Shown one piece after another: positions 1-64,000 of a DNA stretch of 64,000 nucleotides. Position numbers and translations under genes: made by a program. Each line of letters opens with the position of its first letter. Positions within the stretch are counted from its first letter, which is position 1. Location of the stretch: assembly GCF_000143415.4 (NCBI RefSeq), contig NW_003314391.1, positions 1 to 64,000 of the forward strand. Direction: 5' to 3'. The stretch comes from Selaginella moellendorffii. Lineage: Eukaryota > Plantae > Lycopodiophyta. Below the pieces are notes generated by a model, which worked only from the letters and a program-made list of their open reading frames with translations, had not been told where the DNA came from and did not search any database.

Positions 1-7
1 ATATATG

Positions 8-56
<49 letters not shown>

Positions 57-120
57 GTATATATATAGATATATAGTAGTGTAGTATATAGATATATATA
101 GGGATAGATATATATATATA
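1..120. repeat. (TA)n-rich microsatellite
   Basis: Nearly pure TA/TATG/TAGA short repeats. Confidence 0.9.
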
Positions 121-1034
121 GCGTGATATAGTGCTCCATAGCCGCTATATATAGAGGTGGTCTAGAGGATTTTTTGAATTTGTCAGTAGTAGCGCTATTT
201 TTATTGAGAGTTTTTATATATAAACATGCTTAGAAAAAAATTAATCTTATCGAATATACTAGAAAGTGTTGTTTATAAATTATAAACATGTTTATAAATT
301 ACACATGGTTCCAATGAAGTCCAGCAAGCTTCCATCAGCAATTGGCTTGTCACCTGTAGAGCAAAGAGAGCAATATCAGCCCTCTAGAGGCTGCAGTATG
401 ACTTGGACTTGGAGAGTATATGTATAAGATGCCAATACCTGTGAATATGTGGCTCTTGAAACTCTCTCCAAAGAATCGAAGAGGCAAGAATGGCTGGTCA
501 TGGAGCTCCACAGCAAGAGATCACTCGGTAACCCAATAAACAGAATTTAAATCTCTACCAGTTTTGGATTTTGATCTAGTGATGCCACCAAAGACATACA
601 TAATCTATCAGCTCAACAAAATGGGTTTTGGGATTGCATGAAATGGGTTTTAGGATTGTAGATCACTTTGTTCCATTCACAAAAAACTACATTGTAGACA
701 TTCACAAGGCCAGCTAGCAAAGCAGCAGCACCACTCTTCGTTAAAATTATGTTGTAGCTTTTACTTTCGAACACATAAAAAATGCCACACATTCAGAAAT
801 CTTTGAAAGGCTGGCCATGGCAGGGAATTCTTGTGCAAGGCTCCATAACAGAGTTGCTTCCAGATTCTCGTAGAGCCTTCGAGCATCAAGGAAAATCATG
901 CGGCAGCCTTCCTGAGAAAGGTATCTCACAGCGGCATGGTGGACTTTTCAATGCTGGCTGGTCCAATGATATACCGAAATCCATACATATGGGTTGCCTC
1001 GCCTCTTATTGTAACTCAGAAATTACACCCTCTT

Positions 1035-1587
1035 CCGGCACTACTTCTGGGCATCCACGGATGAAATCGATCAGCCTTCCTTGCCCATACAATGGCAAGG
1101 GATAGAGCATAGGCCAATCTTAAGGATCCTAGTGAAGAAATCCAGAAAAAAATCACTTTTTATTTTCCATGCTAGAACTCTTTTCTTACCTTGGAGGCAA
1201 GGATTGTGGCATCCTATTCCAAGAAGAGAGTCATGTGGCTCATGCGATTGAAGCATCTGGTGAGGAAATTGTTGCACCTCCCAACTTGCCAAAGCTGCCA
1301 ATGTGATCGATCGCCTTCTGGAATGACTTGGTGTTAAGCATGATCCCATCACTCACTCCCCCAAAATCGGCAATGGAGAAAATGCATGGCCGTACCATTG
1401 GTAGTCTTGGGACCAGCCTGCTGTCCATGCTGTTGCATCCTTGGATAGCTGGTGAGCAATCACCCAGCAACAACAGCGATGGCAATGAATTCTTCACAGT
1501 GCCTTCTTTGCTCAATAGTGAACACTTTGCATGTGACATGTGTTGCAATGCCTTCCTCTCCCACCCCACGCAGTTTGGCCACCTCTC
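1035..1587 (-). pseudogene. Polygalacturonase (GH28/pectin-lyase-like) pseudogene fragment, interrupted by the LTR element; 5' part appears to resume at ~16643-16690
   Basis: Minus-strand translation gives SIADFGGVSDGIMLNTKSFQKAIDHI..GGA, then after a frameshift FNRMSHMTLFLE*DATILASK, an intron, and DP*DWPMLYPLPLYGQGR. These match plant GH28 N-terminal motifs; stops and a frameshift are present. Confidence 0.75.
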
Positions 1588-2725
1588 TGTAAGCCACAAA
1601 TTTTTCCCTTTCCAATTTGCCAGCTTACCTCGTCTATCCGTCCGACCTTGCCTTGGCTTTTGCTAAGTTCCCTCGCCAAGGTTACCGCCTATAATACCAA
1701 CTCCTACTTGGTCCTACTTGGTTTCAGCTACTCACTGCACGAGCAACGGAGTGTTAGCCATCTATCCACGGATTCCCAATCTCTCCTAATCCCCCTCCCC
1801 GGGTTAGACTGGACTTAAGGTTCGGCTACACTCCCTGCAGGCACAAGCAGCTAAGCACACCAAGCCTCCAGGTTCCTAACACCCCTTGGTACCACAATAC
1901 TTGATCATGGGACCCTCTAAATCCCAAGTCTTGGGTGCAACACTTGCTTCCGGATGCCGGGGCAAAACACCGTGGCCTAACGGCCCGGTATGGGTACCTC
2001 TACCCCCCCACTTCCATCCCGAAGGAAGGCCCAAGCCCCTAGGAGGGGCGAGGACCAATGAGCCACCTAGTACTCAAGTGGGGCACCACTCCACATGAGC
2101 TGGGAGCACTGCATTCGGTTTCCTTTTCGGGAGTGGGAGCTGCTCTTGAGCACTTCCTTGGATGGCCCCTCCAACACCAACCAAGTCCATACTCACTCCC
2201 ACCCAAGGCCCCTCAGTCCCAGTCTCAACCTCAAGTCGGTTTGGAAGCCCCACTGGAGAGTCCCTTCAAAACTGGTTCCTGGACCTCACTATCCCTACTA
2301 TACTTTTGGAACCCCCTGCAGCCCCCCGCCCCCCCCCTGGGAAATGCACGCTTTGGGCTTTCACCCCTTGACCCAGATTAGGATTTGGACTCCGTCTCTG
2401 GCTCAATCTCCGACTCCATTTCCGATCCGACTTCCGATTCGGGCTCGGACTCCATCTCGAACCCGATCTCGGACCCGAGCTCCGACCCGACCTCGGACTC
2501 GGTCTCGGACCTGATTTCCGATCGTGGACTCCGTCTTGAACTCGGTCTCAAACTCGGTCCCCGAGTCGGCCTTGGACTTGATTCCGGACTCTATCTTGAA
2601 CTCGATCTTAGAGTCGGTCTTGGACTCGATCTTCGACTTGGTCCCATCCAATGAACTCTTTGTCATTTGGTCATGCTTTTGGGGTTCCTTTAGCCTACGA
2701 CACCTCGGCGAGTTGGTTCCTTACA
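1588..2725 (-). repeat. 3' LTR of outer gypsy element
   Basis: TGTAAGCC...CCTTACA, homologous to 15496-16642; contains degenerate GACTCG/GGACTC hexamer arrays. Confidence 0.93.
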
Positions 2726-3130
2726 ACTCCACCACCCATAGAAGAAGTTCGATGCCCACATCGAACGTCTCTCTTTTTGATCCTACGACTTGTTGACCAT
2801 GTCTTCGGGGGCATCCCCCCACTTAGTGGTGTGCCTAAGTTAGCCTCCCCGGCCAAGAGCCCATGACAACGGAATATAGGTGTCCCTATACTCCTCACCT
2901 CACCACACCCTAGTATGGGGTCGGGACTTGAACCCAGCCTTGCTTTACTAGGGGGTTGGGACTCGAACCCAACCTCCGTAGAATACGTCTACGGATTCGA
3001 CATCCCCGCAGGGAGTTGGGCGTAGCTCCCTACGCCTGGTCGACCTAGCTAACCCATGCTAATTAGCTTACCTTCGGCACGCCTTCGGGTCCCAACATAT
3101 GCCATTGCTCAACTTCACCAATTGATACTT

Positions 3131-3431
3131 TTAATTGAACTTTGCATAAGTACATAGAGTTCTGCCTTGCAGAAATTCCTCCACTAGATCTCGCGCGTTC
3201 GCTAGGTTCTCCTCCGGTTCCCATGTCGCTTCACAGTGTGGAAATCCTTTCCACTTCACATGGAACTCTCTCACCTTGTGTCCTTGTCGCTTGCTCTTGC
3301 GCGCATTGAGGATGGCCTCGACTTCATATTCCTCTTCCCCTTGGATAACCTCAGGTAAAGGCCTTACTTGGTCCTTGCAAAGCGGATCCTCAAAGTACGG
3401 CTTGAGTAAGTTCATGTGGAACACGGGGTGC
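3131..3431 (-). pseudogene. C-terminal integrase/chromodomain of outer element, cut off from the rest of pol by the inner insertion
   Basis: HPVFHMNLLKPY...[13 protein letters not shown]...[22 protein letters not shown] (group I chromodomain). Confidence 0.9.
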
Positions 3432-4579
3432 TGTAAGGAACCGACTCCCCGAGGTGTCGTAGGCTAAAGGATCCCCAAAAGCTTGACCGAAGTGACAAAG
3501 AGTTCATCGGATGGGACCAAGTCGAGGATCGAGTCCAAGACCGACTCTAGGACCGAGTTCGAGATAGAGTCCGGAATCGAGTCCGAGACCGACTCGGGGA
3601 CCGAGTTCGAGTCCGAGTTCGAGACCGAGTTCGAGACGGAGTCCGAGATCCGAAATCGGGTCCAAGACCGAGTCCGAGGTCGAGTCCGAGGTCGGGTCCG
3701 AGATCGGGTCCGAGATCGAGTCCGTGATCGAGTCCGAACCCGAATCCGAAGTCGGATCCGAAATCGGGTCCGAGATCGAGCCAGAGACTAAGTCCAAATA
3801 CTAATACGGGTCAAGGGGTGAAAGCCCAAAGCGTGCGTCTCCCAGGGGGGGGGGGCTGCAGGGGGTTCCAAAAGTATAGTAGGGATAGTGAGGTCCAGGA
3901 ACCAGTTTTGAAGGGACTCTCCAGTTGGGCTTCCAAACCGACTTGAGGTTGGGACTGGGACCGAGGGGCCTTGGGTGGGAGTGAGCATGGACTTGGCTGG
4001 TGCCGGAGGGGCCATCCAAGGAAGTGCTCAAGAGCAGCTCCCACTCCCGAAAGGGAAACCGATTGCGGTGCTCCCGGCTCATGCGGAGTGGTGCCCCACT
4101 TGAGTACCATGCGGCTCATTGGTCCTCGCCCTTCCTAGGGGCTTGGGCCTTCCTTCGGGAGGGAAATGGGGGGCGAGAGGTACCCATACCGGGCCGCTAG
4201 GCCACGGTGTTTCGCCCCGGCGTCCCGAAGCAAGTGTTGCACTCAAGACTTGGGATTTAGAGGGTCCCATGATCAAGTCTTGTGGTACCAAGGGATGTTA
4301 GGAACCTGGAAGCTTGGTGTGCTTGGCTGCTTGTGCTTGCGGGGAGTGTAGCCGAACCTTAAGTCCAGTCTAACCCGGGGAGGGGGATTGGGAGTGATTT
4401 GGGAATCCATGGAAGGATGGCTAACACTCCGTTGCTCGTGCAGTGAGTAGCTGAAACCAAGTAGGAGCTGGTACCATAGGCGAGAACCTTGGCAAGGGAA
4501 CTTAGCAAAAGCCAAGGCAGTGTTGGACGGATAGGCGAGGTAAGCTGGCAAAGTGGAAAGGAAAAATTTGTGGCTTACA
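3432..4579 (+). repeat. 5' LTR of inner element
   Basis: TGTAAGGAA...GGCTTACA; near-identical to 9814-10961. Confidence 0.96.
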
Positions 4580-4582
4580 ATT

Positions 4583-4595
4583 TGGTATCGGAGCC
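4583..4595 (+). promoter_or_regulatory. Primer binding site (initiator tRNA-Met type)
   Basis: TGGTATCGGAGCC 3 nt after the LTR; canonical plant tRNAiMet PBS is TGGTATCAGAGC. Confidence 0.85.
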
Positions 4596-4638
4596 TTCTC
4601 CTCAGTTCTAGCGAAGGATAGAGGCGGATTGCTGGGAG

Positions 4639-7600
4639 ATGGCAAGGGCAGGGCGTAAGCGAACCCAGGCGGGGACAGAACCTCCGCCAGAGCTGGAGCC
4701 TCCGGTCGAACAAGAGGCTATGGATGAGGAATCCTTGCATGAGGAGGACTCTAGTGAGGAAACTTCCAAACAGGAGTCCGGTGGCGAGGTTCGGTCGTCC
4801 AAGGCTCGATTGGACGTTCTAGAAGGTCAATTGGCGCAGACCAATGCCCTGCTGGAGACTCTCGTACGCAAGCTAAAGCGTGACGAGAAACGGAAGAAAA
4901 GGCAAAAGACTGCGGATGCGGGCAGCGCAGAAGGTGCGGACCCTTCGGCAGGGACTGAGGCAAAACCAGACAAGGTCGAACAGACCGAAGTGGAATCAGT
5001 CCCTCAGGCAGTTCCCAAGTACAAACCAAAGCCCCCACCGGTGTTCAAGGGAGTGAACGACTATAAGGTTGTGGAGGATTGGTTTTACGATATGGAGGAC
5101 TACTTCCGAGCGTTACGGTTACCGAGCTCGGAGAAGGTCCCATGTGCAAAACCATACTTGGCAGATAATGCCAAGTCTTGGTGGAGAACAACGGAGGCCA
5201 ACGAAGGACCGGTGGCCACCTGGGACATGATGAAGGCGAGGATCCGCGCGACATACGTTCCTCCGAATGCCACGCTGCATCTGAGAGATGAGCTGAGTAG
5301 GCTGAAGCAGACTGGAACCATCCAGGAATATGTGAATGGGTTCATGGCAAAGAGGATACTTGTCACGGACATGGGGGATATGGATGCGTTCCATGCCTTC
5401 ATATCAGGTTTGCAAACCTGGGCTCGCGGTGAGGTGATGCGCTGGAACCCGACCAACTACAAGGAAGCGTTGGATGCGGCCATCAAGGTGCATTTCAACG
5501 ATAACCTGCGAAAGGGGAACACGACGGGGTCGGGATCCACGTTTCACAAAGGGGCCAAACCGAGGGGAACATATAGCAGGGGGAAATTCAAGAAGAGTTT
5601 CTCTAAGAATGAGTCCTCGGGATTTCGGAAAGGCAAATCCGGTGGCCAGCGAGCAAGTACGTGGGGGAGTCAAGCGAAAAGAGACAAACCCACGGATAAG
5701 AAGGTCAAGTCATATAGCAGCGTGGGAAATAACGTATGCTATAACTGCGGTGAAGCGGGACACTTTTCGAGGGAATGTCCCTACCCGAAGAAGGCCAGAG
5801 CCAATATGGCCATCAAGTCGGGCGAAGTCCAAAATGAGGTATGTGATCCAGTCCCTAACTCAAAGTTACTCATTACACGAGCAACTTTGGTAGAGAGTCG
5901 TTCGCGACATCTACTAGCCCTCCGAGGGAAGCTCGGAGGTAGCTTTGTTAAGATCCTTATTGACACGGGTGCTTCGGATAATTTTGTGGCTGCAGACATA
6001 GTCCGGCAAGCCGGACTAACGGTGCAGCGGCTAGGCGAACCAAGGACTATAGAGTTTGTTCAAGGTAGCCAAAGCACCGATGAGGTACTTCGACAAGCGA
6101 AAGTCGAAGTAGGGACATGGAAGGTAGACATGGATTTCACCGTGTTGGACATGGCGGGATTTGACGTGATCTTCGGAATGGATTGGTTCAATCGGTTCGT
6201 GGTAGCCCTACATGGACAAGGTAGGAACCTTGTGGTACTGGCGAATGCCCAAGGAAGAAGATCTAGGGTGGAAGCCCAGGATCTAAAGGTAGGGCAAAGC
6301 AAGGCCAAAGAATCCTGCTTAAACCTGGTGTCCACGAGAGGACAACTCACTAAAGGAACTAAGGCAGCCTTTTTGTGCTTAGTCTCGGTGAAGAGTGACA
6401 AAAAGACAAGAACGGAAGAAGTGCCTTTAGTGATCCAGCGGGTGTTGGACCAATTCCAGGATACCATGCCGGAGGAGCTACCGGCGGGGCTGCCCCCAGC
6501 ACGACCGATAGAACATAAGATTGAGCTGGTCGAGGGTGCTGAGGCAGTGGTTCGTCCCCCTTATCGTTTGAACGAAAAAGAACTCAAGGAGCTCAAGTGC
6601 CAACTAGAGGAGTTGGTGGACAAAGGGTATGTTAGGTTGAGCAAGTCGCTGTATGGGGCGCCGGTGTTATTTGTGAAAAAGAAAGATGGATCTATGCGCA
6701 TGTGCATAGACTACCGCTTGCTCAACAAGTATACAAAGAAGAACAAGTACCCTTTGCCAAGGATTGAGGACCTGTTCGATAGGTTGGGAAAGGCAAAATA
6801 CTTCTCGAGGATTGACCTAAGGTCAGGATACTACCAGATCAGGGTAGCCGAGGAAGATGTCGAGAAGACAACCTGTCGAACGAGGTATGGGAGCTTTGAG
6901 TTTCTGGTGATGCCCTTCGGGCTATGTAATGCGCCGGCAACGTTTTCGGCGCTAATGAACCACGTCTTTGTACCCTACCTGGATCACTTCGTGGTCGTCT
7001 ATATCGACGACATCCTGATCTATAGCGAGACGCTAGAAGAGCATGCCGAACACTTGGCGAAGGTGTTTGAGAAACTAAGGGAACACAAGCTGTATGCTAA
7101 AGAGAGCAAATGTGACTTTGCTCAACAAGAGGTAAAGTTTCTCGGGCATGTGGTGGGCCAGGACGGGCTCAAGGTGGACCCGGAGAAGGTCCAAGCGATC
7201 CAGGAATGGGAGCGACCATCGAATGTACATGAGTTGAGGGCGTTCCTGGGGCTATGCAACTACTATCGAAAGTTTATCAGACACTATTCGAGAGTAGCCC
7301 TGCCCTTAACGGACCAAACAGGAAAAGGGAAGATGGTATGGACAGCAGAATGCGAGGCGGCATTCGTCCACCTCAAAGGGAAGTTGAGGAAGGCTCCCGT
7401 ATTGGCATTGCCAGACTTTGGTAAGGACTTTGAGGTAGAAACAGATGCTTCGGACTTTGCGTTGGGCGCAGTTCTGAAGCAAGACAACCATCCGGTAGCG
7501 TTCTTCTCGAAGAAGCTGGACAAGGCTCAACGGAAGTGGCCTGCCCATGAGAAGGAATTGTTTGCGGTGGTCAAGGCACTCAAGGAGTGGCGACACTACC

Positions 7601-9409
7601 TTGGGAGACACTTCAAGGTTTACACGGACAATGTGGCAACGAAACACTTCTTGTCACAGCCCGACCTAAGAGGGAAACAAGGTCGGTGGGCCAATGCCTT
7701 GGCCGAGTTTGATTGCGAAATTCTGTACAAGCCTGGGAAGAGCAACATCGTGGCGGATGCGCTAAGTCGAAAAGCGAGCTTGAAGTTGGCAATATCCAGC
7801 GCAACAGCAACCTTCTGGGATGATGTGCGGACAGCATATGAGAACGATGGTCTAGCACAAGAAGTGTTGCTGAGGAATCTAGAGGCGCGGGAAGCTCACC
7901 AGAGAGGTGAGCTGCCAACGGAAGAGAAAACGGGCTATGCGGAACGCAACGGACTCATTTATTACAAGCAAACGAGGGTGTATGTTCCAGAAGGGGAACT
8001 AAGGAAGGTGGCCTTAGAAGAGTGTCATGACGGACCTCTTGCGGGACACGGCGGAGTGCCCAAGACGATGGGCTTACTCAAGAGGAAGTACCATTGGCCA
8101 GATATGGCTAAGGACGTCCAAGACTATGTAAAGACATGTCCAACATGTCAGCAGGTCAAAGCCGTGACTAAGGCTAGTGGGGGCTTGTTGCAAAGCATCC
8201 CAATTCCAGATCGCCCGTGGAAATGTCTTACGATGGACTTCATCACGGGACTACCCCCAAGCGAGGGGTTCGATGCGATATTCGTGGTGGTGGACCGATT
8301 TTCAAAGATGGCACATTTCATACCCACCACAACGGACGTGGATGCGGAAGGTGTGGCGAAGCTGTTCTTTGAACAAGTGGTTCGAGTGCGGGGAAGGCCG
8401 GAAGAGATTATCTCAGATCGAGATAAGATCTTCACTAGTAGGTTCTGGAGGACACTCCTAGAACAGTATCGCACCAAATTGAAATTCAGCACAGCCTATC
8501 ACCCACAGACAGGTAATGGGTATTAAGTCAAGATTGATGGCACTAACACTTCTTGACAGACGGACAAACGGAAAGGGTGAATAGGCAGCTGGAGGATTAT
8601 TTGCGATGCTATGTCTCGGGAGACCAGACCGACTGGGTAAGTCATTTGGGACTTGCGGAAATGTGTTATAACAACTCACCACACTCAAGCATCGGGGTGA
8701 GTCCATGGGAAGTCATCAATGGGCGAGCTATTGAAGGTCCTGTGGAACTCGGCGTGGCCGAGTATCATGGAGAGTTACCCGCAGTGGAGGCATTCACGGC
8801 GGAAAGACTCAACATTTGGAATCTAGTGAGGGATTCCTTGGAACGGGCTCAACAAAGGCAAACTAAGTACGCGAACCAAAAGCGTCGGGATGTGGAGTTC
8901 CAAGCTGGGGAGAAGGTGTGGCTGAACACCAAGAACCTCAGACTACCAAGCTGGATCAGCCGAAAGTTGACCCAAAGGTAAAGACGCATGTATTCCTGTA
9001 AATGAATTGATCTTGAGTTCCTTAAGCAGGTTCGCGGGGCCTTATGAAATTGAGGCACGAATCGGTAAAGTGGCTTACCGACTCCGACTTCCTCGAGAGA
9101 TGGGGAAGATGCACCCAGTGTTCCACGTGAACTTACTCAAGCCGTACTTTGAGGATCCGCTTCGCAAGGACCAAGTGAGACCTTTACCTGAGGTTATCCA
9201 AGGGGAAGAGGAATACGAAGTCGAGGCCATCCTCAATGCGCGCAAGAGCAAGCGACAAGGACGCGAGGTGAGAGAGTCCATGTGAAGTGGAAAGGATTTC
9301 CACACTGCGAAGCAACATGGGAACCGGAGGAGAACCTAGCGAACGCACGAGATCTAGTGGAGGAATTTCTGCAAGGCAGAACTTTATGTACTTATGCAAA
9401 ATTCAATTA
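4639..9409 (+). CDS. Gag-Pol polyprotein; predicted exons 4639-8512, 8560-8977, 9030-~9409, with a 1-nt deletion at ~9279 frameshifting the chromodomain
   Basis: Gag, CCHC knuckle, protease LIDTGA, RT YIDD, RNase H, IN HHCC. Removing two GT-AG segments restores YHPQTDGQTER and KLTQRFAGPY. Confidence 0.88.
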
Positions 9410-9813
9410 AAAATATCAATTTGCAAAGTTGAGCAAATGGCATATGTTGGGACCCGAAGGCGCGCCAAAGGTAAGCTAATTAGCATGAGTTGGATAGGTC
9501 GACCAGGCGTAGGGCACTACGCCCGACTCCCTGCGGGGATGTCGAATCCGTAGACGTATTCTACGGAGGTTGGGTTCGAGTCCCAACCCCCTAGTAAAGC
9601 AAGGCTGGGTTCAAGTCCCGACCCTATACTAGGGCGTGGTGAGGTGGGGAGTATAGGGACACCTATATTCCGTTGTCATGGGCTCTTGGCCGGGGAGGCT
9701 AACTTAGGCACACCGCTAAGTGGGGGGATGCCCCCGGAGACATGGACAACAAGTCGTAGGATAAAACGAGACGTTCGATGTGGGCATCGTACTTCTTCTA
9801 TGGGTGGTGGAGT

Positions 9814-10961
9814 TGTAAGGAACCGACTCCCCGAGGTGTCGTAGGCTAAAGGATCCCCAAAAGCTTGACCGAAGTGACAAAGAGTTCATCGGATGGGACC
9901 AAGTCGAGGATCGAGTCCAAGACCGACTCTAGGACCGAGTTCGAGATAGAGTCCGGAATCGAGTCCGAGACCGACTCGGGGACCGAGTTCGAGTCCGAGT
10001 TCGAGACCGAGTTCGAGACGGAGTCCGAGATCCGAAATCGGGTCCAAGACCGAGTCCGAGGTCGAGTCCGAGGTCGGGTCCGAGATCGGGTCCGAGATCG
10101 AGTCCGTGATCGAGTCCGAACCCGAATCCGAAGTCGGATCCGAAATCGGGTCCGAGATCGAGCCAGAGACTAAGTCCAAATACTAATACGGGTCAAGGGG
10201 TGAAAGCCCAAAGCGTGCGTCTCCCAGGGGGGGGGGGCTGCAGGGGGTTCCAAAAGTATAGTAGGGATAGTGAGGTCCAGGAACCAGTTTTGAAGGGACT
10301 CTCCAGTTGGGCTTCCAAACCGACTTGAGGTTGGGACTGGGACCGAGGGGCCTTGGGTGGGAGTGAGCATGGACTTGGCTGGTGCCGGAGGGGCCATCCA
10401 AGGAAGTGCTCAAGAGCAGCTCCCACTCCCGAAAGGGAAACCGATTGTGGTGCTCCCGGCTCATGCGGAGTGGTGCCCCACTTGAGTACCATGCGGCTCA
10501 TTGGTCCTCGCCCTTCCTAGGGGCTTGGGCCTTCCTTCGGGAGGGAAATGGGGGGCGAGAGGTACCCATACCGGGCCGCTAGGCCACGGTGTTTCGCCCC
10601 GGCGTCCCGAAGCAAGTGTTGCACTCAAGACTTGGGATTTAGAGGGTCCCATGATCAAGTCTTGTGGTACCAAGGGATGTTAGGAACCTGGAAGCTTGGT
10701 GTGCTTGGCTGCTTGTGCTTGCGGGGAGTGTAGCCGAACCTTAAGTCCAGTCTAACCCGGGGAGGGGGATTGGGAGTGATTTGGGAATCCATGGAAGGAT
10801 GGCTAACACTCCGTTGCTCGTGCAGTGAGTAGCTGAAACCAAGTAGGAGCTGGTACCATAGGCGAGAACCTTGGCGAGGGAACTTAGCAAAAGCCAAGGC
10901 AGTGTTGGACGGATAGGCGAGGTAAGCTGGCAAAGTGGAAAGGAAAAATTTGTGGCTTACA
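9814..10961 (+). repeat. 3' LTR of inner element
   Basis: Preceded by PPT, followed by TSD GGTGC. Confidence 0.96.
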
Positions 10962-13900
10962 GGTGCATCTTCCCCATTTCTCAAGGAAGTCGGAGACGGT
11001 AAGACACTTTACCGATTCGTGCCTCAATCTCATAAGGCCCCACGAACCTGCTTAAGGAACTCAAGATCAATTCATTTATGGAATACATGCATTTTTACCT
11101 TTGGGTCAACTTTCGGCTGATCCCACTTGGTAGGCTGAGGTTCTTGCTGTTCAGCCACACCTTCTCCCCAGCTTGGAACTCTACATCCCAACGCTTCTGG
11201 TTCGCGTACTTGGTTTGCCTTTGTTGAGCTCGTTCCAAGGAATCCCTCACTAGATTCCAAATGTTGAGTCTTTCTGCCGTGAATGCCTCCACTGCGGGTA
11301 ACTCTCCATGATACTTGGCCACACCGAGCTCCACAGGACCTTCAATAGCTCGCCCATTGATGACTTCCCATGGACTCACCCCGATACTCAAATGTGGTGA
11401 ATTGTTATAATATATTTCCGCAAGTCCCAAATGACTTACCCAATCGGTCTGGTCTCCCGAGACATAGCATCGCAAATAATCCTCCAGCTGCCTATTCACC
11501 CTTTTTGTTTGTCTGTCTGTCAAGAAGTGTTAGTGCCATCAACTTGACTTAATACCCCATACCTATCTGTGGGTGATAGGCTGTGCTGAATTTCAACTTG
11601 GTGCGATACTGTTCCAAGAGGGTTCTCCAGAACCTACTGGTGAAGATTTTATCTCGATCTGAGATAATCTCTTCTGGTCTTCCCCGCACTCGAACCACTT
11701 GTTCGAAGAACAATTTCACCACCCCTTCCGCATCCACTTCCGTTGTGGTGGGTATGAAATGTGCCATCTTCGAAAATCGGTCCACCACCACGAATATCGC
11801 ATTGAACCCCTTGCTTGGGGGTAGTCCTGTGATGAAGTCCATCGTAAGACATTTCCACGGACGATCTGGAATTGGGATGCTTTGCAACAAGCCCCCACTA
11901 GCCTTAGTTATGGCTTTGACCTGCTGACATGTTAGACATGTCTTTACATAGTCTTGGACGTCCTTAGCCATATCTGGCCAATGATACTTCCTCTTGAGTA
12001 AGTCCATCGTCTTGGGCACTCCGCCGTGTCCCGCAAGAGGTCCATCATGACACTCTTCTAAGGCTACCTTCCTTAGTTCCCCTTCTGGAACATACACCCT
12101 CGTTTGCTTGTAATATATGTGTCCATTGCGTTCCGCATAGCCTGTTTTTTCTTCCGTTGGCAGCTCACCTCTCTGGTGAGCTTCCCGTGCCTCTTGATTC
12201 CTCAGCAACACTTCTTGTGCTAGACTGTCATTCTCGTATGCAGTCCGCACATCATCCCAAAAGGTTGCTGTCGTGCTGGATATCGCCAACTTCAAGCTCG
12301 CTTTTCGACTTAGCGCATCTGCCACGATGTTGCTCTTCCCAGGCTTGTACAGAATCTCGCAATCAAACTCGGCCAAAGCATTGGCCCACCGACCTTGTTT
12401 TCCCCTTAGGTCGGGCTGTGACAGGAAGTGTTTCGTTGCCACATTGTCCGTGTAAACCTTGAAGTGTCTCCCAAGGTAGTGTCGCCACTCCTTGAGTGCC
12501 TTGACCACCGCAAACAATTCCTTCTCATGGGCAGGCCACTTCTGTTGAGCCTTGTCCAACTTCTTCGAGAAGAACGCTACTGGATGGTTGTTTTGCTTCA
12601 AAACTACGCCCAACGCAAAGTCTGAAGCATCTGTTTCTACCTCAAAGTCCTTACCAAAGTCTGGTAATGCCAACACGGGAGCCTTCCTCAACTTTCCCTT
12701 GAGGTGAACGAATTCCGCCTCGCATTCCGCTGTCCATACCATCTTCCCTTTTCCCGTTTGGTCTGTTAAGGGCAGGGCTACTCTCGAATAGTGTCTGATA
12801 AACTTTCGATAGTAGTTGCATAGCCCCAAGAATGCCCTTAACTCGTGTACATTCGATGGTCGCTCCCAATCCTGGATCGCTTGGACCTTCTCAGGGTCCA
12901 CCTTGAGCCCATCCTTGCCCACCACATGCTCGAGAAACTTTACCTCTTGTTGAGCAAAGTCACATTTGCTCTCTTTAGCATACAGCTGGTGTTCCCTTAG
13001 TTTCTCAAACACCTTCATCAAGTGTTCGGCATGCTCCTCTAGCGTTTCGCTATAGATCAGGATGTCGTCAATATAGACGACCACAAAGTGATCCAGATAA
13101 GGTACAAAGATATGGTTCATCAACGCTGAAAACGTTGCCGGCGCATTGCATAGCCTGAAGGGCATCACCAGAAACTCGAAGCTCCCATACCTCATTCGAT
13201 AGGTTGTCTTCTTGACATCTTCCTCTACTACCCTGATCTGGTAGTATCCTGACCTTAGGTCAATCCTCGAGAAGTATTTTGCCTTTCCCAACCTATCGAA
13301 CAGGTCCTCAATCCTTGGCAAAGGGTACTTGTTCTTCTTGGTATACTTGTTGAGCAACCGGTAGTCTATGCACATGCGCATAGATCCATTTTTCTTTTTC
13401 ACAAATAGCACTGGCGCCCCATACGGCAACTTGCTCAACCTAACATACCCTTTGTCCACCAACTCCTCTAGTTGGTGCTTGAGCTCCGCAAGTTCTTTTC
13501 CATTCAAACGATAGGGGGGGCAAACCACTGCCTCAACACCCTCGACTAGCTCAATCTTATGTTCTATTGGTCGTGCGGGGGGCAACCCCGCCGGTAGCTC
13601 CTCTGGCATGGTATCCTGGAATTGATCTAACACTCGTTGGATCACTAAAGGTACTTCTTCCGTTCCAGTCTTTTTGTCACTTCTCACCGAGAGTAAGCAC
13701 AAAAATGCAGCCTTGGTCCCTTTAGTGAGTTGTCCTCTTGTGGACACCACATTCAGTCACGAATCTTTGGCCTTGCATTGCCCTACCTTTAGATCTTGGG
13801 CCTCCACCTTGGATCTTCTCCCTTGGGCATTCGCCAGTACCACAAGGTTCTTATCTTGTCCATGTAGGGCTACCACAAACCGATTGAACTAGTCTATCCC

Positions 13901-15436
13901 GAAGATCACGTCAAATCCCGCCATGTCCAACACGGTGAAGTCCATGTCTACTTTCGAAGTCCCTACTTCGACTCTCGCTTGTCGAAGTACCTCATCGGTG
14001 CTTTGGCTACCTTGAACAAACTCTATAGTTCTTGGTTCGCCTAGCCATTGCACCGTTAGTCTGGCTTGCCGGACTATGTCTACAGCCACAAAATTATTCG
14101 AAGCACCTGTGTCAATAAGGATATTAACAAAGCTACCCCCGAGCTTCCCTCGGAGGGCTAGTAGATGTCGCAAACGACTCTCTACCAAAATTGCTCGTGT
14201 AATGAGTAACTTTGAGCTAGGGACTGGATCACATACCTCAGTTTGGACTTCACCCGACTTAATGGCCATATTGGCTCTGGCCTTCTTCGGGTAGAGACAT
14301 TCCCTCGAAAAGTGTCCCGCTTCATCGCAGTTGTAGCATACGTTGTTTCCCACGCTGCTAAACGACTTGACCTTCTTATCCATGGGTTTGTCTCTTTTTG
14401 CTTGACTCCCCCACGTACTTGCTCGCTGGCCACCAGATTTGCCTTTCCGGAACCCTGAGGACTCATTCTTAGAGAAACTCTTCTTGAATTTCCCTTTGCT
14501 ATATGTTCCCCTTGGTTTGGCCCCTTTGCTAAACGTGGATTCCAACCCCGTCGCGTTCCCCTTTCGTAGGTTATCGTTGAAATGCACCTTGATGGCCACA
14601 TCCAACGCTTCCTTATAGTTGGTCGGGTTCCAGCGCATCACCTCACTGCGAGCCCAGGTTTGCAAACCTGATATGAAGGCATGGAATGCATCCATATCCC
14701 CCATGTCCATGACAAGTATCCTCTTTGCTATGAACCCATTCACATACTCCTGGATGGTTCTAGTCTGCTTCAGCCTACTCAGCTCATCTCTTAGATGCAG
14801 AGTGGCATTCGGAGGAACGTATGTTGCACGAATCCTCGCCTTCATCATATCCCAAGTGGCCACCGGTCCTTCGTTGGCCTCCGTTGTTCTCCACCAAGAC
14901 TTGGCATTATCTGTCAAGTATGGTTTTGCACATGGGACCTTCTCCGAGCTCGGTAATCGCAACGCTCGGAAGTATTCCTCCATATCGTAAAACCAATCCT
15001 CCACCACCTTATAGTCATTCACTCCCTTGAAGACCAGTGGGGGCTTTGGTTTGTACTTGGGAACTGTCTGAGGGACTGATTCTACTTCGGTCTGTTTGAC
15101 CTTGTTTGGTTCTGCTTCAGTCCCTGCCGAAGGGTCCGCACCTTCTGCGCTGCCAGCATCCGCAGTCTTTCACTTTTTCTTCCGCTTCTCGTCACGCTTT
15201 AGCTTGCGTACAAGAGTCTCCAGCAGGGCATTGGTCTGTGCCAACTGTCCTTCAAGCATGTCCAATCGAGCCTTGGACGACCGAACCTCGCTACTGGACT
15301 CCTGTTTGGAAGTTTCCTCACTAGAGTCCTCTTCATGCAAGGATTCCTCATCCATAGCCTCTCGTTCGACTGGAGGCTCCAACTCTGGAGGAGGTTCCGT
15401 CTCCACCTTGGTTTGCTTCCGCACTGCCTTTGCCAT
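10962..15436 (-). pseudogene. gag-pol of outer element (disrupted)
   Basis: ORFs 15170-15436, 13889-15022, 11549-13750, 11095-11523. Motifs [24 protein letters not shown], RNase H ETDASD, IN zinc finger and core. Frameshift and stop relative to the inner copy. Confidence 0.92.
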
Positions 15437-15495
15437 CTCCCAGCAATCTGCCTCTATCCTTCACTAGAACTGAGGAAAAAGCTTCGATACCAAAT

Positions 15496-16642
15496 TGTAA
15501 GCCATAAATTTTGACCTTTCCAATTTGCCAACTTACCTCGTCTATCCGTCCGACCCTGCCTTGGCTTTTGCTAAGTTCCCCCGCCAAGGTTCCCGCCTAT
15601 GGTACCAACTCCTACTTGGTCCTACTTGGTTTCAGCTACTCACTGCATGAGCAATGGAGTGTTAGCCATCCATCCACGGATTCCCAATCTCTCCCAATCC
15701 CCCTCCCCGGGTTAGACTGGATTTAAGGTTCGGCTACACTCCCCGCAGGCACAAGCAGCCAAGCACACCAAACCTCCAAGTTCCTAACACCCCTTGGTAC
15801 CACAAGACTTGATCATGGGACCCTCTAAATCCCAAGTCTTGGGTGCAACACTTGCTTCGGGATGCCGGGGCGAAACACCGTGGCCTAATGGCCTGGTATG
15901 GGTACCTCTACCCCCCCACTTCCATCCCGAAGGAAGGCCCAAGCCCCTAGGAGGGGCGAGGACCAATGAGCCACCTGGTACTCAAGTGGGGCACCACTCC
16001 ACATGAGCCGGGAACACCGCAGTCGGTTTCCCTTTCGGGAGTGGGAGCTGCTCTTGAGCACTTCCTTGGATGGACCCTCCGGCACCAACCAAGTCCATAC
16101 TCACTCCCACCCAAGGCCCCTTGGTCCCAGTCTCAACCTCAAGTCGGTTTGGAAGCCCCACTGGAGAGTCCTTTCAAAACTAGTTCTTGGACCTCACTAT
16201 CCCTACTATATTTTTGGAACCCCCTGCAGCCCCCCCCCCCCCCAGGAAACGCACACTTTGGGCTTTCACCCCTTGACCCGTATTAGTATTTGGACTCAGT
16301 CTCTGGCTCGATCTCGGACTCGATTTCGGATCTGACTTCGGATTCGGTCTCGGACTCGAGCTCGGACTCGATCTCGAACCCGATCTCGGACCCGACCTCG
16401 GACTCAACCTCGAACTCGGTCTCGGACCCGATTTTGGATCTCGGACTCCGTCTTAAACTCGGTCTCGAAGTCGGTCCCCGAGTCGGCCTCGGACTTGATT
16501 CCGGACTCTATCTCGAACTCGGTCTCATAGTCGGTCTTGGACTCGATCTTCGACTTGGTCCCATCCAATGAACTCTTTATCATTTGGTCATGCTTTCGGG
16601 GTTCCTTTAGCCTATGACACCTCGGCGAGTTGGTTCCTTACA
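15496..16642 (-). repeat. 5' LTR of outer gypsy element
   Basis: Adjacent to PBS; homologous to 1588-2725. Confidence 0.93.
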
Positions 16643-16724
16643 CTCCCATTAGCTGGGAGTAAACATCAGCACAATTATTCGCAAACTTGTAGTTAAAGAA
16701 ATAACCCCTTCATAGTTACCCCCC

Positions 16725-18415
16725 TATGAGACACAAAATCCCTAGGCCCTAAAGTGGAGCCGAAAGGGTGCCACGTGGTAGTGGCCGAAGCGAAAGCCAA
16801 ACAAGCGTAACACGTTTGGGCTAAAATCTCCAGCTTGAAAAGGTTGAGAGCGGCAGCGGAACTCTCAACGAAGTGCTCAAGGAACAAGCACGAAGTGAGC
16901 AATGAGTGAGTCTCTAGAAAAGGGACACAAGAGGATCCGAGATGGAGTCCGAGATGGACCCAAGATGGAGTCCGAGATGGACCCAAGGTGGAGTCCGAGA
17001 TGGACCCAAGATGGAGTTCGAGATGGAGTCTGAGATGGAGTCTGCGATGGACCCGAGATGGAGTCCGAGATGGACCTGAAATGAAGTTCGAGATGGAGTC
17101 CGAGATGGACCTGAGATGGACCTGAGATAGAGTCTGAGATGGAGTCCGAGATGGACCCGAGATGAACCCAAGACGGAGTCCGAGGTGGAGTCCAAGATGG
17201 ACCCGAGATGGAGTCCGAGATGGAGTCTGAGACAGAGTCCGAGATGGACCTAAGATGGAGTCCGAGATGGAGTCCGAGATGGACCTAAGATGGAGCCAAG
17301 ATGGAGTCCGAGATGGACCCGAGATGGAGTCCAAGATGGAACCGGGACCGAGACCAAGACCGAGACCGAGTCCGAGTCCAAAACCGGGACCAAGACCAAG
17401 TTCGAGTCTGAATACTAATACAAGCAGTTGGGTGAAAGCCCAAAGCTATCGTCCCCCAGAGGGTTCCAAAAGTATAGTAGGGAGAGTGTAGGGGTTGGAT
17501 CCTAGTGGAACCAGTTTGGCTAGGAAAGGCCAGTTTAGCCTAGGAAGGCCATACCCAGTGTTGGGTGATGAGCTGACCACTAGGAAGTCCAAGACTAAAG
17601 TGAATACGAACCGATAAGCAGGTAGCTTGGTGAAGTGTTCGAGAGCCGGCTCTAGTTCCCCCGAAGATCGAATGGTTGATGCTCCTAGTCCAAGTATGGG
17701 TGGCACTACCTACTTGGATACCAGGCGTGGCTCAACGGAACCTCGCTCTAAGCCCATAGCTAGAGCACCCAAAGGTGGAAGGTGGGTAGAGTACTTATGA
17801 GGCCCGCATAGGGCCACGATGTTCCGAAATATTGTCCCAAAGTCCCAGACTGTGGAAAGGAAGAGGAGTAGCCCTCTAGTGTGATGACCAAGGACACAAT
17901 CTCACGGTGAGGAAGTCCCAGAGGACCATGGGACTTAGTGGTTGGGCTTGTGGGCCTTGATCCAATGGCAGTGTTGGCAAGCACGACCATGGACAAAAAG
18001 GGACTTAGTGAGGACCGGAAAGGAGATATTAAGGAAGGCTATTCCCCATGTCTACGGGCATCCTAAGGATGCTAAGGAGTGGATCTGGGATGACCACTCA
18101 TGGACGGATGGCCCAGTCTTGGAGAGACAGGATTGCAATGCAAGTGGCATTGGACCACCGGTGTGACCGAGGTGAATGGGTATGGCCTAGCGTAACGGGT
18201 TGATATGTTGGTGGTACCTTGGAGTGTCGATCATGGGATCGGACACGTGGAGCACTTGGACCAAGTGCAAAGGTTGAGTGGCATGGATGCCATTTTCGGG
18301 GTGAGCAAGCCCCAAATCCTGAATTGGACTTATGGAGGTTGTGAATGAGACTCCTCCAAGTGGTTGGAGGTATGGTTAAGTGACTAAAGTAGAATAGAAA
18401 AATGAGTTGTTTACA
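16725..18415 (+). mobile_element. Solo LTR of a second gypsy family (12-mer GATGGAGTCCGA arrays)
   Basis: Starts TATGAGACACAAAATCC (TGTGAGAC in the 49567 copy), ends TTTACA. Near-TSD CCCCC/CTCCC. Orientation inferred from blocks shared with the inner LTR. Confidence 0.75.
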
Positions 18416-18671
18416 CTCCCTTTACACAACCCAACAACAGGTAATGGTATATCAAATATGAGTTAACTTAGTTTTATGAATGTGTAGGACTATAATTAAA
18501 TTTTCAAGTGTTAATACAAAAAAATAAACAAATTTAACAATAAGAGTGCCTTAGATAATTACAATATAACTCATTATCAACAAAACTACAATAATGTATG
18601 CAGTATTTGATTAAACAGTAACATTTTAAAATATTTTTGTTAACTACAAATATAGTTTATTAATACATAAT

Positions 18672-20211
18672 ATTATGACACAAAATCCCTAGGCCCCAAA
18701 GTGGAGCCAAAAGGGTGCCACGTAGTAGTGGCCAAAGCGAAAGCAAAACGAGCGTAACACGTTTGAACTTAAAGCTTCGACTTGAAAAGGTTGAGAGCGG
18801 GAGTGGAACTCCCAACAAAGTGCTCGAAGAACAAGCACGAAGTGAGCAATGAGCGAGGCTCCAAAAAGAGACCCAAAAAGACCAACACATGACACGTGGA
18901 AGTGTTCGAGAAGGAGTCCGAGATGGAGTTCGAGATGGACCTGAGATGGAGTCTGAGATGGAGTCCGAGATGGACCCGAGATGGAGTCTGAGGTGGACCT
19001 GAGAAGTCCGAGATGGAACCGAGACCGAGACGAAGACTGAGACTGAGACCGAGTCCGAGTCCAAAACCGGGACCAAGACCGAGTCCGAATCTGAATACTA
19101 ATATAGGCAGTTGGGTGAAAGCCCAAGCCCAAGCGATCTCCCCCAGGCGAGGGGGGGGGGGGGGGCTACGGGGGGCTTCCAAAAGTATAGTAGGGAGAGT
19201 ATGGAGGTTGGAGCCCAGTGGAACTAATTTGGCTAGGAAAGGCCAATTTGGCCCAGGAAGGCCATATCCAATGTTGGGTAATGAGTTAACCATTGGGAAG
19301 TCCAAGATTAGAGTGAATATGGACCAACAAGCGGGGTAGTTTGGTGAAGTGTTCAAAAGCCGGCTTTAGTTCCCCTGGGAGATTGAATGGTCAATGCTCC
19401 TAGTTTGCCTACTTGGATACCAAGTGTGGCTCAACAGAACCTCGCTCTAAACCCATGGCTAGAGCACCCAAAGGTGGAAGGCGGGGAGAATACCCATGAG
19501 GCCCGCATAGGGCCACGGTGTTCCGAAACGTTGTCCCAAAGGCCTAGACTATGGAAAGGAAGAGGAGTAGCCCTCTGGTGTGGTGACCAAGGACACAGTC
19601 ATATAGTGAGGAAGTCCTAGAGGACCATAGGACTTAGTGGTCGGGCCTGTGGGCCTTTATCCAGTAGTAGTGTTGGCGAGCACAGCTATGGACAAAAAGG
19701 GAATTGATAAGGACTAGAAAGGTGATATTGGGGAAGGCTATTCCCCATGCTTGTGAGCATCCTAAGGATGCTAAGGAGTGGATCTGGGATGACCACTCAT
19801 GGATGGATATCCCAGTCTTGGAGAGATAGGATTGCAATGCAGGTGGCATTGGACCACCAATGTGACCAAGGTGAATGGGCATAACCTACCGTAACGAGCT
19901 TGTATGTTAGTGGTACCTTGGGGTGTCGATCATGGGATCGGACATGTGGAGCACTTGGACTGTTAGGCACTAGGTCAAGATAATAGGATAAAGAAAGGGC
20001 CCTACAATGAAGTGATCACCCCTTTAGCCAGTTGGCTTAGGGTGTAAGGGATAGGATCCTAACATGGACCAAGTGCAAAGGTTGAGTGGCATAGATGCCA
20101 TTCTCAGGGCAAATAAGCCCCAAATCCGGAATTGGACTTATGGAGGTTGTGAACAAGACCCCTCCAAGTGGTCGGAAGTATGGTTAAGTGACTAAAGTAG
20201 AATGGCTTACA
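18672..20211 (+). mobile_element. LTR/LTR remnant of the same second family
   Basis: Colinear with 16725-18415 and ends GGCTTACA. Left end degraded; no TSD found. Confidence 0.7.
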
Positions 20212-20369
20212 TCGCTTATACTCCTCTGATAATTTTGCAGATGCCCTCCATAGATTCTTCATGACCATAACAAGCAACAACCAGTAGCACTAGCACCAAT
20301 GCCTTCCTCAAACAGCCCACAGCATCAGCATTCATACTATGCATCATGATCTCCCATCCATATTTGATA

Positions 20370-20549
20370 ATATATAGACTACAAATTAGGTCATATAAAA
20401 TACTTAGCCTTTAGAAGTTTGTCAAATAGGTCATCAATATGAGGTAGTAAATAACTAGTTTTTTACTATAATCTTCTTGAGAGCTTGACATATCCTTATG
20501 GTACCATCTTTTTTATAAACAAAAAGGACCGGTGCTTTATAAGTGGAGA
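20370..20549 (-). pseudogene. Degenerate gypsy RT fragment (insertion site of the DNA transposon; continues at 30007)
   Basis: Joining across the element gives GSPSISTYKAPVLFVYKKDGTIRIC...KN*..LPHIDDLFDKL, an RT N-terminal motif. Confidence 0.8.
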
Positions 20550-20992
20550 TAAGCTCTATTTCGTTAAAGTGGGAATTGTCATTATCCCACTTGTAAAATA
20601 AGGTTTCCAAACCTTTATATAGTATATAAATATAACAAAATTCAACTGCATTGAGGCACATGCCATTTTATTTTAAACAAGGAAATGTCTACTCAATCAC
20701 TTCTCCTCCCCCTGCCACTGCTTCACCTCTCTCTTCTCCTTGTCATCGTCGTCCAATTTCTTTCCATCCTTTTAATATTGGCTCAGTTGCTCCGAGTCTA
20801 GGTGGAGCCCAAGTCCCCATTCAATCTTTACTTTCCCCTTATTAATAAAACAACTTCGTAGACTTCCAATAACATGCTGTAACACTTCTAGTATAATGCA
20901 AATCCTCTCAAAGAATTGTCTTTTAATATTAATACAATGGCATGGAACCCCATGCCATAATAAGTTACATTTTTAAATAAATACATGCCATC

Positions 20993-23452
20993 TCAGACTG
21001 TTATTTTTTGCCTCCAACGCCTATACAATAATCTTGGAATTTCATCACTCTCCACACTATTAGGATTTAAACCCAATAGTAATGCCATCTCTTCTCTAAT
21101 ACGTCCACGCTCATGTTCAGTGGTCGAAGAACCCATCCGGTTGAGCAAATTATGGAGATGTGGATAGTGCTTGGCTAGACAATATACATGCCATAAATGA
21201 TGACTAGTGTCTGTCCAATCAAATGGCTTCTGATATACCGTTCCATCTGCCATTTGGTTGATTTCTGCAGCCACCTCCTGGACTGGCCGGTTCTCTATCA
21301 CCATCGCTCCAAGCCGTTTTGCAAGGTCCCCCAAAACATACGGTTTCTTCTCCCTAGTTTCCATACTGCAAGAGATGGGGTGCACTGCATATGTGTGCGT
21401 GTTCGCTGCAGTTTTAATCGGCGAGTCATCGATGATGAGGATTTCACTTGAACTAGCAGTCTGGTTCATCACTACAACCTCTAGCTTGACAAAGATGGGC
21501 TTGCTACCCCTCACATGGACCATAGTCAAGCAATCCTCCTGCGTTAGGAGAAAGTCAAATGGTAATATTACTCGCGTCTGATCGTGCATCATCTGTAGCA
21601 ACGTTAATGCATTGTGGCGCATCATGGATGTCCAAACTCCCAATTGCAAATTGAACCTGGCCCTCTGTTTTAAGTGTCGCATGGTCATTATTAGATCCCG
21701 CAGTTTCTCCCGTGTGATTAATGTGAATCTGTCTCTTTTGACCAACTCGATGAACTTGGGGGCCCCCTTCACGTACTCATCGATGTCTTCATTTGATAAA
21801 TCCAGCGCTTCCATCATCTCTTGCATGTTGTCGATGCTCACCCTCTCCACGGCCACTTGCTCGAAGATCCAATCCTTCAATAGCGCACGAGCTCTCAGAG
21901 TCGTGCACAAGTCCTCGTATGTCACAATATGGCCGGGAGTCATTTTGGTCTTGTTGAAGGCTACCTCACCACGTAGAAGAGCATTAGGCACTGTCAGAAG
22001 GTCGTCGTCGTCTAGAGACCGCGAGAAACGCAAGGCGTTGAGCTTCAAATCATTGGGCTTCCGGCCGTCCTCCACACCCATTGAGTTTGGCAACTCCCCG
22101 TCATGGTACCTCCTCAGCACATCTACCCATTTGTCAAAAACAACTTTTGTCGCGAGTAGAATGTTATGGATGCTGAGTGTGTCATTGACCCCCAGTGTTT
22201 TCGAGAGAAGACTCGAGAATTCCTACAATGGAAATGGCGTGAGGCCACATGCTATGCCACATGCAACGAGGCTTACCTGCCAGGCGCTAGTTGCTAGTGC
22301 ATGTCCTTGTCCTCGTTTTTGTGGCTTCTTCAGTTGAACCCAGAGCTTCCGTGTTCGTGCCAATGTCTCATGCAGACCCGATTTGTAGCACGTTTCTTGC
22401 TTGACATTCTGCGCGTGGGAGATGTATATGATAGATCGGAGGGGCGAGTTGCCTTTTATCAGGCGGACAACTCTTGTCTTGAAGACTTTCTTCACCTCCT
22501 CGCCCACCATAATATCCACAACTATCTCTTGCATCGCCAAACTAGAATGCTGCCCGGAGACGGCATAGAACCGGATGTTCTGATCGTCCAACACCTTCCT
22601 ATTGATCAAGTCTGGAAACCTCGTCTCGCCCTTCATTGTTCGGTAGTAGGGGATCACGTCTGCGATGTCGGGTGTTACTGGACTTGCCAGCATCTTCTGC
22701 TTCAGTTTCTCCACCCACTCATCAGATACTAGCCTGTGGTTGTATTTGCTTTGGATGTCGATACGGCTCACGTCGATTGTATATACTTTGTTGGAATAGT
22801 AACAAGTACTATTATCTGCGACGATTTTTGCTGCCTCTTCTTGCTCTTTCTGCTCTTTATGGCTCTTCTTTTTGGTGGGTGTAGTGTTCGAACCCGAGGC
22901 AATGGCATCACCGAGTAGCTTCTTTTTTGGAGGAGAGTCGGACGTCGGCTTGAGCTTGACCACCCTTTTCTGCTTCGGGGTAGTTTCCAAATCGACCCCC
23001 TTCCCCTTCGCTTTGCGAACTGGAGGCACTCTCAACGGCTCAATGTTGGAATATAGTTTTTGAACATCGCCGTAGGTGAGGTCCGTGGATTCCATGTGAT
23101 CTTCATAGACCCGCAGCGTCTTTGAAATTGTGGGCCTCCTGGACAACCTCTCCCTAGCTCCCTCTAGGAATTCCTCATAGCCGCTGCCCCCCTCCGGGAA
23201 GCCGCTAGGATGTGCAAGGTGGATCTTGAAGGCAGACGCTGTCTCTACCACAAGTGCCAGTCCATATTCTTGCATGGAACTGCATGGAGTGTCTGTCACT
23301 TGGATGAGGATCCCCATGCATTCTTTTCTCCCACCATCTGTGTTGTACAGCCTCAGATCCTCGCCTTCCATCCCGAAAGTCCAACTGGTGAGTTCCTTCC
23401 CCTTCTCTGCATCCACATTGACAGTGGCTGGAAGAAGAACGCAATTCCTCGC
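20993..23452 (-). CDS. Large (>=801 aa) transposon accessory protein with ParB/Sulfiredoxin-like domain; exons 23452-22277 and 22222-20993, further 5' exons likely
   Basis: Two long ORFs join in frame across a 54-nt GTAAGC..TAG intron (22223-22276). Segment IDVSRI..YNHRLVSDEWVEKLKQKMLASPVTPDIADVIP...RFYAVSGQHSSLAMQEI follows the ParB-N/Srx pattern. Preceded by a basic low-complexity linker (PKQKR, PPKKK, PTKKK). Confidence 0.7.
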
Positions 23453-24936
23453 CTGTTCAGAAATGCACAACAATTAGAGCTGACAGATGAAAAGCTAGCA
23501 GCTGGAAATAACGTGAGGCCACACGCCATTCACCACTGCATCAGATGTCTTGAGGCTGCATCCTAAGATGGCGTGAGGCTACACGCCATCTGTAACCGGA
23601 CTGCACTCGAGAGCCCAATCGGTGCATGCCAATGTTGCTACTGAATGGCATGTGGCCTCATGCCATTTTCTACTTGGCCTAAAAGACTTACCATTTGAAG
23701 CCGAATGGAGGCGTGACAACTGGACTCACTGGCGAATGTGCACTATGTGTGCAGCGGATCGTAGCAGCAAGGCTACTCTGCCACTTACAGTTGGAGAGTG
23801 GCGCTGAAATCTCCCGGGACGCCAAGTGGGCTGCGTGTGGGTGGCGGAGTGGGCGGCGGAGTTGGCGGCGAAGTTACAAACTGGGTGTGTCTTGAAGTGG
23901 ACGCCGATGCACACGAGCGCGATGCGAGCGCGAGTGTGATGCAAGCGCGAGTGGACACCGATGCACACGAGAAACCTGTAGAGAAGTGGGAGCGCGAGTG
24001 GGAGCACGATGCGAGCGCGAGTGTGCGAGCGCGAGTACGAAGCAAAATGCAAAACCTAACCTCACACGCGCGAAATGTCACGACGGTTGGTAATCCCGCC
24101 ACATCATCATTCCTCGAAGTTGGGCGCCACCATTAATTTCTGGTTCGGCGCGCGCATGCGTGAAATCCAAAAGAAATCCGCAACGTCATCATTCCTCGGA
24201 CTGCATGCACGCGAAATCCAAAAGAAAGATCATGATTGGGATATCATTTAATACCCTCGCTATATTTATACCATGCATGATTGGATATTCCAAAGCATCT
24301 TGTATTTCCAAAAATGCCAGATGTTCAGCTAAATAAATTGTCAGAGGATTTGATGTGACGTTCAAGCGTGTGGGCTCATGCAATTTTGATCCCAAAAAAT
24401 GCACCAAAAAATGCTCGGTGTCATCTGGCGTTATCTCTTGAATGGCGTGGGGCCGCATGCCATTTTCAGGAGCATATAGGAGGATATTCCTAGAATATTC
24501 TGACACACGCGAGATTGTTTTGAGTTTCCTGGAGATCCAACCGTTAGATCGCAACTAGATTTTACAGAATGGTATACAATGTCCTTCTTGATGACCCTGA
24601 AAAGAAGCATCTCGATCGGACACCACATGAGACCACACGAGCCTTACAATGTTTCAGGGGCATTTGCCATAGATCCGACCGTTATTTTGCTCCAAGATTC
24701 TACAGTTTGGTGTGCATTGACCTTTCCATCGACACTGCAAAGGGACATCACAATCAGATGCAGGATCACAAGAAACCAACTTCACTAACTCTGGTTTCAC
24801 CAAGATCTACGTAAGGAGTTATGAAATGAAAGGACCCTCTCTATTGAAATGTGTTTATGGTCCTAGGGGCATTGTGACATATCAAAGGATTTTGCATCAA
24901 GTTCTGTATTTGCGTGTTTATCAAGCTACTGAATTG

Positions 24937-24961
24937 CTAAACCCTAAACCCTAACCCTAAA
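24937..24961 (+). promoter_or_regulatory. Telo-box/short interstitial plant telomere repeat (CCCTAAA)~3
   Basis: CTAAACCCTAAACCCTAACCCTAAA between the two divergent transposon genes. Confidence 0.55.
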
Positions 24962-26247
24962 CATGTGGCAAATGCTGCGTGAAGAAAGATGCCCTTTCTG
25001 GGCAAATGCTATAAGAGGCAGATGCCGAGCAGATGTATCTCAGGCTAGCGAAGGGGACAAACGAAAGCTAGCTATAAACATGACGGGATGCAAATAGATT
25101 ACTAGGCTGGTCCTGCGAAAATCAAAAACCATAATTGAAAACATTGAAAATGCAAAAAGAAAGGTTTATAATATTTTTGAATTTTAAGCAACCAAAGGAA
25201 TGTAAGTAGGGCATGTGTTTGTAAGTTAAAAAATGCCTCAACCACTTAAATTCCCAAGTAAATAAAGCTGTTTCTATTTTTGGTACAGGTAAACTTTATA
25301 GCGTGTGGGCTCATGCAATTTTGAACCCAAAAATGCACCAAAAAATGCTCGACTAGCATTATTCTTTGAATGGCGTGTGGCCTTATATTGCCATAAATGG
25401 ACGTACACACACAGCATAATTATTCCTTTACACGGCGAATAATCTTGGCGTGGATCGCTGACATGGCATGGCAAAGTTCGAATCACTGACATGGCACAGC
25501 TGGATCGAGGCAAGGACATGATGTGACAAAGTTCAACCTCTGACAGCAAAGTCTAGAAGCTACTCAGTTTGAAATTTGTCAGAGGAATCATAAGATCTGG
25601 TTTGTCAGAGGATTTGATGTGACGTTCAAGCGTGTGTTATTTTTGAATTCTCGAACTCATTCCTAGGTCTATCATTTTTGTGCGCCGTGTTCTTGGTTCC
25701 GCTGAGCACAGTGAGCGCTGCTTGTGTAAGCGGCGTTGTGAGCTGTGGTTTATGCGTCTACAAGCGGTTGCGGCATTGCGAGCGCCATTGCGAGCGGCAG
25801 TTTATGCGAGTGGCAGTTTGTGTGAGCGGCGCTACGAGCAGTTGCGGTGTTGCGAGCGGCGCTACGAGTAGTTGCGGTGTTGCGAGCAGCACTGTCTTTG
25901 GTGTGGCTACCGCTTCCTCTTGATATTCGGCACTTGTGCTTCCTGGTATGTTCACCATGGAATGGTTTAGGACCACATTTAGAAATGGCATGAGGCCACA
26001 TGCCATCTTGGGCCCTTGCAATTTCATGGCTAGCGTATTGTCATGTATGTTTTTACTTGCCTGCAGCTGTGTGTATATCAAGATGGCATGAGGCCTCATG
26101 CCAATTTTGTGAATGCGAAATTTCACGTGGGTGTCAATAGCATGTTTGAATAATGGCATGTGGCCTCATGCTATTTGGTATGTTATGATTTAGGCCATTC
26201 TCCAATCATTTTTTGTATGGTCTTAACTTCTTTTCTACACTTTCAGA

Positions 26248-29200
26248 ATGGCCTTCAGGGTTGGGGAAAAGGTTTACATTTTGAATGGTGGGAAGAGAGT
26301 TGCAAAAGGGACCCTTGTGTCTATGGATCGGAACTTTGTTATACACTGTCAAAGGCTTGGGGAAGGCAATGCTGCTGTATCAGTAGAGACTGTCTTCGAT
26401 GGGAATGTGGTCGCTATTGAACGAGGAGAGATGGTCGTCGGGGTAAATGTTGTTGTTGCCTTGAAAAATCTGCAGAAGAAAGCAGATGTTGGGGACAGCG
26501 CAAGTGCGACGCATGTTCCCTCCGTGGATCTTAAGAACCGTGCTACATGGATTCAGGCAAAGGTGTTTCTAAACAACCCCGAGGGGGAGGTGGTAGCTGA
26601 GGGCTTAGCCACAGTTGTGGATCCAAGAGATGCGGTTGCTAATCAAGAATTGGGCTGGGATGATATTGGAGTTGCGATTTTAGAGGTTGTTGACACAGAA
26701 GAAAACAGTCTGACTATTGGAAGCATTGTGCGGTGGAAATTGAGGCATTTAGTGTTTGAGAATGTGAAGGATTCACAATCAAACACCACTACAACTGATG
26801 ACAGAACATCTTTTCATGGGAAAAGAAAGTACACCTTCCTACAGTGCAGCCAAAGGGATCTGAGCAACGAACCGAAAAGGCAGAAAATGGCGATGGAGGT
26901 TCGAATGGTCTCGACAGTTGCTTGTTGCAAGAGGAGGTGCTGTCAACATGCTGATTGGGATGCTATTGAAGAGGAGGGAGCAAGATACAAGACATTGTCC
27001 TGGAAGGCAGCTCGCAATTTTGTGTATGAGGCATTACGGTCATCTGTTGATGCTTCAGAACATCAGGTGGGGGGCATGGTCTTCCAGAGGGGTTTGGTCT
27101 GCATGAAGGCATGGAGAATCATTTATGGAGTCCCTCGAAGCACATTCTACAGAATCAAAACTGAGTTCGAGGAACAAAGGGTTCAACAGGCAGTCCATGG
27201 GAACGACGATACACACAAAACCAGGGGTCATGTTGTATATGGAGAGGCAATCTTCAAGAGGTTTGTCGAGACATGTAGCGAGCAGCAACCACATAAAACC
27301 CGCCTCTTGGAAGATGGAACACGAGACACCCAACGAGTTCTCCCTTCCATGTATACCAAGGGGGCCATATTGGAAGATGTGAATCGGGAACTCCAGAGTA
27401 ATGGCTATAGGAAGCTGAGCCAATCTAGATTTAGTAGATTGTGGAGCAACAGGTTTAGGGATGTGAGTATAGGAAAGTACTCCAGCTTTTCAAAGTGTGA
27501 CGAGTGCACTACTATCAAAATGGCTTTGTCGAAGAATTCTTGCAGCGCTCAAGAGCGAGAGACGTTGGTTAGAAGGCGGCTCAACCACAACATCGAGCAG
27601 AGAAGCTGCAGGACTGCATATTATCATAACAGGATTCTCTCCATGGAGAGACCTGACTCTTACCTCTGCATCATCCACGACAAAATGGACCAGAAAAAGA
27701 CGTGCTTACCTCGACTCAATCCTGCCCCCAAGGCAATCTCTTCATCCATGCAGCTGCCTGTGTCTCTATTTGGCATAATCGCTCATGGGCATGGTGCCCA
27801 GAACTATGGGAACTTCTTTGTACCTCTATGGGGTGGCGGGGGTGCAAACATGATGATTGCGTCCCTAGCAAAACACTTAAGGTCTCTGCAAAGTGCGCAG
27901 ACTGAGCTGAACGGCCAACCCTTGCATAAGGCCCTTGTCGATCGAACCCCATACAGGGTTCAGCTGGAGGAGGAGCAAAGGCTTGCAGTATCGCGTGGGG
28001 CCCCATGCCATCCCAGTGAATATGTTGGCCGTCAGATTGTAGGGTTATCACGTGAGGCCTCATGCCATTCCGACGAGGCTGGTCGCCCGGTGAATGCACA
28101 GCCTCATCCAAACGAAGCAGAATCTCAAGGAAGTTCTTGCGGCCGATGTGGCCTTCCACCCCATCTTCTGCTCCAAACAGACAATGCTGGCAGTGAGAAC
28201 AAAAACATGTACGTCTTCGTGTACTTGGCGATGCTTGTTGCCAAAGGCATATTTGAAACGGTTACACTTGGCTTTCTCATGGTTGGGCACACTCATGAAG
28301 ACGTCGATGCCATGTTCAGTCACCTGGCAGAGTCCCTCCGGCGATCCAATGTCCTCACCCTCCCACAACTCTACGATGAATTCCAAAATTGCATCAAAGG
28401 CACTGTTGAAGCTACACTTGTGACAGAGGTTCCAGACTTTAAGGGGTTTGTAAGAGGCTACATCAGGGACGGATCCGAAACGCTGATTGGCCACTCCAAG
28501 CCTCTTCAGTTTCATTTCAGCATGCGTGACGGTGCTCCAGTGATGAGGTACAAGATGAGAGAATGGGACACAGTGTGGCTGCCAGTGGATGGCATTGAAC
28601 TCTTCAAGAGAGATCCCATAACTGGGGAACCTATGATTCCTCAGGGTTCCCCACGGCCGATGCACCCGGATGGACTCAAAGACCAGGAAAGTATAGTGGC
28701 CGGGATTAGACAGCATATTGCCTTCTGGAAGAGGGGGTTGGTGTTTGGTGGAGAATCCTATTTTAAGAGGTGCAAGCCTTTGCTCGAATACTGGGAGAAG
28801 ATTATATCTGCTATCCAAAATGGGCCGGTTGTATATGAAGAATTGGAAGAGTCCTTTTGGCCAGAACCCAGAGCACCAGATAGTAGCGGAACAATGTCCT
28901 CTGGAAATGCAGTGACAGATAACGATGTTGAGGATCACTATTGTGGGCCGAGGAACAAGAAGCCGGATTCAGCATTCAATCCAGTACAGGTCTGCAAAGG
29001 AATGGTCGTGCTTGTTAGACCCAGTAATAAAAAACAAATGATATGGGTGGGGCGCTGCATCACTGATGCAGAGGAGGACGCAGAAACTAACTCCTTCAAT
29101 GTAACTGTGGAGTGGTTCAAGCCAAGTTCCGGATATACGAAGGATTGCCTAGAAAAGAGATGGGTGCTGAATCCAAGGGATCCCAGCATGAGCATATCGG

Positions 29201-29389
29201 TGGATAATGTTGTGCATGGTTGGATGCGGAAGCAGAGTGCCACCATCACCTTGCCAGACCATGCAAGAGATGTAGCAAGAGCATTCATAACCCGGGTTCA
29301 AGGTGAGATTCATTAATATTCCTTTACTAAGTTTCTAATGTATTTTATTTCAAGGTGAACAATCCGAATCTGAATCAGAGGAGGCGTGA
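26248..29389 (+). CDS. Putative DDD transposase (Sola-like, GHTHEDxD type), ~1030 aa; exons 26248-29302 and 29355-29389
   Basis: Intact 1022-codon ORF with C-rich CCKRRC/VCMKAW, HGN, KCDEC, HDKMDQKKT (D478), LQTDNAGSENKN (D645), FLMVGHTHEDVDAMFS (D685/687). Lies between TIRs. Short terminal exon GEQSESESEEA*. Confidence 0.82.
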
Positions 29390-30620
29390 TGGCATGTGGC
29401 CCTTTGCACTAGTATATCTTAATACCGGTCTGAGAAATAGAATGGCATGTGCCCTCAGGCCTTTTACTAAATCACCTTTGAAAGAAATGCAAGCCTCTAT
29501 GTCGTAAAAAAAAGGTACTAGAGAAATTCCTTAATAATATGAATGTTATTTAGTTTCATGAAAATACACTAAGGGTCAAATGAGTTAAATGACTTCTCCA
29601 GACTAGCAATGCCTCTTGCTACACCTTCACAATTAGATTCGTTAGAAAAAGATAACATTGAATAATATCTAAATGTTCTCACCATTAAGTTATATGTTTG
29701 GCTAATAGGAATGACGTTCATCTTGGAAAGCTCACCACACGCTCAATGAACAAAAAAATAGTGTGTGCGCGCATGCCATCGCTCTTCTTTAGCTTCAGAT
29801 TCGGCTTGTTCACCTTGACAATGAGATTTATTATACAACCAGATGGACTCAGTCTGGACACAAAGTCACCGCGCTAGTCACCATGCCCTAGACATGTCTA
29901 GCCCCTGGACAAAAAACATATAATTTCACGTCATTTTCAAATACTTGAAAATTTGTACTTAGTCCCATTTTACTGAATAAATCCCACTTTAACGAAATAG
30001 AGCTTAGATGGTGATCCCACAGTCAATCGAAATATTGAGTTGGATTTGATATAGTAGAGGTGACTGTAACCATTATTACTACACACACTTGTGATAAGAG
30101 AGACCAAAGGGCAGCAGCCCACATTTTTGTATTAGTCCCTATAGGACATTAGGAATGTATATACATGTTTCATTTATAAATAAATGAAATATCTGCAATA
30201 GAAAAATGTGATATAGCATCCTAAGGCAAGCAATTCCATAGGAAGGAGAGTATTTGGATGTGGTAGAAACCTTTTTTTTTTTGCTTAACTCTAAGATTCA
30301 ATGTTTCTTTACTTGTATGAAGTGATAATTTGAAGAACAAGAGAAAAATATAGTAAAAATCCCTAATGGATTTTATTAAAGGAGATAGAAAATTCTAGAG
30401 ATTAGATAATAGCTAGATCCCACCAAATAGAAATATTTTTCTAACATAATATTAAATTTTATTCATTATTTATTATTTAGTATTCTAGTGGTTTGTATTC
30501 TATTTGGTTTGTTTAAGCAAACTTCTAGTGGAGTGGGCTGGTAGTAGATATACCTAGTATGCTCTTGAATATTCTAGGATATTCTACCATGTAAGGGTTG
30601 TTATTCATTTAAATTAATTT

Positions 30621-32788
<2,168 letters not shown>

Positions 32789-35700
32789 CTAGCAAAAGTC
32801 CCAGCTACGCTGGGAGCATTGTGTTTATTTCTGATATTTTAATATTTTCAAAGAGTTGTAAGCGTATTTGTAATTTTTAACATAATCATAATTATAAGAT
32901 ATATAGTTAAACATAACATAATATTTATATTAAAAATATCCTCTACAATTGACTCCATCAACAACAAACATCATAACATAATAAATATAATTCAGTACAT
33001 TATATTATATTTAAAATTCTGATTGTTGACTGAAGTTTTGGATATTCTACAAATGGAATTTCTCACTATGGGATACCATGGCCAGATGAGTAATTTTTTA
33101 TTAACTAATTTTTTATTTTATTTGAAATCTTATTATTTGATGATTTATTAAACTATATAATTTCTCCTCTTAATAAAGTATGTGTTACTTAGGTACACTC
33201 AATTATAATGATGTTAAAAATATATTTAATATATATTTAAAAACTCACTTAAAGTGCATACATCTTTTAAATTTAAAAAATATAAACATTGTTATGGAGT
33301 TTCTCTTTTTATCATTTCAGACTGAGAGTAATATTTAAAATAGAAAGTATTCTATTATATATCATAAACATTATTTCTGTATTTATTTTTATAAATCTAA
33401 AATAATATTATTATTTATTTATATTCATGCTTTTATATTTAAAATTAAGGCTTTATAACACTGTTATGAATGCTGAAACTTTATGATGATAAATGAATGG
33501 TAATTTTTTACTCTATACTGGGGTAGTGTAGGGTTTGATGATATATAATCTTTTCTTTATGCTAGAGCTATAATATATCAGAAAATTCATGAATGGTATA
33601 TAGATAGGTTTAATATCATATAATTAAAATTCTGTATATGGTCCATGTACTAATGTTGTCTCAATCATATTTATACCTTATTATGTTTTTCATGTATAAA
33701 TGCAATGTAGGATAAAGTGGTAGAAAATTTATGATATTATATAAATCTTAGACTACATCTTAGCCAACCATAAGTTTACTAATAAGAAAATATTTTACAC
33801 AACAAATATCTAGAACTATTCACTCCTCTATTTTAAGTTAGAAAATATCATATTTTTATAGAAATTACTTTTTTTATATTCTAATTTAGATACTTTTTTT
33901 CTTTTATTATATTTAGTACTTTTTAAAATTTATTTAAAACGATTCTTTAAAATTACATTATATTTTTTTTAGAATTATTTTTTCCATATTTGTATTTGAT
34001 ATCCTGTCCCTTCATAATATTTACATTTATGCTTTTTAGAAGTACTATCTAAAGGTTAAGGTATTATATTTTATATCATTCAGATTCTTTGTGTATATGT
34101 TTTCATATAGAGAGAATGCTAAAATGAATTAAGATTATTACCTTTATGTTTAATTTGTTTTTATATAAATTTACATTGAGGATAAAGTCTTTCAATGAAA
34201 GTTATGTTTTTATCCTGATATTATGGTATTGATGATTCATAATATTGTTTTTTTCCTAAAACCATAACATATCAGAAAATAAAAAAAAGGTCCATTGATT
34301 GCTTTATTAAAAATAAAATTTTAAGTGATGGAGAATCACATTTTTTAAGATGGTAGCCTTTTGTATTTGTCTAATATTGTCTCAATGATATTTTATGTAT
34401 CTGTTTTCCATGTATCAATGCACAAATTATTAGTGTAAATAACAGACTTATTACACATTCATCAATGAATCTACTCATATTGAGTTGTCTATTAGCTTAG
34501 ATATAGTCTCATATTTGTGCAATATCATAAAGTTATAAATCATAAGATTATGATAAAAGTATAACTTATTTACAAGATATAATAGCTGGAGCTATTCAAC
34601 TCTTCTATTTTAAGTTATAAAATATATCATTTCTATAGTCACTACTTTATTTACTTTTAACTTTATAGTATATCTTTTATTGTGTGTACTATATACCATC
34701 TTTGTAAAAAAATTATGTTTAATTTTAATAACGTAGCATTGAATTAATCAGATACTCTTTGTTCTATAAAGTTTTTATTCTATAGAAGAAAGAGTATATG
34801 ATTGATCTGATAATACATGTTTAAGCATATTGAACATATTTTTTGTTTTAAATATATCGTACATAGTAGACATAATAAAAAAATTCATCAATGAATACCA
34901 TCTTTCTACAACTAAATGTTTAAAATCATTTGAACCTAGTGCATTATATTATCTTGGATCAGTTGTCTAATTGCCTTTTATATGTATTACAATATCACTT
35001 ATGCCTCCTTGAAAATTTGTTAATTTTAACACTTCATTCTCTATTTCTTACAATATTGTGAATGCATTAGTATAGGGATTTATCTCTTTTAATAATTTAT
35101 CAAGGCCACCTATTAGTTGCTCATTGCATTTAGAATTGTGTTTGTTTTTTTATTTTTATCTCCTAATACGAGGGTTTTATCTCCAGATACGAGCAGTATC
35201 TAAAATATTTCATTGTGAATAAGCTGCATATTTTTCATTATTTGGTTTGAAACTTCCAATATTTTATATATATATAAAATTAGAGCCACCTACTGCAATG
35301 ATCAATGAGGCTCTTTCATTTAAATATATTGGATGATTATTGAAAGATCTCGATTCAACTTTTGATCTCAATTCAACTTTCGATCTTTTGAAAGATCTCG
35401 ATTCAACAATTGATCTTTATTTATATATCAATAAACGTTTTACAATTCTTTCTTTACATTTCAACTCCCTTGTTTTCCTTTTTGTTCCAACTTGTTTTCA
35501 TTCTGCAGTTGTTCTCGGCAGCCACTGAAAATGTTTTCCAGCCATAGACATAAGAGATGTCGATGTCCGGAGAATACAAAAAAGAAAAACGCAAGCAAAT
35601 GAAGTTAGTAATGGTGAAAAGGAAATAGGAACTTACTGCTGGCATTTTCTTTTAAGCCACTCGAACTTTCTTCATGCCCAAGTTGTTCTCAAGGCCGGGA

Positions 35701-35819
35701 GCACTCCTTTTCACACCACTCCTTCACAGCTTGTCGGTCTTAATGCTGCAATTTTTGACAAATCCATGGGTGTTGCAGAACCTCATCGAACCTGAACCTG
35801 ATTGGTCCTTGCTTGTTTG

Positions 35820-36205
35820 CAGCGGAGGATCTCCTTTCTAAGATGTTGGCCGTGGATCCGAAACAGAGGTCGCCCCCTGTCACACGAGATCAAATGCTTC
35901 CATTGGCTGGTATCCTCCCTTTCCCAGCATCTTGTATAAAATTGCTCCTAGCCCCCACATTTTGATGGCTGCCATGTAGAGCTCCAATCCTTGTTCTCCA
36001 CCACCTCAGCTGCCATGTACTTTGCTGTTGTGATATCTCCTAAAGGTGCTGATCACCACTTGTCATGCATGTTTAGCTTGAAAAGAATGTTGTCGAGCTC
36101 GAGATTCTGGTGAACCACGCCCCTCAAATAAATCTCTTTGAAGGTCTTTACTAGCTGCTTGATGATTCTGGCTGCTTTCTCCTCACCAATCTTCTCGCAA
36201 ATATG
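35820..36205 (-). pseudogene. Ser/Thr protein kinase fragment (CDPK/PEPCK-like)
   Basis: EKIGEEKAARIIKQLVKTFKEIYLRGVVHQNLELDNILF..., AKYMAAEVV, LLFRIHGQHLRK; degenerate with frameshifts. Confidence 0.55.
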
Positions 36206-36306
36206 CTATATTTAAAAGACCAAATAATTATGGAATAACGCCTTAAGAAGGGAAGGCAAAATTTCCACCAACGAACACAACCACTGGAGGAAAAATGCCC
36301 GTGCCC

Positions 36307-36780
36307 TATCCAAAAGGAGACTCGGACAACACCACAAAGTCAGCAAACTTTCCTGGCGTCAGCGACCCAACCAAATCCTCCAATGCAGCTGCATACACAG
36401 CCGAGGATGTGTACCTGTGAATCCAAAAACAAAAACTGCATTTCAGTTTCTCATCTGTTATCTCTTACCCTGCCACTACGTCCCATGCAGAAATCCTTTC
36501 CTCGGGATAACTCCAGCCTGAAGTGTTCTCTCCACGGCTGTGCGGATTCCTCCAAGTGGATTCACTGCTACCACCTTGAGACAAACCATTCATGTAACGC
36601 CGAAGAAAAAGTATTTGACAGGCTTACAGGCCAGTCAGATCCTAGAGCAACCACACTACCATTTCCGAGGAGGGAAATCATTGCACTTCACCAGTTTATA
36701 CCCCTCTTTGTGGCAAGCCTGTAGCTTTTGCGTTATAGAAGTGTAAAGTAGGGACCATGTATTAGCACCCACTCTGCAAA
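36307..36780 (-). pseudogene. LAF3-like amidohydrolase C-terminal fragment (intron-containing)
   Basis: GSVVALGSDWP | VVAVNPLGGIRTAV... | YTSSAVYAAALEDLVGSLTPGKFADFVVLS. Confidence 0.75.
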
Positions 36781-37087
36781 AGAGAGTCAATTAGGAAGGA
36801 TTCTAGCAGTGTATCACCTTTTCACGTCCGTGTTCACAGAAGATTATAAAGAAGGTAAACTAACAAAAAAAAGCACATTACTAAAAAACAATCTTTTGTA
36901 TTGTGTAGACAAAGAAGAAACAATTGATAATCCAGAAGAACAAAAAAAAGGTGAGGCTGTGTAATAAAGACTTTGTGAAACTTTAATAATTATAGGAAGA
37001 GCAGGTATGGATATCCATGGTTTCTTTGAACTCCTCTTTGCTCGGTTGGCCTTTACTACGGCCTTTTGGACGTCCTGTGGTTTCCTC

Positions 37088-38312
37088 CTATGATGTTTTC
37101 CTTCCTGGCATTAGAGAGTAACTGAGGATGTAAGATTGCACTGCCTGAGCAAAGCTAGGCTTGTACGAGAAGAGCAGCCCACGGAAGAGCTTCCCATCGA
37201 TGGAGGCTTCTAGTGTGTATCCGTAGTTGAATACGTCGCTTACTCTAGCCTCAAACATCTTCTCAACTAGCAGCTGAACGTGAGCTTGAAACTCTGTAGC
37301 ATGAGTTTGACAGAGAAAATTTGGAGAGGTCCAAGGTTTTCTGCAGATACCTCCCTTAGATGAAACCAAGCTCTTGTCCGCATCCCGTTGCTTGTCTAGC
37401 ACGAATGGCGTGGCATGATACTCTTGCCACCTTCTCTTAAGTTCCTTACGCATGGGTAGCTTTGGTTCTGATGGATCTTTCTCCCTCAGCATCTTTTCAC
37501 AGAAAAACGGCAACCATATTGTCAGCAGCAATATCAATAAAAGAAGAAGCCAACCTGTGTTGAGGAAATACATGTCATCCAGAGCTTCAAGCTCTTCGTT
37601 ACATCCCCCATAGAAGAATAATATGCCTTGCTCTGCGTTCACCAGCTCTTGGCATCAGCTCAGCACCAGTCGTCTTTACCTCCCGCCATGCCATTGTTTC
37701 TGGAAACACAAATGAATTCGCAAGTTTAAAACCACAATGTATGTACCTGTGTCCAGAATATGAATGTCGTATAGATAGGCATTACCACCGTTCTCACCAC
37801 CCATGACAATGCAACAGTTCTTATAGGAAGAGCAGGTAGAGGAATAGGCGAGACTCCAGTGGTAGAAATCTTCTTCCAGACAAAAGTATCTACAGGAAAT
37901 AAAAGAGTTTAGAAGAAAACCAGGAAAGATAACAGGATATTACTCGTGTTCAAAACATGGAGGTCATTGTAGTACTCCTCCTCTGAGGGATCGCTGGATT
38001 TCCCACCTCCCCCAAACACAAACAGGTTGTCACCGATGAGAAATGCGCTATGTCCTTCTCTCGGAGCAGGAACATCACCAAAAACATCGGGTTTCCCCCA
38101 GGTGTTGGTAGCTGCATCGGATGATAAGAACAAGAAAAAAAAATCGATAGAACTCGCTTACCAGTATCCAAAACAAAGAGATCGTCTAGCGGGCTGGTTC
38201 CATCGGTACCACCAAACACATAGAGCTTAGACCCGATGCCCGTGGAGCTGTGGCTGTCCCGAGGAGAAGGGTGTGTTCCTTTCATCACAGGCTTGCTCCA
38301 GATGTATGTCCC
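37088..38312 (-). pseudogene. Kelch-repeat protein fragment (intron-containing)
   Basis: WSKPVMKGTHPSPRDSHSS..LYVFGGTDG..DDLFVLDT; PAPREGHSA..LFVFGG; C-terminal FEARVSDVFNYGYTLEASIDGKLFRGLLFS; internal deletions. Confidence 0.8.
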
Positions 38313-38765
38313 TACACGATCCCACCAAAACATGATCAAAACCATATTTCCGGTTGAATAGCGAAGAGCAAGAGAGTGAAAAACCTTGATTCTAGTTGTG
38401 GTTCCAGCCTTGAGAACCTGGAACAAACAGGGACTTGAGAGACTCGAAAAAAGAATAGCGACGAGCAAGAGAGTGAAGAACCTTGATTCTAGTCGTTGAT
38501 GACAACGTGAATCCCCTCGTTGTCCGAGACGTCGTCCCTGTCGTGCGCTCCATCAGAGCCTCTTCGCCTTTCACTCCCAATCCTTGTCGCATTTCCGAGC
38601 AGAGCACGTCGATCTACCGAATGCACCTGCGCAGGCAGATGCTGGCGGATTTGTTCCCTGCATAAGTCTGGAAGGCGTCGAGCCTGTTCTCGCTGATCAT
38701 CGAGCACAACTATGGCGACACAGAGAAAGCCATGAGCCTCTCAAACCTTTGCAAATGGAGAAACA

Positions 38766-38805
<40 letters not shown>

Positions 38806-40976
38806 GTACCTTCCCACAAGCGATGATCGATGCTCTCTCCTCGTGCTCACGCGCCCTAAAAGAGAATTGAAATTTTTTATGATCCCAAAAGTCACGGCTC
38901 TCCATTGTTTAATCACAGCCGTTAGATTTTGGCATATGCCCAGAATAAGTGTTGCCAGTATATGCTATTATTATACTGGCTCTTTCGTTTAAATATATGA
39001 GTACTAGCAAAGATCCCAGCTCCGCTGGGAGATATAACATACTCAAGATAAATAGATCTTCTCTTCTAATTTTACAATGTTAAGAATTTTTTGTATACAA
39101 GGTTAAATTTATCTAAACTTTGCTACTATTCATCTCCAGATAATGCACAATAATGCAATGAATGCAATTGGATAATAATGTATGTGTTAGGGAAGATAAG
39201 CTCAATTTTTTTATCATCATGAAATTCAAATTTGAATTTGTTTTTATTGCCTTTATAAAAAGTACACAACCCTAAACACATCTACAAGATTGCTGCCAAG
39301 ATTTAAAAACAATTGATTTTTCACAAAATCAAAGAATTATAGACTACCAAAGAATAATAGGTTTTTGTCACTAGTTTGGTGAAGCTATAAATTTAATTGT
39401 GTACTGAGTTAACTTCTTTATTATCTGAACTGTAATGATGCTTTAAACATTCATTGTTTACTAAATAATAATAGAATTTCTATTACGTTTCTCATTTTTC
39501 ATTTAAAAACATACATACATAAATTTATCCAGATTGAAGAAATGTATAATACTTCCTTGCAACACAAGAGCTAGTAAGATAATGTAATTTCTCTTAAAAC
39601 CTTTGGATTATGCAATACTTAAAAAAAAATTGGAACTATAGTTATATGGTGAGTGAGAACCACCAAATTCTTCATCCATTTTATATACATCAAAGAAAAA
39701 CTGTCCTTTACTGGCTATTACTTGTTCCAAAAGTTTTATTTTAGTTTTGTCTCTATAAAGGATCTAAAGTAAGCTGTTGGTGGTTTTTTTTTACATTTTT
39801 CCTTGTGTATTCAAAGGTTTTACTCTTATATAATAGATAAATAATCTTCAAGGCTCCTTGTGCCAATGCAGAAATAATATTGTGCAATGACAAATCATAG
39901 AAGATGAGGAAAGATACAGTAAAATATCAAACCTTTAGTTTTACCATTCACCTAGAGATATAAAAACCTATTTCAAGAAAATCTCACATAAGAGAACCTT
40001 ATAGATCATATTAAACAAATTTTATCATTCATTTCATGAATAAATAGATTTTTGAAAACATAAACAAAAATAAAAATAAGAAATTAGATATAACATATTA
40101 CAATATTCATAAATAAAATCATAATATTTTATATATTAATAAATACAATAAAATATAATTATCAACATATAATCTATATATAAAACTATTTCAGTAAGGA
40201 AATTATAAAAGAAGACATATAATACACATTTTTTTAGCTGGGAGTTATATTTATTTTAAGATGGATCTTGTAAACACTAATCTTGAAGACAAAAAATGAT
40301 TTGAAAAATTATTCTTACTTGGAAAAATGATAATATTTTGAGTTATCCTCATGAATTTCTTGTTTCTCAGATATATATATCACGAAATATTTCTTCAAAT
40401 ATTAATACTAATATGGTTTTCAAAGAGTAGCAATATCTTTATATTTTCTTTCTTGCATCAAATACCAAATCCATTATCTGTTTTTAACTAATAACCTTCT
40501 ACAAGCTTAATATTAAATTCTTATATTTTAATATTCAAATTCACTACCTGAGATTTGCATTATTATTAAACCCCTGAGTATATTTATCCTAATTGCTATC
40601 ACATTTTAGTTGAACTTCACAGCAATAGAGAATGGTTCATGGTATCTAATAGGTATAAGTTAGCTCATATATATACAAATTTCAAATCCATTTGTTAATA
40701 ATATCTCAAAAAGATACCTCTTCTATATTTTCTATTAGTCTTTTTGCTCATAACTTTATTTAATCTGCCAGCAGCTTTAAATAAGTTACTTGAGAGCTGT
40801 TACCTAAGCATGATTAAAATATCCAGTTAGTTCAAAATGGTAAATTAAGTTTTTAAAAAATAGAGAAGGTGATGGTTTCCAAGTACAGCACAATTATTTT
40901 GTTAAACATTTATATACAAATGGTTATTTGATGCAATTACTTGTATTTTAACTTGGCTATTTAATTTTAATGGCAG

Positions 40977-41150
40977 GGATCACCTGGCAAGGATTGGTTT
41001 GGCACACAATCTGTTCTACGCATGAGCTTTGGGAGTTTGGCGCTGCTTATGTTTGGAGTTAAGTACCAAAGAAATCATAGGGACTCTTGGTATCGTGGCA
41101 ACTGAATGATCAAGCTTATCATCTGGTCTGGTTTCACTGTGCCTTGACAT
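40977..41150 (+). pseudogene. Serine incorporator (SERINC/TDE) fragment
   Basis: SPGKDWFGTQSVLRMSFG..LLMFGVKYQRNHRDSWYRGN*MIKLIIW resembles plant SERINC (P.REWF...VLRVSLG...GVK.QKD.RD.LHHGGWM.K). Confidence 0.65.
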
Positions 41151-42339
41151 TGTGGATGCTGACGGTATATCTAGTGCTTTTGTCTTGGATTTACAACCAT
41201 AGTTTCTTTGTTCTTCTGGTAGGAAGACTGTTGACATACAACTGGAATGCTGCATGGATTGCCACATCTTCTTGGCCATGGTGTACAAACAACTATGTCA
41301 TTATTCTGTGTACCATCCTTCTGATTCGGCAGAAAATCAAGTCAGCGGGCATACACTTGATCTTTGGCTTCTTATACTACCTTTCTTAGGATCTGACAGG
41401 GACCGATGNNNNNNNNNNNNNNNNNNNNNNNNNNNNNNNNNNNNNNNNNNNNNNNNNNNNNNNNNNNNNNNNNNNNNNNNNNNNNNNNNNNNNNNNNNNN
41501 NNNNNNNNNNNNNNNNNNNNNNNNNNNNNNNNNNNNNNNNNNNNNNNNNNNNNNNNNNNNNNNNNNNNNNNNNNNNNNNNNNNNNNNNNNNNNNNNNNNN
41601 NNNNNNNNNNNNNNNNNNNNNNNNNNNNNNNNNNNNNNNNNNNNNNNNNNNNNNNNNNNNNNNNNNNNNNNNNNNNNNNNNNNNNNNNNNNNNNNNNNNN
41701 NNNNNNNNNNNNNNNNNNNNNNNNNNNNNNNNNNNNNNNNNNNNNNNNNNNNNNNNNNNNNNNNNNNNNNNNNNNNNNNNNNNNNNNNNNNNNNNNNNNN
41801 NNNNNNNNNNNNNNNNNNNNNNNNNNNNNNNNNNNNNNNNNNNNNNNNNNNNNNNNNNNNNNNNNNNNNNNNNNNNNNNNNNNNNNNNNNNNNNNNNNNN
41901 NNNNNNNNNNNNNNNNNNNNNNNNNNNNNNNNNNNNNNNNNNNNNNNNNNNNNNNNNNNNNNNNNNNNNNNNNNNNNNNNNNNNNNNNNNNNNNNNNNNN
42001 NNNNNNNCCTACACCGCATGAAACGCCTTCATGCCACTCCATGTCTGGAAAAAAGCCGTCAGTATCATGCTAACGCCACTACCCTGGCCCATCAGTGCAT
42101 AATGTAGAGATGTCTTTCCAACACCCTGTCGTGCCGCCTGATTAATAACATAAGTGAAAAAACTACGTGATTTAGCTATGCAACGGTAAACACCAGGCAT
42201 ATATAACTCAGAATTGTAGACCATTTTTTGCTGCACTACATACACTGTCACCAAAACTTTCCACAGCCAAGTCAAAGTGCGAGTCAGAGCAAGATTGCAA
42301 AATACAACATGTCAAGGCTAATCAATCCTCAGTTATATT

Positions 42340-42945
42340 ACCTGGTAGAGTTTCCTCCAAGGATCCCCTTGCAAATGAAGCGGTCCCTGGGATCCACAAC
42401 GCCCTTTATTGCGTTCATGCTGGGCTGTCAATGGCTCCATAGACAGTAGCTCGAAGCCACATGATGTGTGCATGCCAGAAGAGAGTTCACATATGTGAAT
42501 CCATGGTGAAGTTGTAGAGGAACTATTAGCCTCGCTTGAGAGGACATAGCCGGGCTATCGAACCAGGGATTCCTAAATTGCCAGATTCCATACTTGTGAA
42601 AAGAGCATTAGATCACAGAATGTTTTGGAAATTTTGAGACCACTCATCACCAATGGATTGACATCTTGCCAGTGTTCGTTTCTGTGATGAGAAGCCTATC
42701 ACCAACGTTGGCATAGATCGTTGGTCCTGGGAGCTTGCCATTGACAGTAATAATGTTCTTTGTTCTTCCCAGCCGCCTCACCATCAAGCTTACAACCTGG
42801 GTGGTGGCAATTCGATGAGCTTTTGATGCATATTTAAGCAAACTGACCTGGAAGTCATAGACTCTGGTTGTTTCATTCTGAGCAGCCACCAGATCATAGC
42901 TCCAGGAAGTGAGGAAAGAGAAGACCACAACTGCAAGGCACTCTA
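42340..42945 (-). pseudogene. Laccase (multicopper oxidase) N-terminal fragment
   Basis: Signal peptide, TTRVYDFQ, KNIITVNGKLPGPTIYANVGDRL, SIHW|.GIWQFRNPWFDSPA; later degenerate. Confidence 0.8.
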
Positions 42946-44369
42946 GGAATTAGCTAATGCTTGGAAGAGTTTGCATAGCTCTGTTCTTCCACTGTCTCCC
43001 TTACCAGGACTTGTTCACACGGTGCACTTGAGATCACGCTTGCTTGAATGTCCAATCTACACCGAGTAAGTGTGAGAAGGCTGATATATATAGAGAGCAA
43101 TATGCGAGCACAAGTTTGTGAGCACGGCAGGATGTGACTTTTTCTTTGGAGTAGACATCCACCACTGTCAAGCATTTAAAATTGTAATAAGTCATTGCCA
43201 ACTTTANNNNNNNNNNNNNNNNNNNNNNNNNNNNNNNNNNNNNNNNNNNNNNNNNNNNNNNNNNNNNNNNNNNNNNNNNNNNNNNNNNNNNNNNNNNNNN
43301 NNNNNNCCTCGCCCAAGTTGCCGTGATGAACTTGCACAGAAGGGCTCTATTCTATTTCTGAGATTTACTTTTGAAACTGTTTTACAATTTTGCAATAGTT
43401 ATGAGAATCATGGGTAGTGGTTTGATCATGTCCTCAGCAGATACAACATGAAAGCTTCTTGCCTGAGCCGCGTGTATAGTGGTGATGCTTTTTTCTTTCA
43501 TGGAAACGAGGAAAGCAAAAGAGTGAAATAGGTTGTCTTTATTTTCAACATGAAAGCTTCTTGCCTGAGCCATGTGTATAGTGGTGATGCTTCTCGCTTT
43601 CATGGAAACGAGGAAAGCAAAAAGAATAAAATAGGTTGTCTTTATTTTCAAATTTTGCCTGCCAGTTCGAACATTCAGATGCGACAGAAAAGATAATGTA
43701 GGAGAATAAACGTACATCAGAAATAGGAAATCGAATAGCCTGAAATGAAATTCGTTTTGTGTGAAGTCATTATACCTTTCCTCATCAGAGGTTGAGTTTG
43801 TCTACGTTTACGAATTATTTTATATCAGTCTTCTAAAATCTTCCAATGCTGTCTGGAAATGGATTCTTGTTCAGGATTTGTGAGAGGTTTTTGAAGCTTG
43901 GCAAATAAATTATCTGTCAATTCAGGCACATACCTTTCCTCTTCTTGCCTTTCTAGCCAGCGCTGTGCCATCTGCCGCTGCAAGAGTTTTAGAAACCAGG
44001 CAGCGATGAGAGAATATGTGGTTCAAAAGCACCTAATTCTTTGATGTGAAATTACCAAGTCGTTTGGTGATGTGTATACTCTCTCAGAAAAATTGTGGCA
44101 ATCCTTTGGGTGAAGAACTAATTCCAAGCTTTGAGCCCTTTTGCAGTGTGTCGTCATGTCGTAAAGGATGAAATAAAAAGTGATGTCAGGCTACCACAGG
44201 CGGCACCAATTCGCGTGGTCTTGTAGAACAGCTTTTCATACTCGTCCTCTTTGGAGGTTAAAATAGGTTCATATTGCAAGGGAACATACAAGAGTAAGTG
44301 CGAAAGGAAATGAAACAAAAAAAACAAAAAAAAAAATTCAAGCATACCTGGCCTGGAGTTAATGTCTTA

Positions 44370-44513
<144 letters not shown>

Positions 44514-44983
44514 TTACAAGAGTAAGAAGAAGAGATAGGAAAAGAGAAAGAAACACAAACCTTCGTGAAAGATGCAGCTTCTTCAGGAATTTCTTTGAAC
44601 ATGCCTTTTCTTTGGCGCGTGCGCACACACACACAACACAGAGAGAGAGAGAGAGAGAGAGAGAGCTCACAATCTGCTCGATCGCCCTAAAAGATTTCAC
44701 TTGATTTGGAGCGTCATCAAAATCAAAATTGAAGAGTTGCCACCCCTTTGGCACTTGATCTATGCCATCTATTTGAAGTTTTTGAATTTGAACCGTTAGA
44801 TTATAAGTATATTCAGAAATAATATTCTAAAAATGGANNNNNNNNNNNNNNNNNNNNNNNNNNNNNNNNNNNNNNNNNNNNNNNNNNNNNNNNNNNNNNN
44901 NNNNNNNNNNNNNNNNNNNNNNNNNNNNNNNNNNNNNAGACGCCGGATGCCATATGCCAATAGCACGTTTAAATAAGGGAGTA

Positions 44984-47900
44984 TGATATAATAAGATTAA
45001 TCTTGTGTTATAAATTATAAATATGTTAATTAATTATAAACTTCCATTTGATCAATTGGATAATAAATAGAATAACACAACTATTAACTTAAGCAAACAA
45101 AGCATTTCTATGCGATGACTAGTATGTTTATTTGTATAAGATTATTATTGCAATTTAAATGACTTGTATTATAACAAGTTTTTATGCTTAAGAAAATATA
45201 GATAATATTTATCTCACATGTTTTCATTGAAACAAAAGTTGTTGTTATTTTCAAATATTATATAAGTTATTAGTGTCAGGAGCATGTCATTGAAAGAAGG
45301 GAAAAAAATAAACTACCAATAAAATATTAAAGAAAAAAAAATATTTGTGCTAAATGGATCAGTCCAACCTCAAACTAATCCAAAAACCTAATTTAAATTT
45401 AGAATCAATATATGATAACAGTTCTTGAGTTCAAATCCCATCAACAAATGTTTAAATTAAAAACACACTTCATACTAAGCACTAAGAAGCAATTTAAGTG
45501 GTGTAAGACTTAGTTTGCATAGATATTGCTAATAAAAATCTATAATCAACTCAAAAAAATAAAAGTGAGAATTAGACTCCTTTAGCACATATGAATTTGG
45601 AGTCAAAGTACAATCCTATTGCATTACGAAATAAAGATTAAATATACACTCAAAATCCCCTCCTTGTATTAGATAGTATTTGCTAAGATTATTCCCTATA
45701 TTACTAAATGCACCACATGTGGTTTTGACTTTATACTTTATAATAAATCATCATAATTATCATAAGATAACCAAGGTGCAAAGCCTAACTCTTCAATATA
45801 TGTGCCAAAAGTAATAAAGTGAGATCCGAGTTTCAAGGTTAACTAACTCTCAACATACAACCAATGAGCGAAGTAATAAGAGTACAGAATAACAGAGGAT
45901 CAATATTAGAGTTAAACACCAAAAACAATATGGCCAAAAGTGGCATTTGACATTATTTTATAAATACTCCATATGGCAAGTCAAACTCAAAACAAAGATA
46001 AACATGCCACTTAACTGAAGAGAAGATCGTGGTTTTCCCATCTTGCTTCCCAAGTATGTTGAAGAGGTTTCCACTCTCATAATCCTTGATGACATTGAAC
46101 CAAGGGTGGTACACCAGATTGCAATCTTTTTTCAAGTTTTCTTTGCAATTTCCTCAAAGTCCTGCAGTAAAAAGGAATTTAGTACAAGAGATCTCCTGTT
46201 ATCATGATTGGACTAACCTGAAAAGAAATCCCCTTCTTTGCTTTTCCAGTGCCAAGCTTCCTTGGACAATCCAACTTCTTCCAATGGAAACAAGTGTGTT
46301 CAAGCATCTCCCAGATGTAAGACTTGAACCACTCCTTTTTGTTGGCGTTTGCTGTAGACAATATTGTGATGACCTTCTCAAAAGAAGTCGATGTGGAACT
46401 AAAACTTGTCCTTGATACTCTATGGCATGTTGGGAGGCGTAAGTGTTGCCTGGAGACTATGAGAAACTTCACATTGGAGTGCCCCAAGTACTCATCTTTG
46501 AAACGAGTGAGTAATGTGGATTGCATTGCCCCCCCCCCCCTCCCCCCCCCTTTTTTTTATATGGTATTACAACACCAATGTCCGGGACTTGTGGATTCTT
46601 GAGCACGGACTGCATCAACTGTTGAACCCAATCTTCATTCACCTTCCTGTGGTTGAACGTGTTGAATATGACACAATGGGAAACCTTTATAGCCACAAGA
46701 GGTGTCTCGATGTATCAATCCTTCAAGTCTTCCAATAGCTCACCAGCAACTTCAACTATCCTCTCATCTATAACCCACCCCCATCAGATGGCGCTATCTA
46801 GCGGCCCACAAAGTTCACCTTTAAACTCAACTGGACATGTGTTAAATTCTTGTCTAACTGAAGACCCAAGCTGTGAGGCTCTCCCATTGGCTGAGAGCAA
46901 CATCCACAAAAATTTTCCAACAACCATGTCTCCTCAATGCCTAAGATTCGATGAAGCTATGCCTTATATATTGTTAACACGTTATTTTTCTAAAACTAAA
47001 AACTTCTAATAAGGACATCTCACAGAGATCTCGGAGTAAAGATTGATGCCGTCTCTTCGAATTCCAGGCATGTCTCTGATTTTAAGATTGACGTAGAGAT
47101 CCCCGGATGGACCACTAAGAGAGGGTACAGTCAATATATAGAACAAGCACAAGATTTAAGCTCACCCTCTTTCTCCAGCATCTCCTCCACTAGCAACACG
47201 GAGAGTGCTCCCGCTATCAACTCCACATGGAACACTTAGTTTGATTGTTTTTTTTGGTCGAATACCTCCTTTGCCTCCACATTTTCTGCAGTGATCGGAA
47301 ATCACTTCACCCTCGCCACCACAGTTTGTACAAGTAGACACCTGAGAGAAAGAAAAACAATGTGAGCCAACAAAACAAACGTTATCAACGAATTGCTAAC
47401 CTGTGAGAACATCCCAAAGGCTGTTTCTTGTGTTCACATCAATCCAAAAACCTAACTTTTAGAATCAATATGCTTATGCATATTCATGAGTTCAAATCCT
47501 ATCAATAAATGTTTAAATTAAAAACACACTGATGACAAATATATGACATCATCCCCCTTTTAATACTATGCACTAACAGGTAACTTAAGTGGTGTAAGAC
47601 TTAGTTTGCATAGATATTGCTAATGGAAATTTATAATCAACTCAAAAACATAAAAATGAGAAGTAGATTCCTATAGCACATATGAATTTGGAGTTGAAGT
47701 ACAATCCTATTGCACTACAAAATAAAGATCCAATATGCACTCAAAATCCCCTCCCCGTATTAGATAGTATCTGTTGAGACTATTCCTATAATAGTAAATG
47801 TAGCATATGTGGTTTTGACTTTATACTTTATAATAAATTATCATAAGATAACCAAGGTGTGAGACCTAACTCTTCAATATATGTGCCAAAAGCAATAAAG

Positions 47901-50410
47901 TGGGATCTAAGTTTCAAGGTTAACTAACTCTCAATATACAACCGATGAGTAAAGTAATAAGAGTTTTATATCAAGTTTTAAAGGCTGTTTTTTCCACATC
48001 TTGATCTGCCATCCGTATTTAATAATACCTAGACTGCAAATCAAGCTGCTTAAAATACTTAGTCTTTAAGAGTTAGTCAAACAAGTTATCAATGTGAGGC
48101 AAAGGATAATTGTTTCTAATTGTGATCTTGTTAAAAGCTCAATAATCAATACACATCCTCATGGTATTATCCTTTTTCATAAAAAAAGGACCAATGCTCC
48201 ATAAAGTGACTTGCTTAGTCAAATATGACTTTTGTCAAGAAGTTCCGTGAGTTGCTTCTTGAGTTTAGCCATCTTTTTGATGTTTAAATGATATGGAGAC
48301 TTCTTAGGTGGTTTAGAACTCGAAATAATTTCAATCCAATGATCAACCTCACGACTAGAAGGTAACCTTGGCAGCAAATCCTTCAAAAAGATATCCTAAT
48401 TCAATGCTAACAACTCTAATATTTCCTTTGGTATAGGATCAACCCTATCACTAATTCGAACCGAGTCACTATCACCCTCAGCTTCTATCACTTGAACCCA
48501 AAAGGTCTAACATCCCTTCTTAATTGTTTTTTTAGTGGCTTTTATAGTCAGGAACTTAGCATCCTAATCCTTTGAAGAGTGCTTTTACAATTGAAAGGAC
48601 ACATCAAAACTTTCTTTTGACCTCAACGTGATATGACTTTGTCCAACACCATAAATCCCTTTNNNNNNNNNNNNNNNNNNNNNNNNNNNNNNNNNNNNNN
48701 NNNNNNNNNNNNNNNNNNNNNNNNNNNNNNNNNNNNNNNNNNNNNNNNNNNNNNNNNNNNNNNNNNNNNNNNNNNNNNNNNNNNNNNNNNNNNNNNNNNN
48801 NNNNNNNNNNNNNNNNNNNNNNNNNNNNNNNNNNNNNNNNNNNAACAACTTTATTAAGTTTTTGGATATCACATTGTGCATAGCTCTTGTGTCAATTATC
48901 ACTTAGATTCAGTGTTTGTAGACAAAGCCTACCAAATACATTAATAGGTCAATGCTTGCATTGACTGTGAGAAAAACTTGAGGAAAGTAATGAAAGTAAC
49001 TCAACTCCTCTTATTCATAATCTACATTGGCCAACTCATCAATCCTTTTAGCTTCACCACCATTGTCTTCCCTCATAACATTAACACAAGACCTTATTTT
49101 ATGATTGTTGGGACATTCTAATAACCTATGTTCTGTCTCTCCACAATAGAAATAATGACCCACACTATCCATTCCACTAGGAGTAGGTTTCATAAGTTGT
49201 TGCTACTTGTACCCATTAGGAAGAGGAACAGAGGGTTTAAGACTAGAAAAAGTTACTAGTGGTCGCCAACCACCACCTTTGTTAACTATCGCTTGTGAGC
49301 CTCTAGGGTAGAGTTTTCTTTCCACCCTCTATTTCTCACCTTATTTATTCCTGGATATTTTTATTTATTTTTGTCCGAGATACCAGCATATGGCTGCTGA
49401 TACTATTCCATGAGCAAGTGACTGAAGGCAATTTATTGTGCTACCTCTTTACACTTTTGGTACGTCTTCAGATTAAACTTCAAAATCCCATTGCGAAAAA
49501 GTGAACTCAAACTTTTTAGGAAATAACTTTGAGCATCTTCGTCACTCATATTTGCAATCATAATGTTGTGAGACATAAAATCCTTAGGCCCCAAAGAGGA
49601 GTTGAAAGGGTGTAATGTGGTAGTGGCTGAGGCGGAAACCAAATGAGTGTAACACATATGGACTAAAAGCTCTGACTCGAAAAGTCGAGAGCGGGAGTGG
49701 AACTCCCAATGAAGGGCTTGAAGAACAAGCACGAAGTGAGCAATAAATGAGTCTCTAAGAAAAAGACACAAAAGGACCAACACATGATATGTAGAAGGAT
49801 CTGAGATGGACCCAAGATGGAGTCCGAGATGGACCTGAGATGGAGTCCAAGATGGACCCAAGATGGAGTCCAAGATGGACCCAAGATGGAGCCCGAGATG
49901 GAGTCCGAGATGGAGACTAAGATGGACCCGAGATGGAGTCCAAGATAGAGTCCGAGATAGAGTTTGAGATGGATCTGAGATGGAGTCCGAAATGGAGTCC
50001 AAGAAACCAAGACCGAGATTGAGTCCCATGGTCACATGGTGAGGAAGTCCCAAAGGACAGTGGGACTTACTGGTCAGGCCGGTGGGCCTTGACCAGTGGC
50101 AATGTTGGTAAACATGGCCATGGATAGAAAAGGACTTGGTGCGGATTGGAAAAGGGATATTAGGGAAAGATGTTCCCTATGTCTACAGGCATCCTAAGGA
50201 TGCTAAAGAGTGGATCTGAGATGATCACTCATGGACGGATGGCCCAATCTTTGAGAGACAAGACTGTGATGCAGGTGGTGTTGGACCACCGGTGTCACCA
50301 AGGTGAATGGGCATGGCCTTAGCATAACGGGCTAATATGTCGGTGGTATGTTGGGGTGTCGGTCATGGGATTGGACACGTGGAGCACTTGGACCAAATGC
50401 AAAAGTTGAG
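44984..50410 (+). repeat. Segment duplicated (near-identical) at 58508-64000
   Basis: Colinear sequence with near-identical ORF translations in both copies. Confidence 0.92.
45953..46740 (-). pseudogene. Decayed homolog of the ParB-like transposon gene
   Basis: FNHRKVNEDWVQQLMQSVLKNPQVPDIGVVIPY, KFLIVSRQH, WFKSYIWEML..WKKL and WFNVIKDYESGNL align with 20993-23452. Same phase-0 intron (46162-46217). Confidence 0.8.
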
Positions 50411-51412
50411 AAACTAAAAACTATGCACAAAAATAACTTTTGTCTGCCATTCTTGGGGCTAGGAAGCCCCAAGTCCGAAATAGGACTTATGGAGGTTGTG
50501 AGTGAAATTCCTCCAAGTGGTTGAAAGTGTGGTTAAGTGATTAAAGTAGAATAGAAAATTTAGTCGCTTACAAATGCATTTCTGAGCAAGCACATTAACA
50601 TAATGCATAAGGTCTCCATGCTACTTTAACTGCCACAGCTCTGCGCAAAGTCTCAAACCAAGATCATCCGACAAGTATTCTTTATAGATACGAGACTGCA
50701 TCTTAATTCAACTTCTAGTCTACCCTCTTTCAGCACATACTTGGCCACCAAGTTTTGGCATGATTAGTGAGAAAAGACTGTTCACATGCAATTTTCATAC
50801 AATCATCTACGTCTGCCAATATGAAATAATTTTCCATATCATAGACCCAGTCTTCCAAAACTTAATAGTCCCGTATGCCTCTGAAATTGGGTGGTTTTAG
50901 AGGCTTGAACTTTGAAACTTGTGCAACTGGGGGCAATTGCAAAACTTCATCATCCTCAGAATTTGAAGAAGAGTCTGGTTGCTTAGGTTTAGTTGGTTTA
51001 GCTGCCTCAGCATCGTTCTTCCTTTTGTTGTTCTCCTTCTTCAATTTGTGAACTTTCTCTCACAAATTTTCAATCTCAATATCTTGAGTCATATGTTGCA
51101 GTGAGGCTCTTCCGCTTCAGACTCAACCTTAGCCTCTTCCACAACATCTCTAGTAGGAGTTTCCGCCTCTCAATTCCCTTGTCTAGAAGTTTCAACGTCA
51201 TCAGTACGGTTCCTTTTCACCATCTTGCTAATTGGATGCATGCCTCTATCAATAACTGAACATGCATATAACATTTTTACCGAATGGTGTAATCCAATTA
51301 ATCCTACACATGTCACTTCAAATCTACTAAAAAAGTCTTTGCATATGCAACTTGAGTCAAAAATTCTAACAAAAGTTCGACAGGAATCGCTAAAATAATT
51401 GCTTTGATACCA
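47965..51412 (-). mobile_element. Highly degenerate gypsy element (gag-PR-RT remnant)
   Basis: PBS rc TGGTATCAAAGC at 51401-51412; KFKPLKPPNFRGIRDY; degenerate knuckle YCGETEHRLLECP; IIDTRA; RT start. Confidence 0.75.
49567..50572 (+). mobile_element. Solo LTR (second family) inserted in decayed gag
   Basis: TGTGAGAC...GCTTACA with near-TSD AATGT/AATGC; second copy starts ~63161. Confidence 0.8.
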
Positions 51413-52380
51413 AACGTAATGCACTTGAATTTGGAGCTAAACTCCAAGTCTGCTGCGTTATGAAATGAGGGTCCCATACACTCTTAATCTTACAAGCACC
51501 AACTCCTTGTATCTAACACTTACATGCAAAACAGTGTCAGATGGTGTCTGGCACGATTTTGACATACTAGTGGCCTAACGCGAGGAAAAGGGTACCCCAC
51601 CGACTAGAACAACATGGAACTTATTAGGATTTTGAAATCACAATCAAAACGGTATAAAGTTTGGATTAAATGAAACCAAGTCTAATAATGAGTCTTAGAA
51701 CAACTTTAAGATTGAGTCCAAAACCAAATCTAAAACCATTCATCCCTTAAAGCTCTAACCTTCATTTTATCCTTGGCAATACAAAATGGGTAATGCAATT
51801 GTGTGAATTTTATTGGAGATAGAAGCCCAAGCCCTTCTAATAGACATGATGTATACACTTGTGACCACTACATGAACCATTACCCAAAGGGCAACAGTGA
51901 GTCACAGGCTGAAAGCACAAGAGACTAAGTGGGTGACTCTAGGCACATTAAAGGTGGAGACAACAAAAAACATCCACTATGGAGACAATCATTTATGCAG
52001 CTTATTTAAATCCCTTGGGCTTCTTGGGGGTTGCCATAAGGCCATGTAAACAGAATATGAATGAATGCTACTTTCCAGTACTGACTAGCACATAAATTGT
52101 TAAGCAGAGCAAAACCATACTAAAGTACATTCTCCCACTAGGATGAGATTAAACACAGCATAAATTTAATGGTGCTTGAACATGATAATCATGACTGTAC
52201 AGTCCTCTTGTCTTCTATATGGATTTGGGAAGACATGGACTACATTGGCAATCTTCTTCAAAATGGCATTTCTAAATCTTTTGATTTCATGTTTCATGGT
52301 GGGCATATATAAATGAATGAATGATTCAACATCAAAATTTAAAAACAATTTCATTGTGTTACGTTGACAGCCAAGAGTGG

Positions 52381-53520
52381 CTACTTGTGAAACTCCAGGA
52401 TTGCTAGTCCATTGGAGACGTTGACAAGATGCACTTTGTTGAAACCAGCTTGTTCGGCGAGCGCCTGGTACTCTTCAAAGGTCCGCTCCTTGCCGTTGAA
52501 ATTAACCATCATGACAAGATCTAGGAGCAGTCCGATTCGCAACTCAAACTCACTGGCAGCTTGATAAGCTTCAGAAGGTAGTAAAACTTCCACGACAATG
52601 ACTTTCCCTCCCTGAGCAGGAAGGGATTTGTAGCAGTTTTGCAGGATCTTCAGGCACTGTTCGTCGTTCCAGTTGTGGAGAATCCACTAGAAAGGAATGA
52701 AACACCAGATTGGCAAGGAGAATTTGACTCTGGATCCTTTACCTTCAACATGATTGAATCTCCTTGGGGAATTGATCCGAACATGTCGCCACCAGCATGC
52801 TCCACTCCTGGAAGAAGTAAACAAAGAGTGCTTGAATGATCGAGCATGAAAAATCTGTGAGAGGATACCTTCAGATGCAATTCCCTGAGAAACAACATGG
52901 GGCTGATCGAAATTTATGCCTTTGATATGCGGATAGCGAGTTCGAATGTCACACAGCAATGCTCCATTGCCGCCACCAACATCGACCAGAGTTTTGATGC
53001 TTGCAAATCCCTTGTAGCAATCCAGCAGCACAGCACTGGACCTCTTGGAATGATCGGCCATGCAGAGGTTGAAGCTGTTGTTGAATTCCGGCTCCTCAGC
53101 CACAAGCTCGTATGCGGTTTTGCCGTGGGCTTTGCGGAATGGCTCGCCACCATCAAGAATGCCTTCGGCAAGATGCTCGAAAGGCTTGAGGAAGATCCGG
53201 TGATTGCACATGACACTCAAACCACGCGCTGCCAATTTCGTTCCTGGAGAAAAACGCTTGCCTATCTCGGAGAGCCCATACTTGCGCTGCCCCTGCACAA
53301 CGGTCTCGTTCACAACCCCGTAAGTTGCCAGAACTCGGAGAGTTCTGTCCAGAAATGCAACATTCGCAGATGGGTTGTTTGTAATCCGGGAAACAATCTC
53401 AGAAGCAGAGAGGACCGAATCTGCTATCTCGTCGAAGGCTCCCAGCTTCACCACCGCATTGAGAGCGAGGGGGATAGTAGCATAGAGGACGAGCTCCTCA
53501 CCAGGAGCAAACGCAGCCAT
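52381..53520 (-). CDS. Class II plant O-methyltransferase (COMT-like), 340 aa; exons 53520-52869, 52807-52743, 52686-52381
   Basis: Dimerisation domain, LVDVGGGNG, GINFDQPHV, GVEHAGGDMF, K|WILHNWNDEQC, GKERT. Spliced length 1023 nt, no stops. Confidence 0.93.
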
Positions 53521-53973
53521 GAAATCCGAGGTGAATGGTGAAGATGAAACAGCGTGCCACAGGTGGATTGTGAAACTTTGAGGGAGCACTATAAACTAAA
53601 ATGGAGCTCTACAAACAAGTGAGCAAATTCTACGCTTTTTATATCGACAGAGACCTAGATTTTGACTAGTGGTTGGTCACATTGAGTGCCTGCTGCGTGC
53701 AACCATGGGACTCTTCCATCACAGAAGGTGACATACCACACATTGTTTGCATTTCCAGACAATTGTTGAATCTTCTGTTTCCGTTTTGGAAGTTCTACTT
53801 TGAAATCGATCCATGGACAAGTCCAAATCCAAAGCCTCTACTGACTTAAGTATGAATCATGAGACAACTTTTTGTAACTGAATTTATTTGTAGTCTATTT
53901 TTTTTTCAATAACTTGTTTCAAATTCATTGAATTAAGACATTTATTTTATATTATTATTTAATTGCTTACATG

Positions 53974-54963
53974 CTACAGAAATCCCTTCTCTTTGAAGCT
54001 CTCCACTGAATCAAACAGACACTTCCCAATGTTTATCAGCTCTGATTCCAGCAATTGACGGGCTTTGGCATTGCATATCTTGTATGGAACGGCTTCAGGA
54101 TTTTTGGTGTCTGAGCAGATTTTAGGAACTGGGAGCTGCGGGTACAGCTCTGCCAGCATTTCCACAAGCCTCGCCCTGTGGATCGATCTCTCTGCCAGAA
54201 AATACCTCCCAAATGCTTTTGGATCTTCGAAAGCCGCAACATGAGCCAGTGCCACATCCCTCACGTCCACATATGCCTGGCAGCGATTTGCGTAGCTCTT
54301 CACGCATCCGGTCAGATACTTGAGAATGTGGGTGCTGCTCGCATTCAGCTTGGGCTGAAGAACTGGACCCATCACGACTGCTGGGTTGATCACAATCAGT
54401 TTGAAACCATTGCCTTGGGCAGCAGCGAACTCCCATGCGGATTTTTCAGCCAGAGTCTTCGCCAGGCAGTACCACTCCTTGATCTGGACAAGGTACTCCA
54501 CATCGCTCCAGCATGATTCATCCACTGGCTGCTCCAGAGGCCGAGTTGGATCCAAATACATGGCACCCACCGAGGACGTCATCACAACAGTGGAAACTCC
54601 AGAACTGAAGCTGGCTTTCAGGACGTTGAGTGTGCCTTTCACTGAAGGCTCGATCAGCTCGGTCTGCGGATTAGTAATTCGGAAATTCGCCTCTGGACAG
54701 GGGCATGCCGTGTGGATCACAACTTGGCAACCTGCAGTTGCCGCGACTAGGCTATTGTCGAGCAAATCAGCTTTTACGAGCTCCAGCCTCTGGTTGGCCC
54801 CCTTGAGATTTTTGAGGTGTTCCACCTTGCGCAAATCCTCTGGATCTCGGACTGCTCCACGTACAGTATAGCCTTTGTCAAGGAGGTATTTGACAATCCA
54901 GGATCCAATGAAACCCGATGCTCCAGTGACACAAACCATCATCCCTCGCAACTGAGCCATCAT
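53974..54963 (-). CDS. Cinnamoyl-CoA reductase-like NAD(P)-dependent SDR, intronless, 329 aa
   Basis: VCVTGASGFIGSW, TSS, EWYCLAKTLAE, YVDVRDVA. Confidence 0.92.
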   Translation of the reverse strand: MMAQLRGMMVCVTGASGFIGSWIVKYLLDKGYTVRGAVRDPEDLRKVEHLKNLKGANQRLELVKADLLDNSLVAATAGCQVVIHTACPCPEANFRITNPQTELIEPSVKGTLNVLKASFSSGVSTVVMTSSVGAMYLDPTRPLEQPVDESCWSDVEYLVQIKEWYCLAKTLAEKSAWEFAAAQGNGFKLIVINPAVVMGPVLQPKLNASSTHILKYLTGCVKSYANRCQAYVDVRDVALAHVAAFEDPKAFGRYFLAERSIHRARLVEMLAELYPQLPVPKICSDTKNPEAVPYKICNAKARQLLESELINIGKCLFDSVESFKEKGFL

Positions 54964-55574
54964 CCCTCACGTCTGGTGTTTACTCTCAACATTTCTATTT
55001 ATAAGACCTGAAAAATTGGATCATTGTAAGTAATCCAAAACTTGGAAGGTCAAATAAAAGAGGCGCAAGAAGATCTTTTATTCGCAAGAAAGTTCAAATT
55101 TTTGGGTGGGTGGGAGAGATTCCGGGTCCTCCCATGTTATAGGATTCGTGCTGTGAGGGCTGAATGTTGCGAGATCTACTGAAACGAACATCCGGGTCGT
55201 CCATCATAGTGTTTGGGCCGTCCTGCCCAGGAAGGACATCAAGAATGTTTCTTGAAGGAGGTAGATGTAAGGTCAAATAAAGGAGTGATTTTCTCCCATG
55301 CTATACATATGTAGCTTTTGCCTGGGATCCGCCCTGAGCCACAGCATGCCATCCCCCACCGCTCTTATTATCACTCTGGAGGACAGAATGAGGCATAAGA
55401 ACACTGCCTGTAAAAGACTTCACTTGTAAAACTACCACCTGTAGTCATTCGGCCCTTGTCAAGCACAAAGATCTCAGGCTCGTGCTTTCAAGGTCCGTCA
55501 CATGGGCAGCTCTGTGAATACTTGCTGGTGTATAAATTCTCTACGGCCCTCGTCTCAGCTCTGCCTCACCAATA

Positions 55575-57337
55575 ATGGATGTCATCTCGGTTCTTCTTGT
55601 CGCACTCGTGCTTGCATTTTCTGTTCTATGGATGGTGTGCAGCTTCCTCATGCGCTACTATTGGGTGGCCAGTGCTCTCCGTCCAGTGATGGAGAAGCAA
55701 GGCATACGAGGCTCACCCAATCCTCCGAATCCCATCTTTGATGTTTTCTATGGGAAGCCTGACATGAAGGAGATCAGCCACGATATTCTGCCTCATGTTC
55801 TTCCCTGGGCCGCACAGCACATCAAATTCTATGGTGGGATTCAATTTAATTTCACAACATTATTAGTGTACTTTCAAATTCACTTTGACTTTCAGGGAAC
55901 GTACACTTGAACTGGTGGCTGCGGGAGCCCCGGATTGTGATCTCAGAGCCCAAGATAATATGGGATCTGTTGATGAAGAAGCACAAGGATTTCGTCAAGT
56001 CCCACTTCATCAAAGTCTTTTCTGATGATATCTTTCATAAGGGTCTCTTCCATGCAAATGGAGAAGATTGGGCCCGGCAGAGACAGATTGTAGCGCCCAG
56101 ATACTACATTGACGAAGTCAAGGTGATACTCCATTAACAAAGTCAAAGTCTAAGGTTGACTGAACTCTATTGCACAGGCAATGGTTGGAGCTGTGAACAA
56201 TGCAACAAGCCAAGTCATGGCAAAATGGGAAGCCTTTGTGAAGGACAGTGGAGACGTGGAGAGGGAGCTGGATGTTCAAGTTGAGTTCATGAACTTGAAT
56301 GTGGATGTTGTAGCGAGGACAACACTGGGGTTGGAAAACAGTGACTTTCAGAACATTCTCAAGTATAGCATCACATTGCTCAACCTGCAAGATGGTCAAG
56401 AGACCTGGAGCTGGTTACCATTTGCCAGGTACAGGTGGCTTAAGGAAAAAGCATATGAACTGTACTGACTTACGGAAGATATTGTGGTGCAGGCTGATCC
56501 CCTTCGGTATAAACGTTGAACGGTGGAAAGTACGGAAACAGTTTAATGACCTTGTTCGTAAGCAAGTGAGAGAGAGAAGAAAGAGGACGACAGGCAATAA
56601 CGTTGATTTTATTGGGATGCTCTTGGATAATCCAGATGTTAGAGAAGACGTGATTGTCGCCGAGTTGAAAACACTCTATGCTACAGGGTTTATCAGCTTG
56701 GCCCCACTTCTCTCATTCACAATGTTGATGCTGGCTCTCTATCCCGATTGGCAAGAGAAGGCAAGACAAGAAGTTGACCAAGTTCTGGATGGAGAAGTTG
56801 TTAGTCCCAAAGATGTCAGCAAGCTAACCACGGTAACCAGTTAATCAGATTTGTCCTTTGATCCACATAACTGAGCTTGCTGTATGGTTCTTGTTTGTGC
56901 AGATTGAGATGATTCTGCGAGAGACATTGAGGCTGTATCCCACAATGCCGCTCATCGCCAGGGTGTGCATTAAAGACACTATGCTGGGGGACGTGTTCAT
57001 TCCCAAAGGACTGGGGGTGAGCGTTAATGTCGTTGCGCTGCATCATGACCGAGATCTGTGGGGAGATGATGTAAATGAATTCAACCCATCCCGCTTCAAG
57101 AATGGTACTGCAACTGCAGCCAAGCATCCCATGGCGTTCATGCCATTTGCCTATGGAGTTCGAACCTGCATTGGAAGGGCCTTCTCTGAGATGCAGTGCA
57201 AAATAATCATTGCTAACATCCTTCAGAGATTCGAGGTTAAATTGTCTCCAAATTACCGGCACCACCCAGTCATTACAGGACCCCTGATCCCAAAGCATGG
57301 CATGCCTGTCATACTCAAGCCAAGGCGGAACTTCTAA
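55575..57337 (+). CDS. Cytochrome P450, CYP72-clan-like, 503 aa; exons 55575-55833, 55896-56122, 56178-56428, 56493-56832, 56903-57337
   Basis: TM anchor, SHDILPHVLP, GEDWARQR, WQEKAR, ETLRLYP, PSRF, FAYGVRTCIG. Five-exon layout; 1512 nt in frame. Confidence 0.93.
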
Positions 57338-57599
57338 GACAAAAAGATTTTAAAATAAATCTGTTTAGATATAAAAACCTTTATTCATGTCCAGAAAATA
57401 ACACTCGGCATTTGCTCTGAGAATCGTGTTCCACAGACGGAGGGGCAACAACATCGATCTGACCTACCCTTCCATGTACATGTTGGCCAGGAGAATGTAG
57501 CCAGCTGAATCCATAGTGGCACAGATAGCAGCCCGCGAGAGAAACCAGCGTTGAACAGATCCTCGGCAAAACAAGAAACTTCCCCAACTCATTCGTCTC

Positions 57600-58300
57600 A
57601 CCTACCTGTCACTGAAATCTGTCCAGCCTTCTCGTAAGGATCATAAGGCAGCAGCTTGTGAACATCCGGCCACCCATTGTCGATGCAGTCGACGATGTGG
57701 GATCTTCTTGTACACCGGAATTGCCTGCAGAAGCTCCTTGCTCTTGTCTCCTCCTGGTGATGGTGCTCCACACCCTTGATAGTCAAGGGATACTGATCTC
57801 GCAAGCCGAACATGCTCGGCCAGAAATTGAGAACTTGCGAAGCCGCCGTAAACCCTGCTCGATCCAGATGCCCGTAGCCTGATCGTCCGGGCGATTTCAT
57901 CCCATTGCGGCATCAGACTCAGCAGATATAGCTTGATATTCCCAGCGGATACGTTTTGCCACACAGTCTAGGAGACTACATCCTTCTTCGAAGCAATCGC
58001 AAAGAACAGGGATTCAGTCCCCTTCTCCGCAAATGCCAGAGCCTCGTGGTGAATAAGACCAGGCTTTGGCAGGGCATCGAATCGAACACACCGTCCCAGA
58101 TTGCAGGTAGCCAATTAGAAGCAAGCTTTTTGTAGGATCAAAAGTCAGCGCTTTGAACAATATACTACTCGGGACTTGCCTGTTGCAATTGGAAGAGTTG
58201 AAGTGCTTGCCTCACATCCATCTGCTGGGGATTCTGCTCATACTATGATCTCCAAAGCTTTTGGATTGCCAGATGCTGCTATCCAAGAATCCAATAATAA
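57600..58300 (-). pseudogene. PPR (PLS-type) remnant
   Basis: Scattered ALQLF, GVFDSMPCQSLV, DVVS*TV, YGHLDRAG motifs across frames, with stops. Confidence 0.45.
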
Positions 58301-58507
58301 TCCTTCCCAGCTCCAGCATACATTTAAATGTTAGATGGTAATGAATAAATTTAGAATATACTTTGATATTTTGGGATATTTTATCAACTAATGGTTGTTA
58401 TTTATTTAGATTAATTCTGTATTTATAATATATAAATAACTTTATAATTTATAAACTTTCATAAACACTTTTAAGTATATTCTAGTTTATTCTACCTTCT
58501 AATAGTT

Positions 58508-61500
58508 GATATATAATAAGATTAATCTTGTGTTATAAATTATAAATATGTTAATTAATTATAAACTTCCATTTGATCAATTGGATAATAAATAGAATAA
58601 CACAACTATTAACTTAAGCAAACAAAGCATTTCTATGCGATGACTAGTATGTTTATTTGTATAAGATTATTATTGCAATTTAAATGACTTGTATTATAAC
58701 AAGTTTTTATGCGTAAGAAAATATAGATAATATTTATCTCACATGTTTTCATTGAAACAAAAGTTGTTGTTATTTTCAAATATTATATAAGTTATTAGTG
58801 TCAGGAGCATGTCATTGAAAGAAGGGAAAAAAATAAACTACCAATAAAATATTAAAGAAAAAAGTAGATTTGTGCTAAATGGATCAGTCCAACCTCAAAC
58901 TAATCCAAAAACCTAATTTAAATTTAGAATCAATATATGATAACAGTTCTTGAGTTCAAATCCCATCAACAAATGTTTAAATTAAAAACGCACTTCATAC
59001 TAAGCACTAATAAGCAATTTAAGTGGTGTAAGACTTAGTTTGCATAGATATTGCTAATAAAAATTTATAATCAACTCAAAAAAATAAAAGTGAGAATTAG
59101 ACTCCTTTAGCACATATGAATTTGGAGTCAAAGTACAATCCTATTGCATTACGAAATAAAAATTAAATATACACTCAAAATCCCCTCCCTGTATTAGATA
59201 GTATTTGCTAAGATTATTCCCTATATTACTAAATGCACCACATGTGGTTTTGACTTTATACTTTATAATAAATCATCATAATTATCATAAGATAACCAAG
59301 GTGCAAAGCCTAACTCTTCAATATATGTGCCAAAAGTAATAAAGTGAGATCCGAGTTTCAAGGTTAACTAACTCTCAACATACAACCAATGAGCGAAGTA
59401 ATAAGAGTACAGAATAACAGAGGATCAATATTAGAGTTAAACACCGAAAACAATATGGCCAAAAGTGGCATTTGACATTATTTTATAAATACTCCATATG
59501 GCAAGTCAAACTCAAAACAAAGATAAACATGCCACTTAACTGAAGAGAAGATCGTGGTTTTCCCATCTTGCTTCCCAAGTATGTTGAAGAGGTTTCCACT
59601 CTCATAATCCTTGATGACATTGAACCAAGGGTGGTACACCAGATTGCAATCTTTTTTCAAGTTTTCTTTGCAATTTCCTCAAAGTCCTGCAGTAAAAAGG
59701 AATTTAATACAAGAGATCTCCTGTTATCATGATTGGACTAACCTGAAAAGAAATCCCCTTCTTTGCTTTTCCAGTGCCAAGCTTCCTTGGACAATCCAAC
59801 TTCTTCCAATGGAAACAAGTGTGTTCAAGCATCTCCCAGATGTAAGACTTGAACCACTCCTTTTTGTTGGCGTTTGCTGTAGACGATATTGTGATGACCT
59901 TCTCAAAAGAAGTCGATGTGGAACTAAAACTTGTCCTTGATACTCTATGGCATGTTGGGAGGCGTAAGTGTTGCCTGGAGACTATGAGAAACTTCACGTT
60001 GGAGTGCCCCAAGTATTCATCTTTGAAACGAGTGAGTAATGTGGAATGNNNNNNNNNNNNNNNNNNNNNNNNNNNNNNNNNNNNNNNNNNNNNNNNNNNN
60101 NNNNNNNNNNNNNNNNNNNNNNNNNNNNNNNNNNNNNNNNNNNNNNNNATGGTATTACAACACCAATGTCCGGGACTTGTGGATTCTTGAGCACGGACTG
60201 CATCAACTGTTGAACCCAATCTTCATTCACCTTCCTGTGGTTGAACGTGTTGAATATGACACAATGGGAAACCTTTATAGCCACAAGAGGTGTCTCGATG
60301 TATCAATCCTTCAAGTCTTCCAATAGCTCACCAGCAACTTCAACTATCCTCTCATCTATAACCCACCCCCATCAGATGGCGCTATCTAGCGGCCCACAAA
60401 GTTCACCTTTAAACTCAACTGGACATGTGTTAAATTCTTGTCTAACTGAAGACCCAAGCTGTGAGGCTCTCCCATTGGCTGAGAGCAACATCCACAAAAA
60501 TTTTCCAACAACCATGTCTCCTCAATGCCTAAGATTCGATGAAGCTATGCCTTATATATTGTTAACACGTTATTTTTCTAAAACTAAAAACTTCTAATAA
60601 GGACATCTCACAGAGATCTCGGAGTAAAGATTGATGCCGTCTCTTCGAATTCCAGGCATGTCTCTGATTTTAAGATTGACGTAGAGATCCCCGGATGGAC
60701 CACTAAGAGAGGGTACAGTCAATATATAGAACAAGCACAAGATTTAAGCTCACCCTCTTTCTCCAGCATCTCCTCCACTAGCAACACGGAGAGTGCTCCC
60801 GCTGTCAACTCCACATGGAACACTTAGTTTGATTGTTTTTTTTGGTCGAATACCTCCTTTGCCTCCACATTTTCTGTAGTGATCGGAAATCACTTCACCC
60901 TCACCACCACAGTTTGTACAAGTAGACACCTGAGAGAAAGAAAAACAATGTGAGCCAACAAAACAAACGTTATCAACGAATTGCTAACCTGTGAGAACAT
61001 CCCAAAGGCTGTTTCTTGTGTTCACATCAATCCAAAAACCTAACTTTTAGAATCAATATGCTTATGCATATTCATGAGTTCAAATCCTATCAATAAATGT
61101 TTAAATTAAAAACACACTGATGACAAATATATGACATCATCCCCCTTTTAATACTATGCACTAACAGGTAACTTAAGTGGTGTAAGACTTAGTTTGCATA
61201 GATATTGCTAATGGAAATTTATAATCAACTCAAAAACATAAAAATGAGAAGTAGATTCCTATAGCACATATGAATTTGGAGTTGAAGTACAATCCTATTG
61301 CACTACAAAATAAAGATCCAATATGCACTCAAAATCCCCTCCCCGTATTAAATAGTATCTGTTGAGACTATTCCTATAATAGTAAATGTAGCATATGTGG
61401 TTTTGACTTTATACTTTATAATAAATTATCATAAGATAACCAAGGTGTGAGACCTAACTCTTCAATATATGTGCCAAAAGCAATAAAGTGGGATCTAAGT

Positions 61501-64000
61501 TTCAAGGTTAACTAACTCTCAATATACAACCGATGAGTAAAGTAATAAGAGTTTTATATCGAGTTTTAAAGGCTGTCTTTTCCACATCTTGATCTGCCAT
61601 CCGTATTTAATAATACCTAGACTGCAAATCAAGCTGCTTAAAATACTTAGTCTTTAAGAGTTGGTCAAACAAGTTATCAATATGAGACAAAGGATAATTG
61701 TTTCTAATTGTGATCTTGTTAAAAGCTCAATAATCAATACACATCCTCATAGTATTATCCTTTTTCATAAAAAAAGGACCAATGCTCCATAAAGTGACTT
61801 GCTTAGTCAAATATGACTTTTGTCAAGAAGTTCCGTGAGTTGCTTTTTGAGTTTAGCCATCTTTTTGATGTTCAAATGATATGGAGACTTCTTAGGTGGT
61901 TTAGAACTCGAAATAATTTCAATCCAATGATCAACCTCACGACTAGAAGGTAACCTTGGCAGCAAATCCTTCAAAAAGATATCCTAATTCAATGCTAACA
62001 ACTCTAATATTTCCTTTGGTATAGGATCAACCCTATCACTAATTCGAACCGAGTCACTATCACCCTCAGCTTCTATCACTTGAACCCAAAAGGTCTAACA
62101 TCCCTTCTTAGTTGTTTTTTGAGTGGCTTTTGTAGTCAGGAACTAAGCATTCTAATCCTTTGAGGAGTGCTTTTACAATTGAAAGGACACATCAAAACTT
62201 TCTTTTGACCTCAATGTGATATGACTTTGTCCAACACCATAAATCCCTTTGATATATTTGTCGAAAAAATCTATACTAAACACCATATGAAAATCTGGTA
62301 TCTTTAACACTACCAAGTCTAATCTCTCTTTCCACTTGGATATCTTTATTAGAATATCACTCACAAACCTTTTACCTACTTGCTCACCTTTCACAAACCA
62401 GAAGTGTATAGGCAACATCTACTCAGCTTTCAATCCTAACAACTTTATTAAGTCTTTGGATATCACATTGTGCGTAGCTCTTGTGTCAATCATCACTTAG
62501 ATTCAGTGTTTGTAGACAAAGCCTACCAAATACATTAATAGGTCAATGCTTGCATTGACTGTGAGAAAAACTTGAGGAAAGTAATGAAAGTAACTCAACT
62601 CCTTTTATTCATAATCTACATTGACCAACTCATCAATCCTTTTAGCTTCACCACCATTGTCTTCCCTCATAACATTAACACAAGATCTTATTTTATGATT
62701 GTTGGGACATTCCAATAACCTATGTTCTATCTCTCCACAATAGAAATAATGACCCACACTATCCATTCCACTAGGAGTAGGTTTCATAAGTTGTTGCTAC
62801 TTGTACCCATTAGGAAGAGGAACAGAGGGTTTAAGACTAGAAAAAGCTACTAGTGGTCACCAACCACCACCTTTGTTAACTATTGCTTGTGAGCCTCTAG
62901 GGTAGAATTTTCTTTCCACCCTCTATTTCTCACCTTATTTATTCCTGGATATTTTTATTTATTTTTTTCCGAGATACCAGCATATGGCTGCTGATACTAT
63001 TCCATGAGCAAGTGACTGAAGGCAATTTATTGTGCTACCTCTTTACACTTTTGGTACGTCTTCAGATTAAACTTCAAAATCCCATTGCGAAAAAGTGAAC
63101 TCAAACTTTTTAGGAAATAACTTTGAGCATCTTCGTCACTCATATTTGCAATCATAATGTTGTGAGACATAAAATCCTTAGGCCCCAAAGAGGAGTTGAA
63201 AGGGTGTAATGTGGTAGTGGCTGAGGCGGAAACCAAATGAGTGTAACACATATGGACTAAAAGCTCTGACTCGAAAAGTCGAGAGCGGGAGTGGAACTCC
63301 CAATGAAGGGCTCGAAGAACAAGCACGAAGTGAGCAATAAATGAGTCTCTAAGAAAAAGACACAAAAGGACCAACACATGATATGTAGAAGGATCTGAGA
63401 TGGACCCAAGATGGACTCCGAGATGGACCTGAGATGGAGTCCAAGATGGACCCAAGATGGAGTCCGAGATGGACCCAAGATGGAGCCCGAGATGGAGTCC
63501 GAGATGGAGACTAAGATGGACCCGAGATGGAGTCCAAGATAGAGTCCGAGATAGAGTTTGAGATGGATCTGAGATGGAGTCCGAAATGGAGTCCAAGAAA
63601 CCAAGACCGAGATTGAGTCCCATGGTCACATGGTGAGGAAGTCCCAAAGGACAGTGGGACTTACTGGTCAGGCCGGTGGGCCTTGATCAGTGGCAATGTT
63701 GGTGAACATGGCCATGGATAGAAAAGGACTTGGTGCGGATTGGAAAAGGGATATTAGGGAAAGATGTTCCCTATGTCTACAGGCATCCTAAGGATGCTAA
63801 AGAGTGGATCTGAAATGATCACTCATGGACGGATGGCCCAATCTTTGAGAGACAAGACTGTGATGCAAGTGGTGTTGGACCACCGGTGTGACCAAGGTGA
63901 ATGGGCATGGCCTTAGCATAACGGGCTGATATGTCGGTGGTATGTTGGGGTGTCGGTCATAGGATTGGACACGTGGAGCACTTGGACCAAATGCAAAAGT
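58508..64000 (+). repeat. Second copy of 44984-50410 (runs off window)
   Basis: See first copy. Confidence 0.92.
59478..60330 (-). pseudogene. Second copy of the decayed ParB-like homolog
   Basis: Part of the duplicated segment; N gap at the homopolymer tract. Confidence 0.78.

What the first reader, a model, noticed from the sequence alone, without database searches (positions are those of the whole stretch)
20552..30004. Candidate new system: plant DNA transposon combining a DDD transposase, a ParB-like protein and an array of parS-like palindromes
Seen: a 9.45-kb element bounded by perfect 23-bp TIRs and TA duplications, with two intact divergent genes and ~18 copies of one 22-bp palindrome that I found only inside the element. 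Known: bacterial ParB (CTP-binding ParB/Srx fold) loads at short palindromic parS sites, and some prokaryotic mobile elements carry ParB-domain accessory genes. Inference: the element may encode a ParB/parS-like module that coats its own DNA, for transpososome assembly, end synapsis, anti-silencing (analogous to VANC binding repeated motifs in VANDAL elements) or autoregulation. I know of no described plant TE superfamily with this architecture.
Basis: partly seen in the sequence, partly recalled or inferred. Interest (0 to 1): 0.95.

Follow-up and report, generated by a model that had tools for sequence, protein, structure and literature searches.

The report
Sola1 transposon with ParB-like gene
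This is an intact plant "jumping gene" of the known Sola1 type that carries a second gene with a bacterial ParB-like fold and about 17 copies of its own 22-letter palindrome; similar arrangements were reported in algae in 2025, so this is a new variant, not a new kind.

Summary
It spans 20551-30005 (9,455 bp). It has perfect 24-bp terminal inverted repeats and a 4-bp target-site duplication, AGAT, not TA.

- **Transposase:** 26248-29316, Pfam DUF7869. It shares the DDD core of the published Ectocarpus Sola1-1 transposase, so this is Sola1, not a new superfamily.
- **Accessory gene:** it runs divergently from the transposase and encodes about 800 aa across at least two introns. It contains a domain whose AlphaFold model matches only ParB/Srx-fold proteins, followed by a degenerate NIF/FCP1-like phosphatase domain.
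- **Palindrome:** 15-19 copies of a 22-bp palindrome lie only inside the element, and 17 of 19 are in non-coding parts.
- **Relatives:** five distant relatives each carry 12-38 copies of their own palindrome: Riccia, Ceratodon and three metagenome contigs. A ParB-like or NIF-like accessory gene was detected in three of them.

The most likely mechanism, which is inferred, is that the accessory protein recognises the element's own palindromes and regulates the element's transcription or chromatin. Algal Sola1 and Plavaka elements with ParB-like accessory proteins, and inverted-repeat arrays in Plavaka, were published in 2025. This is therefore a new land-plant variant with a different effector domain. 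Binding has not been tested.

The parts
20547..20550 (.). Left copy of the 4-bp target-site duplication, AGAT
   Evidence: AGAT lies directly outside both termini.
20551..30005 (.). Whole Sola1-type DNA transposon, 9,455 bp
   Evidence: Terminal repeats, duplication, and a second deleted copy ending at the same right terminus with a different flank (L001).
20551..20574 (+). Left terminal inverted repeat, 24 bp, AAGCTCTATTTCGTTAAAGTGGGA
   Evidence: exactly two perfect matches in the window, none in shuffles.
20993..22222 (-). Last exon of the accessory gene (409 aa plus stop). It holds a helical module that follows the ParB-like domain (aa 1-115) and a degenerate NIF/FCP1-like domain (aa about 181-326).
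   Evidence: in-frame acceptor. (both modules found in L002, L005, L006, L008, L009). (NIF 19 bits here). (NIF 38-59 bits in relatives).
22223..22276 (-). 54-nt intron (GTAAGC...TTGTAG), made up largely of one palindrome copy
   Evidence: Homologues called by prokaryote-style gene finders end at the same point, '...WKV' then stop.
22277..23452 (-). Main exon of the accessory gene: conserved N-terminal region, lysine-rich linker and ParB/Srx domain
22277..22876 (-). ParB/Srx-fold domain (aa 200-399 of the ORF), with the motif F-AVSGQHS
   Evidence: AlphaFold2 model, pLDDT 76. Foldseek PDB top hit Noc 7ol9, E 6.7e-5, then ParB, PadC, KorB, Srx. BFVD.
23453..23691 (-). Putative first intron (GTAAGT...AACAG) holding four palindrome copies. 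The putative ATG lies just upstream at 23694-23692.
   Evidence: the ATG is directly followed by GTAAGT and the acceptor is in frame with the ORF. This is a model, not confirmed by RNA.
23695..26247 (.). Region between the two divergent genes, presumably a bidirectional promoter. It holds 7 palindrome copies; with the 4 in the adjacent putative intron, 11 of the 19 copies lie between 23508 and 26174.
26248..29316 (+). Sola1 DDD transposase, 1,022 aa. Catalytic residues are inferred as D478 (27679-27681), D645 (28180-28182) and D687 (28306-28308). The N-terminal part has cysteine clusters.
   Evidence: Pfam DUF7869, E 5.5e-42. 64 homologues. Invariant columns. Core motif shared with Sola1-1_Ec32.
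20937..20958 (.). Palindrome copy, 2 mismatches, 3' of the accessory gene
22234..22255 (.). Palindrome copy, 1 mismatch, inside the 54-nt intron
23508..23529 (.). Palindrome copy, 2 mismatches
23568..23589 (.). Palindrome copy, 1 mismatch
23645..23666 (.). Palindrome copy, 0 mismatches to the degenerate consensus
24442..24463 (.). Palindrome copy, 0 mismatches
25298..25319 (.). Palindrome copy, 3 mismatches
25985..26006 (.). Palindrome copy, 0 mismatches
26083..26104 (.). Palindrome copy, 1 mismatch; kept in the deleted copy L001
26153..26174 (.). Palindrome copy, 1 mismatch; kept in L001
27990..28011 (.). Palindrome copy, 1 mismatch, inside the transposase ORF but in its length-variable linker (aa 581-588), or possibly in an intron
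28047..28068 (.). Palindrome copy, 2 mismatches, in the same variable linker
29389..29410 (.). Palindrome copy, 4 mismatches, 3' of the transposase
29442..29463 (.). Palindrome copy, 3 mismatches
29758..29779 (.). Palindrome copy, 4 mismatches
29982..30005 (-). Right terminal inverted repeat, 24 bp
30006..30009 (.). Right copy of the 4-bp target-site duplication, AGAT

Best explanation
Shown:
- This is an autonomous, apparently young Sola1-superfamily cut-and-paste transposon. It has a DDD transposase, 24-bp terminal repeats and a 4-bp duplication.
- It carries a divergently transcribed accessory gene of about 800 aa. The protein has a conserved N-terminal region, a basic linker, a ParB/Srx-fold domain, a short helical module and a degenerate NIF/FCP1-like (HAD phosphatase-like) domain.
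- It carries 15-19 copies of an element-specific 22-bp palindrome in its introns, its ends and above all the region between the two genes.

Inferred:
- The palindromes are binding sites for a dimer of an element-encoded protein, most probably the ParB-like accessory protein. This would resemble KorB with its 12 operators on plasmid RK2, or Noc and ParB with their palindromic sites.
- Binding at many sites marks the element's own DNA and concentrates the NIF-like domain there. That domain lacks the second catalytic Asp in relatives and has no recognisable DxDxT motif in this copy, so it may only bind phosphoproteins such as the RNA polymerase II tail.
- The outcome is control of the element's two divergent promoters, or protection from host silencing. 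DNA partition is not the expected outcome, because no ParA partner is present.
For: Identity of the element:
- Pfam DUF7869, E 5.5e-42.
- Invariant HDKMD, DN..NKN and GHTHxDxD motifs.
- 27 of 54 identical residues across the core against the published Sola1-1_Ec32 transposase.
- 4-bp duplications: AGAT here and CAAT in Ceratodon.

ParB/Srx fold.

Accessory gene architecture conserved across elements:
- In Riccia L006 a ParB-like ORF and then a NIF gene lie divergent from the transposase.
- In L008 a ParB-like ORF is followed by a NIF ORF.
- In L010 a ParB-like ORF lies divergent from the transposase.
- In Ceratodon L002 NIF-like ORFs lie divergent from the transposase.

Palindromes:
- All copies lie inside the element.
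- 17 of 19 lie outside coding sequence, binomial P = 2e-5.
- Riccia has 38 inside and 0 outside. Ceratodon has 24 inside and 0 outside.
- Each of the six loci has its own motif.
- The terminal repeat does not resemble the palindrome, so end recognition by the transposase is a separate matter.

Published parallel proposals for algal Sola1 and Plavaka elements.
Against: - No binding data exist.
- The ParB/Srx domain itself is not the DNA-reading part of ParB, and a helix-turn-helix was not shown. The model of the downstream exon had pLDDT 57 and its fold search was meaningless.
- The family has SGQHS where ParB has the CTP-binding GERRxR, so clamp behaviour is doubtful.
- Foldseek cannot separate the ParB CTPase type from the GmrSD-N/DndB type.
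- L003 and L011 have palindrome arrays, but no ParB-like ORF was seen in the sequence at hand. Both are limited by the ends of the contig or locus.
- In Ceratodon the ParB-like domain was not detected.
- The transposase has N-terminal cysteine clusters and two DUF8039 repeats that could read a dyad instead.
Confidence: 0.5

Rival explanations
1. The palindromes are internal and subterminal binding sites of the transposase itself, as with the repeated motifs of CACTA, Ac or Mutator elements. The ParB-like/NIF-like protein would then act in some other way, for example as an enzyme or through protein contacts.
For: - Every locus with a Sola1 transposase of this clade that could be read over several kb has a palindrome array. 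This includes L003 and L011, where no ParB-like ORF was found.
- The transposase has conserved N-terminal cysteine clusters and duplicated DUF8039 modules.
- Copies lie within 100-250 bp of both ends (20645, 29758).
Against: - Most copies are central, not terminal: 11 of 19 lie between the genes.
- The terminal repeat shares no sequence with the palindrome.
- L003 and L011 are truncated on the side where the accessory gene would lie. L011 has a - strand gene that runs off the locus end just beyond one palindrome cluster.
- The clam transposase-like gene, which has no accessory gene, shows no dispersed palindrome, but this is a single locus and probably not a mobile copy.
Confidence: 0.25
2. 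The palindromes work mainly at the DNA or RNA level or through host factors. They could be promoter or enhancer motifs for host transcription factors, hairpins that feed small-RNA production, or spreading mini-satellites. No element-encoded reader would be involved.
For: - They cluster in the presumed bidirectional promoter.
- In relatives they often sit in tandem units of 41-153 bp.
- They contain short restriction-like palindromes (CATG, GGCC).
Against: - Each element family has a different 19-24-bp motif. That pattern fits co-evolution with an element-encoded reader better than a conserved host factor.
- Copies are also kept in introns and 3' regions across the whole element. Dyad symmetry is preserved while the centre varies.
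Confidence: 0.12
3. The ParB/Srx domain is an enzyme or nucleotide-dependent sensor of the GmrSD-N/DUF262 or DndB type (DGQHR/DGQQR motif). It would act on modified DNA or as a nuclease, not as a ParB-style site-specific clamp. The palindromes could still be its substrates.
For: - The motif SGQHS resembles DGQHR/DGQQR more than GERRxR. This comparison rests on my own knowledge of those families.
- The best BFVD hit is a GmrSD N-terminal domain protein, and DndB-like proteins also appear.
- Algal counterparts are fused to DNA-modifying enzymes.
Against: - No Pfam, NCBIfam or PDB sequence match to any of these families.
- The top PDB fold hits are the CTPase clade: Noc, ParB, PadC, KorB.
- No nuclease or methylase domain was found in this protein.
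Confidence: 0.13

Closest known systems
Sola1 superfamily of eukaryotic DNA transposons, specifically Sola1-1_Ec32 of Ectocarpus (PMC12477816)
   Same: - The DDD transposase shares the core '...DN..ENKN.Y....TVTL.F.MVGHTH..xD..FS'.
- 4-bp target-site duplication (supplement 3).
- Terminal inverted repeats.
- An accessory gene with a ParB-like domain on the strand opposite the transposase.
   Different: - The Ectocarpus protein couples ParB-like to a DNA methyltransferase. Here the partner is a NIF/FCP1-like domain, and no methyltransferase was found.
- The Ectocarpus element is 21.5 kb with 282-bp imperfect terminal repeats. This one is 9.5 kb with 24-bp perfect repeats.
- The passages of that paper I read do not mention palindrome arrays.
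Plavaka (CACTA-like) giant transposons of the red alga Bostrychia moritziana, accessory protein PAG3 (preprint 10.1101/2025.02.11.637652)
   Same: - An accessory protein with an N-terminal ParB-like domain fused to another domain.
- Arrays of inverted repeats inside the element.
- The authors' proposal that the protein binds its own transposon.
   Different: - A different transposase superfamily (Plavaka/CMC, not Sola1).
- The partner domain is a 2OG-dependent oxygenase.
- The repeats are described as tandem arrays next to the PAG3 gene. Here they are spread over the whole element, including introns.
Bacterial ParB-family site-specific DNA clamps with multiple palindromic sites (ParB/parS, Noc/NBS, KorB/OB of plasmid RK2)
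   Same: - ParB/Srx fold: 7ol9, 6sdk, 7bm8, 8qa9.
- Many copies of a short palindrome on the replicon that encodes the protein.
- Sites concentrated near promoters, as with KorB. The KorB comparison rests on my own knowledge.
   Different: - No sequence-level match.
- SGQHS in place of GERRxR.
- No ParA partner.
- Eukaryotic nuclear setting, spliced gene and a fused NIF-like domain.
VANC anti-silencing proteins of Arabidopsis VANDAL (Mutator-like) elements
   Same: An element-encoded accessory protein thought to recognise short motifs repeated within its own element family.
   Different: An unrelated protein fold and superfamily. The VANC motifs are not long palindromes. No evidence here bears on methylation.

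Membership tests
Sola1 DNA transposons | Transposase homologous to reference Sola1 transposases | tested here: met
   Compared by eye with the Sola1-1_Ec32 protein printed in supplement 2 of PMC12477816. 27 of 54 residues are identical across the block that holds the 2nd and 3rd catalytic Asp. The upstream CC..C, 'VC..A...', 'MP(H/N)' and 'F..C..C' blocks appear in the same order. No formal alignment was run, because that would have required typing the sequence.
Sola1 DNA transposons | DDD catalytic triad | tested here: met
   D478, D645 and D687 are invariant in 14 homologues and are the acidic residues also kept in Sola1-1_Ec32.
Sola1 DNA transposons | 4-bp target-site duplication | tested here: met
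   AGAT/AGAT here. CAAT/CAAT in the Ceratodon element. The Riccia element is compatible with TATA but ambiguous. Sola1-1_Ec32 is listed with a 4-bp duplication.
Sola1 DNA transposons | Terminal inverted repeats | tested here: met
   24-bp perfect repeats found only at the two ends.
ParB/Srx superfamily (fold level) | ParB/Srx alpha/beta fold | tested here: met
   AlphaFold2 on a 12-sequence alignment, pLDDT 76.4. All top 50 PDB matches and nearly all named BFVD matches belong to this superfamily. Best E-values are 6.7e-5 and 5.5e-5, and TM-scores are only 0.3-0.47.
Canonical ParB CTPase clamps (ParB, Noc, KorB) | Arginine-rich nucleotide-binding motif GERRxR | tested here: not met
   The conserved motif at the corresponding strand-helix junction is F-A(I/V)SGQHS--A. 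No Arg lies in the motif. Two other invariant Arg residues exist (R135, R176 of alignment A2), and their role is unknown.
Canonical ParB CTPase clamps (ParB, Noc, KorB) | Helix-turn-helix DNA-binding domain after the N-terminal domain | tested here: inconclusive
   A conserved helical module follows the domain in five loci. The model of that exon has pLDDT 57 and its fold search gave only noise.
Canonical ParB CTPase clamps (ParB, Noc, KorB) | Specific binding to a palindromic site; CTP binding and hydrolysis | not testable with these tools
   Palindromes are present and element-specific. Binding and nucleotide use need experiments.
ParABS partition systems | Partner ParA ATPase encoded alongside | tested here: not met
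   Only two genes lie in the element. No Pfam hit to a ParA-type ATPase in any of its ORFs.
ParB-like accessory proteins of algal giant DNA transposons (Sola1-1_Ec32; Plavaka PAG3) | ParB-like domain fused to a second, enzyme-type domain and encoded inside a DNA transposon beside the transposase | tested here: met
   ParB/Srx domain plus NIF-like domain in one spliced gene, divergent from the transposase. The partner domain differs from the published methyltransferase and oxygenase.
ParB-like accessory proteins of algal giant DNA transposons (Sola1-1_Ec32; Plavaka PAG3) | Arrays of inverted repeats within the same element | tested here: met
   15-19 copies here and 12-38 in five relatives.
NIF / FCP1-SCP-like HAD phosphatases (Pfam PF03031) | Match to the family profile above the curated cut-off | tested here: inconclusive
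   The window protein scores 19.0 bits against a cut-off of 21.8, E 0.0012, and covers only part of the profile. The homologous domain in relatives passes: 59, 50.8, 42.5 and 38.5 bits.
NIF / FCP1-SCP-like HAD phosphatases (Pfam PF03031) | Catalytic DxDx(T/V) motif | tested here: not met
   Relatives have D-x-N or D-x-K (IIIDLNGVL, LVLDINDLL, LVLDIKGLL). The window protein has no Asp at the position I aligned by eye (FIELVKRDRF). The domain is therefore probably not a standard phosphatase.

The most novel reading that the evidence does not exclude
A working ParB/parS-type module in a land-plant nucleus. The accessory protein would load as a nucleotide-gated dimer at about 17 element-specific palindromes and spread over or bridge the whole transposon. 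It would also tether a CTD-phosphatase-like domain that tunes RNA polymerase II, IV or V activity on the element. That would give the transposon sequence-specific control of its own chromatin, for example autoregulation or escape from silencing.
Probability: 0.2. Interest if true: 0.85.

Novelty: new variant of a known kind. Interest (0 to 1): 0.6.

Why it matters
If the accessory protein reads the palindromes, this is a compact and testable case of a eukaryotic transposon recognising its own DNA with a module of bacterial origin. Six element families each carry their own motif, which amounts to a natural set of matched protein and site pairs.

It extends observations made in brown and red algae in 2025 to land plants. 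It also shows that the ParB-like 'address' domain has been combined with yet another effector: NIF/FCP1-like here, against a methyltransferase or 2OG oxygenase in algae. That pattern suggests a modular 'targeting domain plus effector' design in transposon accessory genes.

It also gives Pfam DUF7869 a superfamily assignment, Sola1.

Tried and rejected
1. TA duplication and a Tc1/mariner-like reading. Rejected because the flanks read AGAT/AGAT.
2. Sequence-level identification of the accessory protein. Pfam, NCBIfam and PDB searches were blank, both with the single sequence and with a profile.
3. Word-indexed homologue searches with the ParB-like ORF and with the last exon found nothing. Only the exhaustive phmmer run gave 12 weak hits.
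4. Structure of the last exon. The model had pLDDT 57, and its Foldseek hits (DnaB, RIG-I) are noise and were discarded.
5. A methyltransferase in the relatives. A stretch of the middle ORF of L008 looked to me like an N6/N4-methylase SAM motif, but Pfam and PDB searches gave nothing. This idea was dropped.
6. More copies of the element or of the ParB-like domain in public collections. The terminal-repeat scan of metagenome contigs found 0. Searches with the ParB-like alignment in metagenome and viral contigs found 0 confirmed hits. The genome-contig scan could not be run because no block was conserved enough.
7. An intron around the two palindromes inside the transposase ORF. A 55-nt GT..AG segment resembles the 54-nt accessory intron but would break the frame. 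An in-frame 132-nt alternative exists. This could not be resolved without RNA data.
8. Literature on DUF7869, PF25273 or DUF8039: none found. The Yuan & Wessler 2011 paper and the journal version of the Bostrychia paper are not held in the library.
9. An animal comparison. The sponge protein could not be located. The clam locus is a multi-intron gene, probably not a mobile copy, so it says little.
10. Rfam scan of the window: no matches.

Full report
**1. What is in the sequence**

The inverted repeat found by the repeat tool covers 20550-20577 and 29979-30006. Reading the ends directly and checking by script shows the following.
- The element's termini are AAGCT...AGCTT.
- The perfect terminal inverted repeat is 24 bp, AAGCTCTATTTCGTTAAAGTGGGA. 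It occurs exactly twice in the window and never in shuffles.
- The four bases outside each end are AGAT.

The element therefore spans 20551-30005 (9,455 bp) with a 4-bp target-site duplication. The last T of the left AGAT and the first A of the right AGAT extend the apparent inverted repeat by one base on each side.

A second copy from another sequencing sample is 97% identical and has internal deletions (L001, Logan ERR10900155). It ends at the same right terminus and is followed by a different flank, AAAG. This supports the boundary and recent activity.

**2. The palindrome**

With the degenerate consensus ATGGCRTGNGGCCNCAYGCCAT, the counts are as follows.

| Mismatches allowed | Copies inside the element | Copies in the other 54.5 kb | Shuffles of the element |
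|---|---|---|---|
| 4 or fewer | 15 | 0 | 0 |
| 6 or fewer | 19 | 1 | up to 0.4 |

- Seventeen of the 19 copies lie outside the ORFs, although ORFs make up 58% of the element (binomial P = 2e-5).
- The other two (27990, 28047) fall in a stretch of the transposase that varies in length among homologues. That stretch could also be an intron.
- Eleven copies lie between the two genes.
- One copy fills most of a 54-nt intron.
- The rest lie near the two ends.

**3. The transposase**

- The 1,022-aa ORF at 26248-29316 matches Pfam DUF7869 (E 5.5e-42).
- It has 64 homologues in the word-indexed search. Among them are proteins from the moss Ceratodon purpureus, a sponge and a clam.
- Fourteen aligned homologues share invariant IIHDKMD, LQxDN....NKN and VGHTHxDxDA.F blocks, plus N-terminal cysteine clusters.
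- No paper mentions DUF7869.
- The supplement of Dinatale et al. 2025 (PMC12477816) prints the curated Sola1-1_Ec32 transposase of Ectocarpus. Its core reads '...VQVDNTVAENKNNYLMGILAAMVGRGIMRTVTLCFMMVGHTHIQIDQIFS...'. The window has '...LQTDNAGSENKNMYVFVYLAMLVAKGIFETVTLGFLMVGHTHEDVDAMFS...'. That is 27 of 54 identical residues by my count, and the upstream blocks come in the same order.
- The acidic residues kept in both proteins are D478, D645 and D687, which form a DDD triad.
- That supplement lists a 4-bp duplication for Sola1-1_Ec32 and gives its best match as Repbase Sola1-1_PPa, a moss element.
- The Ceratodon relative of the window element also has a clean 4-bp duplication, CAAT.

The element is therefore a Sola1 transposon, not a new superfamily and not a TA-inserting one.

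**4. The accessory gene**

The two - strand ORFs are one gene.
- The first ORF ends at a CAG|GTAAGC donor at 22277/22276. An in-frame acceptor, TTGTAG|G, lies 54 nt downstream.
- Several homologues predicted by prokaryote-style gene callers stop at exactly this point.
- Upstream, an ATG directly followed by GTAAGT (23694-23686) and an in-frame acceptor at 23453/23452 suggest a first intron of 239 nt holding four palindromes. This is a model only.
- The product would be about 800 aa.

Searches on the first ORF gave the following.
- Nothing in Pfam, NCBIfam or the PDB by sequence, and nothing in the word-indexed search.
- The exhaustive phmmer search gave 12 weak hits, E 5e-9 to 7e-4. Eleven of them cover some part of residues 145-403. 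The twelfth (P0067, a yeast protein) matched only residues 78-152 and was left out of the alignments.
- Two of the hits come from the liverwort Riccia sorocarpa.
- The aligned domain has a conserved F-A(I/V)SGQHS--A motif.

An AlphaFold2 model built on that alignment has pLDDT 76.4.
- In the PDB it matches only ParB/Srx-fold proteins: Noc 7ol9 (E 6.7e-5), ParB 6sdk and 7bm8, PadC, KorB, sulfiredoxin and SbnI.
- In BFVD it matches GmrSD-N, ParB, ParB-methylase and DndB-like proteins.
- TM-scores are modest at 0.3-0.47, so the fold assignment is sound but the subfamily is open.
- The arginine-rich CTP motif of ParB is absent.

The last exon holds two conserved modules.
- A helical module always follows the ParB-like domain (L005, L006, L008, L009).
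- A NIF/FCP1-like domain scores below the Pfam cut-off here (19 bits) but clearly passes in relatives at 38-59 bits.
- The catalytic DxDxT motif reads D-x-N or D-x-K in the relatives. I could not recognise it in the window protein.

**5. Do the parts travel together?**

| Locus | Transposase | Accessory gene | Palindrome |
|---|---|---|---|
| Riccia L006 | - strand, 3825-6794 | ParB-like gene (+, 10001-12182), then NIF-like gene (12533-16372) | CTTCGGGACGCGTCCCGAAG: 38 inside the candidate element, 0 outside |
| Ceratodon L002 | + strand | Two NIF-like ORFs divergent from the transposase; ParB-like domain not detected | CGTCGGCGGNCNGCCGACG: 24 inside, 0 outside |
| L010 (metagenome) | present | ParB-like ORF divergent from the transposase | GGTATCGTCGnnnCGACGATACC: 12 copies |
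| L003 | present | None detected in the sequence at hand; both loci end on the relevant side | 24 copies of its own palindrome |
| L011 | present | None detected, as for L003 | 15 copies of its own palindrome |
| L008 | not in contig | ParB-like ORF followed by a NIF ORF | not applicable |

Palindrome arrays are thus a trait of this Sola1 clade, and each family has its own motif. The ParB-like/NIF-like gene accompanies them wherever enough sequence is available to judge. The sample is small.

**6. Mechanism**

Shown: the anatomy described above.

Inferred:
- A palindrome of 19-24 bp that differs between families implies a dimeric reader that co-evolves with it, and so one encoded by the element.
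- The terminal repeat is unrelated to the palindrome. The ParB family is the archetype of proteins that bind multi-copy palindromes on their own replicon.
The transposase is the main rival (about 0.25).
- The sites are concentrated between the divergent genes, no ParA is present, and a probably non-catalytic CTD-phosphatase-like domain is attached. I therefore expect the output to be control of the element's own transcription or chromatin, not DNA partition.

**7. Comparison with the literature**

- Dinatale et al. [quoted passage not shown] - The Bostrychia preprint describes Plavaka PAG3, a ParB-like plus 2OG-oxygenase protein. [quoted passage not shown]

New here, as far as the searchable literature shows:
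- the land-plant (bryophyte-type) setting;
- the NIF-like partner domain;
- palindromes dispersed through introns and both ends;
- family-specific motifs in six elements;
- the link between DUF7869 and Sola1.

**8. Verdict**

The feature is real and well defined. It is a new variant of a known kind. Interest is moderate to high because it offers a clean, testable system, but it is not categorically new.

Noticed in passing
window 44986-50406 and 58511-64000: Two segments of about 5.4 kb are 99% identical. Each holds a degenerate remnant of a ParB-like domain (46182-46714; 59707-60302) and of the helical module that follows it (45956-46153; 59481-59678). No transposase lies nearby. These are probably relics of a related accessory gene, duplicated with their surroundings.
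   Followed up: partly
window 1587-16646: Two Ty3/Gypsy LTR retrotransposon copies, about 93% identical, lie in opposite orientation. Their LTR-like repeats are at 1588-2730, 3432-4579, 9814-10961 and 15496-16646. One has an intact 1,295-aa gag-pol ORF at 4639-8526.
   Followed up: partly
window 16727-17443, 18662-19126, 49793-50026, 63387-63620: Blocks of a short tandem repeat (satellite-like, 75-87% identity between blocks) recur at four places. Two of them lie inside the duplicated segments.
   Followed up: no
window 52687-53589 (-) and 53974-54963 (-): Two ordinary-looking host ORFs. One is a plant-type O-methyltransferase (Methyltransf_2 plus dimerisation domain). The other is an NAD-dependent epimerase/dehydratase-family protein of 329 aa.
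   Followed up: partly
window 41409-42007, 43207-43306, 44838-44937, 48663-48843, 60049-60148: Runs of N, which are assembly gaps or masked stretches. One interrupts the second ParB-like remnant.
   Followed up: no
window 27988-28042: A 55-nt GT...AG segment inside the transposase ORF contains a palindrome and ends in ...ATTGTAG. This closely resembles the 54-nt intron of the accessory gene (...CATTGTAG). On its own it would shift the reading frame. Palindrome-bearing mini-introns may be a feature of this element.
   Followed up: partly
window 23896-24054 and 25729-25898; 24338-24417 vs 25293-25351 and 25602-25636: Other short direct repeats lie in the region between the two genes. They include GCGAGCGCGAGTG-type units and a duplicated 35-80-bp block next to palindrome copies. 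Their meaning is unknown.
   Followed up: no
L010 6216-9116 and 14997-18880: Two Sola1 transposase copies lie in the same orientation within 19 kb of one metagenome contig. Palindromes of the same family lie next to both.
   Followed up: no
L012 (Mya arenaria CP111027.1, gene at 10001-24486): The clam DUF7869 protein is encoded by a 14.5-kb multi-intron gene with no accessory gene or palindrome array nearby. It may be a domesticated or decayed Sola1 transposase.
   Followed up: no
L008 2162-3955: The ORF between the ParB-like and NIF-like ORFs contains a stretch (VLDAYSGGYAM...GRRAI) that resembled an N6/N4 DNA-methylase SAM-binding motif by eye. Pfam and PDB sequence searches did not support this.
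   Followed up: yes

What the first reader, a model, noticed from the sequence alone, without database searches (positions are those of the whole stretch)
20993..23452. Spliced >=800-aa ParB/Sulfiredoxin-like gene inside the transposon
Seen: two ORFs fuse across a 54-nt intron. The core reads NHR-x5-WV-x2-L-x3-M...PDIADVIP...FYAVSGQHSSLA...SHAQN, paralleling ParB-N (R..l..L..sI....PI.V...y.ii.GxxR..A...EN). The GxxR arginine is Ser here, so CTPase activity may be altered or lost. A basic NLS-like linker precedes it and a helical C-terminal half follows. The fold call is inference from motif spacing.
Basis: partly seen in the sequence, partly recalled or inferred. Interest (0 to 1): 0.85.

Follow-up and report, generated by a model that had tools for sequence, protein, structure and literature searches.

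The report
Plant transposon's arginine-less ParB helper gene
A 9.5-kb plant jumping gene carries, opposite its transposase, a spliced helper gene predicted to fold like the bacterial DNA-gripping protein ParB, which likely binds an 18-copy palindrome found only inside the element; this copy lacks a middle piece that in liverwort relatives resembles a DNA methylase, a design already reported in algae.

Summary
The gene lies on the minus strand of a 9,455-bp element with 27-bp terminal repeats, an AGAT target duplication and an open DUF7869 (Sola-like) transposase frame. The 54-nt intron is backed by homologues and a paralogue, not by RNA. The model matches ParB/Noc/PadC/Srx (Z 9.8).

Three corrections:
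(1) The missing GxxR arginine is family-wide (Ser 17, Thr 1 of 18), so the CTP switch is probably gone.
(2) The C-terminal half is not just helical; it ends in a weak, truncated FCP1/NIF-like domain.
(3) This copy likely carries an in-frame deletion at 21747. Contigs from two runs hold at least 664 and 519 more bases there, and Riccia homologues hold a beta-class methylase-like domain there.

A 22-bp palindrome occurs 18 times inside the element and never in the other 54.5 kb. Best reading: a self-recognition protein that docks on these sites and brings modifying domains to its own element (binding untested). The design is in print for brown and red algae, and this scan found it before on other DNA (25 notes; two mention FCP1). 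Interest moderate.

The parts
20547..20550 (.). Left target-site duplication AGAT
   Evidence: Same 4 bases follow the right repeat at 30006-30009. A contig of run X8 matches down to 20547 and then enters a different flank. A 2-bp GA reading with a one-base longer repeat is formally possible.
20551..20577 (.). Left terminal inverted repeat (AAGCTCTATTTCG...)
   Evidence: 26 of 27 identical to the right repeat
29979..30005 (.). Right terminal inverted repeat
26248..29316 (+). Open transposase frame, 1022 aa, DUF7869; conserved HDKMD, DN..ENKN, GHTHEDVD blocks; Sola-like (label inferred)
   Evidence: Pfam PF25273 E 5.6e-42; 68 homologues incl. Physcomitrium and Ceratodon proteins; alignment; positions
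23692..23694 (-). Predicted start ATG directly before a GTAAGT donor (239-nt intron 23691-23453, phase 0); the true start may lie further upstream
   Evidence: Sequence only; not shown by RNA
22277..23452 (-). Exon: unassigned N-terminal ~150 aa, basic linker (22978-22856), ParB-fold core (about 22810-22390), following helix
   Evidence: acceptor used in one contig of X2
22223..22276 (-). 54-nt phase-0 intron that contains one palindrome copy (22234)
   Evidence: X8's copy has CAG instead of TAG at the acceptor (22225)
21748..22222 (-). Helical region homologous to the post-ParB region of Riccia proteins; candidate DNA-reading (HTH-like) part, unresolved
   Evidence: Scores 61-72 vs shuffle maxima 54-57 for 3 of 4 Riccia proteins; 46 vs 53 for the fourth. 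Low-confidence helices in the Riccia model.
21746..21747 (-). Junction of a likely in-frame internal deletion of at least 664 bases
   Evidence: Loose ends on both sides in X1 (208 and 664 unlike bases) and on one side in X8 (519), with the same letters in X1 and X8
20993..21745 (-). FCP1/NIF-like (HAD) domain lacking its first motif, then a C-terminal tail and stop
   Evidence: Pfam NIF E 7e-4, below cut-off; Atlas top rows FCP1/NIF 0.92 but recognition 1991, weak
20645..29779 (.). 18 dispersed copies of a 22-bp palindrome, consensus ATGGCATGWGGCCWCATGCCAT; starts 20645, 20937, 22234, 23508, 23545, 23568, 23645, 24363, 24442, 25298, 25985, 26083, 26153, 27990, 28047, 29389, 29442, 29758
   Evidence: 18 of 18 matches at up to 6 mismatches lie inside the element, none in the other 54.5 kb; 20 first-order simulations of the element gave mean 0.35, max 2. 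The consensus was drawn from these copies.

Best explanation
This is the helper gene of a Sola-like cut-and-paste transposon of a land plant: its product is predicted to have a ParB fold, lacks the arginine that ParB needs for nucleotide binding, and likely docks on the element's own 22-bp palindrome to bring modifying domains to the element's DNA. Shown: element ends, target duplication, another insertion site, divergent gene layout, motif set, family-wide GQH(S/T), element-restricted palindrome. Predicted: the ParB fold. Inferred: (1) dimers of the ParB-fold plus following helices read the palindrome as ParB reads parS, but as a static, nucleotide-independent binder rather than a sliding CTP clamp; (2) full-length copies carry a beta-class amino-methyltransferase-like domain and a complete FCP1-like domain, as Riccia homologues do, and use them to mark or shield the element against host silencing; (3) this copy lost the methylase-like part and the first FCP1 motif by an in-frame deletion at 21747 and is decaying, so any product would be a binder without those activities.
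For: Fold. An independent model of the Riccia homologue gives the same top rows (Z 8.6 PadC). Motif counts. In purified ParB-fold proteins, replacing the GxxR arginine abolished NTP binding (bioRxiv 10.1101/2025.10.10.680097, passages). Palindrome 18 inside, 0 outside. Two related elements have their own different palindromes: L001 has 7 copies; L008 has 26, between 36-bp inverted ends and beside an opposite-strand NIF-like frame, E 5e-6. Riccia homologues: N6_N4_Mtase weak hits in 4 of 4 and NIF hits in 3 of 4; the methylase-region profile hits M.RsrI, E 1.6e-4; 512 and 663 residues lie between the points that flank the window's junction. Deletion; the NIF match starts at profile position 49. 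Decay: versus X8, 31 of 38 differing places are A>G or T>C on the plus strand, i.e. the window copy has the T/A that C-to-T change leaves. Precedent: Ectocarpus Sola1-1_Ec32 and Bostrychia PAG3 with adjacent inverted repeats.
Against: No binding is shown, and the helical region after the ParB core was modelled at pLDDT 35-67 with no HTH match above background. The deleted DNA was seen only as 30 letters at each end, so its methylase content is inferred from Riccia. The Riccia methylase-like domain has DLTH/DVTH where an active beta-class enzyme has a D/SPPY-type motif (TSPPY in the Marchantia enzyme), so it may be inactive. The ParB profile hit 0 of 80 loci with related transposases, and 55 of 62 such loci of 5 kb or more showed no palindrome family. 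L008 has palindromes but no detectable ParB remnant. The window's FCP1-like part is no closer to the Riccia FCP1 parts than shuffles in pairwise tests. Three raw RNA runs show no coverage of the gene body. Whether the Riccia homologues lie in transposons was not checked.
Confidence: 0.55

Rival explanations
1. The palindromes are binding sites for the transposase (or hairpins kept for another reason), and the ParB-fold protein has another job, such as a protein scaffold that contacts host chromatin or RNA polymerase II through its FCP1-like domain.
For: Five of 18 copies lie within about 620 bases of the ends. L008 has 26 palindromes and an FCP1-like frame but no ParB hit. No HTH was confirmed.
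Against: Thirteen copies are internal: in introns, between the genes, and inside a variable loop of the transposase frame. Most related-transposase loci have no palindrome family (55 of 62). The red-algal ParB-like PAG3 also sits beside inverted-repeat arrays.
Confidence: 0.2
2. The domain still works as a nucleotide switch or enzyme with a rewired site: the family-invariant arginine after the GQHS helix (R123 of the modelled piece) replaces the lost one, so the protein can load at palindromes and spread along the element.
For: GQH, R123 (18 of 18), N145 (16 of 18) and the Box I arginine (13 R, 2 K, 3 gaps) are the most conserved residues of the family, as a kept ligand pocket would give.
Against: The GxxR arginine was needed for binding in the tested ParB-fold proteins, and the glutamate before the Asn is present in 1 of 18. 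The position of R123 in the pocket could not be measured.
Confidence: 0.17
3. The window's 802-aa form is the normal gene of a sub-family (or the extra DNA in other copies is a nested insertion), so a methylase-free ParB-FCP1 protein is the functional unit.
For: The junction is in frame and both flanks are stop-free; the transposase frame is open.
Against: Runs X1 and X8 (different samples and years) carry the same extra DNA at 21747, with only one shared base and no target duplication. Read by hand, the 30 letters at each end stay open in the gene's frame. No listed contig joined across 21747 as the window does (tables partly cut). The FCP1-like domain starts without its first motif.
Confidence: 0.08

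Closest known systems
Sola1-1_Ec32 of Ectocarpus and its 1104-aa ParB-like + N4C/N6A methyltransferase accessory protein (PMC12477816; passages and supplement rows read; figures not seen)
   Same: Sola-type element with 4-bp target duplication and AA..TT termini; accessory gene on the strand opposite the transposase; ParB-like domain; self-binding proposed by the authors
   Different: Land plant; 9.5 kb with 27-bp repeats versus 21.5 kb with 282-bp repeats; C-terminal FCP1-like domain; methylase absent from this copy; a defined dispersed palindrome. The Ectocarpus sequence was not compared.
Plavaka accessory genes PAG2/PAG3 of Bostrychia (bioRxiv 10.1101/2025.02.11.637652; passages read)
   Same: Transposon-borne ParB-like protein beside inverted repeats, proposed to bind and modify its own element
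   Different: EnSpm/Plavaka transposase; ParB fused to a 2OG oxygenase with the methylase in a separate gene; repeats in tandem arrays rather than dispersed
Bacterial ParB/Noc/KorB/PadC CTP switches (PDB 7ol9, 6sdk, 6ryk, 8qa8; motif definitions from bioRxiv 10.1101/2025.10.10.680097, passages)
   Same: Predicted N-terminal fold, Box I arginine, Box III asparagine, cognate palindromic DNA as a candidate site
   Different: GQHS/T in place of GxxR, no conserved Glu before the Asn, no confirmed HTH, no ParA gene in the element; 9-15% identity
Sulfiredoxin (PDB 6ky4, 1yzs)
   Same: Same fold, Z 7.4 and 5.9
   Different: No cysteine at the GCHR position (motif recalled; Gln in 18 of 18); embedded in a large multidomain transposon protein
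VANC anti-silencing proteins of VANDAL transposons (named in the Bostrychia passage; details recalled)
   Same: Working principle: an element-encoded protein recognises motifs spread through its own element
   Different: Unrelated protein family and transposase superfamily

Membership tests
Sola1 DNA transposon | Terminal inverted repeats with a 4-bp target duplication | tested here: met
   27-bp repeats, AGAT on both sides; 4-bp TSD listed for Sola1-1_Ec32
Sola1 DNA transposon | Copies at other insertion sites | tested here: met
   An X8 contig leaves the window exactly at 20547 into another flank
Sola1 DNA transposon | Transposase grouping with named Sola1 transposases | tested here: inconclusive
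   DUF7869 and moss homologues; no named Sola protein was on hand; the defining paper is not held; the Sola label rests on recalled motifs and the precedent
ParB-CTPase | ParB/Srx fold | tested here: met
   (Z 9.8, rmsd 3.0, 100 aligned; the first nine rows are ParB/Srx-fold proteins as I recall them)
ParB-CTPase | Box II GxxR arginine | tested here: not met
   Ser 17, Thr 1 of 18
ParB-CTPase | Central HTH that reads parS | tested here: inconclusive
   Helices at the expected place in the Riccia model, pLDDT 44-67; Foldseek alignments to ParB/Noc run 220-245 columns but with rmsd 8-14; no VIA row above background
ParB-CTPase | NTP binding and hydrolysis; sequence-specific DNA loading | not testable with these tools
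   needs biochemistry
Sulfiredoxin | Catalytic cysteine in GCHR (recalled) | tested here: not met
   Gln in 18 of 18
Transposon ParB + amino-methyltransferase accessory proteins (Ectocarpus type) | ParB-like gene opposite the transposase inside the element | tested here: met
Transposon ParB + amino-methyltransferase accessory proteins (Ectocarpus type) | Methyltransferase domain in this copy | tested here: not met
   No Pfam hit; a profile from three Riccia methylase regions finds nothing in the window
Transposon ParB + amino-methyltransferase accessory proteins (Ectocarpus type) | Methyltransferase domain in full-length relatives | tested here: inconclusive
   Riccia: weak Pfam hits in 4 of 4, M.RsrI E 1.6e-4 over the SAM-binding motif only, altered catalytic motif; the missing DNA of this species could not be read
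FCP1/NIF HAD phosphatase | Family profile match | tested here: inconclusive
   19.7 bits vs cut-off 21.8; Atlas 0.92 with weak recognition; UBLCP1 E 0.053 for the three-sequence profile
FCP1/NIF HAD phosphatase | Catalytic DxDx(T/V) first motif (recalled) | tested here: not met
   Match starts at profile position 49, downstream of the deletion junction; Riccia homologues have DVEG

The most novel reading that the evidence does not exclude
Seed-free land plants host a lineage of Sola-like elements with a private ParB/parS-type address system that has dropped the nucleotide switch. The arginine-less ParB domain reads an element-specific palindrome and tethers a methylase-fold domain plus an FCP1-like (RNA polymerase II tail phosphatase-type) domain to the element, forming a VANC-like anti-silencing device built from bacterial and host parts. 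Each family has its own palindrome, which makes the recognition code directly testable.
Probability: 0.25. Interest if true: 0.75.

Novelty: new variant of a known kind. Interest (0 to 1): 0.42.

Why it matters
Few transposons are known to recognise and modify their own DNA; the Bostrychia paper names only VANDAL. The algal ParB-fusion cases are proposals without a tested site. Here the candidate site is a single 22-bp word confined to the element, so binding is a one-experiment question. The family-wide loss of the GxxR arginine asks whether a ParB fold can work without nucleotide. The value of this window is limited: the copy is likely deleted and unexpressed in the runs examined, and the scan has met the design many times.

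Tried and rejected
No assembly is held for the window, so copy number and full-length copies could not be read.

A word-index search with the ParB region among 687-2000-aa proteins found nothing. The exhaustive search gave 13 hits, E 1e-7 to 9e-4. The profile search gave 4 Riccia proteins.

No ParB family hit by sequence: Pfam, PHROGs, PDB profile (only unrelated weak rows).

The ParB profile found no relatives in metagenome contigs (104 candidates) or viral contigs (62). The prokaryote-genome scan could not be run with either alignment.

No RNA holder was listed. Three raw RNA runs, about 12% of each read, cover only short stretches near 23.3-23.8 kb and 29.6-30.0 kb; almost all laid reads fit only 23752-23791. 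X1 contigs run unspliced across the donor and the upstream intron and may be DNA.

The Atlas put DUF3723 (Starship cargo) at 0.95 beside ParB_N at 0.93. The Starship paper's passages give no ParB link, so this is a lead only.

The N-terminal 150 residues match no homologue's N-terminus above shuffles (0 of 5). Rfam found nothing meaningful in the element. Exact look-up of the two window frames: not in the collection.

Rejected readings: sulfiredoxin; a copy-specific Arg-to-Ser mutation; a purely helical C-terminal half. No complex prediction was run.

Literature searches returned no land-plant description of this gene. I did not search papers for FCP1 with transposons, and subscription papers and bioRxiv supplements were not visible.

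Full report
Setting. The window is land-plant DNA: Ty3/gypsy elements and genes resembling O-methyltransferase, cinnamoyl-CoA reductase (name recalled; Pfam gives Epimerase), kelch and P450 proteins. An unchecked scan note on the same genome calls it a clubmoss. No assembly is held.

The element. Inverted repeats at 20551-20577 and 29979-30005 agree in 26 of 27 bases and are flanked by AGAT on both sides. A contig of run X8 follows the window down to 20547 and then enters a different flank, so the family has at least one other insertion site and the left end is right. An open 1022-aa frame at 26248-29316 (+) matches DUF7869 (E 5.6e-42) and has 68 homologues, including moss proteins. I call the element Sola-like from the 4-bp duplication, recalled motifs and the Ectocarpus precedent; no named Sola protein was compared.

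The gene and its introns. Of three homologues aligned, two span the junction and both prefer the spliced form (194 vs 172; 169 vs 152); P0075 crosses it with no gap. These two are Riccia gene models, so they are predictions, but independent of this window. A decayed paralogue at about 46.0-46.9 kb (duplicated near 59.6-60.5 kb) has a 56-nt GT..AG intron of different sequence at the same codon boundary. In X8's copy the acceptor reads CAG, so the intron is stop-free there. The upstream acceptor is used in one spliced contig of X2. An ATG directly before a GTAAGT donor at 23691 gives the simplest start and an 802-aa product (predicted). The 54-nt splice itself was not seen in RNA, and three raw RNA runs do not cover the gene body.

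The fold. The exhaustive search with the 188-residue core found 13 relatives; a profile added four Riccia proteins. AlphaFold on the 18-row alignment gave pLDDT 77.8. Foldseek's first ten rows are Noc, ParB, PadC and Srx (best E 1.2e-4). VIA gives PadC Z 9.8 (rmsd 3.0, 100 aligned), KorB 8.9, pNOB8 ParB-N 8.5, SerK 8.0, Srx 7.4. A model of the Riccia homologue repeats this (Z 8.6). At Box II all 18 sequences read GQH followed by Ser (17) or Thr (1); the Box III Asn is kept in 16 and the Glu before it in 1; a further Arg is invariant. Replacing the GxxR arginine abolished NTP binding in the ParB-fold proteins tested in bioRxiv 10.1101/2025.10.10.680097 (passages), so loss of the switch is the likelier reading; a rewired pocket is the rival. 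The helices after the core sit where ParB has its HTH but were modelled poorly and matched nothing above background.

Contigs of X1 leave the window at 21747 on both sides (208 and 664 unlike bases), and X8 shows the same loose end with 519 bases. Read by hand, the 30 letters printed for each end stay open in the gene's frame. Upstream of this point the protein is homologous to the post-ParB region of Riccia proteins (3 of 4 above all 200 shuffles). Downstream it matches FCP1/NIF weakly, from profile position 49 on (Atlas), although not the Riccia FCP1 parts in pairwise tests. In Riccia, 512-663 residues lie between the corresponding points. They hold a beta-class amino-methyltransferase-like domain (weak Pfam hits in 4 of 4; M.RsrI E 1.6e-4 over the SAM-binding motif) with DLTH/DVTH at the catalytic motif, then an acidic linker and the first FCP1 motif, DVEG. 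I infer that the window's copy is an in-frame deletion derivative of a ParB-helical-methylase-FCP1 gene. The missing DNA itself was not readable. Against X8, 31 of 38 differing places are of the kind that C-to-T decay of the window's copy would leave. Of 28 listed coding differences, 18 change a residue and 10 do not (the list was cut by the tool).

Second: the palindrome. A 22-bp palindrome occurs 18 times in the element at up to 6 mismatches and not once in the other 54.5 kb; simulations give at most 2. Copies lie near both ends, in the introns, between the genes and in a variable loop of the transposase. Among 62 loci of 5 kb or more with related transposases (of 80 fetched), 7 have a palindrome family of three or more, three of them probably one element (L007-L009), and 55 have none. 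L001 and L008 have their own words, and the window's word is absent from both. L008 also has 36-bp inverted ends and an opposite-strand NIF-like frame. The ParB profile hit none of the 80 loci, so the link between gene and palindrome is not shown across elements here.

Mechanism. Most likely (0.55) the protein is a self-recognition factor: it binds the palindrome as a static dimer and brings the methylase-fold and FCP1-like domains to the element, to mark it or shield it from silencing. Binding, catalysis and effect are all inferred, and both enzyme-like domains have altered catalytic motifs in the only full-length relatives seen. Rivals: the transposase binds the palindromes (0.2); the pocket still binds nucleotide through another arginine (0.17); the short form is the functional one (0.08).

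Known systems. Ectocarpus Sola1-1_Ec32 carries a ParB-like plus N4C/N6A methyltransferase gene opposite its transposase (PMC12477816, passages and supplement rows). Bostrychia PAG3 is ParB-like and lies beside inverted repeats (bioRxiv 10.1101/2025.02.11.637652, passages). ParB-HTH fusions to adenine methylases in chlorophytes and chytrids are noted in PMC4738411 (passages). The Marchantia 4mC paper does not mention ParB (bioRxiv 10.1101/2021.02.12.428880, term search and passages). A review's table lists Physcomitrella Sola1 (PMC9033089); PMC9156397 and PMC10175614 were read as passages for DUF3723. The scan's notes list 25 findings of the same design in at least 3 other genomes, two mentioning FCP1, and no look-alike by sequence. 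I had reached my reading before opening them, and they are not independent support.

Verdict. A real gene with a correct fold call, in a likely broken copy: a new variant (arginine-less ParB, FCP1-like tail, defined palindrome) of a kind already proposed in algae. Interest 0.42.

Noticed in passing
window 46,000-46,870 (-) and 59,600-60,460 (-): Frameshifted remnant of a second, about 30% identical ParB-like gene with the intron at the same place, inside a 13.5-kb duplication; no copy of the 22-bp palindrome near it.
   Followed up: partly
window 23752-23791: A 40-base stretch matches a very abundant RNA in all RNA runs laid (contig depth up to about 1000); I recall the flanking letters as large-subunit rRNA, so the element may hold a captured rRNA fragment. 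Rfam reported nothing there.
   Followed up: partly
window 23686: Contigs of X2 and X5 (two studies) continue from this base, just after an AG, into the same foreign sequence, which is not in the window: possibly splicing from a neighbouring exon into another copy.
   Followed up: partly
L008 1202-12482 (also L007, L009): Decayed related element with 36-bp inverted ends, 26 copies of its own 18-bp palindrome, many at 24-base steps, and an opposite-strand FCP1/NIF-like frame.
   Followed up: partly
L001 641-1584: Seven copies of a different 18-bp palindrome upstream of the closest related transposase; the contig ends 2 kb upstream.
   Followed up: partly
P0075 residues 1-17 (Riccia homologue): The N-terminus resembles the histone H3 tail (recalled), a possible chromatin mimic or a gene-model artefact.
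   Followed up: no
window 29350-29396 and 29772-29818: 47-bp inverted pair (83%) downstream of the transposase, each arm touching a palindrome copy.
   Followed up: no
window 24338-24454 vs 25300-25382 and 25602-25636: Repeated blocks, including an exact 35-mer, in the region between the two divergent genes.
   Followed up: no
window 1588-16600: Two Ty3/gypsy copies in opposite orientation, 93% alike over 3970 bases; one has an open 1304-aa gag-pol frame.
   Followed up: no
window 44986-50550 and 58511-64000: Near-identical 13.5-kb-spaced duplication with N gaps; recent tandem copy or assembly artefact.
   Followed up: no
window 52687-54966 (-): Adjacent O-methyltransferase-like and single-exon NAD-dependent reductase genes, with a P450 fragment at 56.3 kb: a possible phenylpropanoid gene group.
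   Followed up: no
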